From assembly GCA_003971905.1 (NCBI GenBank), contig RSEE01000041.1:186001-250000 (forward strand): a stretch of 64,000 nucleotides of DNA. The letters are read 5' to 3'. The DNA comes from Moniliella sp. 'wahieum'. Its lineage: Eukaryota. The notes under the pieces were generated by a model. The model had not been told where the DNA came from. It worked only from the letters and a program-made list of their open reading frames with translations, and ran no database searches. This document shows positions 1 to 64,000 of the stretch, in pieces. Made by a program: the position numbers and the translations under genes. The number at the start of each line of letters is the position of its first letter. Positions within the stretch are counted from its first letter, which is position 1.

Positions 1-94
1 CCAAGGATTGATTTCAGGGAGATATAACCCACAGCAGCACGTGACCGCGTGACCCCTGTTGCGACAAATCCGCTGCTATTCTTAAGGTTCAAGC

Positions 95-480
95 TGGACG
101 TTGAAGCTTGAAGCTAGTACGTTGAAGCTTGTAAAAGCTTTGAAATTTGAGGGCCCAGAGGCTGCAAACGTTAAACGTTAGATTTTAAATCCGCAACCCG
201 CCTGCAGCGCCTGCAGCCACGGACACCCAGGAACAATTGAAATCGGTGGGGTCCAAGACACGGATTTAACCCGGTTGCACTTCTCCGCGCGAAGAGGCGC
301 AGCAATTACTGCTGTTATTCGACGTCTTACGCGTTACGCCTTATAGAGGGCTCAACCGGAGATGAACTCAGTCTGAGATCTGAGTGTACTCTCCTCGAGT
401 CACTATGGCTAGTCACTAGTCAAGAGGAAAGGGCTGAAAAAAGCCTGCCCGTGACGCGCGTGACGGGGCGACCGGCCTTG
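95..480. repeat. Island of 7-bp-period palindrome-plus-spacer mini-arrays
   Basis: AAGCTT-G-AAGCT 104-115, AACGTT-A-AACGTT 167-179, TCT-G-AGATCT-G-AG about 372-384, GCTAGT-C-ACTAGT 408-420. Confidence 0.8.
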
Positions 481-660
481 GTTGTTTAATGAGACCGGTC
501 GGTGACCGAGTCGGTCCCCTAACATTTTTCGCCGGGCTTAGCAATGTCCGACGGTGTGACTGAGGTTGAAGGAGGTTTGAGGCAACCGAAAAAATCCATT
601 CGCATCGGCCACCAACTTGTTGCTCCTTGCCCGCCGCTCCCCTCCTCATCCCTTCTGACC

Positions 661-3600
661 ATGAGCAACGGTGTGTCCCCCGCACACCCATCTGTGCCCC
701 AACCACCCGTCATCCCTGCTGGCTCCGCAACGATTACTCCGCCCCAGTCGGACCCACGCCCCTCATCGTCGCAAGACAAGCGGCCCCGCAAACAGCGCAA
801 ACCCATTTCATGCACCGAGTGCCGTCACCGTAAGCTCAAGTACGTGTGTCCCCTTCCTCTCTCCTCACCCTCGTCCCGTTTGTGCTGCTGACACCAAGGC
901 AGGTGCGACCGACAGGTGCCTGGGTGTTCCGCATGCATTCGCCGCAAGATCCCCTTGAGCGGATGTAAGTTTGGCGATGAACGAGACCATGAGACACCCG
1001 AACAGCGGGAAAAACGCTTGCGCAAGATGGCCGAAGGAGAACAGCGGCGTGCACGGCGCAAGGCTCTCAAGGCAGCGCGGCAACGCGCTGCAGAGCATTT
1101 GCCCCCTGGTGTCTTGTTCTCTGGTGGGTCACAGTTTGGGTACGACGATTCGGGACAACAAGACGAAGATTCGGGCGAATGGGAGCAAAGCGAAGAGGAA
1201 GAGGAGGAAGATGAAAGCGCTCCCAAGCGCATTCGTCTGCCTCGTGAACCGAGTGCAGCGACCGCCTCGACGGCTTCCGTGGCCATTCCCACCACCTTTA
1301 CCCCACCTCCCCTTCCCGCAGCCGGCTCCACTCCTTCGGCCGCAACACATGCGCAGTTGGCCATGCAGGCACGCAACAATGCCGCTCGTTTGGTTGGCCG
1401 GATGGGCACCGCCTCTACATCCCTAGCTTCCCCATCTTTCCACCCCGGTGGTGCCTCCGCCGCGCTCTCGATCGCTACCAGTCCCACTTCCGGAACAACT
1501 TCTACCGGTCTCCATTCGCACGCCGCGGCGAAGAACACACTCTCGGTCCCTCCCCCGGCCCCACCTTCTCCACTACTCACTCTTCACCTACTAGCACGAC
1601 CGTTACCCCGCACTTGCCGCACCACCTGGCCCACGGTGGGTCCCAGATGGCCAGCAGCCCACGGCGAGCGTCGATGCCCGCGTTTGCGATTGTTGCGGAA
1701 GCGGCTGAGCTAAGGCGCAGCAGCACTACCATCTGCCCACCGCCGGAGACCCAAACGCATTTATATGCGTCCGGGAACCAAGATACGACGGAACTGCTGG
1801 ACACACTAGGGAACCAGGACACTACATCGGCCGTCTTGGGTCTTCAGCGTCTCTATGACGAGGGCAGGGACGTGAATGGTTCCGTCGAGGAGGTTGGGCA
1901 AGCGAGGACAAGGCAGGGAGATCAGATTCGTGGGCGGCCTGTCGAGCCAGGGGGGGACAAAGCCCCGGCCGCCGTGGAGGCAAGCCTGTGGACGTCCGGG
2001 GGACAGAAGAGGGAACCGGTTCGGGAAGCCACGGTAAGTGGGTCAGCAGCTAGCGATCATCCTCCCCCGTCGCTACATATGCCCCCCCACGTTCCCAGTA
2101 GGAAAAGGAATGCGCTGCAGGCAATTGGCGAGCGGATGTTGCAGAAAAACTCCCTGAACGAGGCGACGGCCAAGACGCGGGCGTTGGCATTACTGCCGGG
2201 CAAACCTCAGACGGTGCAGTTGATCAACATGTACCTCGAGGAGTTGGGCATGATTACTCCCTTTGTTCGCGTGGATTTTGTGATGAAGGAACTTGATTTG
2301 CTGTACGAGTCGCTAACGGGCTGTTTTGGATCCAAGGGGGCCAACCGGTTGCCAACCATTGTCGAGGCGGCTCCGGACGGGCTGATGCGACACGCTTGGT
2401 AGATGCGGACGATGGTGCTCCTGCATCGACACGGCCAGCGGCGGTGGTGCAACCCGGGGCGGCGACCGGACCTGGGGCTGGAGAGCCACAACCACGATTG
2501 ACGTTTTTGGCGTATGTCTTGTTTGCTCTGAGTGCGATTGTGGAGCTGCTACCTTCCACCACCATTATCTCCTTCAACCTGGTCCGGAGCAGTGACCAGA
2601 TTTCTACCCTTCTCCACGACTGGCTCGACACAGCCTTGGATTGTTTGGAGGCCAATGAGCTGGCTGCCCACCCTTCTCTCGAAGGCGTGCAAGCTGCTCT
2701 GGTTGCTGTCAACTCTCTCGGCCATCGGTTTCGGCACAAAGATCTACTCCATCTGCTCGATGGATCCACGCGTGCCGCTCGACGTCTGGGCCTCGACAGG
2801 CTTGGTTCGGCCGCTGACGCCCCACCCTATCTGGGAACGGAAGAGGGAACTCCGCTGGGCCCGGAGGAGAGGGGCGTTGGGCCGCGGTGGGCCCGGCGCC
2901 ACGGCCCGATTTACACCAGACACTGGACAAGGCCAACCGCAAGCTGATGCATTGGTGGGTTGATCCGGATGTTCAGATGAGCATGGGCAACCTGGAGATT
3001 GGTCGGGCGGTGTGGACGGCATTGACCATGACGGACTGGAACCACGCGGGGCTGAACGGGTCGTACGGGATCCACCCGATGAGTTATAGTACCTGTCCAC
3101 CTTATGCACCGGCGGCACCATCCCAGAGTGCGCGCGGGATGCCCTGCCCGCGCGATGCCTGGCTCGGCCTGCTTGAAACGGCCGATGTGGCACGGCAAGT
3201 GGTTGACTTGACGGTGCAGGCGGAAGGGTTAGCGGAGGAGGTAGATTACCAAGAAGTGCTCAAGCTGGACCAGAAACTGCATCAAGTCCTTACTTCGCGT
3301 TCATGGACCCATCGGGATACCGACTTGACCTTTGGCCAGGAAGGGTTGAGGCACAATGTCGACATTCAGCGCCTGCAGAAACAGGCCAGCTTAATTCGGG
3401 CTGGCGTGTACTACCGTACCTTGAAGCTCCACCGTCCATTCATGAGCAAGGGCTACCGCTACCCGGACCAACCGTTTGTTGCGTCCGTGCCGCGCGCGTT
3501 GGAGAGCGCACGACAAATCGTTATCGAGGCCCGGCTCATGACCTCCCGAGGGTGGATCGGTCGACGGGATCGCATGCAAAGGTATTACCTTTTCCAAGCT

Positions 3601-4574
3601 TGCTTGGCCATGATTACCGACCTGTGGTACCGCCCCCGCACGTTTTACCCCTTGGGCTTCCACCATACCTCGCCCACGGATGCGCACATGGCCACGGCAC
3701 CTGATCCTTCGGCCCCAGGAAGCGTGATGGGCTTTGACAGTCCAGAGGAGACGCGGGAGATGGAGGACAACTTGACCTGGATCATTGATCGGTTGAAAGA
3801 TCAGGGTCAAGCGGTGGAAGGGTCTGTGCTGCATGGGGCGAGTAAGAATTTAGAACGTCTGATCTCCGCCACGTTCCAACGCGGGCTGCAGCAACAGCTT
3901 CTCCGATCCCAAGAGGAAGCGGAGGAGGAGGTGCAGCCCACCCACGATGCAGCCCCCGCAGCGCACCACGGCTTCGACCCACTCCCAACGGGGGGTGACG
4001 AGTTGGCACAGTTGATGGACGTGCAACTGTCCCGGTTAGCTGCCATGACGCCCCAGACCAACATGCTCAACATTGGCCATGCCCAACACCCGGGCGGGCC
4101 GCTGCTGCCAGCGGTAAGCGGACGAGGTGGAATCGGAACATTATCTGCCCTGGGTGGCGTCCCGTTGAGTGGTTTGGGCCTTCTTTCTCAGTTGCCCAAC
4201 AATGCGCTTACGGGTCTGCCCGCCCTTCCTACTACCACTGCTGCCCCTGTTGCGGGGGAAGAGTGGACTGGTTCCACTGCAGTGCAAAATCCCGTGGTCA
4301 ACACTACCACAGCCGGGTCGCAGGAACTAATGCAATACTTTCTTGCGGCCAACGCCCCACCCCTCCCGCGACCCAGACACCTGGTGCCGGCGGGGAGCAC
4401 ACCGAGCCCGTACCAAACCCTTCATCTGGGGATGGGACGTCCGGGCCGAATACCTTCCTTCAGCCCATGTTTCCTCCAGAGGTCGACTGGGTCAGCGCGT
4501 GGGCCGACTTGTTCGACACATTGGAGGAACGGGGTGACGCGCACTCCACCACAGCCGGTTCGGCTGGGTTCTGA
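661..4574 (+). CDS. Zn(II)2Cys6 fungal transcription factor with middle homology region (intron, several frameshifts)
   Basis: Splicing intron 840-902 (GTACGT...GCTGAC...CAG) gives CTECRHRKLKCDRQVPGCSACIRRKIPLSGC, a canonical Zn2Cys6 cluster. Downstream ORFs 1614-2402, 2396-2947 and 2887-4935 carry MHR-like text (GRAVWTALTMTDW, LKLHRPF, ALESARQI). The probable end is the acidic tail 'VDWVSAWADLFD...GF*' at 4574. Confidence 0.85.
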
Positions 4575-5131
4575 GCGGCGTCTTTCTGTGCCTTCTTATT
4601 CTTTTGTCTACTTATATTCGTCCTGTGTATATTTCGAATGCCTTTTGTATGTCAACTCTTCTGTCATTTCATCCTGGCCGTCGGACGCTGGCCGAACGAC
4701 CCTGATAGCTACGAGCATTTCTGCTCGGGTGTTTTGGGAGGCTGCGAATATGGGACGAAACGAGCATCACAGCAAATACTGCCTAATGGCTAGTGACTAC
4801 GGGGAAACCCCGCCGACATTTACGAAGAGTCTCTCAGTACAGCCCGGGTCGATAAATGATGCAACGGAAGAATCTCTCTCATTTTTGTACACACCCTCTC
4901 TCAATAACAACGGTGTGAGCCTCCCGGGTCTATAGCCTAGCCGCGGGCGTCGCCTCGCCCCAGTGGTGGCGCAGACTAAGGCCCGAAGGCTGCTACTGGG
5001 GCGGTGTGGCAAGTATACAGCGAGTATGGTCTGCAGAAGAAAACAACACGGCCTCCTCTACAAAACGGATGGTATCGAAAAGATTTTATGACAACGTGCC
5101 CACCTATAGGACATGCAACACGCATTGGAGA

Positions 5132-5831
5132 TTAAGCCGACTTGCCCTTGACAAACGTGGCGACCGTCTTGGCAAAGTACTCGCCCTGTTTCTTGGCGAT
5201 CAGCTTTTCCTCCTCGTTGACCTGGCGCGAACCGTCGGACTTGGACAGCGTCGAGGCACCCCAGGGAGAGCCACCTGGACAACGTCAGTGTTGTTGACTT
5301 CGGGGAACTGGTAGCCAATCGGGACGTAGATGATGCCGTGGTGGGCGAAGAAGGGAAGCGTGGTCAGCGCCGTCGTCTCCTGCCCACCGTGTTGGCCAGC
5401 GGTGCAGGTGATCAAACCACCAAACTTGCCAACGAGCGCGCCCGTGGCCCACAGGCCACCGGTAGTGTCAAAGAACGCCGAGACCTGTGCGGGGGCACGG
5501 CCAAAGCGGGTGCCGAAGGCAAGCAGGACCTATACCATTCCTGCTGTGTCAGCTTCCGGGGCAAGCGAGAGATGGTCCATGAACATGGGGTGGGGGGGCA
5601 GTTAACGTACACCGTCGTACTTGGCCAGCGCATCAGCGGTGATGTGGGGTGCTTGGTGCCGAGCTCCTTGACGGCATACATCTTGCCCAGGACTTCGTCC
5701 GAGAGCGTCTCGGGGAAGGTGAACAGGTCGACCTGGACGCCAGCCGCCTTGGCACCGAGTGCAGCCTCCTCGGCCAGGGTGGCGACGTGGCCCCAGAGGG
5801 AATGGTAGACAACGGCGATCTTGGCAGACAT
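5132..5831 (-). CDS. WrbA-family flavodoxin-like NAD(P)H:quinone oxidoreductase (PST2/YCP4-like)
   Basis: MSAKIAVVYHSLWGHVATLAEE...FPETLSDEVLGKM, PTRFGRAPAQV, GQHGGQETTALTTLPFFAHHGIIYVPIGY. The stop TAA is at 5132-5134. Confidence 0.9.
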
Positions 5832-7164
5832 GGGGAAGGAGACGAGCGCGCACGGGGTAGCTGGGCGGGGTGGGGGAAGAAGCGCGGTCTGGGACAGACA
5901 CGGGTGCCATTTATACCCCCGGGCGGATGTGGGGCGCATGTCGTGCCACTGTTGTGCCTCTGTCAGCCTACTGTTGCTCTATGCGCAGGCGCCCGTCGGC
6001 GACACTCTGGGCCAGCAACCAGATGGGCTGTTCCGTTCCGACCGGGCCGCTTCCTGGCTATAAGTCGGCAAGGCATCCGTCCCGGCTAGGGTTGGGGCCG
6101 GGGCAGCACACGCACACTGCCCCTGCGCCCGGCTCTCGGATCTCAACTCGCGGATCCTACCCGCCCGGAGCTAGCACGGAGGCTGCCCTAGGCTGCCCTT
6201 GTGCCTGCTGGATTCCCGCTGCGCTTCCGGCGCCGCACTGAGCATCCGAATATACCCCACCGCGCCTTCTGCCGCTCTCCTGGCCACGCCTGCTCCTCTG
6301 GGGCGTAGGAAGGAAGCTTGAAGATGCATGCTGTCCCCACCCTTGTTGGCTTGTCCAGCGTCTCTGGCAGCCCTCTCCAAAGTGCTCAAGCAGTCCCATC
6401 CCCGCGTCCACCCCCACGACCACTCCCACCCGGTCGTCCGCCCTGGGTTGGGTGTCAACCCACGGATGACAGGGAGAGATGATCTCATGAGAAGCACAGA
6501 TGCTTGTTGACGACTTGATGTCGCTGCTTACGAGGCCAGAGATATAGAGGGACGATATCGAGAGGGGGAAGCAATGCCGAATGCGATAGCACTCATTTAC
6601 ACTGCACTCACGCTCCCACACCACATATGGCTCACATGTCCAAGCCATTGATCGTTATACCCGCCAATTAGCCCGGTTCACCATCTCATCATCACACCAC
6701 CACTACACCTCACCGACAATCGGGTATCCATCAATGGAATCTGGCTACAATTCCAGGAAACCCCAGCCATTGTATCTCCCGCACCCCGAGCGTCAGCCAG
6801 CGCGCTCAGCACAGCGTACTACCCATGCGGCTTGGAGAGATGTTGACTGCGCTTCCTTCTTCCGCTCGGGATGAGGTAGCTGCTTCTCTGCCACAAGAAG
6901 CGTCACGTTTCTCCCCTATCTCCACTCCGTTGCCCAATCCCCACGCCCTCTGACTGCAAGAATGCGACATCAGAGGATGGGGTGGAGGTAACCAGTTGCT
7001 ACCACTACTCTTTTCTCCACCCAACAATGTAATAAACCAAGCAAAAGATTCTCGCCCACTGTGGGACGGGGAGCAAATCATGCAGAGCATGGTTGTTCAT
7101 ACCAAGTATGCGGCGGAGCATTCTCCTAAGCTTCTCTGCATGGGACCTGGGAAGCAGGCCAAGG

Positions 7165-7923
7165 CTATGGCTCAGGCGAACGTGCGCGGGTGGGCGGGGA
7201 CAGACGAGGACGAGGACGTGACCGATGGGGGGGGGGAGGGGAACGATGACGAGAACGGTGGTCGTGGGAACGATGGTGAGTCCGACGGGCACGGTCTTCT
7301 CCATGGCGCGAGGATCGTGGGCGGGTGGTAGGGTTGAGGAGGGGTCGGTTGACCCGACTGGAGGATGAAGTGAACTCTATCCTCCCTCCCAATGGGTTGG
7401 GGGCATGGCGTCGTGCTTGTCGGCGTCGGGAGCGGGCAGCTTCAATCTTGAGCATGGCGAGTGAGGCGGCGGATTTCCATCTCTTGCCTTTGCGCGGGCA
7501 GGTGGGCGGACCATCCGGTTGGATGCAGGCCTGTCCACCGGAAAATAAGGACGCGTGCTGGTCCAGGTCGAGGAGGCGGACGATGGAAGCGTACATCACG
7601 GGGTTGCGCGCGTCGCGGCGACCGTACAGGTGAGCATTGAAATGCACGCCTTGCTGTTTCAACGTATGGAACTCGGCCAGACGCGCCTAGGCCGCCCACA
7701 GTCAACCAAGCCAGGGGAGGGGAAAGAAAGAGGTCAGAAGAACCAGATCGGATAGAAGGATACTCACAACCAAAGCAGGGGATGCCTGTGCTTGCGAGGC
7801 GCTACGGTCCACCTGCGGCAGACCCCAGGCGGGGCCGAGTGTAAGCGAGGCCGGCGGGGCGAAGGGAGCACTGGACCCAAATCCATCTGCGTCTGCTGCG
7901 GCAGAGGGCGGGGGTTCAGCCAT
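7165..7923 (-). CDS. HCNGP / SAP30-binding-protein-like protein
   Basis: The segment KQQGVHFNAHLYGRRDARNPVMYASIVRLLDLDQHASLF resembles the HCNGP domain. There is a probable first exon from ATG 7923 and an Arg/His/Ser-rich tail. The exon structure is approximate. Confidence 0.65.
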
Positions 7924-8676
7924 GGACAAGTGGATGGGGATCGTTCACGTTCAATGCTGCGCCGACCTGGCAGCTTGGGCTGGGGCGCTGAGGTTATGGT
8001 CAAAGGTTGGTTGTGCTCTTTGTGTGGGCGGGGCTAATTAGCCTCGAGATGGAAACCGCTGATGCGCAAAAATAAAAAGGAAAACAAAAGGAAAAAGGTA
8101 ATTGAGGGAATCATTAATCAAGCGATGCGCTGTCTGTGGCACGTGAACGGACGTCCCGCCCACACCAAGTCGACCCGTGTATGGTTGGCTGTGGCAGGCG
8201 CGTGCAATGAGATGATAGGGTCGGGGCGAACGCTTGATGGGTAGAGAAGATTGAATGTGGGGCGTGCAGCGCCAACAAACAACAATCCTCTTGAAGCCTA
8301 TTGTGAAGCTCTACAGTGACTAATGTTAGCGCTTAGCTCGAAGCTGGAAGGGCCTTTTATCAATCACCACTAGTCAGTCATCGAAGTCATCAACATACAA
8401 AACCCACGCGCCCGTCAGCATCTGCCATCTCGAGGTGGATGACCATTTTAGACAATCGAACTCAAAAGCGGGGGAAGAGGTTGCCAGTTGTCAGACAAGT
8501 TCCAGTTGTACTGCTTTCTACTACTGTCTCCATTCAACATATCCATCCGGGCAGCCCACCCCTCGCACCTAAAACGTCGGCATCCTTCTTGCTGATCCTG
8601 CCTTGGTGTCCATGGTGAATATCCACCAAGAATCACTGGGCCCGACGGATACCTGCACCACCGAAACATCCAACGA

Positions 8677-9886
8677 TCAGCCTCCTCCAAGTCTCTGAAC
8701 CATGACAATCAATTGGGATACGCCGCCATCAAATAAAGGGTTAGATAGTGCCGAAAAAGACCGCTCCAGTACCAGGTCTGTTGGTCGTCTCGCGCCAGTA
8801 GCAATGGGGACATCAACTTTTCTTGGCTCAATGAGCGGCTCCATCTCTTCCATGTCGGCCTTACCCGCACCAAGGATAAGGCTAACAAGAAGATCACGTA
8901 GTGGGCTGCTAACGCAAAGGATTCGGCACTGCGCTCGCCGCAACAGGCCATTCTCAAAGCCGCCGGCATCTGGAACGAGGCACACAGAAGGGCACAGAGG
9001 ACTAGTATGTCACACGTAGAGTAGAGGTAGAGAAACACGAGTGTTGTGGGGCCGGGGAAGGGCCGAGCATGTTAGCCAAGGTTGTACACACCCGCACTTC
9101 GGCTCGGCGGGGCAGGAGCTGGGGGCAGGAGCCAAAATGGTGGTAGTTCCACCCAGTGGTAGCAAAAGTGCCTTCGGTAGGGGGCGGAACGAAGGTGACG
9201 GTAGGCAGGGTGACGGTGGGGAAGTGAACGCCGCACCATGCAGGCGGATGGGCAGGTAGGGAAAGTAATAAAACACATAGTATCCCACTCCGGCCCTATC
9301 GCGCCGAGCACAGCTAGGATGGCAACGATGCACGAGAGGCGGCAGCACATCCGTCACAAACCAGTTCCACGCCTCTTCGTCCGGAAGCAGCGTGATCACC
9401 AGACCATACAGTGCTCCGCCTGTCGCCAGCACCACCAGCACTGCCAGACGGTCCAGACGATGAAATGCGTCGTGCAGGTTCCTCAACCTGCACCTTCACC
9501 AACGCGACTGGTGGGGGCGCCCTTGGCTTGGTCGCGGACGAGGAAAGGGTAACGGAGGGCCGAACGGGGTTCGAGCTAGAGGTAGTAGGGGCGCGGGAGG
9601 CACCCGTGGAGGAGGCAGTTGCCGTGGAGCGGTGGCGGGGGTAGGTGTAGTACGCGTCGATGGGCAGGGGGGGGAGCGGGGCGAGAGCAGGATACTTTGG
9701 TGCAGACGAGGTTGAAGAGGCGGGAGCAGCAGCAGCAGCAGCAGCAGCAGCGGTGGCGGCGGAAGAGGCGGCGATTCTGGCGCGTGCTTCGGCCAGAAAT
9801 CGGGCGCGGAGCTCTGCGGACACCTCGACCACTGGCTTGGATTTGGGCTGGGGCTTGAGAGCAGCGCCAGCGCCAGTGGCGGGCAT
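8677..9886 (-). CDS. Hypothetical protein with Ala-rich N-terminus and a hydrophobic segment; model uncertain
   Basis: ORF 9314-9988 (MPATGAGAALK...poly-Ala) and ORF 9010-9486 (LAVLVVLATGGALYGLVITLLP) read as coding. No family recognised. Confidence 0.3.
9726..9749. repeat. (GCA)8 trinucleotide microsatellite, poly-Ala on the minus strand
   Basis: gcagcagcagcagcagcagcagca read directly. Confidence 0.9.
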
Positions 9887-10106
9887 GGCGAGCACACCAA
9901 GAAAGGGAGCGGGGAGGACGAGGGAGCGTGGCAATGTGCCTCCGCGCCGGCCAAGCACAGGAGGGGCCGGCAAGTGCGGAGGAAGCAAGAGCTCTAAACA
10001 GGGCTTTGTTGGGCGATGATCCGTTCGTTCTCTGTCTATCTATTGAACTCGAAGCCAGTATGCCCCACAGCAAGCACCGGAGCTGACCTAAGCCAATCAA
10101 TGGGCG

Positions 10107-10197
10107 CTTCCCCATTTCCCATTTCCCATTTCCCATTTCTCCTTTCCGCTTTCCTCTTTCCTCTTTCCCATTCTCCTATTCCCAATTCCCATTCCCC
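10107..10197. repeat. Pyrimidine-rich 7-bp-period tandem array (CCCATTT)4 decaying into CTTTCCN/ATTCCCN units
   Basis: cccatttcccatttcccatttcccattt at 10111-10138, followed by ctttccg ctttcct ctttcct ctttccc ... attccca attcccc attcccc. Confidence 0.8.
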
Positions 10198-10597
10198 GTA
10201 TCAGACTGGATGCGGCCTGGGTACTCCCCGCTGGCAGCAGCAGATTCTAGCATTGGATAGCTTGAATCTCTTGAAGGGCTATAGATAGGGTGTGCCGGGG
10301 CAGCCTGTTTGGTGCAAATCCCCCGCGCGGGTCTCTGGTGCGGGGGCTCCGGGGCGGGCACAGTGTCAGTGTGAATATTGAATGCGCCAGTCCCCCCGTA
10401 AAATTCGTCCGTGCGCGTGACAATCCTTAATCCAATCCACCGCCCGCATCCTTCCCGCCCGAGTCACATCTACGTGTTCGATGGGCGTTGGGCCTCAAGC
10501 GATCTTTGATAAACACGGTTGAGTAGCACCGCCCCTTCCACTTCTCTCCCTCCGCCTCTTCCTCTGCCGACCATCCGAACCCTGCGTTCTCCTCACC

Positions 10598-11956
10598 ATG
10601 TCCAAGGGCAGCGTTCTTCTCGCCTACTCGGGCGGCCTCGACACCTCCTGCATCCTCGCCTGGCTCATCGACGAAGGCTACGATGTGGTTGCTTTCATGG
10701 CCGACGTGGGCCAGGAGGAGGACTTTGAGGCGGCTCGGACCAAGGCGCTCAAGGTCGGTGCCAAGGACTTTGTTCCGCCTGGCCGACATGAAGCGCGAGT
10801 TTATCGAGAACCTCATTTACCCGGCCGTCCAGGCCAATGCCATTTACGAGGTAAGCGTTTCTCTCTCTTTTCTCTCTCTCTTCCTTCCCCCCCTCCCCCT
10901 CATCTCCCGCCGCTGGCTGCTGACGCGTTGTCTCGGTAGGACGTGTACTTGCTCGGCACCTCGCTGGCGCGCCCGTGATTGCCCGGGGCATGATTGAAAC
11001 GGCAGAAAAGAAAGGGTGCCAGTTTGTCTCGCACGGCTGCACGGGCAAGGGCAACGACCAAGTGCGTTTTGAGCTTACCTTTTACGGTCTCAAGCCCGAC
11101 ATTCAGGTGATTGCACCCTGGCGCATTCCGGCATTTTACAACCGCTTTGTGGGTCGTTCGGCGCTGCTGGACTATGCTACCCAGAAGGGCATCCCCGTTA
11201 CCCAGACCAAGTCCAAGCCTTGGTCGACGGACGAGAACCTGTTCCACATTTCGTACGAAGCTGGTATTCTCGAGGACCCCAACACCACCCCTCCTGAAGA
11301 TATGTGGAAGTTGACCGTCTCGCCCGAGCAGGCGCCCACCACACCCGAGCACATCTCGATTGACTTTAAGCAGGGTGTGCCGGTGGCCGTGCACGAGAAG
11401 GCGAGCGGCAAGACGTACACGGATGGTGTGGAGATTTTCCTGGCGCTCAATGCGTTGGCGCGCAAGCATGGTGTGGGTCGAGTGGACATTGTGGAGAACC
11501 GGTTTATTGGGGTCAAGTCGCGCGGGTGCTACGAGTCGCCAGAGCGACGATTCTGCGTGCAGCGCACATTGACCTGGAAGGACTCACATTAGACCGCGAA
11601 GTGCGTCGGATTCGGGACCAAATCGTGACTACCAAGTTGTCTGAGATCTGTACTATGGCTTCTTCTTCTCGCCCGAAAGCGAATATGTGCGCTCTTCCAT
11701 TCCCGCCTCGCAAAAGACGGTGAATGGCACGGTGCGCATCAAGTTGTACAAGGGTAATGTGGTGATTGAAGGCCGATCATCAGATGAGCTGCTGTACGAT
11801 GAGAAGTTCTCTTCCATGGACGAGTTGGGTGGCTTTGAGCCTGATCAGACCACGGGCTTCATTGCGGTTCAGGCCATCCGCCTCAAGTGCTTTGGCACGG
11901 GCCAGGCTGCCAAGGGCCTGGCGGGCGTGTCGGCAGAGAAGGCATACCAGCTTTAA
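10598..11956 (+). CDS. ARG1: Argininosuccinate synthase
   Basis: [75 protein letters not shown]. Intron about 10851-10939. Frameshifted. Confidence 0.97.
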
Positions 11957-12179
11957 CCTTCTGCCTACCAACCATACCAGCCATGGCGCATGCCCTGCTG
12001 GTCATAAGAACAAAACACAAACAAAAGTAACCCTCAATGGATTGTAATTTACCCCTGTGAAGTGTGTACGGTGAAGGCCTCATTAGGAGGGGGTGGGGTC
12101 CAAAGTGCAAGCCCGCTAGTGGAATGGAGAGGGAGCGAGGGCAGACAAAGTTCAGGAATAGGTGTGATATATATATGAC

Positions 12180-14458
12180 TCAATGGCAGGCAGACTGGGG
12201 GATGAAGAGATGTGTTGCAGGAGAGGCCCTACGACGAGGGGGGGATACCACCTGGTGTTTACAAGCGCGCCTTGAACACGCGGGGAGGACGGGATCGGTA
12301 ACCTCGCCAAGAAGGTGGCGGCGGAGATAAGGGTTGACAAAAACCTGGTCAGGATCGGCCTCTTGACGGACCCGAAGCCAATCGCCCAGGTGGGGATAGA
12401 GGTGTGCCAACTCCGACGGGGAAAGGGGGTGTTGTTTGGCCCAATGAGGCCGGCCAGCATAGTGCCGCATCAGAGCGTCAAACTTGGCAAAGGCGGTACG
12501 GTAGGGTACATTGGCTCCGTAGGGGCGGTAGAGCACAACGCCAATGTAAGTTGTTGTTCGTCCGTAGGCCATCGAAAGCCAAACGCCATCGGCCGCGGTC
12601 ACCCGGATCTCGACAGGCCAGTGCAGGCGTGCGCCATACGGCGAGGCATGCTCAACCGTGAGCCAGTCCCGCATCGCCCGTAGGGCCGCAGCAGTGTGTT
12701 CGTACGGAATGGCCCACTCTGACGTGTACTGGGCAAAGAGACAGTCCATGTTGAAGATGCGGTAACTAATGTCGGTTGTGGAGGTGGTAGGGTGAGAAGG
12801 ATGAAGGGGCAACAGGGGATCCAGTTGCTCTCGTGGCGTGAGCCACCCAGGTACACCCTCCGTCTTGGAAGCGCCGGCCAAAGCTGGGATCACCGCACCA
12901 TGGAAAGGGGAATAGGCTTCGGTCTGGAGGGCAGCCGTGACAGCAGTTCCAACAGGACGAGCAAACGAAGCCATATCTTCGTCCGTCCCCTTGTCTCGGT
13001 TCGAAGGGGGCGGCGGTAGCTGGGTAGCCGCCTCGACCCGAGCGAAGGTCAACTCAGTGTCGAGGGACTGAGGGGCGTCCTTAGGAATGCGCTTGTGGGT
13101 GAGCCAGTACCAAAGTTTGACCGCCGTCAGGGGAAGTTTGCGGTGGAAGCGGGAGATGTAAAGGATGGCTTCGGTCAGGGTATGGTCGACTGCCTTACCA
13201 TACAGGCGAGAGAGGAATGTGGGGGACTCGGGTGCCTGGACAGTACGATCGGCGCGAAGTACACTCACTGTGCCCACTTGTGGGTACCAGAAAAGACGAG
13301 GATGTTGAGTGCAGTTGGTCAGCTCTTCAAACCGCTTTTGAGCTCGAACCGTCTCCTCATCCACAATTTCCTGTGTGCTTCCTTCCTTAGCAGAGGCAGG
13401 CGGTTGTTGTTCCTCGGCAGGAACAAAGGGGAAGACATAGTCGGGCCCTTGCTGTGCTCCGTACCTTCAACCGCAGGGGGATCATCGAGTATCGGCAACC
13501 GTTTCCCCGCAGCGAGGAGCGAACCTATCGAAGCGCCCTTCTCCCCCGCCTCCTGGACAGCAGGAAAGCCAGTAGGCTTGCCAAATAGGGCATCAAAGTA
13601 GACTTCCTCCGCAATCTGGTGCAGCTGAAACGCTGGCTCCGCCGCCACTTTGACATGGGTGATCAACCCGGTAGCACCCAAGCCGCATAGGGAAGCATTG
13701 AAAAGCTCGGGGTGATCCGTGCGGGAGCACTGCACCAACTGCGTTCCCCCCTGCGCGGGTGAGCGAGGCACAACCAAGGTAAGTTCCAGCACATAGGCAG
13801 CGACAGCGGAAAGTGCAGGCCCGAACCATGGGTACCCGTCGAGATCAGACCGCCAATGGTCTGGTCAGAGATGGAACCCAACGAACTCAGCGCGAGCGGA
13901 GCCGGGCCAGCGGTAGTGAGGTACTGGTGCACGTCATGCAGCTGCGTGCCCGACAGAACTTCGATGCTGGGCGGACCAGGGTGGGCGCGCCTAGCCTGCT
14001 CCCGCCGAGCCGGAGGGGGCGAGGGTGGAGTGAGGGTCAGAGGCATTGACAGATACCAGGCCCACGAGCCGGTCCATCCGCACGAGCCAGCCATCGCGTG
14101 TGCGGCGCACCGCGGGGCGGAGCAATGGGCGCAGCGGCTGGTGGCGGCGCAGGCTCCCGCTCGTTCTGCCCAGTCAGCATGATGTCGCTGGGGGAGTGGG
14201 CGCTGCCGACGGCGCGCAGCTCCACATCCGCCCTCCGAGCCAGCTCGACGAGCGCCAGGCATTGGGCCACCGACGTCGGGGAGAAGACACGCGCTCCGCG
14301 GGCCGCAAAGGTGCCGCCCCAGTTGGTCACGTGCGTGCGGGCACTGCCGGCAGCCTCCTCGATGGCGCCACCGCGGCCTCCAGCGCGTCGGACGCGGCCG
14401 GAGTCAGGGCGCTGGGTTCACCAGATGCCCACAGGGGTAGCACAGGGGCGGTGCTCAT
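12180..14458 (-). CDS. ALO1: D-arabinono-1,4-lactone oxidase / L-gulonolactone oxidase family FAD oxidoreductase
   Basis: TNWGGTF, RAVGSAHSPSDI (covalent FAD His), LGSISDQTIGGLISTGTHGSG, FNASLCGLGATGLI, FNMDCLFAQYTSEWAIP, HWPVEIR, GRPHWAK. Confidence 0.9.
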
Positions 14459-14794
14459 GGGCGGCTGGGGTGGTGGTAGTGGTGGTGAAGGAAAGGCTGG
14501 CGGCGGCGAGGCTGCGGTCGGATGCGATCGATGCTGGATGGGATGGATGATGGATGATGCATGATATGCCGATGATGCCATCTTCTTGCCCCGAGGCTGC
14601 ATTTGAAATGTACAAATCCAGGCACATGCGGATCTGTTTCCACAGCAAGCGCCTCTCGGATCTGATTCGTCCGGGGTACCAAGCAACTAGCCGCTAATCA
14701 CGTAGCTACTTCTGCGATCCTCGGTCTGGCCGCAGCAACTACTCCCCCGCCGCCGTGGCACGACCCACCTCGGGGCCCACGGTGCTGGCCAGCT

Positions 14795-17700
14795 TCATGC
14801 TTCCTCCATTGCCCCCCCATCACGCCCCCTTCTCAACAGGCATGCTGACCCCCACTTGGTCGCCGCGCCTTGAATCGACGCCGTTCCAGTCGGGCCGGGA
14901 CGGGTGGGCCGCGGCGGTCTGGGCCAGTCGTTGCGCATCAACATGTGCCGCAGCTGCATGCGGAACTGCACCAGACACGCATCGGCCTGCCCGCCCGTTT
15001 CCGCCCCGCCAGCCCGCACGGGAAGGGGGGGTTCGGCTGTTGTCAGAGCATCCAGACCGGCCGAGATGAGTTCAACAAGGCTGTTGAGGAACCGCGGTTG
15101 GATCGCTCCACCCCAACCTCAAAGTAGTACAGGTACTGGTCCAGTGCTGAGCAGAAGATCTCAACGGTGGAACGCTCGTCGATGCAGCTGTTGGCGATTC
15201 GCAGTGCTTTCTGCAGGCACTCCAGCACCCGCTTTCCATCCCGCATCAGCCTTGGCTTCGACGATGAGGAAGCGAGGATTGTATCCTTGCCTTCCTTTGC
15301 CTTTGTCGGAGGCGCCTCTGGATGGGGCTGGACCCAGTCGTGGGTTCGGGAGGCAGCGGGAGCGCGACGTTGCTCCGCCTGGGGGGTCGGTCTGCCACCA
15401 CATGTGAGAAGCCATGAGCACGGCCGTGGCCTGATGAGGCTTCTTGAGCAGTTTGGCACCATGCAGAGTGGCCTTGGTAATCAGCCGGTCGTAGTTCTCC
15501 TCCCCAAAGCCGGGTGGTCTGAAGGGTGGAGATGATCAAGCCGATGGCTTGGAGCTGAGCACGCGACTCACTGATCGACTCTTCGTACACCGCAAACGCC
15601 TGCACAAAGAAATCATACGCTTGTTCTTGAAACCCACACTGGTCGGCACTCTGCGCCGCAAGGAGGTAGAGTCGAAGCGAAAGGTCCGCGACGCTGCTGC
15701 TCTCAATGCGGGTGTAAAGCAAATCCACAACTTGGTGCATAAACTTGTACAGCGTCTCCATCTTGCGCACCCAAGCCGTATGGCTCGGTACATCTTGGCT
15801 CTCCTCTTCCTTGGCTTTGGCCTCGTTGCGCGCATCTTCTTCCAGCGCCACATTCTCCTCCAACTTGAACCGCTTAGAGAGCTCGACAGCCGAAAAGACG
15901 AGCACGGGGAAGGTGTACCGGATACGGTCCCCCCCTTGAACAAAATGAGCTCGGGCCGACTGGAGCAGAGCAAATTGGGTATCCACTGCTCGGCTTTGAA
16001 TTGGTGGATCAGACGAGCAAGCCCCTTGCTCTTTTTGCACCTGCGCTTCAGCGGGAGGGAGTTGCCCCTCGTACCCACCCCCTTGGTGCGGGCAGCAAAG
16101 GAGCGATCGAATGGAACTGTCGGTGCGTCCTTTTGTGGTACAACCAACGTGCTGCACAAGTCCAGAATCCCGTCCACATCCTCCGATGTCGTGAGTTGGG
16201 TTCGTTCTTGAGTGTGGACCAGACAATGGCTTGGGAAATCTGCTTCCGTATGCCGTACTGCTGAGCATCGAGGAGAGCTTGTAGTTTGGCAAGGCCAACA
16301 GTGTCAGGGTAGACGGGTATGCCTCCAAGGGCAAGCCGAGCAGTTTGCTTAGGTTGCCTGTGTCTCCTCAGCAAGGAGGAAAGGGTCACAGCTTGGGCAT
16401 GCCGCTCCAGCTGGGCGCCGGCAAAGCGCAAGACCTGATCCACATACTCGATGCGGTCCGGGTAACAGGCCAAGCTCAACTGCAGCAGAGAGACCAGAAG
16501 AGCAGTGATGTCGGGCAAGAGGTCGGGGCGGGCCTGAATCAGATCAACAACTTGGGCCCAGAACACCTCGAACAGAGGCACATTGACCTACGCCGCGGAA
16601 GGTCTCGACGTGCTCGTCTACCTCGTCCAGCTGCTCCACGGTCGGCGCACGCAGGGGTAGAAGGTACGCCCGCTATGGAGCTCGATGCCGTAAAGTCGGC
16701 ATGCATCTCTGATCTGCTCCGAAACGGTCGACTGAGAGCGCTGATGGCCATTGCCCGCCATCGGTGTCGAGGGAGGATCCGAGCTCGCGCTGGCCCGCTG
16801 TTTCCCCCCCTCGCCCTCAGGCGGAATGGCACCATAGCCGAGTGGACAGGTGCGTCCCATGCATTCTCTTCTTCGTACCCGCCACCATGTGTAGCAATGT
16901 TGGGCCGAGCTGAGCCGTACTTGGTGGGAAGGGACGGGGCAGTTTGCTCCGCTTGGGAGTACGGGGGAGCGGTACCCATAATTGTTTTCATCGCTGAGTT
17001 GATTTGGCCATCGCGAGAGTACGTATCTTCTTGGCGAACTTGCTCCCAAGCCGAGGGAGAAGGAGGTCGACCCTGTCGTGCCTCAAGGCGCAACTTGCGC
17101 GTCTTCTCTGTCAAACGGACCTTGGCCAATTCGTTCTGCCTCTGAACCTCTTCCGCATCCCCATTCTCTGCCTCCCGCTGTGCGTACGCAGCAATGCGGT
17201 TGATCAGAGCAATAACAATGTTCTTGATGTTGACCTTGGGATGCAACTGGAGCAAGCTTGGAGAAAGGGGCCTAGGGTGTAAATGTGGAAATTGTCGGGG
17301 AAGACCTGGATGACCACCTCCATCAGGTATTCTTGTGCGATCACGTCCTTACAATTGATCACCTGTTCCAGAATCGAAGGGAGGATGACGCGGCGATACA
17401 GCTCGAGGTCTACTCCATCAAGTTCCGAAAGGCGTACCAAATTGGTCCCAATCAGGATGCGCAGTTCTCTCCGCTCATTCTCCCGTTTTCCCGCTCGCGC
17501 GAAGGTCCCTGGTGCTGCAATCGGACCCAGAGCTTGTTCATCTCAATAAAGTTGGTCAGCACAAATCCGATCGAGTCTTGAAGGTTTCCCTCGGGGCCAA
17601 GACTGCTGCCTGTGGGTAGATGGTCGCGAGTAACACCAGAGAGGTAGTTGCGGAGGAACAGGCACGGGTGGGGTGCTGCACACCGCGGCTCATCTCCATC

Positions 17701-18154
17701 ATGTCCCGCATAACCTCCTTGATGGGCGCATCGTCTATGGACATGTAGACGCTTCCAACAGTGATCATGAGGTAGAGGCGGGGGACCACATTGCCGCAAT
17801 ACTGCACCAGTTCGTAGAGGTCGGCCAAGTGGTGGCGGCCCTCGAGGTGGGCATCCAGCAAGTAGGCGGACAGGTGGCGCAGAGCGTCAAACACGGGCAC
17901 ATCTGTCAGAGGCATGTCGGGTCAGGCGGGGCTGAAGCGGGCGAGGGGCAGGGCGCGGGGGAGAAGCACACACAGAGATCGTAGTAGGCCTTGGGCGACA
18001 GGGCCGAGGTGCGGAGCTCGGCAAGCATGGCGCTGGCAGCCTTGAGGGCGTCCATGACCTGGTCTGCATCGAGGCAGTGCATCATCTGGTTGAGCTGCAC
18101 GCGGATCGCATGGTTCGCCTCGGCTATGACCTTGGCCTGCGCGGCGTCGTCCAT
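14795..18154 (-). CDS. VPS35: Retromer cargo-selective subunit Vps35
   Basis: [53 protein letters not shown] (PRLYL motif), [57 protein letters not shown]. The 3' end is approximate. Confidence 0.96.
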
Positions 18155-18880
18155 GGCCGGAGGGGGGGGGGCGGGGCGGGAGGGGCCGGGCGGGCAGAGG
18201 GTGGTGGGGGTGGTGGGAGCACCGACCTGGCAAGCCGCCGCCCCGCCTGATTATCGGCGCCTGGGCTGGGACAGGCCGGGGCCCACGTGGAGCTCGCTGC
18301 CCCCGTGCCCACGCTGCCGAAGCTGAGGTCAGCAGGTTGCCGCGCGCGCATTTTGCTACGCTTTGCTACGCTTCGATGGAAAGCCCAACCAGGAATAGAG
18401 GGTGTGTCCATCCTATCTCTGCTACCCAAAAGGGAGACAGGGTATTGGCGAGGGTACGTTCATGGATCCTCTGCCGCTCGCCTGTAGTGTGGAGGATGGT
18501 GGGGCGTCACGCACATGCGCATCATGCTGTTCCTGTGCATCTGTTGCTTGCCGCACACCACACCACGCACACCGCTCCAGGGCCAATACAATATTTTCTC
18601 TTTCATTGTTTGGTAGTGGATAGCCCTCACTACAAAAGCATCAATTGGATCTTCCACGATCTCTGTAGAAGAGAAGACCAGCTGATCATAGAAATGAAAT
18701 TAGGGTAGGGATGGCAGGCATCAAAAAAGGAAAGAGAGCATCTCAGGAGGAAGGATGAACACAGTAAAAGAAGAGAGCCCACTGATTCCATAAAGCAGGG
18801 GCTCTCCAATGAAAGAAACAAAGCAAGTATTTTAGCCGTCGAGAAACCGCGAGAAAAAAGAAAAATCAGCAGCATATTTT

Positions 18881-19989
18881 TCATGCCTGCCCTTCCAGCA
18901 ATCCGTTCCAGAAGGACACGCGATTGTCGTAAAAGAAGGGCAACCGGAGCACAAGCGCAATCACCGCCACATAGAGTGAGGATACGCCAGGAGACACAGT
19001 GGCAATGTATTGTCGTTTAAGTAGTTTTGAGTCCCGTTCGAGATGGGCAAGGACTGGTCCATCCCCGTGCGTTCGTAGGATGTACCCACTCCTTGTCGGA
19101 AGAGCGATCCAGGTGCGCCCGGGCGCATTGCCCATGGGGAAGTGGATCAGCGCAGTTGTCCCGTGGGAAGCTGTATAGGAGAGGGCGGTAAGATGAAAAA
19201 GACGCTCGCAGGGTTGCTCGGGAGAGTAGGCGATAAAATCGACCCCCTCGTGGGACTTGATTGCAGAATTAGAAGAGCTTGCCTTATTTGGGGGTCACGA
19301 AGGATGGAGTGGACATAGGACAAGCGGTAGGTGTGGGTCCCTCTGGGCATAGGTAAGACGGTGCCTTCCTCGTAAAGGAAAAGAGGTTCCGAGCTAGATA
19401 CGTCCTATACACCCACACATATATAGTCAGCATTCTGGCTGATGCATCAACAAGCGCGAAAGCAGGAGATCAACGAAAAAAACGACGTACCGTGATGCGG
19501 ACATGTTGCCCATTGAGGTGAGACGCGACGTGAAACGACGTCTCATGCGGAAAAGATACCGGGGGGGTCGATGAGAGTACGCTGGCAAGTCTTCTTGGTC
19601 ACCTTTAATAGGTATCTCCTCCGTATCCATCCAATCTAGTTCGGAAGAAGAGCCAACTGCTCCAGGAAGCCCACTGATTTGGTAGGAGGGCGATGTGTGG
19701 GTGTCGCTCGAAGCTTCCATTACCAATGGTACGCCTCCACCAGCATTGCTTTGTCCTTGGGCTCGGTACTTGGAATGGGGATGGCAGATGAACGCTCATC
19801 GCCAGGGAAGGTTGTTAGGGTAGTACCAATCGTCTGAACCGACTCGGAATAGCTTGTGGTCGCTCGGGTGAGCACGCTTGGAGGCGAGATGATGCTGCTG
19901 GATTCGGCATACTGTGGTATCGACAGTGATGAGCGTGCATAGTAGACCGAAGAGGTTGCGACGTTTGGTGGGGGCGTGGGCAGGACCAT
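18881..19989 (-). CDS. Hypothetical protein, possibly with a LURP-one/Tubby-C-like C-terminus
   Basis: Ser/Thr/Pro-rich N-terminus (MVLPTPPPN...) and PY-like motifs (LPAY, PPRY). The C-terminal 'QYIATVSPGVSSLYVAVIALVL' resembles the end of LURP-one-like domains. Fragmented. Confidence 0.3.
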
Positions 19990-21202
19990 GTTGATCGTAG
20001 CGACTGGTGAGAGGTCGATTGAGTTGGGAGGAATGATGAGGGCAAAGTAGGACGGAGGCTGGCTGTTGGTGAGTTGCGGGAAGAACACAGGATTATACAG
20101 GTGGGTTTGTGCTGCGGAGGAAGCCCCTTGCAGGGGGCAGTATGTCTCTACGTATATATACGGTTCGGCAGCGTCCGTTGTTGGGCAAGATGGGCAGAGT
20201 GAGGTGGTGCCGCGCGTCCCCATTAGCCCCGAGACTGAGTACTGCGGATGACGCGTCCTAGAGCACTTTAAGTAGACGCGTATAACAAAAGCTCTAACAA
20301 GGCACTCGCCGTGTACACACGTACACCCAAGCCGAGGCACTGGGTGAGTGTAGTATGACCGGGGGGCAGCCCGCAGGCGTCGAAGCGAGTGAAGCGCCAG
20401 AGCAGCCTCCAAACCACCGCGAGTCCGTCGGCGCATATGGCCGCGGAAAACCAACTGGCGTGTGCTGCGGCTTGTTGTCCCTGCCAGGTGAAGCGGGAGT
20501 CACGTGCCACCATATAGCCGCGGCGACTAGGCCAGAATATGACCGCTATGACTACGTTTGGCTACGACAAGCCATTCGGCATGATCCCAACCGAGTCATG
20601 CACACACCGATGCGCACCAGAAGGACGAGAAAGCGGGCACAAAACACTCTCTGTAGGAATTCACACTGAAAATGGGCTTCTCTCTGGAATCGTGCGAAGT
20701 CAATCGACCAAGAATCACTCACTATTCAGGTACCGTGCGTCACGCGTCGCGGTTGGCAGGGAGGGGAAGATGGAGGAGAGAGGTGGTCGAGTCATCCAAG
20801 TCAGGACGTGCAAGACATGTGTGTTCCTTTTGCATGTCAATAAAGATAGAAGATCCGGGCACCATGTTGAATGAAACCTCTCACTTTTTTGCCTTTGATC
20901 CGGAGAGGCTATATGAATATGACGAAGAGGAGGAGGAAAGGAATGAGAGGCTGGAGTTAACACGGCGTTTGCTGTATGGTGGTCTCGACGACCTCATCAG
21001 CCAATATGGCGTCATCAATTGTTCGGATCTCAGGTTCAGATCAAATTGGGATTGCATCAGTGGTATGAAGGAACAGAGAAGAAGTCAGGGCGGTGCGTGG
21101 ACAACAAAACATGTGTAGGGAGGGTACCAAAACGGGCCGCCCGGCTACCAACATAAATGCTTGGGAGTCGAGGCCCGATCGTAGTATGCAGAAGAGGAAT
21201 TG

Positions 21203-22848
21203 TCATCGGCGGAGGTATCGCAAGGCCAACAAGAACCCGCCATAGGCAATGCAGAGCATGCACGACAAGATGCCAAAAAACCAGTACAGACTATCGTGTT
21301 CGTCGACTTGGCCTGGAACCTGTCAATCCAGTCACACTGGTCAGTCTCTTTGATCTTCGTCCCTCGTCATCATCCAGTAGGGTGAGATCTGAGAAGGGAT
21401 CCAAGGGGGGCAACGTACTTTGACGTTCATGCCCCACATGCCGGTGATATAAGTTGAGGGGTACGATGACTGTACCCAATGCAGTGAGCTTGGAGAGCAC
21501 ATCGTTGATCTGGTTGTTGGCATCCGTCATTTCAATGGAAATTTGAGCCAGGTAGTTGGAGTGAGCGCGAGATAAAATCTTTTCGTGGTGGTTCAGGTTC
21601 TGGGTCATGGTGATGAGATGGTCTTGGATGTCGGACAGGTACAGTCCAATCTCTGTCTTGGGCGTGACTGAACCCTCTGCCTCGGAGCAGCGCTTGGCCA
21701 GACCCTTGACTACATCGGCCTTGCTACCCAACAGACGGAGCAGACCCATCACCTTCTTGCGCGAGCTACCAATCCGGCGCAGCATATCGCTTTGTTCCGC
21801 CTCCTTGAGAATGAGCACCGCATCGTCAATCGCATCCACTTCGTACTCAATCCCCTGGATCAGGGGACCAAACGCGTCGGTAATGTCGTCCATGAGCGCA
21901 TAAGAAATCCAATCGGACGTTACCTCCAAATAATCTTTCAGCTGTTCAATCCGCTTTCGTACGTGGCGTGGATGCCGGGTGGGGCGAAAGTGAAACGAAA
22001 GCGTGCCGCGGCGAAAGACGACAATGTACATGTTGAGCGGTTGGAGGTAGGTGGGGCTAAAGGGGTCTTGGTCAAAGGACCGGAACGAAACAAGGTAATA
22101 GTGGCGAAACAGCTCAATCTTTTCCCGCGTTTCTTCCGTTAGAATGTCCTCGGTAGTCACGGGTGCAAGCCAAACCTTTTGACAACACCTTCATCTCCTC
22201 GGGCGTGGGACTGAGAATATCCAGCCACCAGGTCCCTCCTGAGGGGGGAGTAGCAGCGGCACCCCGGCTTACGGAGGAGGTGGTTGAAGAGGACGTGCCC
22301 ATTGACCCGCACTTGCTTTCGGGCGCTGCAGGGAGATCAGGGGTAGGTGATGAGCCATGGAGGAGCTGTTCAAACGTTTGCCCTTCCAAGGGCAGATCCG
22401 AGAGGTGATGCGCACGAATCGTGTGTCCCAAGGCGAGGGTGTAGAGAGAAACGAAAGTTGCCTTGATCTTTTGCTTGGGGGGGGGGTGTCCTCCTTGCCC
22501 TGGCCATCTCTCTTTGACCCAATCGCTCCGTACCCGTCGTACCCGTACCCGTACCCATTCTGAGGTGTGGGTTGCTCGGCGAGGTGGGGCACAGGGGGTA
22601 TCCGGGGTGGCATGCTCCAAGCGTGGTGTCCCGGGCTGTTGGGCGTGTGTGACAGGCGGGTGGGGAAGCGCGCGCTCGGAATGGACAAACTCATCCAGGA
22701 GCGAGAAGTTGAAGGGATTGCTCGGTGGTGGGGCAACCAACTTGCCGGCCGGGCAAATGGCAAGGATGGGGGGAGGATGGGCAGCACATACGAGGGGAGG
22801 CAATCTTGCTCGTGGCCGGAGGAGGGCTGTGCTCAACAAGCCAGCCAT
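21203..22848 (-). CDS. CorA-family Mg2+ transporter (Alr1/Mnr2-like)
   Basis: WWLDILSPT, LTTEDI...REKIELFRHYY, DWISYALMDDITDAF, EKILSRAHSNYLAQI and the GMWGMNVKV signature. The last exon VPGQ...YWFFGILSCM...RR* ends at 21203. The start is uncertain. Confidence 0.93.
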
Positions 22849-24183
22849 GGTCCGGATCGGGCATGGTGGTGGAAGGTTAGGCAGGCAAGCCTGATCTGGT
22901 GCTGAGGGTACTCCGATGAGACGGAGTGGAGAGGGCGTCAGCAGGAGGTCGGGCTATGCAAAACGGCGCCACCTGTGTGCGGTGTGGCTGCGCTGGTGGC
23001 AGGCGGTAGGGCCGAGCGGTTGCGGCGTTCGCCGCTCGGTACGTACCAAATCGATACTCGATTCTCGATTTCCCAGCACGGGGGGGGGGGCTTGGCGCCG
23101 CTCACAACCACAACCACTCCTCGGATGGGCACCCGCACCTCAGCGTATACTCAGTACTCACCACAGGCACGCGTTTCGTGCTGCAGTCACACGTTTGGCC
23201 CTCAAGACGATGGCCGTGGACGCAACGGAGGTGGGGGAGGCGGGTCGATAGCAAGGCGGCGGAAGAGAATGGGGCCTAAGATTTAAGAGGAAAGCAGGTG
23301 CAGCCTTTGCATCAACCTGCCGAGACGGGGCGCCCCGCAGGATGAGATATAGCTTTCTCTCACACACGCCATGCGTTCCTGCCCCGGAATAGGAGATCGC
23401 TCGATTGCACCTCCCCCCCCAAAGCTCTACTAACCGGACAACGCCTTTCGGGCAGGCAGTCCCCCTAATTAACAGCACGTGTCGGTGGTCGTGTGCGCAC
23501 AGCTTAATATTGCACGCGCTGAGGGCTCAGATGGTGCGATTGGCCATTTGATTGGCTGCCCAATGGCTAGTGGCTAGTGGCTAGTGGCGATTGATATTGA
23601 CTGGTGGCAGTGCTGCCCCTGTCACAACAACACACATCATGCATCGTACATCATCCATCATCCATCATCCATCATGCACATCTACCCCGAGCCAGCCGAG
23701 ACCAACCAAGTTCTTGCGTAGACACCACAATGTCCGTCCGAGCTCTGCGTCCAAGCCAGGCCCAGTGCGAGTACTGATAAACAATACCGAGCACTGAGCC
23801 CACGCTGAGCGCTGGCTCGATGACGCGATGACGCCCGTCTGATCAACACGGGGCAAAGCGGCCCATCGACCCCATCGCCCAGAGTACTGAGTACTGAGTC
23901 TACTGTACTGCATCCCATCCACCCCCGCAGTTTCATGTGACAAGGAAGATTGGCCCGCCGAATCTGACACGGCAAGCCGCCATGGACGACGGCCATGGAG
24001 GGATGGAGGCAACGCCGCGTTTCACCGCCATGCCATCTTCTTGTGTCCCTACTCGGCTCCTGGAAGTGTGATATTAACGCAAGGAACGGAACCACCTTGT
24101 GGTCCAAACCGCGTCTCCCCCTCAGGCTCCTCAGCCTCACTGCCGTTCGCTCACGTCCCCTTGAACGATCGTGGCGACCATGC

Positions 24184-26039
24184 TCAGCAGAGCTCAGACA
24201 CGACGCCCTGCACCTTGGAGCTGTGCTGCAGGCAAGTAGGGAACTTAGTCTGACTCCTCCTCGTCCCCCCTCCCAGGGACTGCATCGACTTGCTCGTCCA
24301 AAAGTCCGTCCGTTGGCGCCGACTAATCCGAGCGAGCTTTTTGGGCCGTTCCTCCACTTCCTCGTCCAACTGCGGCGACCGAGTGCCTTGTTTCTCACTC
24401 GCGCTACCAGCCAGCTTGGTCGCGCTGCTTTTGCCCTCTGTGGCGTTCAAGGGGCTGGCGGGTTCACTGACAGGCTTCCCTGACCCCACCTCCACACCCA
24501 ATGTAGCTTCGACCTGGGCGCGCGTCTTCTCTCGCTCTGCTTGGCTCAATGGAGGCGAGGAAGAAGGGGAAGCAGAGGAAGGGGGGGAAGGCGGGGACTT
24601 GGTCGTCTTGGGCACGGCATCGGGCTGCTTCTCCCGTTCCAAAGGCTTGCTCAACTTGCTGTGCACGTAGCCCGACTCGGAGAGACGCGATAGCTGTAAT
24701 AGTCAGTACGATGGATCTCGGATCCGATGGCGGACAAATAAGAGGGGGGGGGGGGGAAGGGGGACGTACCCGATTGCGCTGTTTGATAGCCTCCTCTGAG
24801 ATACCGAGGATGCACCCCAAGAGCGAGCGGGGGTCCGGCTCGGCTCGACCGCTCGTCGTCGGCCTTGGTCATCAAATTTGGTGCGGGGCGGGCGAAGCAG
24901 GTGGCGGCCCGGGTCGGCAGTCGGATCAAATCGACACAAGGCACTGCTTAGTACGTCGTACGCACCGCTGAACGTTTGGCGCACGCTGAGAATGTTAAAG
25001 GAGGATTGGACACGTCGTTGGTCGTATCCAACGGATCTTCAATTGACAAGAGGAACGGACGCCGTTCGTCCTTCCATCCCGAACGCGCTTTGGAAAAGTA
25101 GCCGCCTTTGCCGCGAACAGTGATGCCAACCTGATCGTAATTGAATTGCTTGCCATAGAGCGAAAAAAATTCGAGCAACAAGACCCCAAGGTTGTCACAC
25201 GGGTCAATCTCCCGGCGCTGAACTTTGGGGTGCAATTGAAGAAAATTGATCACCAAGAGCGTGCACGCAAAGCTTCCCAGTCCACCAGAGTACACCTCAC
25301 TCAAGCCACGCTGGGCGAGCAAGAGCTTGACACACATGGTCAGCGGCCGCACGGCCGGTTGGCGCCGGAGCCACGAGTTGACAAAGCGCGCGGCGGCAAT
25401 ACCATTGGTGTGGTTGAGGGACATGTCCACCTTGAACTTGCCCAGAGAGGGAAGGGTGGTGAATTTGATGATGGGCACGCGGGCATGGGCAATGACTTGA
25501 ATGTCGTCAGCAATGCCATTGGTCTGGATGACGGTACGAAGCGCGTGGAGGATCCGCCGCGGGTTCTGCTGGCCCATCGACTCGGACACACAGACCAAGT
25601 CAATATCGCCTTGGGGCAGATAAAGACGCGTTTCTTGGCTGCCAAAGCTGTGCACTTGGGCATCGCGAAAGCGCGTGGTGACCGTCTGGCGGATGAGCTG
25701 GATCGCAGCGCGGCGGTCTCGTGCTCGTCGGGGGTAGGGGCGAGGTAGCGGTCAAACGCAACGATTTCCCGGTGCAGCGCTTGGGCGGCGTGGCGGGCGG
25801 TATGCCAGTCAACGTCCTTGGACCAGGGGGTGGCGAGGTCGAGCACGCCGGCATCGCGCTTGCGTTTGCGGGATTCGTGGGCCGGGGTGTCGTGGCCGTC
25901 GACGGACGCGATGAGGTCGTCAAGAGAGGGGGGCGGAGGAGAGTGGGTGGCGGGAGGGAGGGGGGGGAGGCGGGGGAGGGCCAAAGGAGATGAAGTCGTC
26001 CTGGAAGGCGCGACTGCTGTCGCGCTGTGTGGAGGCCAT
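24184..26039 (-). CDS. TRF4: Non-canonical poly(A) polymerase of the TRAMP complex (Trf4/5-like)
   Basis: FGSQETRLYLPQGDIDLV (GS/DxD nucleotidyltransferase motif), ARVPIIKF, RGLSEVYSGGLGSF, NLGVLLLEFFSLYG, LLSIEDP. ORF 24184-24666 is taken as the low-complexity last exon. Confidence 0.9.
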
Positions 26040-26338
26040 GGCGGTGGGGGTGGGGGGCGCTGGGGCTTGGTGTTGTGCTTGGTGCTGGTGCTTGGGCCCG
26101 GTGCTTGCAGCGTGCGAAGGCCAGCGCTGCCACACGGTTTGAGCCGTCGGCTGGAGAGCAGCAGAAAAAAACCACCTGCGCGGGCGGAATGGGCCACAGC
26201 GGGTGGCGCGGCGGAATGCCATCGCTGTTGCGATGGGCTGCATAATAACGTTGCAATATTGAAGGCGCCTTGACGTAATGTTTCAGTGCACTTACCAATT
26301 CCAATTTGTAAGCCGCATGTGTCACGGGCATCTTACCT

Positions 26339-28140
26339 CATCGATCCTCGATCATCGATCATCAGGTAGATCTCAACGGTCAAATCATTGCTTCGCCGAT
26401 CCTCGATCCTGGCCCCTTGTCCATTTCGGACCAGGGCATCCTTTGCTTCCCTTGGCCTTTGGTCTCAGATCGCACTCGTATCGCCAGACCCTTCCATGCA
26501 CCTGCTGGGAGTTGCAAATTAACTGGCCAACCCAACGTCCAACACGCTTTTTCGTGCGAACCGAACCAGACCGAACCTCAATAATGCGCCCGGTGATCGG
26601 TGATACCACCATTGACTTGACGTTTGACGCGTGACGCGTGACGTTTGACGCTCGTTTCCGCGTCTCCCTTAGCTTTTAAGCCTTGCGCGTTATGCGTTAC
26701 GAACGGGAAGTAGAAGAGATCGATGAGAGGGCCGGTGCGGTGAAAGGTCATGTGACCGGGTTTCACGCTTAGGACAAACCCTTAGGCCTTAGGCCTTACT
26801 AGGCCTTACTAGCTCCTAGTTACTAGCTTGACATGCATCACATGTGACATGTATGGACCGTGACATAGGCCAGTACTGTGATTATATCTTGAACAGGGCT
26901 TGGCACACATGGCACACATCACGGTGACTAGTGACTAGTGAGCTAGTGAGCTAGCTAGTGAGTAGTGACTAGCTACTGATTGCTTGATGCCGGCCGGTAT
27001 CCTGGGACGCGGAACTCAGCGCGTCAGATTTAAGCCGGAACAGGCCGGAACATCAAGTGGGTACGTTGAACGAGCTGAGTGCTTTGATGTTAATTTGATG
27101 CATGATGCATGATGCATGATGATCGATGAGACTGACGTACTCAGTACCAAGCCACTGGCGACTGAGGTATTGAGCGCAAGGTACTGAGCGCATAACGAAC
27201 CTAAGGCCTGAGGCGATGCATGGTGCATGCTCCATGATTAACTCGGGTACGAGGAGACCATTATCGATTATCCTTTAACGTTTAACGTTTAACGTACCTT
27301 GAACGCCTTGAACCTTTAAGCTTTACGCGTTGCGAGCTTTGCGAGCGCTTTGCGTTTTACAGGTTTAACTTGTAGCGGGTAAGGCGTAACGGTGACATGT
27401 GACATGCATGACATGAATGGCATGCCACATGTCACATGTCACTGTGATCGATGGCCAATTGATTGAAAAGCGATTGCAACCAAGTTGATAGCATTTTAAA
27501 TTTTACGGTTAAGAAATGCACCCATGTGTCTCACGTTTTGTACTAAACGTACTAGTCACCGATCACGATGTCACATGTCACATGATGCATGATGCATGAT
27601 GCATGACTTGTGGTGGCGTAAGAGACCATTACGCGGTACGCGTGACCGGTGACCGGGGACCGGGGACGCGTGACGGTGTGATTAGGGACTTGTGACTCGG
27701 GGACTGGAGCATGTGATACACGTATGACATGGGAGATCTGAGATCTGAGATCTGAGATCGGATGCAGATGCGCCTGGTGCGGCGGGGGCTGAATGGAAGG
27801 GTGTTTGTGTCTGGGTTGTGCGTTGCGTCGGATGTCCCGAATTGCAGGGCCTGGTTTGTTTTCGGTCCTGCGTCCCGCGCGTCACACCGTCACTTGATGA
27901 TTGATTGACCGATGGCCGACTGCATCGACGCGTGCATCATGCATCAGCCGAATGGGTAGGGTCGCAACGCAGGCCGCCGGCGGTATGCAGGGTGCGCATG
28001 GTCCAGCACACTTGCCCAACGACTCGGTGTGTGACATGTGCGTACGTGAGTCCAACGATGCTAGTTGCTCCGTGCCCGCACCCATTCATGAACCCATCCA
28101 TGCAGTCACGGCAGTCACTAGTCACTACTCACTAGTCACG
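26339..28140. repeat. Large island of 7-bp-period palindrome-plus-spacer mini-arrays
   Basis: ACGCGT x2 (26627-26639), AGGCCT x2 (26784-26796), ACATGT x2 (26840-26852, 27427-27439), ACTAGT x2 (26927-26939), ATGCAT x3 (27098-27117, 27585-27604), AACGTT x2 (27277-27289), AGATCT x3 (27734-27753). Confidence 0.92.
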
Positions 28141-28336
28141 GTGCGCTGGCTAGCTGACGATCCCAGGCACACACTGCTGCTGGTGGTGTGCTGTGCCGAG
28201 AGGCTGCAAGCAATCTTCGGCCGCGTTGGCTGAACCAATCCACGCCTGCTGGCAGCTGTGCGGGTGCCCCTTGCAGCCTGCCGTTCCTCCTGCCGTCCCC
28301 CCTGCTGCCCGCCCCACCGCCACCGCCCCCCGATCG

Positions 28337-31300
28337 ATGGCGTACAGCCAGCGCCAGCCCGTGCCTCCGCCGCGGATGACGACGTGTATGCGCGCCTACG
28401 CCTATGCGCCGCCGCCTGGCCTACCGACCGACCCGCCGAGCATGCCCGTGGGCGCGCCGCCCGCCCGCGTACGCCCGCCGCCGCCCGAGTACAGCCCCAG
28501 CGCCGCCTACCGCCCGCCGCCGCCATGCCGCCGCCGCCGCCGCCGTACCCCGTGCGCTATGCAGCCGCGACCGCGAGGCGGAGCCAGACGCACGCATGCC
28601 GCCCCCGCCGCCCCGGCCCCCTCGGTGCTGGGCCATGCGCCGCGCCCCTACTCGCCTGCCGCCCTCCCCACCGCCATCCGCCCGGGCCCCGCCGCTGCCC
28701 CTGGCCCCGGCCCCATCCCCATCCCGCCCCCGCCCATCGGCCCCGCGTCGTCGCCGTTGCCCTCGCCAGCCCAGGCGGGCCACCACCGCCCCCCTGGCAC
28801 CCGGGCATGCCGCCCCGCCGCGCGGGTACGAAGCGTCCCTCGCCCGCCGAGGGAGGCGGGGGAGGAGCGCGATGCGCATGCAGCGTATGAGCGCGAGCGC
28901 GCCCAGCGGGAGTATGAGTACGAGTACGAGTACGAGTACCAGGCCCAGGCTCAGGCTCATGCTCAGGCTCAAGCTCAGGCTCATGCTCACGCCCAAGCCC
29001 AAGCGCAAGCCCACGCCCACGCTCAAGCTCAAGCTCAAGCTCAAGCTCAAGCCCACGCTCAGGCTCAGGCTGCCCACGCCCAAGTCGACCCACTTCGCCA
29101 CGCGTCGCCTGCAGGAACGGAGGAGCGCGAGTGGGAGTGGAAGTGGGAGCGGGACAACGCGCGGCGTGGTCCCCATGCGCTGCATATGCTGCCTGCTGGC
29201 GAACGTACACGCGAACGGCTGATGGCGTACGAGCGGGAGTATGAGCTGAACCGCCAGCAGGGCGTCGCTATGAGTCTTCTCCCGCCCTACGCTGCTCCTC
29301 CTGACTCTGACGAGGGGAAGAGGATCGAGCGCAAGCGCAAGCGCTCGCGCATGCTCATGCTCATGCCCATGCTCAACAAGCCCATGCTCAACATGCCCAC
29401 GTTCAAGCGCAGACCCAAGCTCAAGCTCAAGCCCAAGCACACGCCCAAGCCGAAGCACAGCACAGGCACAGGCAGTACAAGCTGAAGCCGAAGCTCAATC
29501 TCAGGCACAAGCTCAAGCAGCTCAAGCAGCCGAAGCAGCTCATGCAGCTCAAGCAGCCGAAGCAGCCATGCAGCACAAGCGCAAGCACAAGCCCAGCCCA
29601 AGCCCAAGCCCAAGCCCAGGCCCAGGCCCAGATGGACGCCGCAGCTCATGCACATGCTCAACACATGGAGGCGTCCATGCCCCCACTGAGCCGAAGCGGA
29701 TGCGCACGCCCTTGCTCATGTTCCGGCTCATGCGCATGCCCAGGGCGAAGCGCACCGCCTCCGACCAACTCCGACGATGGGCAGGATGCCTCTTCCGCTG
29801 CAATCGCCCGTGGTACGAGAGAGACCGATAGAAGGGACAGGAGCGAGCGTGGCGCGCGTGGTGGCGCCCGTGCCGGTCCATGCTACGGCAGGAGGAAGAG
29901 GGAGTGTGGAAAATGGTGTTGCGCCGGGCACGGTGACTGCGGGTGCCGAGGCAGCTGGCACCAGCTCCTCGCCGCCTCTGCGCCCTGCCTCGGCCCAGCT
30001 CCCGGTTCCCGCCCGAGAACCGGTAGGGGTGATGAAAGAGTTGATGCAAGCCAATGTCGAAACGTGGTTGTCAATTGGTGTGTACAGTTTGGTTTCCGGC
30101 TGCTCGCTATGATATACTAACCTACCCCCCCCCCCCCCTTCCCGCGACGGTAGCCTCGGCGGCATCTACCATGGGCGGTCGCGATGGCTACGAACGGGCG
30201 ATTGAATCGATCCAGAATGCACTGCAGCACGATCCCCACTCGTTGGCGGCGCACCGAGCGCTGGGCAACGTGTACCGGGACATGGAGCAGCTGGACGTGG
30301 CGGTGGATGTGCTTCAACGCGCGCTCCAGCTGGCCCCTGAGGATGGCGAGACGTGGGGGGCGCTGGGCCACTGTTACCTGCTGATGGACGACTTGCAAAA
30401 TGCGTATGCGGCGTACCAGAAAGCGCTCTACAACCTGCCCAACGCCAAAGAACCACGGCTATGGTACGGGATTGGGATTCTGTACGACCGGTATGGTCTG
30501 TTGGACCAGGCCGAACAAGCCTTCTCGAGTGTGGTCAGCATGGACCGCGACTTTGACAAGGCCAACGAAATCTTTTTCCGTCTCGGGGTGATTTACAAGC
30601 AACAGCGCAAGTTTGCCGCCAGCCTCGAGTGTTTCCGCTACATTCTCCCTGACCCGCCCGCGCCGCTGAAACAGGCCGATATCCAGTTCCAAGTGGGCCA
30701 CGTGTCGGAACTGCAGGGCGACTTGGGGGCGGCGAAAGAAGCGTACGAGCGGGTGCTTGCCGAGCTGCCCCAGCACGCCAAGGTGCTGCAACAGCTGGGC
30801 GGCCTGTATCTTCACCCCGCCGCGCCATTTGCAGACCACGAGCGGGCGGTGGAGTACCTGACCATGTCGCTGGGGCGGATGCGGCGGATGCGCAAACGTG
30901 GTACCTTCTCGGTCGCGCCTTGATGGTTCAAGAAAACTACGACAAGGCGTACGAGGCGTACCAGCAGGCCGTGTACCGCGACGGGAACCAAGCTACGTTT
31001 TGGTGTTCGATTGGGCTGCTGTACTACCGGATTGAGCAGTACGAAGATACGCTGGATGCGTTTAGTCGTGCCATTCAGCTTCACCCGGGTATCCCCGAGG
31101 TTTGGTTCAACTTGGGCTGTCTGTACGAGACGTGCAACAACCAATGGCAAGATGCGCGGGACGCCTATGTGCGCGCGGCCCAGTTGGACCCGGACAATGC
31201 AGTGATCGCAGCGCGCTTGCGCTCCTTTCTCGCCCAACCTACCCAGCCTGTGCTCCCGCCCCGCCGACCACCAACGCCATTGGATGTCCCCCCGACGGTG

Positions 31301-32291
31301 CAGTACGTGTCGGGCTCGTACGAGCCGGCCGAAGGCGAAGAGGGGCCAGCGGCATCCCACGCCGCCGTACCGACTCTGCATGCGCTCGGGCCTGGAATGC
31401 AAGCGCCGAGAATGGCGAGCGGGCTACCTGCGCTGCAGCCCAAGGCGGGGGTCCCTCCCTCGTTCCAACGGCCGAACGGGAACGTGCCGACGCAGCGCCC
31501 AGTCCGCTTACCACGTCTGACGCGCGCCTCCCTGCGAACGGGGAGCTTGCGCAGCGCCCTGCTGGGCCCGGGGAGGGTGGGAGCCCGACGCTGCGTGCCC
31601 AAGACGACGGGTCGGGCGTGGGACGCGAGCCGGCGAGTGGTAAGAAAAAACGACCTTCGCCCCGCCCGCGCCGGAAAGCAAAAGTGTCCGATCCAGACGC
31701 CCCGAGAACGTAAAAGAAGAGCTGCGGGAAGCTGATAGCGGTGCGGTGGATGCGCTACTGGGTTTGGCCGGTGGCGCACGGTACCAGCAGCCTGTGCGGC
31801 CTCCTTCGGCGCCTACCGCCCCACCGGCCCTTTCGCCCCCACGCTCGTCAGTGGGGTCAGCGACCAGCGCACCAGCTCTGGCTAGCGTGCCGACGGGACG
31901 GCCTGGCAGTGCACTCGGTCGAGCCCCAACCAAGCGCGAGCGCTGGACCGCCGCTTCGCCCCTACAGCGAACAAGCGGCGTCGGGTGTCCAGTACAGGCC
32001 GTGGGCTCGAGGAGCGGGGACCTAGTCCTCCCTCGCATCCTCCTTCGCATCCCCCCTCGCGTCCTCCATCGCGTCCCCCCTCGCGTGCTACTTCGCGTCC
32101 CACCTCGCGTCCAGGCACCGAAGCGCACCCGTTGGTGCGCGAAAAGGTCATTGCCAGTCCAGGTGCCAGCGCTATCTCTGCCACTGGTTCCGAGCCTCTC
32201 CCGCGACCCTTCTCGCCCCTGTCCCCGGACGAGCCGCACCTTCGTCCGCACTCGGCCGGCGGCCGGCGAGCGCGGCCGGACGGACCACTGA
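28337..32291 (+). CDS. SSN6: General transcriptional corepressor Ssn6/Cyc8 (TPR protein) with long Pro-rich, EY- and QA-repeat N-terminus
   Basis: ANVETWLSIG, GETWGALGHCYLLMDDLQNAYAAYQKAL, EPRLWYGIGILYDRYG, KANEIFFRLGVIYKQQ, KAYEAYQQAVYRDG, FWCSIGLLYY, EVWFNLGCLYETCNNQ are hallmark Cyc8 TPRs. Ends are approximate. Confidence 0.93.
28910..29650 (+). repeat. Coding hexanucleotide repeats: (GAGTAY)5 = EY repeat and (CARGCN/CAYGCN)n = QA/HA repeats in SSN6
   Basis: gagtatgagtacgagtacgagtacgagtac at 28910-28939; caggcc caggct ... caagct caagct at 28940-29070 and again at about 29390-29650. Confidence 0.85.
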
Positions 32292-32468
32292 CAAGCAAGG
32301 CGAGCGCAGGCAGTCCCTAGGTGCCAACGTGGATGGGATCAGGTCGGACAGGCTAGGAGGGGAGAGAAAATGCTACATGGGAAATCCAATCCACTATGAC
32401 ATCAGGATCAGGAGCGGAGCAGGCAAGGGGGATCTTGGCGCTGGGGTGGGGGAGGCGGGGCAAGAGGG

Positions 32469-33646
32469 CTAGCGAGAGAGCAAGACAGGGCGGAGGGAGG
32501 GAGGGAGGGGAGGGGAGGAAGGAAAGGGAGTTAGGTCCGCACGGATGGTCTTGGTGGTGGCAAAGGGGAAGAAGGGGTCGGGGGCCGGCCCAGGCCAAAG
32601 CGCAACAATTGGTCGCGTACCCTTGCATCTCCCCGACTGGGACGGAGAGATCAAAGTCGTTCAACAGGAGGAACTGGAGTTCGAGTTGATTGAGCTCCGT
32701 AACACCCAATCCGCCCACCTGGGAAGAAAAAGGAACAAGGAAAGAAGGGGACGGTAGGTTAGTAAGGCACGGTGGTTGGGTCGTGCTCGTGCTTTCACCG
32801 GGCAAGGAGGAGGAGGTAACGACGCACTTTAGCGTAGCGAGCGTTGGTATAGAACACGTCCGAGAAGAACTTGCTGGCTACTGTGACGCCAGCAATGATC
32901 AGGCGGTGGAGGTTGAACGAGTTGAGAGAAAACCCGTGCAGGGCGGGATACACAGTGGCCAGCCGGGTCATGCGCTCATAGTAGACCAGCAGCGACACAA
33001 ACACCTCGTTGGTCGTCGGGCAGTACTTGAAGATACGCAGCAGGTAAGATTCCACCGAAATCGCAGGCACCTGCCGCGCCCGGAAACACAGTCCGCCCCC
33101 TTCTTTGCCCAGCGCAGCAAGCGCAGCGGAGGTAATGCGGGGCGGACTATCGCGGTCATCGTGCGGGTCGTGGGGTCGTGATCAGGGGACGAGGCTGTGG
33201 AGGAGGGGACGGAGCAGGGGGTGGAGGGGGCGGTAGAGGGGTGCGGGCGCGAGGGCGGCGGCGGGGGCCGCGGCAGACGGTCGTTGGAGGCGGCGAGTTG
33301 CTGGAGCAGGGCAGCGAGGAGGCGCAGCAGGTCGTGAGTAGGGTAGGTGGCCAGGTCGAGGTGCGAGCTGGGGGGGGCACATGTCGAGGCGGAGGAGGAG
33401 CTGGCCGTGTCGGTGCTGGGGAGATCGTCGGCGGTGCGGAAGCGGGTGCGAGGGCTGCGCGGCGAGGCACGCACGGTGACGGTGCTGCTCGTGGACTCGC
33501 TCTCGTTGCCGTCGATGGAGGGGGCGCAGGAAGGGGGGCGGGGGCGGGGGCTGGTGGTGTGGTGGTGCGGTGGTGGTGGCGGTGGCGATGCTGGGGACGG
33601 TGCCGGGGACGGTGCCGGCGGTGGCGCGGGTGCTGGAGCTGGCCAT
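32469..33646 (-). CDS. PHO80/PCL6-7 family cyclin
   Basis: LLRLLAALLQQLAASNDRL, PAISVESYLLRIFKYCPTTNEVFVSLLVY, FNLHRLIIAGVTVASKFFSDVFYTNARYAKVGGL, ELNQLELQFLLLNDF. Confidence 0.92.
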
Positions 33647-33949
33647 CGCCCCTGGCGGGGGGATGGCGGAGGGGGCGGCGGGGGTGGAGGCGCGCCGGGA
33701 TCGCAGACGGCGGCAGCGGAGCAAGGCCGAGGGCGAAGCGTCGGCCCACGAGGGCTGGTGACGATGACATCACCGCACTCGCTGCTGTGCCAGCGCAGCT
33801 GCCGGTCCACGTGACCGGATCGGAGGCCGGCAGCCGCCGTGCCGCTGAACATTTCACGCGGGCAGCTAGGGTTGCAATTACTAATTTCCCCGGCGCTGCG
33901 CGCGCTGCGTTCTGCGCTCTGCTCGGCCCCACCACCGCCGAGGGACGCC

Positions 33950-36257
33950 ATGCTGCTGCGCGCCTCGCTTGCCCCGCTCGCGCGCGTGTCGCCGCGCCAT
34001 GCGCCCACCCTCGCCGCGCGCTCGCCACGTCGGCCCGCGCCGCCCAGGCTGCCCCCGCCGACATCAAGATGATCAAGCTCACCATTGATGGCAAGGAGAT
34101 CGAGGTGCCGCAGGGGTACGTCCGTCGTCTCGTCTTCCCTCCTCCTCCCCCCCCTCCTGTGCCCATGTCCGCTGACCCAGCCTCTGCCCAGCACCGCCCT
34201 GATCCAGGCGTGCGAGCAGGCCGGCGCCCAGATCCCTCGTTTTTGCTACCATGAGCGCCTCAACGTTGCCGGCAACTGCCGCATGTGCCTCGTCGAGAGC
34301 AAGGGCGCGCCCAAGCCGCTCGCCTCCTGCGCCTTCCCCGCCATGCCAGGCCAGGTGATCAGCACCACCTCGGCCAAGGTCAACTCGTGGCGTGAAGGTG
34401 TGATGGAGTTCCTGCTGTCCAACCACCCGCTCGACTGCCCAATCTGTGACTGGGGTGGTGAGTGCGACCTGCAAGACCAGTCGATGCGCTACGGGGCTGA
34501 CCGCGGCCGCTTCCATGAGGTCAAGGGCAAGCGCGCGGTGGAGGACAAGTACATGGGCCCGCTGGTCAAGACGGTGATGACACGTTGCATTCACTGCACC
34601 CGCTGCGTGCGCTTCTCGAACGAAATTGCCGGCGTCCAGGAGATGGGTACGACGGGTCGCGGGAACGACCTGCAGATCGGCATGTATGTTGAGCAGGTGC
34701 TCAATTCGGAACTGTCCGGCAACGTGATTGATCTGTGCCCTGTGGGTGCGCTGACAAGCAAACCTGGTGCGTTCCATTCGCGTCCGTGGGAGCTGAAGAA
34801 CACCGAATCGATCGATGTCCTTGATGCCGTCGGCTCCAACATTCGCGTCGACTCGCGCGGTGTGCAGGTCATGCGCGTTCTGCCCCGCACGAACGACGAT
34901 GTGAACGAGGAATGGATCAACGACAAGACGCGCTGTTGATGGCCTCAAGTACCAGCGCCTCACCGCCCCGCTCATTAAGCAGGGCGACCGCTTTGTTCCA
35001 GCCACTTGGCCCGAAGCACTGGCATCTATTGCTGCTGGGCTGATCTCAACGCAGGCCGAGGGAAATGAGATCAAGGCGGTGGCGGGTGCGTTGGCAGACA
35101 CCGAATCATTGGCCGCACTCAAGGACCTAATCAACCGTCTGGGTTCGGACAACACGGTCGTGGATCTGCCTGCGGGGACAAGACCAGCATCAATGGTGTC
35201 GATATTCGCTCCAACTATTCGTTCAACGCTGGCATTGCTGGCATTGAAGATGCAGATGTGGTGTTGCTGGTCGGCACGAGCCCGCGGCACGAGGGCACTC
35301 TGGTCAATGCCCGTCTGCGCAAAGCCTTCCTCCGTCTTGGGCAGGACCTGGGATTGGTGGGCGAGCCAGAAGATTTGACGTACGACTATGCGCACGTAGG
35401 CACGGACGCCAAGGCGCTGCAGGAGGCTTTCACTGGCTCTTCTGAGTTTGCGCAAAAGTTCCAGGCGGCCAAGAAGCCGATGATCATTGTGGGCAGCGCG
35501 GTGCTGGAAAACCCAGACGGCAAGCACATTCTCAGTGGCATTGCCCAGCACATCAAGGACCACCAAGCGCAATTCCTTACGCCCGAGTGGAACGGACTTA
35601 GCATTCTCCAGCGCACCGCCTCCCGCAACGGAGCAAACGAGCTTGGGTTTGCCCCCTCTGAGGCGGCGGAGAAAACGGAGCCCAAGTTCATTTACCTTCT
35701 CAATGCGGATGACTTTGACCCTGCCTCGATTCCCGAGGAGGCATTCGTTGTGTACCAAGGACACCACGGTGACGTCGGCGCGCAGTATGCTGATGTTGTT
35801 CTGCTGGTGCGGCCTATACCGAAAAGAGCGTCACATACGTCAACACTGAGGGCCGGACCCAGCTTACCCGTGCTGCTGTACCTCCTCCGGCGCGAGCCGT
35901 GAGGACTGGAAGATCGTACGTGCCTTGTCGGAGGTACTGGGTGTGACCCTACCGTACGACAGTACGTTGGAGCTGCGGGACCGCCTGTTTGACCTGTCCC
36001 CCACGTTGGTGCGGTACGATGTGGCGGAAGCGACCAGTCCCGAAACGGCGCTCTTGGGTCTGGACCAACTGATTGCGAGCGGCAACCTGGCCCAGGCGAC
36101 GGGCGTACCGTTGACCAACCCGATCAAGAACTTTTACCAGACCGATCCGATCAGCCGCGCATCGCCGACGATGGCCAAGTGCGTCAAGGCGTTTATCGAA
36201 AAGCTACCGCGGGAGCAGATCGAGGACCCGCTGCCACCTCATGCACGCCTGGGGTAG
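33950..36257 (+). CDS. NDUFS1: NADH:ubiquinone oxidoreductase 75-kDa Fe-S subunit (NDUFS1/NUAM), mitochondrial precursor
   Basis: Arg/Ala-rich presequence, then [84 protein letters not shown]. Confidence 0.97.
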
Positions 36258-37054
36258 AGACCTAGTACCTATATCCTGGGCAGCTACCATAATGCATCCA
36301 TCTGTTCGCAGTCGTTTTACCCTGTAGAACGGCACAACTCAGAGAGAGCCAGACACAACCTCAGTATTCAGTCCAAACTGTGGGGGGCGCGCCTCTCGAG
36401 AAGAGTAGGCACCGGTGTGAAGATAGGTTAAGCGTTAAGGTACATCGCTCACCGAGCCCGTGTCCCCCCCAGAATCCGAACCACCTTCATTAACGACCGC
36501 CGGAGGCTACTTGCTGGTGGTCTAGTGGGATTTGCTTGTTTCAATTGCAAGTGCCATTGAAGATGGATTGGGCAAAAACCGGGGAAAAACAGACAAAAAA
36601 CAGGCAACGCGTGACGGGACGTGAAACATTCATTTTGCGGCTCTTTCGCCGAAAGCGTGGTCCGCAACCCTGTCGAGCAGTGATCAAGTGTGTGCCGCAG
36701 CAGGGCGCCAAACACTCCTGCAATGCCAGTGGCGTAGCGACTTTTACAACCCTACGTTCTGTCTCTTCCAGCTTCAGGGTGCTTCGCTTGGCTCTCGAGC
36801 ACCTCCGCCTCCATTCCTCCGTCGACGGCCAACAAACCGAAGGTGTGTACCAGGATTTCTTTTGAGGGCAGCGTACGGAAAGATGGCTGTCGATATTGTG
36901 GCCACCTCGGTGACGCTCGGCCTGTGTCAATCCGCACCCTGGGGCTGGCCATGGGTTGCGGCGCAGCCCGCCTTTTATGTGTCCCGCGAACGAGCGACGA
37001 GAGAGGGAATGGGCGTGGTGGCTGACTTGCTTTACGTTGACAGAATAACTCAGA

Positions 37055-37523
37055 ATGCCCAAGGGTGCGCAAGGAACCAAGTACCGCATGACCCTCGGTC
37101 TCCCCGTGGGTGCCGTGATGAACTGCGCTGACAACACGGGTGCCAAGAACTCTCTTGTCATTGCTGTGCACGGCACGGGTGCGCGCCTCAACCGTCTGCC
37201 GCCGCCTCGGCCGGTGACATGTTTGTCGCTTCGGTCAAGAAGGGCAAGCCGGAGCTCCGTAAGAAGGGGATGTCACAACTCCTTTTTGTCTTTTTTCTCG
37301 AGATGATGACTGACATGCTGGGATAGTCATGCCGGCCATTGTCATCCGCCAGCGCAAGACGTGGCGGAGGAAGGACGGTGTGTTCCTCTACTTCGAGGAC
37401 AACGCTGGTGTGATTGTCAACCCCAAGGGCGAAATGAAGGGATCGGCCATCACTGGCCCCGTGGCCAAGGAGTGCGCCGACCTCTGGCCCCGTATCGCCT
37501 CCAACGCCGGCACTGTTGTTTAA
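37055..37523 (+). CDS. RPL23: 60S ribosomal protein L23 (uL14)
   Basis: [24 protein letters not shown]...[11 protein letters not shown] | [64 protein letters not shown]. One intron at about 37268-37326 and a 1-nt deletion near 37200. Confidence 0.97.
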
Positions 37524-40384
37524 GCGTCTGTCTGTCACGTTGGGCATGATGCTGTACGGAGTGCTATTCTAGAACAGATCCTCTTCGGTTAGCGCTCTTG
37601 TCCTTCTATGTTCCGTGTGGTGTGCTCATTTCAGTGCACCCATCATGCTTCTCCCCCGCATGCCCCCCCATCCAAAATTGACATTGGCCTCGGGTCTTTG
37701 GCCGTCCCCCCTCCCCGTTGTCTGTTTCCTCTAGCTCGATGTCGTTAGACCGATAGGGGGTTCGACTAACGAGTCCAACCCGGAGGCTGAGATCAGGTTG
37801 CCAGATGGATCTGATCGTGAAAGGTTCCTTCATGGTCCCGCGACATCCGTAACAGTTATAACAGGTCTCACGGACGCACAAGAACAGTTTTGTTTGCCCC
37901 TCATTTCATTTTCGCCTTCCGATCCCACCCAGTATTCTCTTCCACCTTTTTGCTCATCTGCTGCCTTAATAGAGAAGTCGTTTAACACACGGCATGTTCC
38001 CTTGTTGAAGCACTCATCAGCCCCCCCATGGCGATATCCATGGTGCCGCCGTGTGCCCATTCAGGTTGAAAGTTGAACCAAGTTATACTTCGATCATTTC
38101 ACGCAGCCATGATGGGTTCTTGGCCTTGTTGGGCGTTATTGGCACACGAGATCTCAGCTTTGGGTCAATAGTAGCGACGTCCTGGTCCACCCAACCATGG
38201 AGACCGCAATGGATGCTGAAGTGTTTGGAACAGTAGCGTAGGCGATTGATTGCGGGCGAGAGATAGTGTTGGTGGTAGGAAGCAGAACGAGGGCTATATA
38301 GGAGAAGGCTACTAGTCGCTGGCTTACGCGTGTACGCGCGCATCAGCAGTCTTCGGGGAGCTCATGGAGCCTCGGGGCTATAGTAAGGTCGAAAGTGCAC
38401 CGCGATCAGCCATGAAGCCAGTCACTGTCGCAACACCATACAAGAGTCAAGAGGACAATGCGCTGTCTTGATGGTTGTTGGACCAACAGAGGTTCTCCAA
38501 GTACTAATGTGTTCTTCTCAGCCACTTCACCGTGGATCTTCCCCAATTCTAAATGTTCCATTCTTCGTATGCCACAGTAAATGGTCTTTTGGCCACGCAC
38601 GGTATGTAATTCCCATAATTGCATCCGTGGGGACAATCTTCTCGCCACTCACTCTCTCGTCTTGGTCATTGATGACGATTTTGACATAATGTGGCATCAT
38701 AATGGGGTCCGTAAGCTCTTTCAATACCAACTATGGGAACCATGTGACCCCTACGTCTGTGTTAATCACCTTCACACCCTTATTCCCTAACCGTAACAGT
38801 TAACCCCTCCCATCTTTTTCAAGCGCGCAAGCTATCCTAAGGCCTAAGGCATATAACTTTAAGAATCGTTTCTTCCTTTGAATCTATGTGATGGTAACGG
38901 TGTACGGGCACCCGCTCCAGACGCTGTCGTTGGGCATATGGGCATCGCGCGCTCTGCCACATATAATGTGGAAGGCCCCATTAGCTATATAGCGCCTCTT
39001 GTGATTTCTCTTGAATCTCCGCTACACATCCTTCCCTTGAGGGTGGGAGCGCGGGACCCTTTTTTCTGGACGGTAGTTTAGGGGTATAAACCCTTGGACA
39101 GATCAATCGGTAGCTCGTACATTAATAGGTCCTCCTCCAGATCCCGGTTGAACCGAGCGGGTGTAGAGCGAGGGAGAGACCCTCTAGTTTTGGTGGCTAT
39201 GCCTGCGTGCAAAGGCCGCAGCCCAGACCCTCCGAGGTAGGAGCCGCGTACGTAGGTAGTTAGACCAGCTGAAGGGGTCCAGGAGCTTAGAAGTTATCCT
39301 CTATTCTCCTTGCAGCGTTATCACACTCGGTACGCTGTAGCTGGCGGGAACAGACAGAGTCCTAAAGAAGAGCAAGCGCTACTGATGAGAGTAACCGCGG
39401 CTTGCAGTGCACTCGACGGAAGTCGTAAATTCGTAAGCGTAAGAGTAGTAGAAGGTGGAAGGGCGAGAGAGGAACTGGGTGTCGGGGAGACCAAAGGTAG
39501 GAGACAGAATGGTCGACAAGGACCACAGCTAGCAAGCCTTAGACATGGCTGCTTATATACAGCAGAGGGAACCAGGCCTCAAGTGCCTCATGACAGGTAT
39601 AGACAGAATGCGGGGCACTTCCCAGAGAGGTAAAGACTAATGCACAGCCCTTGCTCTCCATGGCGCTGACGCTGCGCGTAGTCGGGCGCAGCACCAAGGT
39701 TTCTGACAAGACTGGGCGCATTGGGCACAAAGCATCGTGCCGATAACCAATGATGCGACCATTATGGCGGGCCGCTGATGATATCCGCAGCAAGGATAAA
39801 GTGTCGACTGGCTCTCTCTCGCTAATCTAACCGGACTGACGCGTGTTGGGCTGAGATGTCTATGACATGCGGGGCTCAGCGCGCTCAGCGTCCGGAGATA
39901 ACCGGAGCGCCCCGTAACAGCGTTACACTTTTCCTCGTTCCCGTGTTGGGATAGCATATTATGTGCAGAGTGGAGGGTATCTTCCCACCGAGCAATAAGG
40001 GCCTAGCAAAAGGAGATTGTGAAGACTGATGAAGTCGATGAAGAAACTGATGGCCACGTACTGATAATATAGACCGCACGAAAGCCACTAGTAACTCGCA
40101 TTCAAACAAAGAGGGGAGAGAAGACGAAGTATTATTACATGAACCATCATGCATCAACATGTTCAACACGCACCAACTAGTACGCATCACGTTACGCTGC
40201 ACCCTCTTTTTCCGGCTTCCCTTTTCCATGGAGTGCGATGACATGTGCTTGTGACAGCCGCTGTTGCCAAGATTTGGGCCTCTAACAACGCCACCATAGC
40301 AATTAGGAACCGAAAAAAACTGGACTTTCGTATCGAAAAAGCAATTCAAAATTAAAGCAGATCATATGAAGGTGTGAGCACATG

Positions 40385-41545
40385 ATGAGCTTTTAAGCTT
40401 TAAGTGTGGGCTATAACGGAGAGCCTGGGGGAGCCTGGTGAATCCGGTGAATATAGGTGACTGTGGTGACATATAACGACTATATAGTGACTAGTGTTGA
40501 CGTTGATTAGTGACTCTAGTGACTCTAGTGACTATAGTGACAAGCGACTATAGTGACTCGCTAGTGACTAGTGACTAGCGACTTCTGATAATGACGTGAC
40601 GCGTGACGCGTGGCTAGTGACTAGTGACTAGTTTGACTGGTCGTCCTAGTGCATGATGTATGGCAGGTCCCTTATAGCCACAACAAGTGCACACTTACCG
40701 TATGGCCCCACAGTATACGCTCCGCCCCTCCATATAGTTGTCTTCGTTATGTCCTTTTAGCAATCGTTCTTCGGTAACCGGTAACGCGGCAACCGGTAAT
40801 GAAGGCTTAGCGCTTAGCCTAAGCGCTTAGCAAGCGCTTCTATGGTAGTGTCATGGATTTTTTCTGAGTCTATGAGATGGACTAGACCGAGGAGGCAAGC
40901 CCAGAGGCAAGCCCACATATGGGCATGCGGAGAAGAATCGGTAGTCCATCAGTTACATCAGTCTTCAAGCCTGTGAAGACTTTGTGATGAGCGTCGTACG
41001 TTGAATACTGTGGGAAACACGGGGCCTCTCTCAACGTCAAAAGCGCAGTGGTATCGTCATCGCCACACGTCATGACGCTGTGGAGAGCGTGGGTAAAAGA
41101 GTATGGCCCACTCACGCGAGGAGAGACCTGAGGCTCACAGGCCTGAGGGCTTGAGGCGGGCCAGGGTAGGTTTGATGGGCCTAGTATGCTCGAGTCCTCA
41201 GACCTGGGCCTTCGGCCTTAGGCCTTGGCCTCAATATTCAATGCGCTCAAGCTTCTTGAGCTCGTCAAGCTTCAAGCTTCAAGCTTCGAGGCGCTGAAGT
41301 GTTCGATACGATGTAGATGTTTTGATTATGTGACGGATACTAATGTCTGCGGGTCACTGGCGGACTGATCCATGATTGCACATGTTGGGCTTTTGCCGGC
41401 ATTCGCTTGAGGCCACGCGGGCATCACCATCCCCTGGCACAGGTGCCGAGGATTCAATATTCAAGCTTCAAGCTCCGGGCTGCTGATGCCTGAGCCTCAG
41501 ACCTTAGGCTAGAACCTTAGGCCTCTCAGACTCTAGGCCTTCCGG
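40385..41545. repeat. Island of palindrome-plus-spacer mini-arrays (7- and 9-bp periods)
   Basis: ACTCTAGT-G-ACTCTAGT-G-ACTATAGT 40513-40538, ACGCGT/ACTAGT chain 40599-40632, AAGCTT x3 41267-41286, AATATT-C-AAGCTT 41456-41468. Confidence 0.9.
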
Positions 41546-42783
41546 GTACCATATGAATGGCGCCAGCCACAGTAGTAGGGTGTGTGTACACGATGTGAAC
41601 TCATGTCGAAGATGGGGGGTTGGACGACATTGATCCGTCATCGAGCGTCATCTCATCGCCCCATTGGAGACAAGAAATTTGGGAGGGTACATTCGCCCCC
41701 TGCTTCGTCAGCATGTAAAATGTATCTGTTTGCCTTCTTCGACGGCGTAGCCCCGACCAAAACGGTCGACACGAGGCTTGTGGACCCCACAGAGAGGACA
41801 CCAGAAGAGTCGCCGTGACCCTACTGGATTGTAGAGTGACATGGGAGGAGGTGTGAAGCTTGAAGGGTGAGGCATGAGGTTTGCGAGGCCCGAGGCGGAG
41901 AAAAGAGCCCGCTCTTCACTCTGCGGACGACATGCTGTTGACGGGGGTGGAGGTGGGATGCAGGTTACCCAGCCCTTGGAGGCAGAGGCTGTGAGTTTGT
42001 GGCGTATTCGAACACCCATGGCACCCAGACTCACGTACTCATCGATCATGAACGCATCAACGTAACACTCGCCCACGGCGAGTGGCGCTGGTTTCTGCAC
42101 CCTGGCCAGCCAGCCTTCCAACCAGCAGGGCTTGCTTTGTTTTGTTCAAACACCCCGTCCGGCAACAGCTTCAAGCTTCATTGGCCGAAGGGTCGGGTAC
42201 GCTGAGCATCGGCTTCCGCTGCGTTGAGCACGTTGAGTGCTGTCACCACCACCACCACCCGTGTCGGCTTCGGCCTCCATCCTCCTCTGCGGCCCATTCT
42301 CAACGCATTCGCCCTCCTCCCGTCTCGCCCCACCTTGAACGAACAGGCTGCGCCCCTTCTCCCTGCCATTGCCCTGGTGGCCACCATCCTCAGCATATCA
42401 ACGGATCAGTGCCTCCGTGCCTCAGCACCTCAGCACCTCAGCGCCCGCTGCCCATTCAGCACGCCGGGGCCTGCAGGCAGCCCCGTTTAACAAAGCTTAC
42501 TCTCCCACTCCCGTAGAGGCGTGATCTTCTTCCTTTTCCCTTTCCTTTTCCTTTCCCCTTCCCCCTCCCCGCCTAACCCTCTCCCCTTCCATCTGCTCGA
42601 AAGCGCGCCAATTCAGCGCGTGCCATGTCTGTGCCCCGCACACGTTTTCCTCATCCGCCCACTCGTTCTGGACGTTCGTTTCTGCTTCGTAATTCACCAC
42701 CGAACACCATCAGTCGAAGCAGAGCGTTGAGCTCAGCTCTAATCACTCCTCGCTATGCCTCCCTCCCCACCTCGCCGCTCAAC

Positions 42784-45700
42784 ATGCCCTATCCATCTTC
42801 TTCTATCCCGTCTCACTCTGAACCAATTCTCCAGCCTCCTCACACTGTCTTCGATCCTCCTTCCCTCCAACGGGCCCACTACCCTGCACGACTTGCGCCC
42901 TCTCTCCTAACTTCAGCCCCGTTCCATGCCACATCCTCAGTATACGAAGGGGATCACGGGCAGCGTTCGGCCCCAACGGCGTCGCTAGTGCATACGGGGA
43001 GCTCCCTGTATGGCTGGGCGATCGTGACACTTCTGCATTGGATCCTGAGGTACGTTTCTGTTCAAACTCTTTTGATGCCGATGGCCTGCCTCCGCTGCCA
43101 GTTCTGGGAGACTAGAGGTACTAGCTAGCGACTTACGGGACTGGGTACGGCTGCACACGTGAGGTGACGTGCACGACTGTATCAGTGCTGTGGCTTCTAG
43201 GGGGAACGCCAGGAGTCGTGATGCTGCTTACCCGCGTGCGCGCGGCGCACGGTACCGTCTGGGGGCCAGGGCAATGAGCAAAAGCACAGAAGCTGACCGT
43301 GTCTGCCTTTCTTCACTTCGTCCTTTTTCGAATGCCGTTGTTGGTACCCAACCGTCTGTTCACCACCATTGCGTTAAAACAATCATCGATCGTCGTGCTC
43401 TGATCCTCGCTTGTGACTGCGTGGGGTGACCGATACGATGTGCTTGTGGTTACGCCGTGGCGCGCATTCCCCGCCAATGCGCTTACTGCGCTATTGGACG
43501 TTTCTGGACTCGCACCGAACGCGCTGTGTGCCACCCGCAATTCACACTTCTTTGCATGGCCGCTATACCTACGTTATCAACTCGCCACTTGTCTACTATG
43601 CAACTTGCCGGAACCGAACTATTCATATGTGATTGCCTCGACCTCAGCTTCAAACCCAACATTCACCTTCTTCAACATGGTTGCCGTCGCGTCATGAGCA
43701 CATGATCTCCATGGCTGCCCCCACCACTATTTCCACTGAAGCACCGGTTAGCCCCGCTATTCCTGCCATCTCTGCCCGTCCCGTCTTGAACCCCGACGCC
43801 CTACAGACGAGGCATGAACCGGAATTGGCTCATTTGCCAACTCCAACGACCAATGAGTATATGGCGTTGCTGCTGGCCGCTGGCAATCGTTCTCCCACCG
43901 ACAGCCCCATCCATGCGTTCGCTTCATCCTGGCTGCAGACTCAAACGGGTATGGGGCAGGCCTTCGCGAGACCCAGTCTCCCTCTGCACATTCTCCTGTG
44001 ACCACTTTCTCCCGTTTTCCGTCGGCCCCCTCAGCTCCCTTACACGCAACACAAACTTCTTTCCCTTGCCTGGACTCACCCTCCCTTCCAGACCACCATG
44101 ACGAGGCCAGCCCGAAATTGTCGGTCAGACCACCCATTTCACCTTTGCATGCGTATCAGTCAGCCTCCCGCTCCCGGCTGGTTCCGACTTCTTCCCCTCG
44201 TACCTGGGCCGACATCGACGCTGGACCAACGAAATATCACCCCAAGCCATCTCCCGTCATCCTGGCTCTGGGCCTGGTCCATCGTTGGATTCTGGTTACC
44301 TCCCACCCCCTGCCTTGGACCTTGATCTTGCTCGTGAACTCGAAGCGGCTTCTTCCCTTACTCCCAGCCGCCCGAACTGGGCTACACCAGTCGCTCTAAG
44401 GGAACAGGTGTACTCCTTACCTCATCCTACTAGCTCAGGAGGGAGATGCGAAGATGAGTATGGGTACCAGCGTCTAAGCCATGCTCCTACGTTCCTACCT
44501 GGTTCTGCCTGCCCCCCGACCCCCCAAGGAAGCCAGCCGTGTTCGCCGCCCTTCAACCAGAGTGGCAGGTGCGTCGAACGCGAAGCCGAAGTGCCTTAGC
44601 TCCACAACAGGCTGCCACTTATGAACAAATGCACACGTTGGCCGCCGGCCTACCCCTAGGCCCAGAGGCCAACGCTCTGATGCGCCTGGCCCAAATGGAC
44701 CTGTCTTCCTCGAACGCAGATCGCCGGATAGGCATTCTGCGCCGACAGACGACAGGGGCCGTCGGCCCTAACCTACAGGGTGGGCTGTCGCGCGATCCGC
44801 AGATGGAGTACCAGGCTCAAGCTCACCAGATACGCTTTGCTTCTGCAGTACCCTCTTCTTCTTCCTCGGTCCATACATCTTTGCAATCCTCGTTGCTCCC
44901 ATCCCCCTCTTCTGGGGGTGGGACTTGGCCCTCTGTCCCCATCCCGCCCACTGTACCCTCGGCAGCCTCTTTGTGGACTGACCAAGTCCCTTCGGACCAC
45001 TCTCTTGGTACTGAGTTGGACACACGTCTCCCGGTGCAGGAGGGACCTACGTTCCCCGCTTCAATGCGAGATTTGACCGCCCCTGGGCCAAGCCTAGCTG
45101 ATCCAATCTCCAGTCCGACGCAAGACCAGCAGCTGACCGACCCGAGTACATTCGTCCCTGCTATCCTCCCCCATGGACAAGGCCTTCCCGGTTCTTATTA
45201 TTCCCACAAGCCCGGACATGTGGCACGTCCAGTCGAGGCCCGCACCCCGCCAACCGAACCAAGTAGTGCAGCATCGCACGGACGCGCAGGGCCGAACGTA
45301 CCTACGAGCCAACGCAAAACGGAGCTGTACAAGACGGAATTATGCCGCAAATGGACCGAACGGGGGAGTTGTCGATATGGTTCCAAATGCCAGTTTGCCC
45401 ATGGAGAGAGCGAGCTGCGACCTGTTGAAAGGCATCACCTCTACAAGACTCAGATATGCCGCACCTTTGCCAACACGGGGGGCATTGCCCTTATGGGATG
45501 AGGTGCACTTTTCTCCATCCTGACTCGGACAACGTTGCCACCCAACCTCCTCTTCCCTCTTCCCTGACCGCAACTAGCCAAGCCGGGGGTGCACAATCAG
45601 GATCGAGTGGTTCGTCCTCGGCCTCGATGCCTCCCTCCCTGGTGGGGAAGAAGGTGGTGCCTGTTCTTTCATCAAGCCCAACCGATCGTAAGCATTCCCC

Positions 45701-46293
45701 CTCAGGACGCAAGCCCTGCTTCGGATCATTGCACTTCCAGCCGTGAAGAAACCAAGCCGGTTCGACAAGGGGGCAGTACCAAGGCACGGCAGGCACATGC
45801 ACGCAAACCCAGTGGGCGTGGTGGGTCGAGTGGGAGCGGGAGTCCGTCCAATGGAACGTCTGCTGCAGCCAGTGCCACCGTCGCAGTCTCCCGGTTGCAC
45901 GAGGCTCTGGCCCACGCTCGTGCACACCCGGGCTCAGTCAGTGTACCCATCGCTTCGGCCTTGAGTGAGGCCGACTCGGCTGCCTCCACCCCCGTGCCAG
46001 AAACCCCTTCTCCCAATCAGCGCCCCGGTCGGAATCCCATCCCCATCACGCCCCTGCTCAGAGTAAGCCGGGCTATCGCGGCCCCATTGGACGCCGGGCT
46101 CGTAACCATCCCAACTCTTGCGGGGCCAGTCCATGATCCGCGCATATGGCCGAGCCATCCGGCTCGAACTAAACTGCCGCGTCGATCCCGGCCGAGTCGC
46201 TGGTTAGGGCGCCCGCGCCCAACCTGGGGGACAAGTAACCCATCCACTTCGTCTATTTGTCTAAGGCAGGGAGGGAGGTGGCTGCCCTTCTGA
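42784..46293 (+). CDS. Tandem CCCH zinc-finger mRNA-decay protein (Tis11/TTP, Cth1/2, Zfs1 family)
   Basis: [27 protein letters not shown]...[14 protein letters not shown](H)[12 protein letters not shown] at about 45320-45520. Flanks are low complexity. The start (42784 versus about 43703) and the end are uncertain. Confidence 0.88.
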
Positions 46294-46774
46294 GCCCCAG
46301 CCCTTATAATTTGCTCCTCTCTTGCTACCGCCCTTCTTGTACAGCATCAAGGCCACTGCTCATGTCTGTCCCGGGCATATTCTTCCCTCCCCTCTTGCTA
46401 TCTCTCCATTCCTTCCCTCGCTATATGCTCGCGAACACCTTGATTATTATTGCTTTATCACTCTCATATCTCTTTCAGCTGTATGCCACGCTCTCGGTTT
46501 CTATCTGATCCCCTTGACGAGTCATCGCTACCAATACGACCACTTGGATAGCGGCTGAGCAGCAAGGCCAAAAGCAGCAAGGCCAAAAGATGTTAGACGC
46601 CTGTGAAACTGCAACAGTGAAAATAGACCATGTATGTGCGAATGCACGTCCATCAACACGCCTAGTAAGGCCAACAGCAGACCGGGTACAAAGTAGGATG
46701 CACCCATTTGAGCTGGGCTAATCAAGAAGGACGCATGGCAGACGTAAATTGTGGTGGGCAGGGGCAGCTCGGTT

Positions 46775-47812
46775 TTAATCGCGCAGCAGGCCCGGACGCT
46801 TCCCCTTCCAAGGGTCCAACCCTGCTGTTAGCCTCTGCCCAGCAAACGAGCGAGGACCAATCAAGCTCAGCGTCGGGCGGGCGTTGGCCCGCGCCGCAAT
46901 CATGTGCGAATTGGCCGAGTCAATCACGTTGACGGGGCAGTCGACCGAGTTGGCCAGACGGCGAATCAAGTTCGCATCCTTGATGCCGCCAGAGAGACTG
47001 AATCCGTCTTCCCCGCGGAAATTCGAGTCGAGGATTTCTTGCCGTACGAGATGGCTGGCTGAGCTGGGAAGACTTCTTGGATAAAGTCGTAGAAGCGACC
47101 GGCTCCCACATCGGTCTTGTCCGCCAACGTCATCGACTCGCCCAGCAGCTCAATCATGCCGAGGATGAATGAGTTGCCCAGCAGCTTGAACCGGGCCGCC
47201 ACCTCATGGTTCCCACCAAAGTCCATATCTTCCGACCCATGCAGGGCGAGAGGAATGAGAGAGATGATGTGCTTCGAGCGCCAGTTGCCACCAGTGGCAA
47301 AGATAAGGTCCTTGGCGCGCGCCACAGGGGGCGGACCAAACGCTGGAGAAGCAACAAAGTGGCGCCGGGGAGAGACGAAACCTTGCGCTCGATCGCGCCG
47401 GTCGTATCAGGGTAGATTGTCGAAGTGTCGGCCCAGACGGTGTGCGTGTTGCTCTGCTCGTCAGAAGCCTGGCGGCGTTTGGCATCGGCTTCGCACTCTC
47501 CCCATACACAGCCACCGCTGCCTCATCGCCGGTAAGAGAAGTAAAAACGATCTGGCATGTCTGCACTACCTCGTCAATTGAGGCAGCAATGACCACCTTG
47601 CCACCTTTGGCTTCCACAGCGGCCGCGAGCTTCTCGGCCTTAGCTTTGGTGCGGTTGAAGACTTTGAGTGGTGGCAGAGGCGGCTCGGCCTGAGGCATAG
47701 CCAAGGCCAGGTTCAGCGCCATGGCCGAGCCCATGTTGCCAAGGCCAATGAAGCCGAGCTGAGTGCCCGACGCGCATGAATGCGAGAGCTTTTCCGCTGA
47801 GGACGACGACAT
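46775..47812 (-). CDS. NAD(P)-dependent beta-hydroxyacid dehydrogenase (6PGD/3-hydroxyisobutyrate dehydrogenase-like)
   Basis: LGFIGLGNMGSAMALNL, VFNRTKAKA, FDNSTLIRP-like motif, FVASPAFGPPP, catalytic Lys in AARFKLLGNSFILG, DWSSL-like C-terminus. Confidence 0.88.
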
Positions 47813-49381
47813 GGGGAGAGAGATGGTGGGGGCAGAGGTAGGAGGTCAGAAGGGCGGTGAGGAAGAGGGATGCCGACAGGGTTGGCTGGGCCGCCACTCT
47901 CCCGCCGGGCGCCAGTGTAGAGCGGGCCATTTCTCAAGTGTGCTGCTCCGAAAAGGGGGCGGACACTGCCCTGGCGCCGGCAAAGCAGAGCCGTGGGATT
48001 TACACCGCCGCTGTGCGTCCAATGTCATGGATCCTTGACTGCCCCCGTGCGGTCGTTGGAGGGCACACGAGGTTCCTTTGACGCGTATGACGTCCACGGC
48101 CGAGCGAGAAGAAGCGCACGGGCCAGCGGCTTGTGTGTGTCGATGCGCATGCCAAGACCTGAGGTACAACAGGAACAACACGAATGGGGCCACATATCAT
48201 AGCCACGCCAGGTTGCACCTGCCACACCCGCCTGTTGTTTGTCTGCAACCATTGCATAGGCCCAGTGTAAGACCGGAGGAACCCAAGGGATTGGGTGAAG
48301 AACCTCTGGAGATGTAGAGCAATGCAATCGCGATGGTGGTGGTTCAGGTCTAAGCCTTGTGCCACACCTAGAGACAGGGGTTCAAACAAGCCTGAGTATA
48401 CACGTGGAGGCTTGGGAGGACAAATCAGGGGTGAAGGGTGATGAGGCACCTTGGCCTAAGTACGGGACCACGGGTCCCAACACCCAGGAAGACCGAGAGA
48501 TATATGTTCGAGAAGATACATGATGTTAATGACGAGGCATGTAAGGATGTGCATGGGCGTCTGCCGTCTTTCTTTGTGAACCAAAAGTCGGCTGTCGCTA
48601 TTAGTCATTGATTGCTTCCCCCGTGTATGGAAATGCCCGAGAGCAAGGGAGGGCCAAGGGGTGCATGTGTATTAACTAACGTGGTATTGACATAGCGTCA
48701 GATCCTCCCTTGTTTAGGCCCCGCGGTCCATGGACATGACGAGACCGCGGCGGGTATAGTGTGTAAGGGTTTTGTTGGCGTATATGCAACCATGGATTCA
48801 CTAGCACCACCAAAGAAAGATGACGCTGAGTTCGGCCGGCCGATAACATAACCACCATAGCAAACGGAAGTACTATTATAGGGTTTTCCCCTGTACCGCC
48901 CTTGAGCTTCAAGCTTCACTTCTCGCCAGGAGGAAGAGTTCCGCTCGCAGGCTGCGCATCCCCTGCTTCTCCACCCCCCTTCTCTGTTCTCTTCCCTTTT
49001 CAGACGTGCATGAAGGTTTGTGGCTCACCATTTTACCTTCACAGCTTTTCTGAAAGCGAAGCAAATCTTCACCCGCTTTTCACCGCCTATAAGCATTCGT
49101 GAAAACTGGGGAGTATTTCGTTTTCAATCAAGGCCCATGTCCGGGCTTCATCTGAATATCTCACTGTACATCGGACGCCATCCCCCTGCTCACGCTGCCC
49201 ACCCTGAGCCACCTATTGACGGCAACGAAGCTCAAGCAATACGACGCCTGCATGGCCAGTCAATCTACATTCTTTTGCGGCCCTCCTGGCCAAACGCGTT
49301 GCGCACTCGACTATAGTACAAATGAAATTCGTTGCACTGGCTATACGACAGGCGTGCCTACTCTTTCACAGAACGCAGCGC

Positions 49382-52076
49382 TCAGCCGCTCACGTTCAAT
49401 GTAAAATCGTTCTGAATGCTTGACAGGAGACACTCTGGACATAACATGTCATGGTGAAGGTTTGTATAGCTTACCAAGCCAATGGTGCACACACACCGGA
49501 ACCGATTCGCCGAGGTGGAAGTGACCGAGGCCACACCCTTCGGCCCAGGAATACAGTGCCAAGGAGCGAAGAGGATTTCACCCCCAGGATGAGAGAGCGT
49601 AAACTGATCCGGCCCCGAGCTGAACCGTGTCAGCCGTTCCCAAGGGCGAGAAGCAGTGGATGGAGAAGTAGGCGCGCACAGATCGACGCATGTCCAAGTA
49701 CGGTTTAGGGGGCGCAATGCCGGGCACCACTCGGTCATGGGATCAAACGGCACCGAGGCCGCTGCCTCGGCCCGCCTCAAGGCCATCCGGCACGGGAACG
49801 GGGGGAACTGACACGCGAGGCAAATCTTCGTTGGGGTTTTGACGGTGAAGGTAAATGCCAAGCTGGATTCCTTTGCTCTTGTGGACCTTGACCACGTACA
49901 GGTTCCACCAACTCCCACCATAAAAGAAGGTAGGGGAGTGCAACTTTGTTCGCTCCGTCATGCGATCAATCGAGAAAAATTCGACTCCAAACCGCATGGG
50001 TTCGAAAGGCACCCATACCTCTGTCGGAGATTGGGCCACAGTAGGACTGATGGGCCGCCGCCAAGGACGATCTTCCTCTTTGGGATCATCATCAGGTGAA
50101 TGTGGCGCGTGTTCCCTGGCTCGTATGATGAGTTCATGGCGGCGAAGCGAAAGATCTCGGTGGACGGGAGAAGGAGGGGTTGAGCCAGAGGCACGGGGAT
50201 GGCCAACAAGTCTCTTTGAGCTGCCAAACCCGAAGCGCCATGCTTGCCCCCGCAGCTGCATCCGCGAATGTGTCATCCAAATCGACTTGAAACGTACTCA
50301 AACCCCCGCTCAAGGTCGTTATGGAGGTCACCAATTGCCCCAAGCTGTCACCCGACTTGGCCGTCTCATCTTCCGGAACAGGGAAGAAGCGCCGGTCGAA
50401 CTGCAAAGTGGATGTAGAAGCCTGCGGTTGATCCGCAAAGTCGGAAAGGGGCACGCTCAAACCTGTTGTTCGATCTGGATCGGCCAAACATGAGCGGAGA
50501 CGCATTCCCTCCCATAAGGCACGCTGAACAACCGACTCTGGTGTATAAGTTGTGCCGTAAGGGGCACATATCCTCGAAATTTCCGAGAGTTGAGGAAAGG
50601 ACATGTGGCTGTAGTACACCCCATTGGAAAGCAGTTGTTCGTACTCGATCTCGTGGATCTTCCTCCTCTTCATCAGGACTCTCCATTCCCATGGAGGAGC
50701 GCGTGCAATGCCACGGTAGTCACGCTTCCCCTTCGACGCCAATTTACCACATCGCGGGCCACATGTAACGATCCCACTCGGATGGGACGTAAAACGAGTC
50801 GAGGGAGGAAATGAGAGCGCGGATGGTACTGGAGGGAAGACCAAGCAGGGGGTCAAAGGACCAAACCACGGGGCGAGGTGGCCGGGGAGTACAGATGCCG
50901 CTTTCCCCCCCATCAAATTCCCCCGGTCCAACATGGGGGGGTGACGTGGGCAACGAATCGGACCTGCGGCGGGAGGAAAGCGTAGAAGACGGAGACAGGG
51001 AGCGAGGAGAGCGTGGTGGTCCTGTGGGTCAAGAAGGGGGTACTGTGTATGCACCTCACGTTCCCAGGCTAACACATCACTTCCCCATCGGGCCAACCAG
51101 CAGAGGGCAGCTTCGCGGACTTTTTCGCTAGCAGGACCATAGAAGAGCGGCCAGTGGGGTACGACACAGGTGGGGGTGGTCTGGCAGATGGGGAAGAGAG
51201 GTTCTTGCCAGCCCTCGAGGGGAATGCAAAGCTCATCGACCGACTCTTCCTCTTCATCCTCCCACAGTACTGAGTGGGGTGGGATGCCTAAACCAGAGCC
51301 AAATCGCGCATAAGCCACTGCCGAATAGGGTGTGAAACTAGCGAGAATGAGGGTGAGAGCAATCGAGGTGACAGACGGTATAGAGAAGTAAGTGGAGGTC
51401 GCGAGGAGCGACATGAGGAAACGGGGTGAAGCCCAGTGGGTGGAGGGGGGGCATCTCGCCAAACACGTCGGCCTCAGGTGGGATTGGGCTTCCTCTTGTG
51501 TAGAACCAAGAGGATAAGGGAATGCGGTGCCCAAAGGGCAGTCCGATCGGGTTGGACCATCCGGGCAGTCGGAGATTGGGTGCACAGCCATAAAGCGTGG
51601 CCAGACAGAACTCCCAAGGGGCGGGACATGTTGGGATCGGGGATGTGGATGGGAATGCGGAGGCGCTCATCGGAGTACGCAGCGGAACGACCCTCGAGGA
51701 AGGCGGGGCAGAAGAGAGTATTGAAGAAACCGGCCTGGACGAGGATGAGGCGGTGGGTGTTGTACTCGCGTCCAAAGACGACAAGGGTTAAGTCGGAGGT
51801 GGAGGAGGCGCGTCCGTCGACAGAAGTGCCAAGGGCCTCGGCAAAGTGGGAGAGGAGGCCGAGGGAGGCAAGGTGTCGCTGGGAGCCGGCATCCGCGTCA
51901 GTGCCAGCCACACCGCTCGCACCAGCCTCAGTACCAGCACCAGCACCAGCACTAGCGCAGCACCAAAGCCAAGGACGCGGCCAAGGGATGGATCCTCGGA
52001 CACGCGCGCCATGGAGCAGAAGCGGCCGGGCGCGCGGGTGGGGGGAGATGGTGGGGGCGACGCCAGCGGCCGGCAT
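49382..52076 (-). CDS. Fungal BTB/POZ-domain protein with a beta-sandwich C-terminal domain
   Basis: SDLTLVVFGREYNTHRLILVQAGFFNTLF, FCLATLYG, FYGPASEKVREAALCWLARWG, LSNGVYYSHMSF, PFEPMRFGVEFF...HSPTFFYGGSWWNLYV...LGIYLHRQ. Confidence 0.8.
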
Positions 52077-52401
52077 TGGCCGCGGCCTGTCCAAGTGGGG
52101 CTAGCGTGGCGGACTGTGATATGTGATGTGCATGTGATGATCGGTCTTGAACAGTTCACCGCCCCGCCGCATTAAAATTTAACAGCCCATTGCCCCCGCC
52201 AGCTGTGGCAACCACATGTTGCTCCACCGGGGTCCTCTCTTCACTAGAACTCCTCCATGCCGCCGACCTATATTCGCGACACAAGGCAAGCACGTTAACT
52301 AGAGCGCCATTCCTATCTTCGAGTCATTACACCAACTCCCCAACACAGCCCTAGGCAAATCAAGCATGTCAGTCGTACTCGGTGCGCAGTACAACATGCA
52401 C

Positions 52402-53118
<717 letters not shown>

Positions 53119-53384
53119 CGTCCTGGAGAAGGGCAGGGGGGCGCGGAAAGGGGCGAGGGTGGTGGAGCACAGCGTGGCTCAACAGCACCGCTTTAACTAT
53201 TACGCCGCTGGCTGGCCTGGCCGGAAGCCACTGGCCAGGTCCAAGGGGGAGGGAGGCGTCACTGACGTAATATATCCAGCAGACGGGCAGTGTCGGTTCC
53301 ACTGGGTCCGCAATCGCGCGCGCGCCGACCCAGTCAGGTGCTCATCGGCCTGCCTCCTAGGAGGCGATGTGTTGCTTGCCTCCT

Positions 53385-55029
53385 CTATCTGCTCATCTCA
53401 CACAGCATCCCATCCCATCGCACGAGCAACATTGATGACGAGTATTGCGGAAAAAAACGAACAACATCCACCCCAACGCCTCCCCTACGCTCACGTTTGC
53501 ATCCGCTGCGCTGCGCAGGAAGCTGAGGCGACACAGGTAGTCCCAGCTGAGGCGACACAGGAGCACCTGCCGCCTGAGGTGAGGAAGGGGCTGATGGGCG
53601 CTGGGCATGCAGAGATACGGGTGGGCAAGACTGGAGTTCCTTCTTTGCGGCGGGGGCCTTGCTGGCTTCCACGGGCTGGGAAGGTGCTGGCTCAAGCGGT
53701 GGGCCAGTTGGATCCATCGGCCCATCCTTGTAGAACAGACTTTGGGAGATGCCAAACTGCCATGGCCTCAGCTGCAAACGCGGGTCGAGACGCGCCTCAT
53801 GTGCGACCCGTCTCTCGGCTGCTTGCAGTGCATCCCCGGCAGCCAGAAGGTTGATCCCCCTTTCTCCATCGCTGCTACTGCGGCCCGTGACTCGGCCCGC
53901 ATTCGGGAAATCTGCTCAGCCGTCACGGCGTCGGCATGAGGAACGTCTGCGGCCATCGCAACGCCAGTCAAAGCTGCACTGAGTAGACTGGGGGTCTTTG
54001 AGGACCCACGTTCGCGACTTGGTGCACCCAGTTCCGCAGGTTTCGAATGTGAGGTCTTTGGAGTCGTGTTCCCTCCTGGCGCTTGTAGCTGGCGAGTTCC
54101 GATCGCCAGTCTTGGGAGTATTTGCCGGCACATTGGGCGAGGCAGGCTTAGACCCGCCGCAGTAGCGACCCCAACAGTTCTCTGCGACGCGCCGTCGCAA
54201 CCTTCTGGCCTGGAGAGAAGCACGTTGGCCTTCTCGGCCTGCTGCGCTTCTTGGGCGGCTTGCTTCGCCTTGAGTTCCTCACGGGACTTGAGAATCCGAT
54301 TCAGCCCAGCTTGCTCAGCCTGCTTGGCCACCTGCTCCCGTTCAGAGGCCAGTGCTTTGCGCTCTGCCGCCGATGGCTTCGTTTGCGCGGGGGGGTCGTC
54401 CTCTTCGCTCTCGGCGCGCATGCGCTTTTTTGGTGGAGCTCGAGGCTGGGTGCAGGTGCAGCCTCCGGAGTAAAGTCATCTTCACCATCTTCACTGTCAG
54501 AGGGGATGTGCTTCTTAGCCTGTTTGGGTGCTCGCTCACGTCCCTCGTCCCGCTTGGCATCCCGTCCCCGTGTTAAGGTGCGAGCCTTGAGCTTATCCGT
54601 CTTTCCACGTCCTTTCCGCGGTTGAGGGGGCGGGGCCGCATCCGGATCCGAGTCGTAGAAATCCATGGCACCAGGAGGGGTCGGCGCAGGCGCAGGCCGC
54701 TGAGGCAGCGAATCGCCGGGAGACTGGACACCAGACTGAAGAATACGAGTGCAGTCGGTACAGAAGAAATCCTTAGACCAGTCGCGAGGGGGGCGGTTTG
54801 CTTTCCTGTCGGCTTCGTCCCAGCATGCCATGTGTTGCCACAGATGGCATCGATCACACCAAAACACTTGGCCCTCGTCTGTTCTGTCGGACGGCAGGCT
54901 GTCGCGGTGGGCGTGGCACACCTCGCAACGCAAGGTCCACACCTCATCCACAGAGTCGTCCGTTTCGTCATCTGAGGGGGGCACGACCTTGGTGGCCCTG
55001 CGCGATGATCTGCCAGCTTTGGCGGGCAT
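53385..55029 (-). CDS. PHD-finger protein with low-complexity C-terminus
   Basis: WTLRCEVC...VFWCDRCHLWQHMAC...FFCTDC fits the C4-H-C3 PHD pattern. The 3' end is uncertain. Confidence 0.75.
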
Positions 55030-56422
55030 GATGTGGCAGGTAGCAGGCAGTGGCGGTTGGTGGCGGTGGCGATCGAATCGCCCAGGTCTCGTTCTGAGAT
55101 CTGAGCAGAAGCGACAAACGGTGGCCGGTGGCGATGCGGGAACAATACATTTCAAAAAATCTGGCCTGCAAAATCCAGCCTCCACGTGGCCCTCTTCGCT
55201 CCCATCTCTGCAGCCCTTGATTCAGGGCGGTCTGGGGCAGCGAAGGGCAGCGCCCCTCCAGCCCCACCGCGCGCGGCTGCTGTTCATGCCGCCTCGGCGC
55301 TGGGACGAACGATATGCCGGGAGAAGTACTTAGCCCTGGCGCCTTGATGCACCCTCCATTGCCGCCGGGGCCGTCTAACAGGTTACCGTGGAACGGAAAG
55401 GGGGGCTGGCCGTCTGCTGCTGCCACCACAGAACGATGGCAGATGTCCGTCCGAGCCGACGAGTACTCGGATCAGAAGAATTCAGTGCCCCCCTCCTCTT
55501 CCGCTTGCAACAGGTGGAATGGTAAGAGAGGCAGAGAGAAATGAAGAGTAAAAGACAATGAGTCGAAGAGAAGACAAACATGTCAAGGCACCTGCCTTAC
55601 AGGGCCAGGGTCACAGACCGGTTGCCGAACACTACTAGTCCACGAACTCATCATGCGTGTGCGGAGGCCTGCAGCGGAGGCGAAGAGAAGAAGGCAGCGC
55701 CTTTCCTTGCACCGGTCCAGTGAGAAGTGGCATGCGCGAGGGGGCGGTGGGGATGAGGGGCGGGGATGGCAGGGAGTGGTGGTAAACCAGGGGGGTGCGG
55801 AACCACGCACGTCAGCGCGTCACCGCCACCAGCACGATGGATTCATTATGCGCGCCTTGTTGGCGCTCAGGCCCCGAGCGGGGGAGGCTCTGGTGACCTC
55901 ACTGGTCACCGGTCGGCCTGGTCGGTGGACTCCGACTCAGCGCCACGTCCCCACTGTGGTTGCGTAAGCCACTGCCTGGCCGGCCAGCCGAACGTGCCCC
56001 TCGGGCCCCTTGCCATGCGCTGAGGCACAGCGCGGCACTAGTGTGCGGCCCAGCACCCACCGGCCACCCCACCCGTTCTGTGTGGGCCAGCCGGTGCGCT
56101 CCTGTGCCGCCCTGGCCTCCCTCGGCCCAGGCGCTCGCCCGCCCAGTGCGCCCACCCCGCCACAGCACCAGTGTCCCAGGGGACAGGGGAACAGTGCGCA
56201 GCTGTGCGGCGCGCAGCTCCAACACTGCCCCCCACCTCCCCTCCCCTCATGCATCATGGGGCACTTTATCTCCCGCGCTAGTCCCCGGCTAGGTAGCTGC
56301 TAGCCGCCTTGGTTCCCCCCCTCCCCCCTCCCCCATCCGCTCTTGGTCTTTCCCTTTCCCCCCCACACCACCCCCCATCTGCGCCCACACCCTTCCTTTT
56401 CCATGGCAGGTGGTGTGTTCGC

Positions 56423-57986
56423 ATGTTTGGCGCGGCCGCCGCGCAGTCACTCGTCGCTTCCGATCCATCCTCCTCCGCCCCCACGTCTGCTCCGGGCGTG
56501 CTCACGCTTGCCGATTGGGATGCCTTTGCCTCCTCGCCCGCACCTGCTCCCACGCGTCCAGCTCGCACACTGGACCTTGTCTTTGTGATGGACGCTACTG
56601 GAAGTATGGGCTCCTACATCCGCGAAGCCACTCGCAACATTGAGGCAATCTGCGATACGTTGATCTCTCAATCCGACGACCTTCGTGGCCCCGATGCCCT
56701 GCGGATTGCTCTCATTGCCTACCGCGACCATCCCCCCCAAGATCGAAGCTATGTCACCAAGACATTTCCATTCACTACCTCTGTTGCTGAGGTCAAGGCC
56801 AATCTCCACACCCTCTATGCATCTGGAGGAGGTGATGGCCCCGAGGCAGTCACCGCGGCGATGGCCGAGCTCGTGGCTCTTCCCTGGAGGCCCGAAGCAA
56901 CCAAGCTGGCTGTGCTCATCACCGATGCGCCGCCCCATGGGATGGCGAAATGGGCGATCGATGGTTCCCTCAGGGCTCTCCTGATGGCCATGACCCCCTC
57001 GTTCTCGCCCGCATCATGGCCCACCAAGGTATTGGCTTGCTGATGGTGGCATGCGAGCCGGCCTTGTCGGCGTACCGGTATGCGGTCGACTTTTTCCATG
57101 GTGTGGTCCAAATTACTGGGGGAACGTGCGTCCCCCTCACCACAGCCAGCCTACTTAGTCATGTTATTGTTGCAGCTGCAGCGGAGGCGATGGACTTGGA
57201 GCGCATACACAAGGTGGGGGACGAGCTCATGGATCGTTTGCACTCTCTCTCGCTCAATCCGAATGGTGCTAATACGACGTTGGATGAGATTGCGAGGGAG
57301 TTGCACTCCAAACTTTTGTTGCGACAAGAGAATACTAAGCAACTCTATCTCGAGTCAATCTACATGAATCGGTCGAGGCGGAGCACAATCGCTCAGTCTT
57401 TGCTTCTTCCCCTTCGTTGGACGTGGCACGTCCCCAACTGCAACGGGTCATGGCAACCCGCTTGAACGCCTCATACCGTCAAACACGTCAAGTCAACACC
57501 TCTTTCCGCCCCACCTCGACGAGCACCCCTCCTCGCCCAGCTAAACGGACCATGCGCACCACATTTGACTCGTACTCTGCCGGCCCTGGACTCAGCACCT
57601 CGATCTCCCCCTCGGCTTCTACACCTGGGCTTGGATTTTCCCCTGCGTCCCCCGCCACCGCGTGGAGTACCTCGATTCGTGCGCAGCGTCCGCAGGCCTT
57701 CCTCGATTCGGATGAGGAGGAAGAGGAAGCGGAGGAGGAGGAGGCACCCTTACCAGTAGCCGTATCCACGGCATCGGGCACCTACGAGGTGGCGGGCGCA
57801 GATGGCCAGAAGCTCTTCTTTGGCCAAGGCCCTTGTCCTTTGACCAAGCTCGTCGTTTGGCCTGGCAGACGGCCCAGCGAAGTGGCCTCGCTGCCTAACA
57901 TCCTCTTCTGCTCGCTCAACCATGCTCTTTCTACTTCCTCGCATATGTCAGACGTGCACAATACCCATAACGGATCTGTTCTGTGA
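56423..57986 (+). CDS. von Willebrand factor A (VWA) domain protein (vwkA-like VWA; no kinase domain seen)
   Basis: LDLVFVMDATGSMGSYI (MIDAS-like), LRIALIAYRDHPPQD, ASGGGDGPEAVTAAM, AVLITDAPPHG, D.FPQGSPDGHDPL. Confidence 0.88.
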
Positions 57987-58298
57987 ACGTTTAACGTGCT
58001 CAATCCCTACATTTGATTCGGCTCCTTGGCTGGCGGACACCACACAGTATATAAGCAAGTGCAACAGACAACTGTTGTTATGAAGCGTTGACAATATGGA
58101 TGAAGGGGGTTCTTGGGTAACCAGTAAGAGCCGAACTGAGGCTGAAAGTGTTAATTCCATATGCATACACCACATATGAATCTCTGCGGTATCGAGGCGA
58201 CGGCAGTGCCCATGGGGGTTATGGGCTAGATTCGACAACAACGTGCCTTCCTCATACCGACGATAATGTAAATCAGCGGTCTCGTCCACGACCAAGCA

Positions 58299-58391
58299 GC
58301 TCCGATCTTCCAGTGGTTAGGAAGTGGGATTTTGACTAGGCACCTGCCAAGACATCTTCCCGAAACCTGGGTTCGAATCCCAGTTGGAGCT
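58299..58391 (+). tRNA. tRNA-Gln(UUG) with 21-nt intron (58336-58356)
   Basis: Acceptor stem GCTCCGA/TTGGAGC, D arm TTCC-AGTGGTTA-GGAA, anticodon stem TGGGA/TCCCG with TTG at 58332-58334, intron after position 37, T arm CTGGG-TTCGAAT-CCCAG, discriminator T. Mature length is 72 nt. Confidence 0.92.
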
Positions 58392-58393
58392 TG

Positions 58394-58402
58394 TTTTTTT
58401 TT
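58394..58402 (+). terminator. RNA polymerase III terminator (T-run)
   Basis: A run of nine T immediately after the tRNA. Confidence 0.85.
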
Positions 58403-58580
58403 CTTCGAATGTGTCAAGTCACACCCGGTCCTGCTCAAAAGTGTAGGACAGCTGATACATTCCGCTGGGGCGGAACCAAAAATAGCAAGGAAACGGCCCG
58501 CGCCCAACCTCGTACTACGCCGGTTTCCTTCGGCTTATCTGTTTCTGCAACCACCACCACTACCCCTGCTAGTGCCGGCG

Positions 58581-59646
58581 ATGAGCGACGAGGTGGAACA
58601 CCGGGTGATCATATTGCACTCCTAGTGGCCGACACGCCTCCGCCCAAGGTGACGGAGAAGTTTGGTGACTACACCAAGATCTACCCTCGCTTCTTGAACG
58701 GCGCCTAGCCACCATTCCTCGCTTCCGTCACCACTACGAGCCGAGCTCAACATTGTCCCCTTCCATGTGCGTAATGTGGATGATTACCCTTCCGGGGAGG
58801 ACCTTGGTGAGGGTAAGTGGGATGCCATCATGATCACCGGCTCCGCCTCGAACGCGTACGAAGACAACGAGTGGACGAACAAGATGGTCAAGTTCATCCA
58901 GTATGTGGCTGAGGACCACCCTTGGTTCGCATTATGGGCATCTGCTGGGGCCACCAAATGTAGCCCGCGCATTTGGGGCCAAGGTCGAATCCAACCCTCT
59001 TGGATGGGAGGTCAGTACTCAGTCTATGCTGATCCTTGCTGATTTATACTGACTATCGTTGATCCGCCCAGTTGGGAGTGTACGATGCTGATTTGACCGC
59101 GGAAGGACACGAACTGTTTGATGGTCTGATTGCTGGCAAGCAGCTGCGTTTGCAGCAAGTTCACCGGGACATTGTTGTTGACGTTCCCCCTGATCTGGAC
59201 GGGGAGGAATTTCTCAATCTGGCCTCGACACCCAAGTGTAAGGTCCAGGGCTTGGCGCTGCGCTACATGACCGAGGCCCCCCCCCTACCGGGAAAGGCTG
59301 GCACGTCAGCGTACATGGCTTTTTGATGGGACGACCACACTCCTTCTTCGGGTCCTGCTCCTGTTCGCTCGCTCCACATCCTGACCTCAGGGTCACCCCG
59401 AGTTCACCCAGGACCTGGTCGCGCTTCTCGCCAGTAGCAAGAGAGATGGGCAGTGCATCTCGCGAAACGCTCGCCGAGTTTTTGAGCACTGCCAACAAGC
59501 CCGATGACAGTGTGGCTGTCGGTGTCGCTTCCTTGCCATGCTGGGGTACGAGCCGGCACGCGATGAGGGTGGTCCCACGTTCTCGTGACGGCCCCCACCT
59601 GTATCCCTTTGGTTATCGTCCAGCCATGCCTGCTGTTCTGATCTAA
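58581..59646 (+). CDS. Class I glutamine amidotransferase-like protein (YLR126C-like)
   Basis: FGDYTKIY, DAIMITGSAS, GICWGHQ nucleophile elbow (about 58937), QVHRD, QGHPEF (about 59388). Intron about 59011-59071. Confidence 0.88.
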
Positions 59647-60244
59647 ATGCATCTTTTCGCATGCAGCCCTACGTCATGTGTACATGACCGCAAGATCATC
59701 GATAGACTCAAGTTAGAGTCCCGTGTTCTGTACTTCATTTCTGTCCTCGATACTTCTTTAATCGGGACACGAGTCGCAGTTTTCAGTTATGCGGCAGAAG
59801 TTCGGGGAGTACTGAGCGATGTTAGCGAGAGGAATGAACTGAATGTAGTGCACGTGCATGAATACTAGAGGCGCCAGCGAGCATGGGGAGGCTGGTCCAC
59901 TCGTTGAAGCGGCTTAAGAGCTCTTTGTCATGGTCCCCACTCGATGGAGATCCTTTTGCTGCACGTTCTTTTCGATGTTCTTGACTCCTGGTGCCTTAGG
60001 CATGCACCTTCTGCATTCCCTACAGTCTTGTACCTCGCCCGAGCTTGGTAGGGCGTCTCACCATTGCTGCCCTGTGATACGACATCACGGATGGAAGTAT
60101 ATCCACCCAGTCTCCACAACTCGAGAGACCCTAAAACCAAGAGACTCGAGCTACTGAGAATCATATACGTGAACGAACTAAATCATACAATGAGCTCTCC
60201 GAGCAAAGTTTTGAGTAGCACCCCTAACGACGAGAGAAGTCCAA

Positions 60245-61510
60245 TCAAATGGCACCCGGCTGACAGCGTTGAGCTGCAGCGAGCCACAGCCGCAATGTCA
60301 GCCAGCGTCTTGGCCGCGCCTCGTCCAACTGACCAAGGAGAAGAACTGAGTTCAAACGAGAAGGTTGTTGGTTGAGTTTGAGAGCTTGTTGACGTCCTCC
60401 ACAGGCAGAGGGGCTTGGCCTTGGGCCTGCCGCGCTGCGTTCTCGGCGTCTTGCGCTCCAGGTACTCTGCCGCACGGGCGCGCTCACGCGTCAACTGCCG
60501 CAGTTGGAAACCCAATGTTGCCTGCCTCACTCGAGTATCGTCCAGGTGCAGAGTCGTCTCAACGGCCGTGGTGAGCGTTGGGGTCAGCGCAAGGGTCAAG
60601 TTGGTGTTGGGCACATGGGTGTCAAGCGGGACGGAGGGCCACCAGCAGCTCTTCGCGACGAAAGCGGCACAGCACGAGGAGCAGGCTCCGGCACAGTGGA
60701 AAGAGTGGAGATGAACGCATCGAGGAACGCGTGTTGTGCAGCGTCACTGGGATCTCGATCAGCACTTTGGAGAAAGTGAGCTCGTGGTCAATCAGGCTTG
60801 CACGCTGAACTTTCCCTCCGTGTAGGCAGCAATAAATCGGGGGAGAGACGGAAAGCACGGATGGCCGTGTTGCCCATGGCGGACTGGGCCAAATCATGGG
60901 AAACGAGAATGGCCCTACCCGCGCCTGGCGTGCCCGACTTCTCAATCAGAGACGACACAGCGAAGAGGGCGTCGATGACGGTCGCGTTGAGGAAACTGGC
61001 CCATAAAGCAGCCCACATACAGGCCCACAGGATTGGCATCGGCGTTAACTTCACGCAAGTTGCGCAACCTGGCCGCGAGTACCGCGTAACAAGCTTTCTC
61101 ACGGCGTTCTCGGGCTCACGCCCTCCTCACGATCCGAGTGGAAGGGAGAGCAGGGAGCGCAAACGCATTGCTGGCTTCCACCGTGCCCCCGAGGTCAAGA
61201 CCAAGGAGCACACCGTATGCGGCGGAAGGGGTGTGACTCGCGGCTGTGCCGGACAAGCTTGCTGAGGGCTAGGCCATCCAGACGGAGGGAAGTGGTGGTC
61301 TCCTTGGATGCCTCGTGGAGCTCCCAGGCGGCCTTGTCAAGTTGACGCAGAGCAGTCTCGCTGCGCTTGTCAGCCTTCTTCTCCTCGGCCTGCTGGGCAG
61401 CAACGGCGGCAGCTGCGTCTGGGCAAAGGGAATTGCCATCGTCGCGGTCGTCCAGGTCGTCGAAGTCGGGCGAGTACTCGGGGCTGTCGTATGCGCCAGG
61501 CGTGGCAGTG
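60245..61510 (-). CDS. eIF3h: Translation initiation factor eIF3 subunit h (MPN domain)
   Basis: LRLDGLALSKLVRHSRE, AILVSHD...IRAFRLSP, LIDHELTFSKVLIEIPVTLHN, PSRLNSVLLLGQLD. No clear start codon, so the start is approximate. Confidence 0.85.
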
Positions 61511-61667
61511 GGCTGGCCGAGGGAAGAAAAAATGGGAGCAGGGAGGGAGTGTGTGCTAGGGTTGCGCGCGTTCCGCTCGCCAACTTCATTCCGCCAGGGG
61601 CCAATCGCGATAAAAGCGCGCTTGGCACGTTCGCGGGTGGCAACCACCATCCCCTGCCGGTACCGCC

Positions 61668-62101
61668 ATGGCCTCGAGCTCGTCCAACTCCTCTTACTAC
61701 GAGCTGTACCGCCGTAGCAGGTACGGCTTGTCCTGTTTTCTCTGCTATTCTCTGCTTCCGGCTGACATGATCGCTCTGCCCGGATTGCGCGTCTCTTGTC
61801 CGGTAGCATCGGGATCCACCTCACTGATGCGCTCGACGAGCTGATCCAGGCCGGCTCCATCCCGCCCGTGTTGGCGATGAAGGTCCTGATGCAGTTTGAC
61901 CGCTCCGTTGCGGAAACTCTGCGCAAGCAAGTCAGGAGCAAGTGCTCTGTCAAAGGTTACCTCAAGCACTACAACCATTGCTATGAGGTTTGGACGTTGC
62001 AGGTGACCAAGGGCAACCTCAAGCTCGACAATGGGGAGCAGATTCCGATCGACAATGTCCGTATTGTGGCCTGTAAATTCCCAGAAAACTCGGGCCGTTA
62101 A
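61668..62101 (+). CDS. TOA2: Transcription initiation factor IIA small (gamma) subunit
   Basis: Exon 1 (61668-61720) MASSSSNSSYYELYRRS, intron 61721-61806, then SIGIHLTDALDELI...LAMKVLMQFDRS...KGYLKHYNHCYEVWT...VRIVAC. Confidence 0.95.
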
Positions 62102-62369
62102 TGTTGGGAGTTTGTTCGGCATCTAGTCCAGCTCCTCCTCCGCCTCGTCCTCGTCTCTCCGACTTCTTCACGCACCCCTGTCATGGACATGTGTACTTTT
62201 AGCGAAATTCGCATCCCTAGGTCTAATCCCACATACTTTGGACCCCTCCTTGCTGCTCAAGTGGGTCCACTCAGCTGCTCCACCAATTCGGATGTCTGTC
62301 TCTTCGCCGGCGACGCTGGATTCTGAATGGGGTTCTTCGAAGGTCACTGTGCGTTAAGGTCATGAGGGG

Positions 62370-63935
62370 TTTCAAGCTTCAAGCTGTACTGAAGCAGCAT
62401 GCAGCGTGGACCTGGACCAATGTGAGTAGAGCATGACGTGCACGACGAGAGTGACGTGTTCAGCCCCAGCGCTCATCGAGCGCATCTCTAGCCGGGGGGG
62501 TCGATGAGATCGATCGTAGCCGGCGGTTTGGACGTGAGCCGGATGAATGCCGGAGTGGTAGGTGGTAGTGTATGGGATAGGGGAGACCCATAAACGCAAA
62601 GAACGACGTACACCAGCCTAGTGGACCCAGTTATGGATCTTAAAGCTTAACCCATAGCGGTGGCCATGAGGCATCGATGATGGAAGCTGGATGGTGGTGG
62701 CTATTGGCAAAGGCTGTGGCATGTGAACGAGAGTTGATTAATGATTCTGAATGTAGGGTATAGATGTAGGTACTCAAGTTACATATACACAGCGTCTCCT
62801 ATGCCAGCCGGGCTCACCGTTTGCTGACACAGCTGGGGGCCGTTGTGGGCATCGTTTTTGTGCGTGAAAAGTATGCGCTCCATTTCTTAGATCTGAGAGA
62901 TCTGATGAGATCTGAGATCTCCCGTGGGCCATGGTATGCGGTACGGCCTTTACCATTGTTGGGTATTGGTTGAGTCTAGTTATACTGGTTCCAGTTGCTA
63001 GGTGCTGTGGCTACCTGAAGGCCTGATATAGGATAGGCCTCATTACATTGACATATTATTGCACAGGTTGTACTGTTTTATGTCACATGTCAAGCTAGCG
63101 CATCCTCATGATGATGCATGATGGGTGTCACATGTCATCGCGTCATCAGTGTTTACGTTTACACAGTATCCGCCCTAGTATAGGCCTTGGCCTTACATAC
63201 AATCATAGCCAAACGTATCCGAACACCGCCGGTGTCCCTTTCAGGGCGATTGTGGCATGTGAGCGCCAGGCAGCTAAAGTGTATAAGGTGAACGCACCTT
63301 GAAAATTGACGCTACAGCGAAGCTCGACAACAGGGTGCTCACCAGTCGGTGACTGCCTTCGCCGTAGGTGCTGTTGAACGTACGTTGAACGTTGAACGTT
63401 GACTGAGCGAAATCTTCGTACTCACAGTGTACATCAATACTGCTTAGGCTGATATGCTGATGAGCTTTTAACCAGGGCCTCGGGGCTCATCGATCATCGT
63501 TTTCGCCAGCCACACAGCGCGTCACCGGCCTCAACGCACAGCAGTTTGGGTTTGAGAGTGGCACCACGATGAAGCTTGAAGCTTGACATAATGTTGACAC
63601 CTTGGACTTCCGCCGGCATCTGCACCACTTTTGTCAATACCGTGTTTCGCATCTCTCGCTCTGTCTAGTTACTTTGTTTGCCCCCTTTTCTAATGATCAC
63701 CTCTCTTCAACCTTCCAGCTTGATTAGCGTCATTCCGTACTGATGATCGAGAGACTTGTTTAGTCCTGGCGGTCCCCTCTTCGAGAGAGTGATGTCATCA
63801 CACTGGTGGTGGTGGTCGAAGCCATCCTACAGAGGAGCGTAAAGCTGACCACCGCCAGGGGCTATTAGGCTGCGGAACAAGGAAAACAGAAACGAGAAAA
63901 CAGAACTCCTATAGTAGGCCTGAGGCCTCTGAGGC
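62370..63935. repeat. Island of 7-bp-period palindrome-plus-spacer mini-arrays
   Basis: AGATCT x2 62908-62920, AACGTT x2 63388-63400, AAGCTT x2 63572-63584, AGGCCT x2 63916-63928. Confidence 0.88.
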
Positions 63936-64000
63936 TGAGGAGAGGGACTGAAGAAGGGACGTTGGCCACGAGCCACCCGCGATGGCTCAATACGCACGAC

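Follow-up and report, generated by a model that had tools for sequence, protein, structure and literature searches.

Introduction

Short tandem repeats are normally ascribed to slippage, with little constraint on their sequence. Those that Vinces et al. are said to have described in 2009 from yeast promoters are A/T-rich and follow no symmetry rule. The arrays reported here are like fungal promoter repeats and microsatellites in consisting of a few short head-to-tail copies with decaying edges in promoter-like non-coding DNA, but unlike the yeast promoter repeats they are fixed at 7 bp and have a unit composed of T-N-A and a 4-bp palindrome. Palindromic tandem oligonucleotides are reportedly elongated in vitro by DNA polymerases through hairpin-coil transitions, in work by Ogata and co-workers. 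The likeness lies in the preferential amplification of self-complementary tandem units by a strand priming on itself, although that is a high-temperature test-tube reaction with no T-N-A rule. DNA transposons with 7-bp target duplications exist in Basidiomycota, Abr1 of Agaricus being one, but strict palindromy of the unit is to our knowledge not a property of target duplications.

Heptanucleotide repeats occur in the large GC-rich bacterial genomes of Xanthomonas, Nostoc and Burkholderia, as dispersed intergenic period-7 arrays whose unit differs by locus, as it does here (Rehm et al. 2015, PMC4692102). The bacterial units, however, are non-palindromic and often G-rich. Seven-bp target duplications are also made by hAT7 in Pucciniales and Kyakuja in Laccaria, as reported by Kojima (2025, PMC12730594); these duplications and their footprints share with the present arrays a 7-bp direct duplication and the same phylum, but no such element, transposase or inverted end was found in the sequence and ORFs scanned here. 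Transposases of the hAT, Transib, RAG and MULE groups form hairpins in the DNA beside the element, where joining of the ends leaves footprints (PMC5499845). No description of heptamer arrays composed of T-N-A and a palindrome was found in the literature searched. A paper on a Fusarium 'palindromic microsatellite' deals with mitochondrial elements that are unrelated (PMC7218506).

Results and Discussion

Period-7 arrays in the window

The window, by which we mean the whole 64-kb stretch of DNA that was analysed, contains 49 exact period-7 tandem runs of at least two units (the cut-off for an array being an exact match over at least 14 bp). Exact runs of at least two units number 66 at period 6, five at period 8, nine at period 9 and three at period 10. 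The unit is an A-NNNN-T palindrome plus one base in 32 of the 49 period-7 runs (referred to here as A-type); of the other 17, one is CGGCCG/GCCGGC-G, none is T-type and 16 lack a 6-bp palindrome. In 200 block-wise dinucleotide shuffles of the sequence A-type runs average 0.02 with a maximum of one, and the means for the remaining period-7 classes are 0.165 (C-type), 0.25 (G-type), 0.05 (T-type) and 4.06 (non-palindromic). A stricter count of positions at which a palindromic hexamer, any base and the same hexamer follow one another gives 22 for A-type, one each for C- and G-type and none for T-type, compared with 0.04 A-type positions in 100 shuffles.

Symmetry of the unit follows the same pattern. 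Maximal dyad symmetry is present in 33 of 49 units at period 7 (11% expected), and in 26/260 at period 4, 16/101 at period 5, 1/66 at period 6, 0/5 at period 8 and 0/9 at period 9. The excess of arrays and the symmetry of their units are thus properties of period 7 only. Non-coding blocks have a base identity of 0.302 at lag 7 and 0.280 at lag 14, the background being ~0.255, and the periodicity of coding DNA is at lag 3, not lag 7.

These counts bear on the original prediction, which was made for the interval 26339-28140 and held that symmetry, a 7-bp period and A...T ends are constant while the sequence varies. All of its examples, from 26340 to 27734, are present at the positions given for them, and the pattern stands and proves stronger than described (32 of 49 runs, using 12 hexamers), with enrichment over a dinucleotide-shuffled control (32 in the window versus 0.02). 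It had estimated that about 13 of the 16 A-type hexamers are used; exact arrays of at least 14 bp employ 12, and AATATT is found only as an imperfect copy. It had also seen no comparable tandem arrays of palindromes beginning with G, C or T; the window has no T-type array and the single CGGCCG/GCCGGC-G array. The arrays are not limited to that one interval, because the 32 A-type arrays are distributed among seven or more non-coding stretches.

The arrays sit in decayed tracts. The run length leaves a remainder of 2-6 on division by seven in 15 of the 32, and according to Tandem Repeats Finder (TRF) they are surrounded by imperfect tracts of period 7 that are 37-56 bp long. The unit that recurs most often is AAGCTT-S, with seven arrays. 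Flanks of arrays with the same unit are unrelated to each other.

A unit of T-N-A and a 4-bp palindrome

A better description of the unit is T-N-A and then a 4-bp palindrome, an arrangement that automatically yields an A-NNNN-T hexamer plus one base. A 4-bp palindrome lies within 40 of the 49 period-7 units (37% expected), and 32 of these 40 combine it with T-N-A; most of the other eight are one base off T-N-A. T-N-A is used but A-N-T never, and T-N-A is joined to a non-palindromic 4-mer in only three period-7 arrays, versus 32 with a palindrome. Of the 16 4-bp palindromes that are possible, 12 are in use, the absent ones being the four composed entirely of A and T. Single-copy motifs outside arrays exceed expectation only slightly (1.44-fold for TCA plus palindrome, 1.09-fold for TGA plus palindrome), so the arrays are not expansions of an abundant motif.

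Direct head-to-tail copies are what microsatellites have, and all 49 exact period-7 runs consist of them. The unit of a microsatellite would be unconstrained beyond its composition, and here 32 of 49 conform to T-N-A plus a 4-bp palindrome. Neither chance nor slippage of the usual kind could account for so strict a rule, and with 32 units obeying it against 0.02 expected the earlier view that such slippage is inadequate holds. A stop-codon cassette, with T-G-A or T-A-A in all three frames, was considered and rejected, as the orientation of purine spacers is independent of the neighboring genes.

Arrays in the Trf4/Ssn6 spacer

One set of arrays lies between two genes that were located by Pfam matches, the codon-bias gene map being too insensitive. 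On the left, a Cid1/Trf4-type poly(A) polymerase gene is transcribed leftwards (23685-26332, minus strand, its extent taken from the ORF list); ORF 24951-25751 on this strand matches PAP_assoc (8.9e-22), MTPAP-like_central (1.6e-18) and NTP_transf_2. On the right, a gene for a TPR protein (28154-32000, plus strand), which we take to be Ssn6/Cyc8-like by resemblance, has TPR_1 matches of 8.2e-29 and 4.1e-19 in ORFs 30045-30923 and 30653-31735, and begins with Q/A-rich hexamer repeats (period-6 repeats at 28910-29630). Both 5' ends face inward, and 26333-28153 is therefore a divergent promoter spacer. It carries 14 arrays, and the convergent ARG1/ALO spacer carries none.

From left to right, the spacer contains arrays of ATCGAT-C (26348-26363, 16 bp), ACGCGT-G (26625-26643, 19 bp, within a decayed TGACG-NN tract at 26616-26652) and AGGCCT-T (26780-26798, 19 bp). 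ACATGT-G-ACATGT at 26840-26852 is 13 bp long and falls under the 14-bp cut-off. ACTAGT-G (26924-26941, 18 bp) heads a decayed tract extending to 26972 and is followed by ATGCAT-G (27096-27121, 26 bp) and AACGTT-T (27274-27295, 22 bp). At 27392-27442 there is an inverted pair, ACATGT-G (27392-27406) and ACATGT-C (27426-27442), and the region 27385-27450 that includes it folds at -22.8 kcal/mol (z = -6.0). At 27568-27606 an ACATGT-C array (27568-27584) abuts one of ATGCAT-G (27581-27606), and the 7-bp register of CATG is continuous through both. An ACCGGT-G array at 27642-27656 is succeeded, up to 27678, by GACCGGG, a derivative with a single mismatch, and by a decayed G(T/G)GAC-NN tract. The longest array is AGATCT-G (27733-27759, 27 bp), and the last two are ATGCAT-C (27933-27946, 14 bp) and ACTAGT-C (28113-28127, 15 bp). 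The last of these is the inverse of the array at 26924. A large inverted duplication of the spacer was considered and discarded, since the inverse match amounts to merely 30-59 bp of ACTAGTG units.

Arrays elsewhere in the window

At the left end of the window, AAGCTT-G (101-115), AACGTT-A (166-180) and ACTAGT-C (409-422) lie upstream of a plus-strand gene. An AGTACT-G array is at 23882-23899 (18 bp), and in its vicinity there are one-mismatch relatives, TCGATTC at 23057-23070 (in the TRF tract 23051-23070) and TGGCTAG at 23564. AGGCCT-A at 38836-38850 (15 bp) precedes a cluster at 40561-40818 comprising ACTAGT-G (40561-40578), ACGCGT-G (40595-40612), ACTAGT-G (40614-40632), ACCGGT-A (40772-40785) and AGCGCT-T (40805-40818). 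Within it, the neighbors at 40595 and 40614 have different palindromes and share a register, their spacers being 21 bp apart, and the folding energy of the region 40555-40635 is -17 kcal/mol (z = -4.7).

Two AAGCTT-C arrays are at 41265-41287 and 41460-41474, and two isolated ones of 14 bp each at 42167-42180 and 48905-48918. Near the right end, AAGCTT-C (62371-62385), AGATCT-G (62906-62920), AACGTT-G (63382-63402) and AAGCTT-G (63570-63586) are downstream of a TFIIA-gamma gene. The recurrence of a few units at many loci, such as the seven AAGCTT-S arrays, would also fit function or target preference. Rfam models give no matches in the window at gathering thresholds.

Direct repetition and fold-back

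The original prediction proposed that arrays are generated by iterated fold-back synthesis or hairpin opening, with alternating mirror images making two symmetry axes. Two axes 3.5 bp apart do exist, and short palindromes are known to arise when hairpins are opened (PMC5499845). Reflection about the center of a hexamer predicts complementary spacers, and a few such cases can be found, in AGGCCT-G-AGGCCT-C at 63916 and in the ACATGT-G/ACATGT-C pair at 27392 and 27426. However, among 24 hexamer-N-hexamer cases the spacer after the hexamer is identical in 20 and complementary in two, and that before it is identical in 21 and complementary in one. The arrays are thus translations, that is direct duplications, rather than mirror images. 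Any process that makes palindromes generally should leave isolated ones too, and those with arms of at least 5 bp outside arrays are not in excess (68 even and 68 odd, compared with 66.8 +/- 7.4 and 75 +/- 6.9 in shuffles), which likewise counts against fold-back. We regard this generator as very unlikely. A foldback element or MITE was also rejected, as the sole matches are of arrays against themselves and the arm homology is no longer than 30-59 bp of ACTAGTG units.

Possible promoter elements and strand pairing

The arrays might be selected promoter elements, either read by shape or structure (cruciform or hairpin-prone) or acting as dimer sites in homotypic clusters, in which case selection would see the dyad symmetry. 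Arrays are concentrated in promoter-like spacers, identical units are present at unrelated loci, and the grammar is common to lineages as distant as Ustilaginomycotina and Agaricomycetes. ACGCGT (MCB) and TGACG are known fungal motifs, and some units include such motifs. Direct repeats of self-complementary units have strong hairpin potential in the two compound regions described above (z = -4.7 and -6.0). Twelve different palindromes, however, cannot be the site of one factor, and several factors would not have a 1-bp spacer and A...T ends in common; twelve hexamers sharing period 7, this spacer and these ends do not constitute a homotypic transcription-factor cluster. Moreover, the C-, G- and T-type palindromes that many dimeric factors bind are absent, array edges decay freely, and single arrays at only -4 to -6 kcal/mol are weak for cruciform extrusion. 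We consider a promoter element an unlikely explanation.

Complementary bases are correlated at +/-2 and +/-3 relative to the spacer, the sequence itself being free, which we take to point to base pairing rather than protein contacts. Structure-dependent amplification is an inference. The reading that we tentatively favor, and consider quite possible if short of probable, is that the arrays are a self-propagating class of heptamer microsatellite in which a 7-bp duplication amplifies only self-complementary units; the T-N-A requirement lies outside its account. Such a class would be lineage-wide in the non-coding DNA of this basidiomycete (Ustilaginomycotina). Direct 7-bp duplication or slippage would give arrays of 2-4 copies, which would then decay through point mutation within longer 7-periodic tracts, while new arrays with another palindrome would emerge beside the old ones, often in the same register. 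Self-complementarity of the unit would be what permits amplification or persistence: two adjacent units could form a 5-bp stem closed by a T-N-A triloop, adjacent arrays could form long hairpins, and a replication or repair bias dependent on strand pairing, rather than a sequence-specific protein site, would filter which 7-mers become arrays. With one mismatch per 7 bp, such arrays would fall short of being perfect palindromes, which cells destroy, and this may explain why the effect is confined to period 7.

Folding predictions agree with this microsatellite reading in part. Single arrays fold into a 5-bp stem with a T-N-A loop at -4 to -6 kcal/mol, and for compound arrays the energy is -17 to -23 kcal/mol. 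Against it, the folding of single arrays does not surpass that of their shuffled versions (z = -0.1 to -1.5), and periods 4 and 6, which would suit hairpins better, show no enrichment of palindromic units. The mean three-unit folding energy is -2.96 kcal/mol for A-type and -3.10 kcal/mol for T-type units; as both classes fold equally well, hairpin stability cannot explain the use of A...T over T...A. C- and G-type units are more stable still (-5.3 and -5.4 kcal/mol), yet are absent as arrays bar the one CGGCCG/GCCGGC-G. Hairpin-aided slippage from two to three copies would also be mechanistically weak, and looping-out of two units would be hard with 2-4 copies.

Possible enzyme scars

Alternatively, the arrays could be scars of an enzyme making 7-bp staggered cuts centered on T-N-A, such as an active or domesticated DDE transposase, with a unit gained in each cut-and-fill or insertion-excision cycle. 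This would account for the fixed, period-specific 7-bp length, and the T-N-A center always includes a flexible pyrimidine-purine step, as is found at the center of many transposase targets. PIF/Harbinger elements target a 3-bp T-W-A duplication inside an extended 9-bp palindrome, likewise an odd palindrome centered on T-N-A, but with specific bases and a 3-bp rather than a 7-bp duplication; here the spacer is G or C in 26 of 32 arrays. The 7-bp target duplications of Basidiomycota noted above are also in its favor, as is the preference for long promoter-like spacers (14 arrays in Trf4/Ssn6, none in ARG1/ALO). Among the 26 arrays below 20 bp in length, 17 fit a unit that begins exactly at T, and the other registers are matched by 8-11. 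Hairpin-making transposases, moreover, are known to leave footprints (PMC5499845).

A target preference, though, cannot demand perfect complementarity of freely varying bases: arrays of T-N-A with a non-palindromic 4-mer should be ~15-fold more numerous than palindromic ones, and there are just three. In the window, the ORFs scanned (13, 78 and 93 ORFs) have no transposase Pfam domain, a search for inverted ends accompanied by a target duplication of 3, 7 or 8 bp yielded no element, and the hAT7 end motif is unenriched (six matches, 6.2 expected). The register also differs in other fungal contigs. Scars of this kind are in our judgment unlikely. A footprint consisting of a 3-bp T-N-A duplication plus 2+2 nt of transposon ends was rejected, because it predicts lengths of 7n+3, which only three of 32 arrays fit, and because the 12 palindromes would require 12 families.

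Arrays in other basidiomycetes

An assembly or amplification artefact is exceedingly improbable, since the arrays have unique flanking sequence in more than 30 places and coding sequence is never broken by them, and the grammar recurs in independently assembled metagenome contigs of other basidiomycetes. The crisp grammar of length 7, T-N-A and a G/C-containing 4-bp palindrome covers two thirds of period-7 arrays and is common to fungi separated by hundreds of millions of years; such a class would be missed by standard microsatellite surveys, as these end at 6-bp units. Conservation of symmetry but not of sequence implies strand pairing or a two-fold symmetric enzyme acting on promoter DNA. 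It is conceivable, though doubtful, that Basidiomycota possess either an undescribed 7-bp duplication at dyad-symmetric T-N-A sites, made by a symmetric nuclease or domesticated transposase needing half-site pairing, or a structure-read promoter element. If so, promoters throughout the phylum would carry a code defined by symmetry and free of sequence. The grammar itself would reveal a new bias in replication or repair if mutational, and amount to a new kind of promoter element if functional.

Judged from the contig sequences, the grammar spans Basidiomycota. A set of 21 fungal-like metagenome loci (94 kb) contains nine A-type arrays beyond the one by which they were ascertained, compared with 0.2 A-type expected in all, alongside two other palindromic and eight non-palindromic arrays. 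One locus is Lactarius-like (L079, 84% identity) and another Agaricales-like (L047). Bacterial-like contigs differ in that most of their other period-7 arrays lack a palindrome (150 such arrays in 100 'rest' loci). Neighboring arrays with different palindromes are in a common register at L011 and L047.

Genomic context

The window consists of fungal nuclear DNA at ~58% G+C. The best named relatives of its D-arabinono-1,4-lactone oxidase ORF are in Pseudozyma, Testicularia, Ustilago and Thecaphora (Ustilaginomycotina; 44-47% identity), with 52% identity to Jaminaea over half its length, and the host is therefore a basidiomycete of the subphylum Ustilaginomycotina, not near any named genome. A Cid1/Trf4-type poly(A) polymerase gene (ORF 24951-25751, minus strand; PAP_assoc, 8.9e-22) and a gene for an Ssn6-kind TPR protein with Q/A-type hexamer repeats at its start (plus strand; TPR_1, 8.2e-29) lie to the left and right of 26333-28153, and since the 5' ends of both face it, this segment is a divergent promoter spacer. 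The names TRF4 and SSN6 given to these genes in the original prediction are reasonable in view of the domain matches. The start of the Ssn6-like ORF (28910-29630) is dense in repeats of period 6, 9, 18 and 27 (GCTCAA, CAAGCT, AGCCCA and others), which probably encode a Q/A-rich tract; yeast Ssn6 has such a tract.

Enrichment of palindromic heptamer arrays

Exact tandem duplications of two or more units number 66 at period 6, 49 at period 7, 5 at period 8, 9 at period 9 and 3 at period 10 in the window. Among the period-7 runs, 32 of the 49 consist of a hexamer palindrome with A and T ends plus one spacer base, N (A-type), one is CGGCCG-G, none has T....A ends, and 16 contain no hexamer palindrome. 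Dinucleotide shuffles in 1-kb blocks (200 replicates) give means of 0.02 A-type, 0.165 C-type, 0.25 G-type, 0.05 T-type and 4.06 non-palindromic period-7 arrays, with never more than one A-type array per shuffle. Counted strictly as a hexamer, N and the same hexamer, the window contains 22 A-type, one C-type, one G-type and no T-type cases, compared with 0.04 A-type cases in 100 shuffles. Units with maximal dyad symmetry make up 33 of the 49 period-7 runs against 11% expected, and the excess is restricted to period 7, with periods 4, 5, 6, 8 and 9 at or under expectation. The A-type enrichment is statistically overwhelming and the rule crisp.

All of the arrays listed as examples in the original prediction are present where it had placed them, and none of the outcomes it had named as counting against it (no excess over controls, an excess just as large for non-palindromic 7-mers, or one for palindromes whatever their first base) is seen in the window counts. 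Its estimate that about 13 of the 16 A-type hexamers are used needs correction, the number as exact arrays being 12; the four lacking are the all-A/T hexamers, with AATATT in imperfect form only. Nor are the arrays special to 26339-28140: at least seven non-coding stretches contain A-type arrays, and the Trf4/Ssn6 spacer has 14 of the 32. Non-coding blocks are 7-periodic (base identity 0.302 at lag 7 and 0.280 at lag 14, versus about 0.255), coding DNA showing the usual lag-3 signal instead, and TRF period-7 tracts cover ~1/5 of the 1.8-kb spacer (374 bp in sum).

Unit structure

A 4-bp palindrome is present within the period-7 unit in 40 of the 49 runs (37% expected), and for 32 of them the rest of the unit reads T-N-A; the unit grammar is therefore T-N-A followed by a 4-bp palindrome, with the A-NNNN-T hexamer as a by-product. 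Most of the other eight units are one base off T-N-A (TGG, TTC, TCC, GGA). The spacer base is G or C in 26 of the 32 arrays. The eight palindromes of 50% G+C account for 25 arrays, including all six of at least 21 bp, the four all-G/C palindromes for seven, and the four all-A/T palindromes for none.

Array construction and decay

The arrays are direct tandem repeats, and N is the one asymmetric position of their unit. Mirroring at the hexamer centre, as in the iterated fold-back or hairpin opening of the original prediction, predicts complementary spacers, yet in the 24 hexamer-N-hexamer cases the spacer 3' of the second hexamer is identical to the middle one in 20 and complementary in 2, and that 5' of the first hexamer is identical in 21 and complementary in 1. 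A general palindrome-making process, sought as an excess of palindromes outside the window arrays, was not found: those with arms of 3 to 7 bp, even and odd, occur at shuffle level (arms of at least 5 bp, 68 even and 68 odd versus 66.8 +/- 7.4 and 75 +/- 6.9 in shuffles). With rarely complementary spacers and no such excess, iterated fold-back is very improbable.

Run lengths leave a remainder of 2-6 on division by 7 in 15 of the 32 arrays, far above chance extension of whole units, and imperfect TRF tracts of 37-56 bp surround many arrays; the exact arrays are therefore fresh cores of older, decaying 7-periodic tracts. Arrays of different palindromes also abut in the same register, as with ACGCGT-G then ACTAGT-G at 40595/40614, and in metagenome contig loci with AACGTT-A then AAGCTT-G (L011) and AAGCTT-C then ATCGAT-T (L047), and at 27568-27606 the CATG register is kept while the other three bases change. 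New unit types thus seem to originate within existing tracts or along their margins. A short contig (L036, 1-180) plainly shows one unit type changing into another without loss of register: AAGCTT-T, AAGCTT-C and the one-off unit AGCTTGC stand back to back at ~4 copies each.

Directly 5' of the AACGTT-G array, at 63374-63385, the 4-bp palindrome ACGT is tandem-duplicated (ACGTACGT), a 4-bp step within a 7-bp tract, and a similar GCTA/GCTAGCTA irregularity is present at 26941-26965. Inverse ACTAGTG-type blocks at 26920-26989 and 28087-28143, each adjoining the 7-mer CACGGTG, stand on either side of the middle 1.2 kb of the spacer. The pair looks like a foldback element, but other arm homology is absent, with no inverse homology between the spacer arms past 30-59 bp of ACTAGTG units.

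Occurrence in other genomes

Metagenome contigs scanned for (AAGCTT-S)3 yield at least 121 loci. In many matched contigs of low or high G+C the other period-7 arrays are non-palindromic, and 100 loci outside the fungal-like set, among the matches listed, contain 150 non-palindromic arrays and only seven extra A-type arrays. In many contigs of 28-45% G+C (L001, L005, L059-L061 and others), (AAGCTT-S)3 is accompanied over a few kb by 5-7 further, non-palindromic period-7 arrays; the probable source is prokaryotes, in which heptamer repeats are a known habit.

Among the matches listed, 21 fungal-like loci (94 kb), chosen after the arrays were seen by contig-name prefix and about 50% G+C, contain nine extra A-type arrays against 0.2 A-type expected in all, together with two other palindromic arrays (GTCGAC-C and CTCGAG-T) and eight non-palindromic ones. 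Because each locus was ascertained through one A-type array and the set is post hoc, only arrays beyond that one are counted, and comparison with the other loci is no more than indicative. The extra A-type arrays use palindromes other than AAGCTT, including AACGTT-A (L011), AACGTT-C and ATCGAT-T (L047), ACCGGT-A (L079), AGCGCT-G (L090) and ATCGAT-C (L118). For two of the 21 loci the taxon was read from encoded proteins: L079 has a helicase fragment with 84% identity to a Lactarius deliciosus protein, and L047 a kinase with its best matches (up to 47%) exclusively in Agaricomycetes and chiefly in Agaricales. Taken with the window, these assignments place the grammar in at least three basidiomycete lineages. 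Its density in the fungal-like contigs is ~10-fold lower than in the window, and other palindromes are less excluded. An artefact is very unlikely, the grammar being present in independent assemblies of other fungi.

Origin of the arrays

Mean folding energies of three units (DNA parameters) are -2.96 kcal/mol for A-type, -3.10 for T-type, -5.29 for C-type, -5.40 for G-type and -1.05 for random units. Hairpin stability alone therefore fails as an explanation, with A- and T-type equivalent and the absent C- and G-types most stable. Real single arrays reach -4 to -6 kcal/mol as a stem of 5 bp capped by a T-N-A triloop, which does not improve on their own shuffles; only compound arrangements fold strongly (27385-27450 at -22.8, z = -6.0; 40555-40635 at -17, z = -4.7). 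Structured RNA is excluded, with no Rfam matches in the window, as is expansion of abundant single motifs, which away from the arrays exceed expectation by a factor of only 1.09 to 1.44.

Staggered 7-bp cuts by an enzyme of two-fold symmetry, with T-N-A at their centre, would explain a fixed length, a flexible centre and the occurrence in this phylum. In Basidiomycota, 7 bp is the target-duplication length of the transposons hAT7 (Pucciniales) and Kyakuja (Laccaria), according to PMC12730594, and hairpin-forming transposases leave end-joining footprints, as described in PMC5499845. Such an enzyme does not account for the obligatory palindromy, T-N-A with a non-palindromic 4-mer being found in only three arrays, and has no local support in the window; we consider it unlikely. 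Transposons within the window are rejected as a source: the ORFs scanned (sets of 13, 78 and 93) contain no transposase domain, inverted ends with a 3-, 7- or 8-bp duplication are absent except for arrays matching themselves, and the hAT7 end motif is not enriched.

Promoter elements under selection and read by their structure would agree with where the arrays lie, with units that recur and with a grammar that is conserved. Twelve palindromes with a common spacer and ends argue against ordinary factor sites, as do array edges that decay freely, and we regard this reading as doubtful.

The leading reading, quite possibly right though by no means assured, is of a heptamer microsatellite class that propagates itself. 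Duplication of 7 bp in direct orientation, or slippage, would create and lengthen the arrays and point mutation would erode them, with amplification or persistence limited to self-complementary units whose odd axis falls on T-N-A. Around both axes, freely varying complementary bases are perfectly correlated, which is the mark of base pairing and not of contacts with protein, and from this we infer that a pairing step would filter the units; the partner, in replication or repair, could be the strand itself or an opposite strand of like sequence. A single mismatch in every 7 bp would hold the arrays under the perfect palindromes that cells remove and, with the weakness of 5-bp units, would account for the period-7-only effect. 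This pairing would leave three points unaccounted for: why T-N-A is required, why A-N-T is absent and how two copies become three.

No published description of the T-N-A and palindrome grammar was found in the full-text literature searched, in which subscription journals lie mostly outside coverage. Palindromic repeats elongate in vitro via hairpins; this process, promoter microsatellites, bacterial heptamer repeats and the 7-bp target duplications of basidiomycete transposons are among the closest known systems, and each has at least one defining feature that the arrays lack. We file them as a short tandem repeat with a symmetry-only grammar, of interest for a rule that is crisp, phylum-spanning and open to experiment.

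Other repeats and intervals

A different, non-palindromic kind of period-7 array lies at 10111-10197, just upstream of the argininosuccinate synthase ORFs, with ~12 copies of CCCATTT followed by related pyrimidine-rich heptamers. The segment at 33100-33700, between a cyclin-like ORF and the NADH dehydrogenase 75-kDa subunit gene, has a G+C of 0.72 and many G-rich repeats of period 3-21, with no palindromic heptamers. The ~8 kb at 36250-44450 has no Pfam match save a weak ribosomal L14 fragment (37049-37303), and includes two array-rich non-coding blocks at 37569-39255 and 40362-41710.

Follow-up and report, generated by a model that had tools for sequence, protein, structure and literature searches.

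How do different palindromic units come to lie in phase with one another in the same short arrays? The question is raised by a divergent intergenic region (26223..28336, with bounds placed from start codons read off the sequence) in the 64,000-nucleotide stretch of DNA analyzed here, which we call the window (C41:186001-250000, in an assembly of 69.5 Mb and 223 contigs). To its left lies the 5' part of a Cid1/Trf4-type poly(A) polymerase gene on the minus strand (24951..26222; Pfam matches to PAP_assoc and MTPAP-like_central at 24951-25655, putative ATG at 26222-26220), and to its right a CYC8/SSN6-like TPR corepressor gene on the plus strand (28337..31735, 3' end unmapped; TPR Pfam matches, homologs named corepressor/ssn6, putative ATG at 28337). 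The CYC8-like gene has long Gln/Ala/His hexamer repeats at 28949-29630, and many contigs carry similar tracts. The closest named protein matches are in Ustilaginomycotina (38-61% identity).

An earlier note on this DNA had quoted five strings of such units, every one of which is present letter for letter, and had argued that a switch from one palindrome to another takes two compensatory substitutions, symmetry being actively restored by intra-strand templating or maintained by selection. Its labels hold for ACGCGT, ACCGGT, AATATT and AAGCTT, which are palindromes; ACCGGG, GACGTT and the units TGACGTT and TGACGCT, read in phase, lack that symmetry. The premise of two changes per switch fails for ATGCAT and ACATGT, which differ at four positions, and the true two-change adjacent palindrome pairs among the quoted strings are only ACGCGT/ACCGGT and AATATT/AAGCTT.

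The assembly contains a second colinear copy of the locus (C42, 92% identity over the locus), and the C41/C42 alignment (421,432 columns, substitutions in 3.0% of the aligned columns) served as the orthologue test. An older paralogous pair, C7/C55, contributed only 30 kb from each member, as a further haplotype pair, its non-coding DNA being too far from the window to align. The four syntenic copies (C41/C42 ~94% identical, C7/C55 ~94%, and 72-85% between the pairs in coding DNA) suggest an old whole-genome duplication combined with a heterozygous or hybrid diploid assembly; 12 XPG-family matches are also found in the assembly. Over 421 kb, C41 and C42 differ by 3,855 indels of one base and 1,229 of two bases, and genes are frameshifted. 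These are probably uncorrected long-read assembly errors, and because of the ~3,900 one-base indels only indels with clean flanks were classified. The possibility that the arrays themselves are a sequencing artefact was rejected: independent contigs share them, and the assembly noise is 1-3 bp.

The lengths of the C41/C42 indels peak at 7 bp (137 cases, versus 100 at 6 bp and 40 at 8 bp). Among the 105 clean 7-bp indels are 22 in which a spacer of 2 bp separates the copies of a 5-bp repeat; for 21 of the 22, the spacer is the exact reverse complement of the neighbouring two bases. When these 21 symmetric indels are oriented, the repeat begins with T in 20 and with T-N-A in 16; standing 5+2+5 tracts, by comparison, are symmetric in only 128 of 470 cases. 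We conclude with high confidence that the arrays arise by one recurrent 7-bp insertion at T-N-A, TNAxy > TNAxy-y'x'-TNAxy, which adds a direct copy of 5 bp together with an inverted copy of the last two bases. Applied on either strand, this rule rebuilds 50 of the 105 clean indels letter for letter, and plain duplication alone accounts for 6; the remaining 49 fit neither exactly, many of them resembling one-mismatch versions. Exact adjacent copies make up 29 of the 105, of which the rule also fits 23; hence 27 indels are explained by the rule only, versus the 6 explained by duplication only. Minor 6-, 8- and 9-bp variants are present among the haplotype indels. Set against the 12,275 substitutions that separate the haplotypes, the 50 exact events amount to a rate of about 1 per 250.

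The direction of the change can be read from an LTR-like repeat (39380..39925, plus strand; at least 40 copies at 86-90%), which sits directly upstream of array-rich DNA at 40.1-42.2 kb. Alignment of the best 40 of its 239 candidate copies reveals five insertions of 7 nt, each consistent with the rule on inspection by eye, and not a single deletion of that length, the five polarised events being a small sample.

As standing sequence, the rule motif occurs 434 times in 404 kb, compared to ~9 expected. These occurrences represent 269 distinct sites, or ~46,000 genome-wide by extrapolation. The length of match runs peaks at 5, not 7, and the runs mostly begin at T and finish at y. The geometry is fixed, in that 1 or 3 inverted bases show no enrichment, and N is copied unchanged in 520 cases versus flipped in 34. 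All 16 xy dinucleotides occur, N follows the background composition, and a search of 161 isolated events revealed no target consensus beyond T-N-A. Plain 7-bp duplications at TNA (130 cases) are not in excess, their number being similar to that for other letter pairs, and perfect period-7 runs in 204 kb are symmetric in 83 of 132 cases. The sites are strongly clustered, 162 of the 269 falling within 32.5 of the 404 kb (8%), a fraction that includes the CYC8 divergent region. Site density is similar across gene-orientation classes (1.1-1.4 per kb, versus 0.22 in coding-like DNA), although the gene calls behind these classes cover only 21% of bases and the densities do not establish promoter specificity. 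Two other repeats were seen: (CCCATTT)12 at 10111-10197, of period 7, non-palindromic and outside the rule; and a period-11 variant, TGA-ACGT-ACGT-TGA-ACGT, a doubled palindromic core in a 7-bp array, at 63373-63402 of the window and at ~473.8 kb of C41.

The intergenic region itself (2.1 kb) contains 16 distinct TNAxy-y'x'-TNAxy sites, 12 of them in 26610-27672. The array (TGACGNN)5 on the plus strand (26618..26652, one of the quoted strings), obeys the rule only in its TGACG-CG-TGACG part, and 14 bp of it are missing in C42. It is followed by TTAGG-CC-TTAGG and TAAGG-CC-TAAGG sites (26780..26812), and by the quoted plus-strand string ATGCAT-C-ACATGT-G-ACATGT (26826..26852), in which the cores are four positions apart, the spacer changes from C to G, and the rule fits at 4/5 on the right side and 2/5 on the left. 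A TGACT-AG array (26924..26972) shows decay that differs between the two haplotypes. At 27096..27129, (TGATGCA)3 TGATG precedes TCATC-GA-TCATC on the minus strand, and C42 is one unit shorter; at 27261..27331, TTATC-GA-TTATC, which C42 lacks, is combined with (TTAACGT)n and the chimeric junction AAGCTT-T-ACGCGT. The TGACA-TG and TCACA-TG arrays (27393..27441) include GCATGC-C-ACATGT, a point change relative to C42. A single minus-strand event, TAAAA-TT-TAAAA (27494..27505), is not found in C42, and TCACA-TG-TCACA is followed by (TGATGCA)n at 27569..27606. The quoted ACGCGT/ACCGGT array on the plus strand (27638..27675) ends as TGACG-CG-TGACG in C42; C42 has ACCGGT where the window has ACCGGG, which identifies ACCGGG as a point mutation copied along. 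Further to the right are (TGAGATC)n (27733..27759, one unit shorter in C42) and a TCACT-AG array (28113..28139, mostly missing in C42). The two quoted strings from elsewhere in the window are both on the plus strand. The string at 97..115 contains TGAAG-CT-TGAAG, which obeys the rule, beside the non-palindromic GACGTT. The string at 41452..41474 is a two-way site, ATTCA-AT-ATTCA to the left and TCAAG-CT-TCAAG to the right with TCA in common, and both predicted outer 5-bp copies match at 5/5.

TNA is the same on both strands, so a site can fire to the left or to the right. A rightward event converts pq-TNA-xy into pq-TNA-xy-y'x'-TNA-xy, and a leftward event converts it into pq-TNA-q'p'-pq-TNA-xy; as one site can fire either way, unrelated palindromic cores come to lie in phase. 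Repeated insertion in the same direction, or slippage, extends a uniform array, and insertion in the opposite direction puts a different palindrome in phase, i.e., creates a chimera. Chimeras could also form by one substitution in a terminal half-unit followed by a new insertion, a route that the ACCGGT > ACGCGT switch, as in C42, appears to fit. After insertion, the units decay neutrally. We examined 14 chimeric junctions in array-rich DNA. Both outer copies match at 4/5 or better in 8 of them, perfectly in 6; in the other 6, only one side agrees with the two-way model, and these include two junctions from the quoted strings (26838 and 27643), which fit on the right side. In the two cleanest chimeras both tracts end at the positions predicted by the rule, and at a site beyond the window the haplotypes carry events of opposite direction, left versus right, at the same TCA. 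The cores differ at four positions in 9 of the 14. In a simulation with the rule and random substitutions, without repair or selection, the ratio of chimeric to same-unit junctions was 0.23-0.32, compared to 14/70 = 0.20 observed. Independent placement would give 31.7 chimeric junctions instead of 14; the rule predicts a deficit in qualitative terms. The insertion rule alone suffices for the chimeras, and no symmetry repair or selection is required.

This result bears directly on the proposal that paired substitutions change the core of an existing unit, driven by quasi-palindrome correction or by selection for symmetry. In the window alone, different palindromes 7 bp apart form 25 pairs versus 10-46 at other distances, i.e., no excess. 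In 404 kb of C41, different A..T palindromes number 24, 23 and 20 at offsets 7, 14 and 21, versus 3-16 at other offsets from 6 to 29, and are about twice as common in phase as out of phase. The expectation that neighbouring units differing at two positions should be palindromic above the chance rate was borne out in one form of the test. When pooled, such neighbours are palindromic in 16 of 106 cases versus 36 of 213 off phase, and in 2 of 33 after two-unit anchors; the pooled test fails because terminal half-units dilute it. At mirror positions genome-wide they are palindromic in 42 of 52 (p=3e-12) and 44 of 66 cases, where chance gives 1/3; these tallies use two anchor units and count haplotype twins twice, and the second was counted by hand. 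The mirror-position test in the C41 sample alone gives 8 palindromic versus 12 non-palindromic cases, the same as at off-phase offsets.

Although the mirror-position tallies favour paired substitutions, the insertion rule alone yields an equal excess: simulated two-change neighbours are palindromic in 65-80% of cases under the rule and in 14-43% under plain duplication, compared to 67-81% observed. If quasi-palindrome correction were acting, orthologous palindromes would be kept perfect; in the reconstruction from orthologues, which covers both haplotype pairs, double changes at mirror positions stay palindromic in only 7 of 22 cases (chance 1/3, p=0.64), and C41/C42 aligned palindromes with two differences are still palindromic in 5 of 140. 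Breakage by a single change is common (72 versus 235 intact in the rich regions), and array-rich DNA diverges by 4.2% compared to 2.9% elsewhere (a class that includes coding DNA). Together with the four-position distance between the cores of most chimeras, these results make paired substitution a very improbable explanation. The idea of intra-strand templating survives in a narrower form: the two neighbouring bases serve as the template for the second half of each palindrome, and existing units are not restored. Symmetry is written once, at insertion, and the units are neither repaired nor conserved.

What agent writes it is a question on which we hold a preference only somewhat firmer than even, namely that the insertion is the end-joining scar, with hairpin-derived P nucleotides, of a cut of the RAG/Transib/EnSpm (CMCT) type. 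A dimeric enzyme with CMCT chemistry would act on a 7-bp NN-TNA-NN target, duplicated as the element inserts. On excision the flanks would be sealed as hairpins; one of these would be opened at a point 2-3 nt beyond its tip, leaving a palindromic overhang that takes the place of pq and is joined to the opposite flank by way of the shared T. If the element stayed at low copy number while it moved about accessible non-coding DNA over a long period, scars would be numerous and occupied sites rare. As such a scar requires, the inverted bases exactly complement the terminal flank with no spacer (21 of the 22 indels, 434 motifs), and a direct target copy stands on both sides of the joint, with the 5 bp TNAxy retained. 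The fixed geometry, the 6-, 8- and 9-bp variants and the flipped-N class are all expected from end joining of an opened hairpin.

Of six transposase families searched for in the assembly, only Tnp2/EnSpm matched. The matches to Tnp2 (PF02992), putative transposase genes, are on C17 (over the cut-off) and C34 (under the cut-off), with a partner on C62. They lie among ordinary genes, at C17:557 kb and C62:282 kb (both haplotypes) and at C34:513-517 kb, and are possibly domesticated; the frames on C62 and C34 are broken, in an assembly that has many 1-bp indels. No TIRs were seen at the two Tnp2-like loci examined, and the assembly has no second copy of the C34 locus that would mark its ends. Exact and relaxed scans of ~860 kb (~1.3% of the genome) failed to turn up any element with TIRs inside a 7-bp duplication centred on TNA, and no such element is among the large haplotype-specific insertions listed, which are mostly LTR elements. 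As no occupied site was found, membership in CMCT is not claimed. The hAT dimerisation domain (PF05699) had no match in the assembly, with a search control that gave none either; KDZ, Plavaka, MULE and PIF/Harbinger likewise had no match, in searches whose controls matched only for MULE and PIF. One DRMBL (Pso2/Artemis-type) match was recorded at C175:29408-29614, in a low-sensitivity search and despite up to four copies per gene.

Several other repeats were noted in these scans. A stretch of 1.7-2.2 kb on C41 (~331412-333124) and its C42 partner has CACAGGCACA...TGTGCCTGTG at its boundaries and GCGGCG on either side; it may be the remnant of a CACTA-like element, and its target is not of the TNA type. 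Two 5.55-kb LTR retrotransposons (C41 ~324816-330367 and 380429-385984), which are 99.7% identical, absent from C42 and accompanied by related solo LTRs, appear from these features to be recently active. Positions 2880-2968 of the C34 Tnp2-like locus sequence contain a repeat of ~81 bp (611 candidate copies, at 88-99%), which resembles the end of C42 insertions with 8-11 bp duplications (SINE- or LINE-end-like).

The product could also arise with no transposon at all. A 5-nt 3' flap at a nick, ending in T-N-A, would fold back, be extended by 2 nt to the flap base and be ligated to the downstream strand, giving a minimal inverted triplication. We regard this route as distinctly less probable than the hairpin scar, although it predicts the exact product, zero-spacer junction included, and needs neither occupied sites nor plain duplications, both of which are indeed missing. 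Fold-back of a 3' flap has been proposed as the origin of small inverted triplications in the available part of PMC13334657; the known examples described there measure ~148/160/148 bp with a 30-bp spacer. Under flap fold-back the length should vary, yet 1 or 3 inverted bases are unenriched; priming by a single T-A pair would be weak, and the flipped-N class is not predicted. A FEN1-like gene with catalytic-region motifs is, moreover, predicted in the genome; the frame is on C19, with a likely partner on C14, and we take it to be FEN1-like from motifs recognised by eye. A host enzyme, either a domesticated Tnp2-like protein or a topoisomerase- or recombinase-like nuclease, could instead cut T-N-A in open chromatin and leave a hairpin scar without any element. 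Its geometry would be identical to that of the excision scar, TIR-less Tnp2-like genes do stand between ordinary genes, one of them on both haplotypes (C17/C62), and mobile copies were not found in the ~860 kb scanned or at the Tnp2-like loci. We nevertheless consider such an enzyme improbable: an element-free duplication requires that a single reaction combine a staggered cut with fill-in and the making of a hairpin, and we know of no precedent for this; moreover, the Tnp2-like frames are broken on C62 and C34, where 1-bp assembly indels are common.

Both alternatives belong to a broader and tentative picture, held at about the same low level as flap fold-back, of a smut-related yeast lineage with an element-free, site-specific mutator that continually writes 7-bp palindromic units, templated by the flank, at T-N-A in regulatory DNA and thereby both builds promoter architecture and turns it over; this mutator would be either a host nuclease, such as a domesticated Tnp2-like protein, or a flap reaction of fixed geometry. 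The strong clustering described above could also point to a selected protein-binding or chromatin code, with T-G/C-A half-sites at a 7-bp period in promoters, grown by slippage. This is highly unlikely, since all 16 xy dinucleotides are in use with N at background, the divergence of the arrays is not reduced, the same events occur inside LTR copies, and births are not plain duplications. The arrays may have gained a regulatory use later.

The chimeras are a by-product, and what they reveal is a precise, frequent and polarised mutation that makes palindromes and tandem repeats in one step. The rule provides a countable natural model for the birth of both microsatellites and palindromes, and it advises caution, because symmetric promoter motifs can be mutational scars instead of binding sites. 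If the insertion is an excision scar, the sites together form a record, across the whole genome, of a transposase that makes hairpins and whose 7-bp TNA target is unusual.

Our searches, which missed most subscription papers and supplements, found no published description of the 7-bp insertion pattern. In RAG joints, the P nucleotides have an even-centred palindrome register, which the units here fit. Like P nucleotides in V(D)J, Transib and CMCT joints, the bases inserted here are inverted terminal bases without a spacer beside a direct target copy, and small joint variants occur. In contrast to CMCT excision, there is one dominant product, a TNA-centred target and tens of thousands of sites, and a cognate element was not found in ~860 kb or at the Tnp2-like loci. 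Flank hairpins form for hAT, Transib, RAG and MULE, according to the accessible text of PMC5499845. CMCT elements have target duplications of 2-5 bp in the part of PMC12730594 available, compared to the 7-bp target here, and real hairpin footprints are more varied, with 28 types in 128 Ds events in the available text of PMC5873905. The Ac/Ds (hAT) footprint resembles the present product as a flank-templated palindromic insertion joined by microhomology; as the same text has it, Ac/Ds palindromes are centred on the base complementary to the one that adjoins the element. An origin as a hAT excision footprint was rejected on this register, the centre here being even (xy|y'x') and N being kept in 520 cases versus flipped in 34.

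The triplications of rad27/FEN1 mutants share the direct/inverted/direct order (here Axy / y'x'T / Axy). Their size is ~150 bp, with a spacer of ~30 bp and a junction of ~6 bp, in the available part of PMC13334657, unlike the far smaller, site-specific product here, with its fixed 7 bp and spacer of 0. Loss of FEN1, as in rad27 mutants, does not appear to apply, the putative FEN1-like gene being present. Small inverted triplications can be removed by slippage, as stated in the accessible text of PMC13334657 and PMC5677150. As in slippage microsatellites, uniform arrays gain or lose whole 7-bp units (the 29 exact adjacent copies among 105), but a microsatellite unit would be born by exact unit duplication, and birth here is a 5+2 event. 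The 10-bp repeat of Ustilago maydis is a fixed word, whereas the core here is copied from the flank, a comparison made by description only. The Ustilago repeats are intergenic, numerous and interpreted as footprints, and come from the same subphylum, and the TNA-4-TNA core here is likewise 10 bp (available text of PMC4081816, citing Laurie et al. 2012). The insertion rule may also account for these repeats.

Follow-up and report, generated by a model that had tools for sequence, protein, structure and literature searches.

A stereotyped 7-nt scar-like insertion centred on T-N-A in basidiomycete non-coding DNA and its probable compound array at a TGA lattice

A fixed-length duplication is the hallmark of transposase strand transfer, and its length differs among the described systems. 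The hAT target duplication is 8 bp with the consensus nTnnnnAn, RAG/Transib shows a 5-bp target duplication, and PIF/Harbinger a 3-bp one, i.e., TWA inside a longer palindromic target, and Harbinger excision is mostly precise. Short palindromes are also made or perfected by copying of the opposite strand, i.e., in quasi-palindrome template-switch mutations and in snap-back templated end-joining insertions.

Footprints of Ac/Ds in Candida carry P-nucleotide insertions of up to 3 nt derived from flank hairpins, and 28 footprint types occurred among 128 excisions, according to the portion of PMC5873905 drawn on here. In basidiomycetes, 7-bp duplications were described for the hAT7 families of rust fungi and for Kyakuja (KDZ) elements (Kojima 2025, PMC12730594, likewise cited in part). 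No prior description of the scar pattern reported below was found in a literature search that covered subscription journals thinly.

The window, i.e., the whole 64,000-nt stretch of Moniliella sp. 'wahieum' DNA that was analysed, contains a TGA-rich locus at 40438-40640. The original prediction described this locus as palindromes of 4, 6, 8 and 10 bp chained through one invariant T-G-A junction and likened them to P nucleotides. It was partly confirmed: the P-nucleotide-like reading is supported, and the model of variable arms and odd-only spacing is not. The locus is read here, with a probability of about 0.6, as a compound array, since decayed, built from one stereotyped scar found throughout the non-coding DNA of the window. 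The odd-sized units of the locus look like rarer outcomes of the same repair, and it is of value that +7, +9, +11-like and +5 products are displayed within 200 bp.

The 7-nt gain and rarer products across the window

The window is eukaryotic, with approximately 58% GC. Introns split its housekeeping genes, which encode Vps35, argininosuccinate synthase, a CCCH zinc-finger protein, the NADH dehydrogenase 75-kDa subunit and a Cid1-type poly(A) polymerase. Rfam families and tRNAs were searched and none were present in the window.

Exact tandem runs of period 7 numbered 49, compared with 3.45 in dinucleotide shuffles; periods 8 and 9 gave five and nine runs. Of the period-7 runs, 32 had a unit made up of TNA and a 4-bp palindrome, for which chance gives 2.7%. 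Run length peaked at 12 nt (20 runs); seven of these 20 had the register yzTNA-z'y'-yzTNA and eight its mirror, 15 together, and the 19- and 26-nt arrays hold it as well. The peak in this register indicates that the elementary event adds 7 nt to a site present in a single copy. The +7 motif of 12 nt itself gave 89 matches in 51 clusters, compared with 0.4 in shuffles.

The centre was tested without bias by the pattern X5-rc(first 2 of X)-X5, in which no identity of the triplet is preset. The centre triplet was TNA in 89 of 137 matches (TCA 40, TGA 31, TAA 11, TTA 7), whereas shuffles gave 9.6 matches in total. In chains of TNA-core-TNA, the 4-bp core was templated by a flanking dinucleotide in 54 of 61, where chance for either flank gives about 7. 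The left flank was defined as the dinucleotide left of the first TNA and the right flank as that right of the last TNA; the core matched the left flank only in 21 chains, the right only in 22, both in 11 and neither in 7. Switches of the core at a single TNA were found at 41454-41470 and 40597-40627. Thus TNA as the site, and the palindrome as an inverted copy of adjacent bases, are two parts of the original prediction that stand.

As a negative control, 160.5 kb of other organisms' contigs around the NADH dehydrogenase gene were searched and gave 0 matches of the +7 motif. These contigs came from a metagenome scan with the NADH dehydrogenase ORF (24 loci, best identity 63%) and, being too distant for intergenic alignment, were used for this control only. 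A metagenome scan with the poly(A)-polymerase ORF found no relative, and no long dispersed repeats usable as an internal paralogue comparison were present in the window.

Of the 51 +7 clusters, only 1 lay inside a Pfam-supported ORF, though such ORFs make up 18.7% of the window (P = 3e-4). The densest island (Table 1) is flanked on one side by the Cid1-type poly(A) polymerase ORF, on the minus strand, and on the other by a low-complexity ORF of the plus strand, after which come TPR-repeat ORFs. Shortly before the TPR-repeat ORFs at 30045-31732, an open frame contains a long, imperfect repeat of hexamers and 12-mers at 28900-29700, with GCTCAA and its variants in up to 20 copies. This repeat probably encodes a low-complexity part of the gene to which the TPR-repeat ORFs belong.

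Rarer products keep the full TNA-centred 7-bp duplication and add 1, 2, 3 or 6 inverted bases. In the +9 class, an intact TNA-centred 7-mer is present twice and the spacer is the reverse complement of its first two bases; at non-array sites three such products were found against 0.025 expected, i.e., those starting at 40437 and 40028 (Table 1) and GATGACT-TC-GATGACT on the minus strand at 8376. Exact nnTNAnn 7-mers were repeated with spacers of 0, 1, 2, 3 and 6 nt in 25, 5, 10, 3 and 4 cases, compared with 0.1-0.3 in shuffles. The spacer was flank-inverted in 3/5 cases with 1 nt, 8/10 with 2 nt, 2/3 with 3 nt and 1/4 with 6 nt. The 7-mer is itself palindromic in 4 of the 8 flank-inverted 2-nt cases, where inverted and direct copying are indistinguishable; among non-palindromic 7-mers with a 2-nt spacer the filler was flank-inverted in 3/6. 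The p=q=1 product, in which one base is replaced, was found at three loci against 0.07 expected.

These products bear on the length of the duplication. A duplication of 7 bp rather than 5 bp is indicated by about ten products with the 7-mer intact, which are the few unambiguous events. Tandem TNA.TNA was counted 51 times against 35 expected, barely above chance, and the duplicated block reaches two bases beyond TNA on each side. A 3-bp (TNA) duplication was rejected on the same two grounds, i.e., TNA.TNA near chance and products that retain seven bases. A Tc1/mariner-like model, with a 4-bp palindromic duplication and a 3-nt end remnant TSA, was also rejected, because the arrays start and end on TNA (12-, 19- and 26-nt register) and not on the core.

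Some repeats have fillers for which the model proposed below has no template, i.e., ATGGCT, TGGCAT, CTAGAA, TTAA and TGCA. The three 6-nt fillers, in this order, separate exact nnTNAnn 7-mers at 398-417, 38685-38704 and 41502-41521 and are not templated by the flanks; they may be remnants of element ends. TGGC is common to two of them, to a (TGGCTAG)x3.6 array at 23564-23588 and to 40610-40616. At 27083-27100 and 52122-52139, nnTNAnn 7-mers are repeated with the palindromic 4-nt fillers TTAA and TGCA, which derive from neither flank. Plain tandem duplications of non-palindromic nnTNAnn 7-mers with no inverted filler were found at 23649-23675 (CATCATC x3.9) and 14546-14559 (GATGATG x2). These are either an outcome with neither loss nor P nucleotides or slippage.

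The TGA lattice at 40438-40640

The locus lies upstream of the CCCH gene, within an 8-kb stretch (36.3-44.4 kb) without Pfam-supported ORFs. This stretch of approximately 8 kb (36300-44400) is bounded by the NADH dehydrogenase gene on one side and the CCCH zinc-finger ORF on the other and contains scar islands at 38.8 and 40.0-41.9 kb. In the 203 nt of the locus, the counts of TGA and GTGAC (Table 1) far exceed the 3.1 and 0.26, respectively, that the window rate predicts, and the locus holds 14 of the 83 GTGAC of the window.

Table 1. Features of the locus and related sites (positions in the window)
Feature	Position	Strand	Description
Densest scar island	26300..28150	.	26 exact +7 events, zero +9
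GATGAAG-TC-GATGAAG	40028..40043	+	Second non-array +9 product: 7-bp duplication plus two inverted bases
Whole TGA lattice	40438..40640	+	21 TGA, 14 GTGAC; probable compound, partly decayed array of footprint units
GGTGAAT-CC-GGTGAAT	40437..40452	+	TGA-centred 7-bp duplication, intact, with GG reverse-complemented to CC as the two inverted bases; non-array +9 product
ACTATATAGT-G-ACTAGT	40479..40495	+	10-bp, then 6-bp perfect palindrome; 11-nt unit degenerate
AGTGACT-CT-AGTGACT-CT-AGTGACT	40509..40533	+	Two +9 units; 8-mers ACTCTAGT non-palindromic
Two ACTATAGTG units, spacer ACAAGCG	40531..40554	+	Each one base off the +9 unit ACTCTAGTG; 8-bp perfect palindromes at 40531-38 and 40547-54
AGTGACT-CGCT-AGTGACT	40552..40572	+	11-nt unit; one base off AGCT, the filler predicted if both overhangs were kept
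(CTAGTGA)x2.6	40561..40578	+	Exact array; canonical +7 unit TGA+CTAG
TGACG-TGACG, then CGTGA-CG-CGTGA	40592..40612	+	Period 5, then +7 array with core CGCG
(CTAGTGA)x2.7	40614..40632	+	Exact array; core switch from CGCG to CTAG across mutated TGG 40611-13
GCTTAGC-GCTTAGC-CTAAGC-GCTTAGC	40805..40831	+	7-bp duplication plus 6-base inverted tract, giving a 12-bp perfect palindrome at 40819-40830; central N complemented
Perfect palindrome ACTATATAGT	40479-40488		
Perfect palindrome ACTAGT	40490-95, 40567-72, 40620-25, 40627-32		
Perfect palindrome ACTATAGT	40531-38, 40547-54		
Perfect palindrome ACGT	40594-97		
Perfect palindrome ACGCGT	40599-604, 40606-611		

The three strings on which the original prediction was built are present at the positions it gave. 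Among the 11 units cited as palindromes, 8 are perfect; in ACTCTAGT (40513-20 and 40522-29) and GCTAGT (40613-18) only the CTAG core is self-complementary. The T-G-A junction is constant inside the quoted segments, but these segments are a selection. Within 40440-40655, the 21 TGA-to-TGA distances are 9, 10, 9, 21, 10, 6, 7, 9, 9, 9, 16, 11, 7, 14, 6, 5, 7, 14, 7, 9 and 20, i.e., 13 odd and 8 even. Both 14-nt gaps and the 16-nt gap include a mutated TGA (TGG or CGA).

The locus was said to be the most informative spot of the window, and it does contain three of the exact +9 products of the window. By the exact rule, three +9 and three +7 events could be removed, and the locus collapsed from 231 to 183 nt. 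The 11-nt unit at 40479..40495 may have originated via TA expansion or may be a mutated +11 product. The period-5 pair TGACG-TGACG fits a -2 product, a class at chance window-wide (5 against 4.25 expected). The core switch across TGG 40611-13 is expected if both cores derive from a single ancestral site CG-TGA-CT.

Proposed hairpin mechanism and alternative readings

The DNA itself shows the sequence rule, the templating by flanks, the duplication of 7 bp and the range of products; from these we infer hairpins, a handling of overhangs and the kind of agent. A 7-bp T-N-A-centred site, yz-TNA-cd, would be duplicated like a target-site duplication. Both flanks would form hairpins that are opened, in most cases, at 2 nt from their tip, and each opened flank would have a 4-nt self-complementary 3' overhang, i.e., cd.d'c' on the left and z'y'.yz on the right. 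Usually one overhang would be lost and the other kept, giving yzTNA-z'y'yz-TNAcd or its mirror with a net gain of 7. Extra bases kept would give +9 or +11, and bases lost would give +5. Because each flank would add -2, 0 or +2 bases, unit lengths would shift in 2-bp steps (5/7/9/11). Because either flank could be kept, the core would be templated from the left or the right equally often and could switch at one TNA.

The +7 product would turn the site into a perfect odd palindrome, yzTNAz'y', whose two overhangs would be the same self-complementary tetramer and thus cohesive. If these overhangs annealed, later events would again be +7 and arrays would grow. Every TGA of a chain would then descend by direct copying from a small number of ancestral TGA sites, and this would explain why the junction appeared invariant. 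Unit-level slippage and point mutation may later have blurred the locus. The likeliest agent would be a cut-and-paste transposon that makes a 7-bp target-site duplication and, like hAT elements, turns its flanks into hairpins, and this mechanism is probably the best explanation. The perfect 8- and 10-bp palindromes of the locus count against it, as they need an extra substitution or TA expansion.

The agent itself was searched for within the window. No transposase domain (Pfam) was detected in the 92 ORFs of at least 170 aa, and none of 1229 tested pairs formed a TIR element flanked by an nnTNAnn duplication. These two results favour a transposon-free alternative, in which a host nuclease or repair pathway makes 7-nt staggered TNA breaks where chromatin is open, and the two inverted bases come from hairpin processing or from fill-in with snap-back synthesis. 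The grouping of scars in promoter-like islands also agrees with it. However, no host enzyme is known to make 7-nt staggered, TNA-centred breaks, and the fixed length of the duplication points to transposase strand transfer, so that this alternative is considered unlikely. In its favour, the outcome is more uniform than the transposon footprints in the cited portion of PMC5873905.

The original prediction had taken TNA as a mirror axis about which 2-5 adjacent bases are copied in inverted form, with palindromes of 4, 6, 8 and 10 bp and periods of 5, 7, 9 and 11 as equivalent direct products. In this form it is improbable. The generalised form W-TNA-W'-W-TNA was counted for each arm length k: k=1 gave 1 match against 3.6 expected, k=2 gave 89 against 0.43, k=3 gave 3 against 0.03 and k=4 gave 1 against 0. 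The counts for k=3 and k=4 are above chance, as symmetric arms of variable length would have them, but k=2 makes up 89 of the 94 matches and k=1 is at or below chance. N was the same in 89 matches and complemented in 2, both with a long inverted tract, which means that a 7-bp target is duplicated and not mirrored about N. The 6-nt case at 40819-40830 complements N, as a long hairpin-derived tract must. The non-array +9 products duplicate two bases beyond TNA on both sides, and this is not predicted by a mirror about N.

The spacing of successive axes, for which values of 5, 7, 9 and 11 with a mode of 7 had been forecast, gives a similar picture. The mode was 7 (23 against 0.33 expected); a spacing of 9 was seen 6 times against 0.47, in agreement with the mirror, and the others were 11 (2 against 0.40), 5 (1 against 0.63) and 13 (6 against 0.33). 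Even spacings were near chance except 14. Window-wide, maximal palindromes of 8 bp (191 against 191.6 in dinucleotide shuffles), 10 bp (61 against 49.2) and 12 bp (11 against 12.9) were not enriched, and 6-bp palindromes alone were in excess (867 against 756). Taken together, the spacings and palindrome counts bear out the mode of 7, but 5, 9 and 11 do not stand beside it as equals in a single series. Odd-only spacing is contradicted by the products with 1 or 3 inverted bases, whose periods are 8 and 10.

The longer palindromes were also not the direct products of longer inverted copying that had been supposed. Longer palindromic cores are mostly runs of CG, GC, TA or ACGT. ACTCTAGT and ACTCGCTAGT have the right lengths, yet they are non-palindromic. 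The direct +9 product at AGTGACT is the non-palindromic ACTCTAGTG, and the perfect 8-bp palindrome ACTATAGTG differs from it by one base.

Ordinary heptamer microsatellite slippage, with palindromic units favoured via slippage-promoting hairpins, is about equally improbable as the main process. Arrays do reach four copies. However, slippage cannot make the first product from a single-copy site, and the modal object is a 12-nt single event. Slippage follows no unit-sequence rule, whereas one holds in most period-7 runs; it does not predict a core inverted-templated by its flank, as in 54 of the 61 chains above, and it gives no account of TNA specificity or of inverted fillers of 1, 3 and 6 bases. 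As a secondary process slippage is needed. Two identical adjacent +9 units at the locus, i.e., one 9-mer doubled (ACTCTAGTG x2), mutated TNA-less units multiplied elsewhere (TGGCTAG x3.6, GACCGGG x2.4) and the period-7 arrays lacking TNA at 10111-10197 show that unit-level slippage must contribute. These CT-rich arrays (CCCATTT x4.1, CTTTCCT x2.9, ATTCCCA x2) are not accounted for by the scar rule.

It is highly improbable that selection has kept arrays of sites upstream of the CCCH zinc-finger gene for a transcription factor that binds TGAC or ACGT: the locus is non-coding, upstream of a gene and has TGAC 17 times in its 203 nt, but the core is dictated by the neighbouring dinucleotide, and no single factor fits the many different cores and the use of both TSA and TWA centres across the window.

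For the favoured transposon mechanism, a further step is suggested tentatively. A putative cut-and-paste element or nuclease of this basidiomycete might leave a scar that is a better, fully palindromic 7-bp target with cohesive hairpin-derived ends, so that scars attract and faithfully repeat events and write heptamer repeats into promoters. Microsatellites would then be born by a route that a transposon drives, and the scars would be a natural, genome-wide record of the offset at which this fungus opens DNA hairpins (mostly 2 nt; 1, 3, 4 and 6 nt in few events). If the scar reading of the locus is true, most short intergenic repeats of this fungus are not products of slippage, nor binding sites, but repair scars that a single enzyme system has left stacked on one another. 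It would explain how tandem repeats can arise at sites that were single-copy before, and promoters would have a continuous source of variation. The scars would also make up a large natural data set on how a basidiomycete opens hairpins and joins ends, for which few such data exist.

Comparison with known systems

Two features of flank-hairpin footprints were found in the window. A fixed-length direct duplication is left at the empty site, as in the nnTNAnn 7-mer repeats and the +9 class, and the filler is the reverse complement of the flank end, i.e., P nucleotides, in most cores, in most 2- and 3-nt spacers and in one 6-nt tract. Experimental footprints have heterogeneous joints with small deletions; in the window, minor products (+9, +11, p=q=1 and inverted N) stand beside one dominant outcome with 51 clusters, far more uniform than the 28 types among 128 Ac/Ds excisions. 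A resident element with matching duplication, TIRs and DDE transposase was not found within the window.

Quasi-palindrome template switches and snap-back insertions differ from these scars, as they yield no fixed 7-bp direct duplication at a defined triplet. RAG/Transib was rejected: the +7 product alone fits 5+2, but the products that keep all seven bases show a 7-bp duplication. PIF/Harbinger resembles the scars by a T-N-A centre in a symmetric target, but seven bases are duplicated here, not three, and N is mostly G or C. From the hAT consensus the scars differ by a duplication of 7 bp instead of 8 bp, in which position 3 is T and position 5 is A.

The likeness to Ac/Ds, to other hAT elements (Coen hairpin model) and to V(D)J P nucleotides is in the target duplication left at the empty site and in the short, flank-templated inverted fillers. 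The modal inverted tract is short here, as in Candida Ac/Ds, where it is at most 3 nt in the cited portion of PMC5873905. Unlike the diverse Ac/Ds footprints given there, the scar outcome here is almost uniform, and scars stack in tandem arrays with no element within the window. T1 and CNIRT6/KDZ of Cryptococcus were considered and set aside; the portions of PMC9942834 and PMC12810828 drawn on describe no 7-bp TNA target.

The hAT7 and Kyakuja (KDZ) elements are set beside the scars by description; the cited portion of PMC12730594 speaks neither of a target centred on TNA nor of footprints of this kind. These elements of Basidiomycota share with the scars the 7-bp duplication and the basidiomycete host, according to the same portion, and hAT chemistry would supply the flank hairpins.
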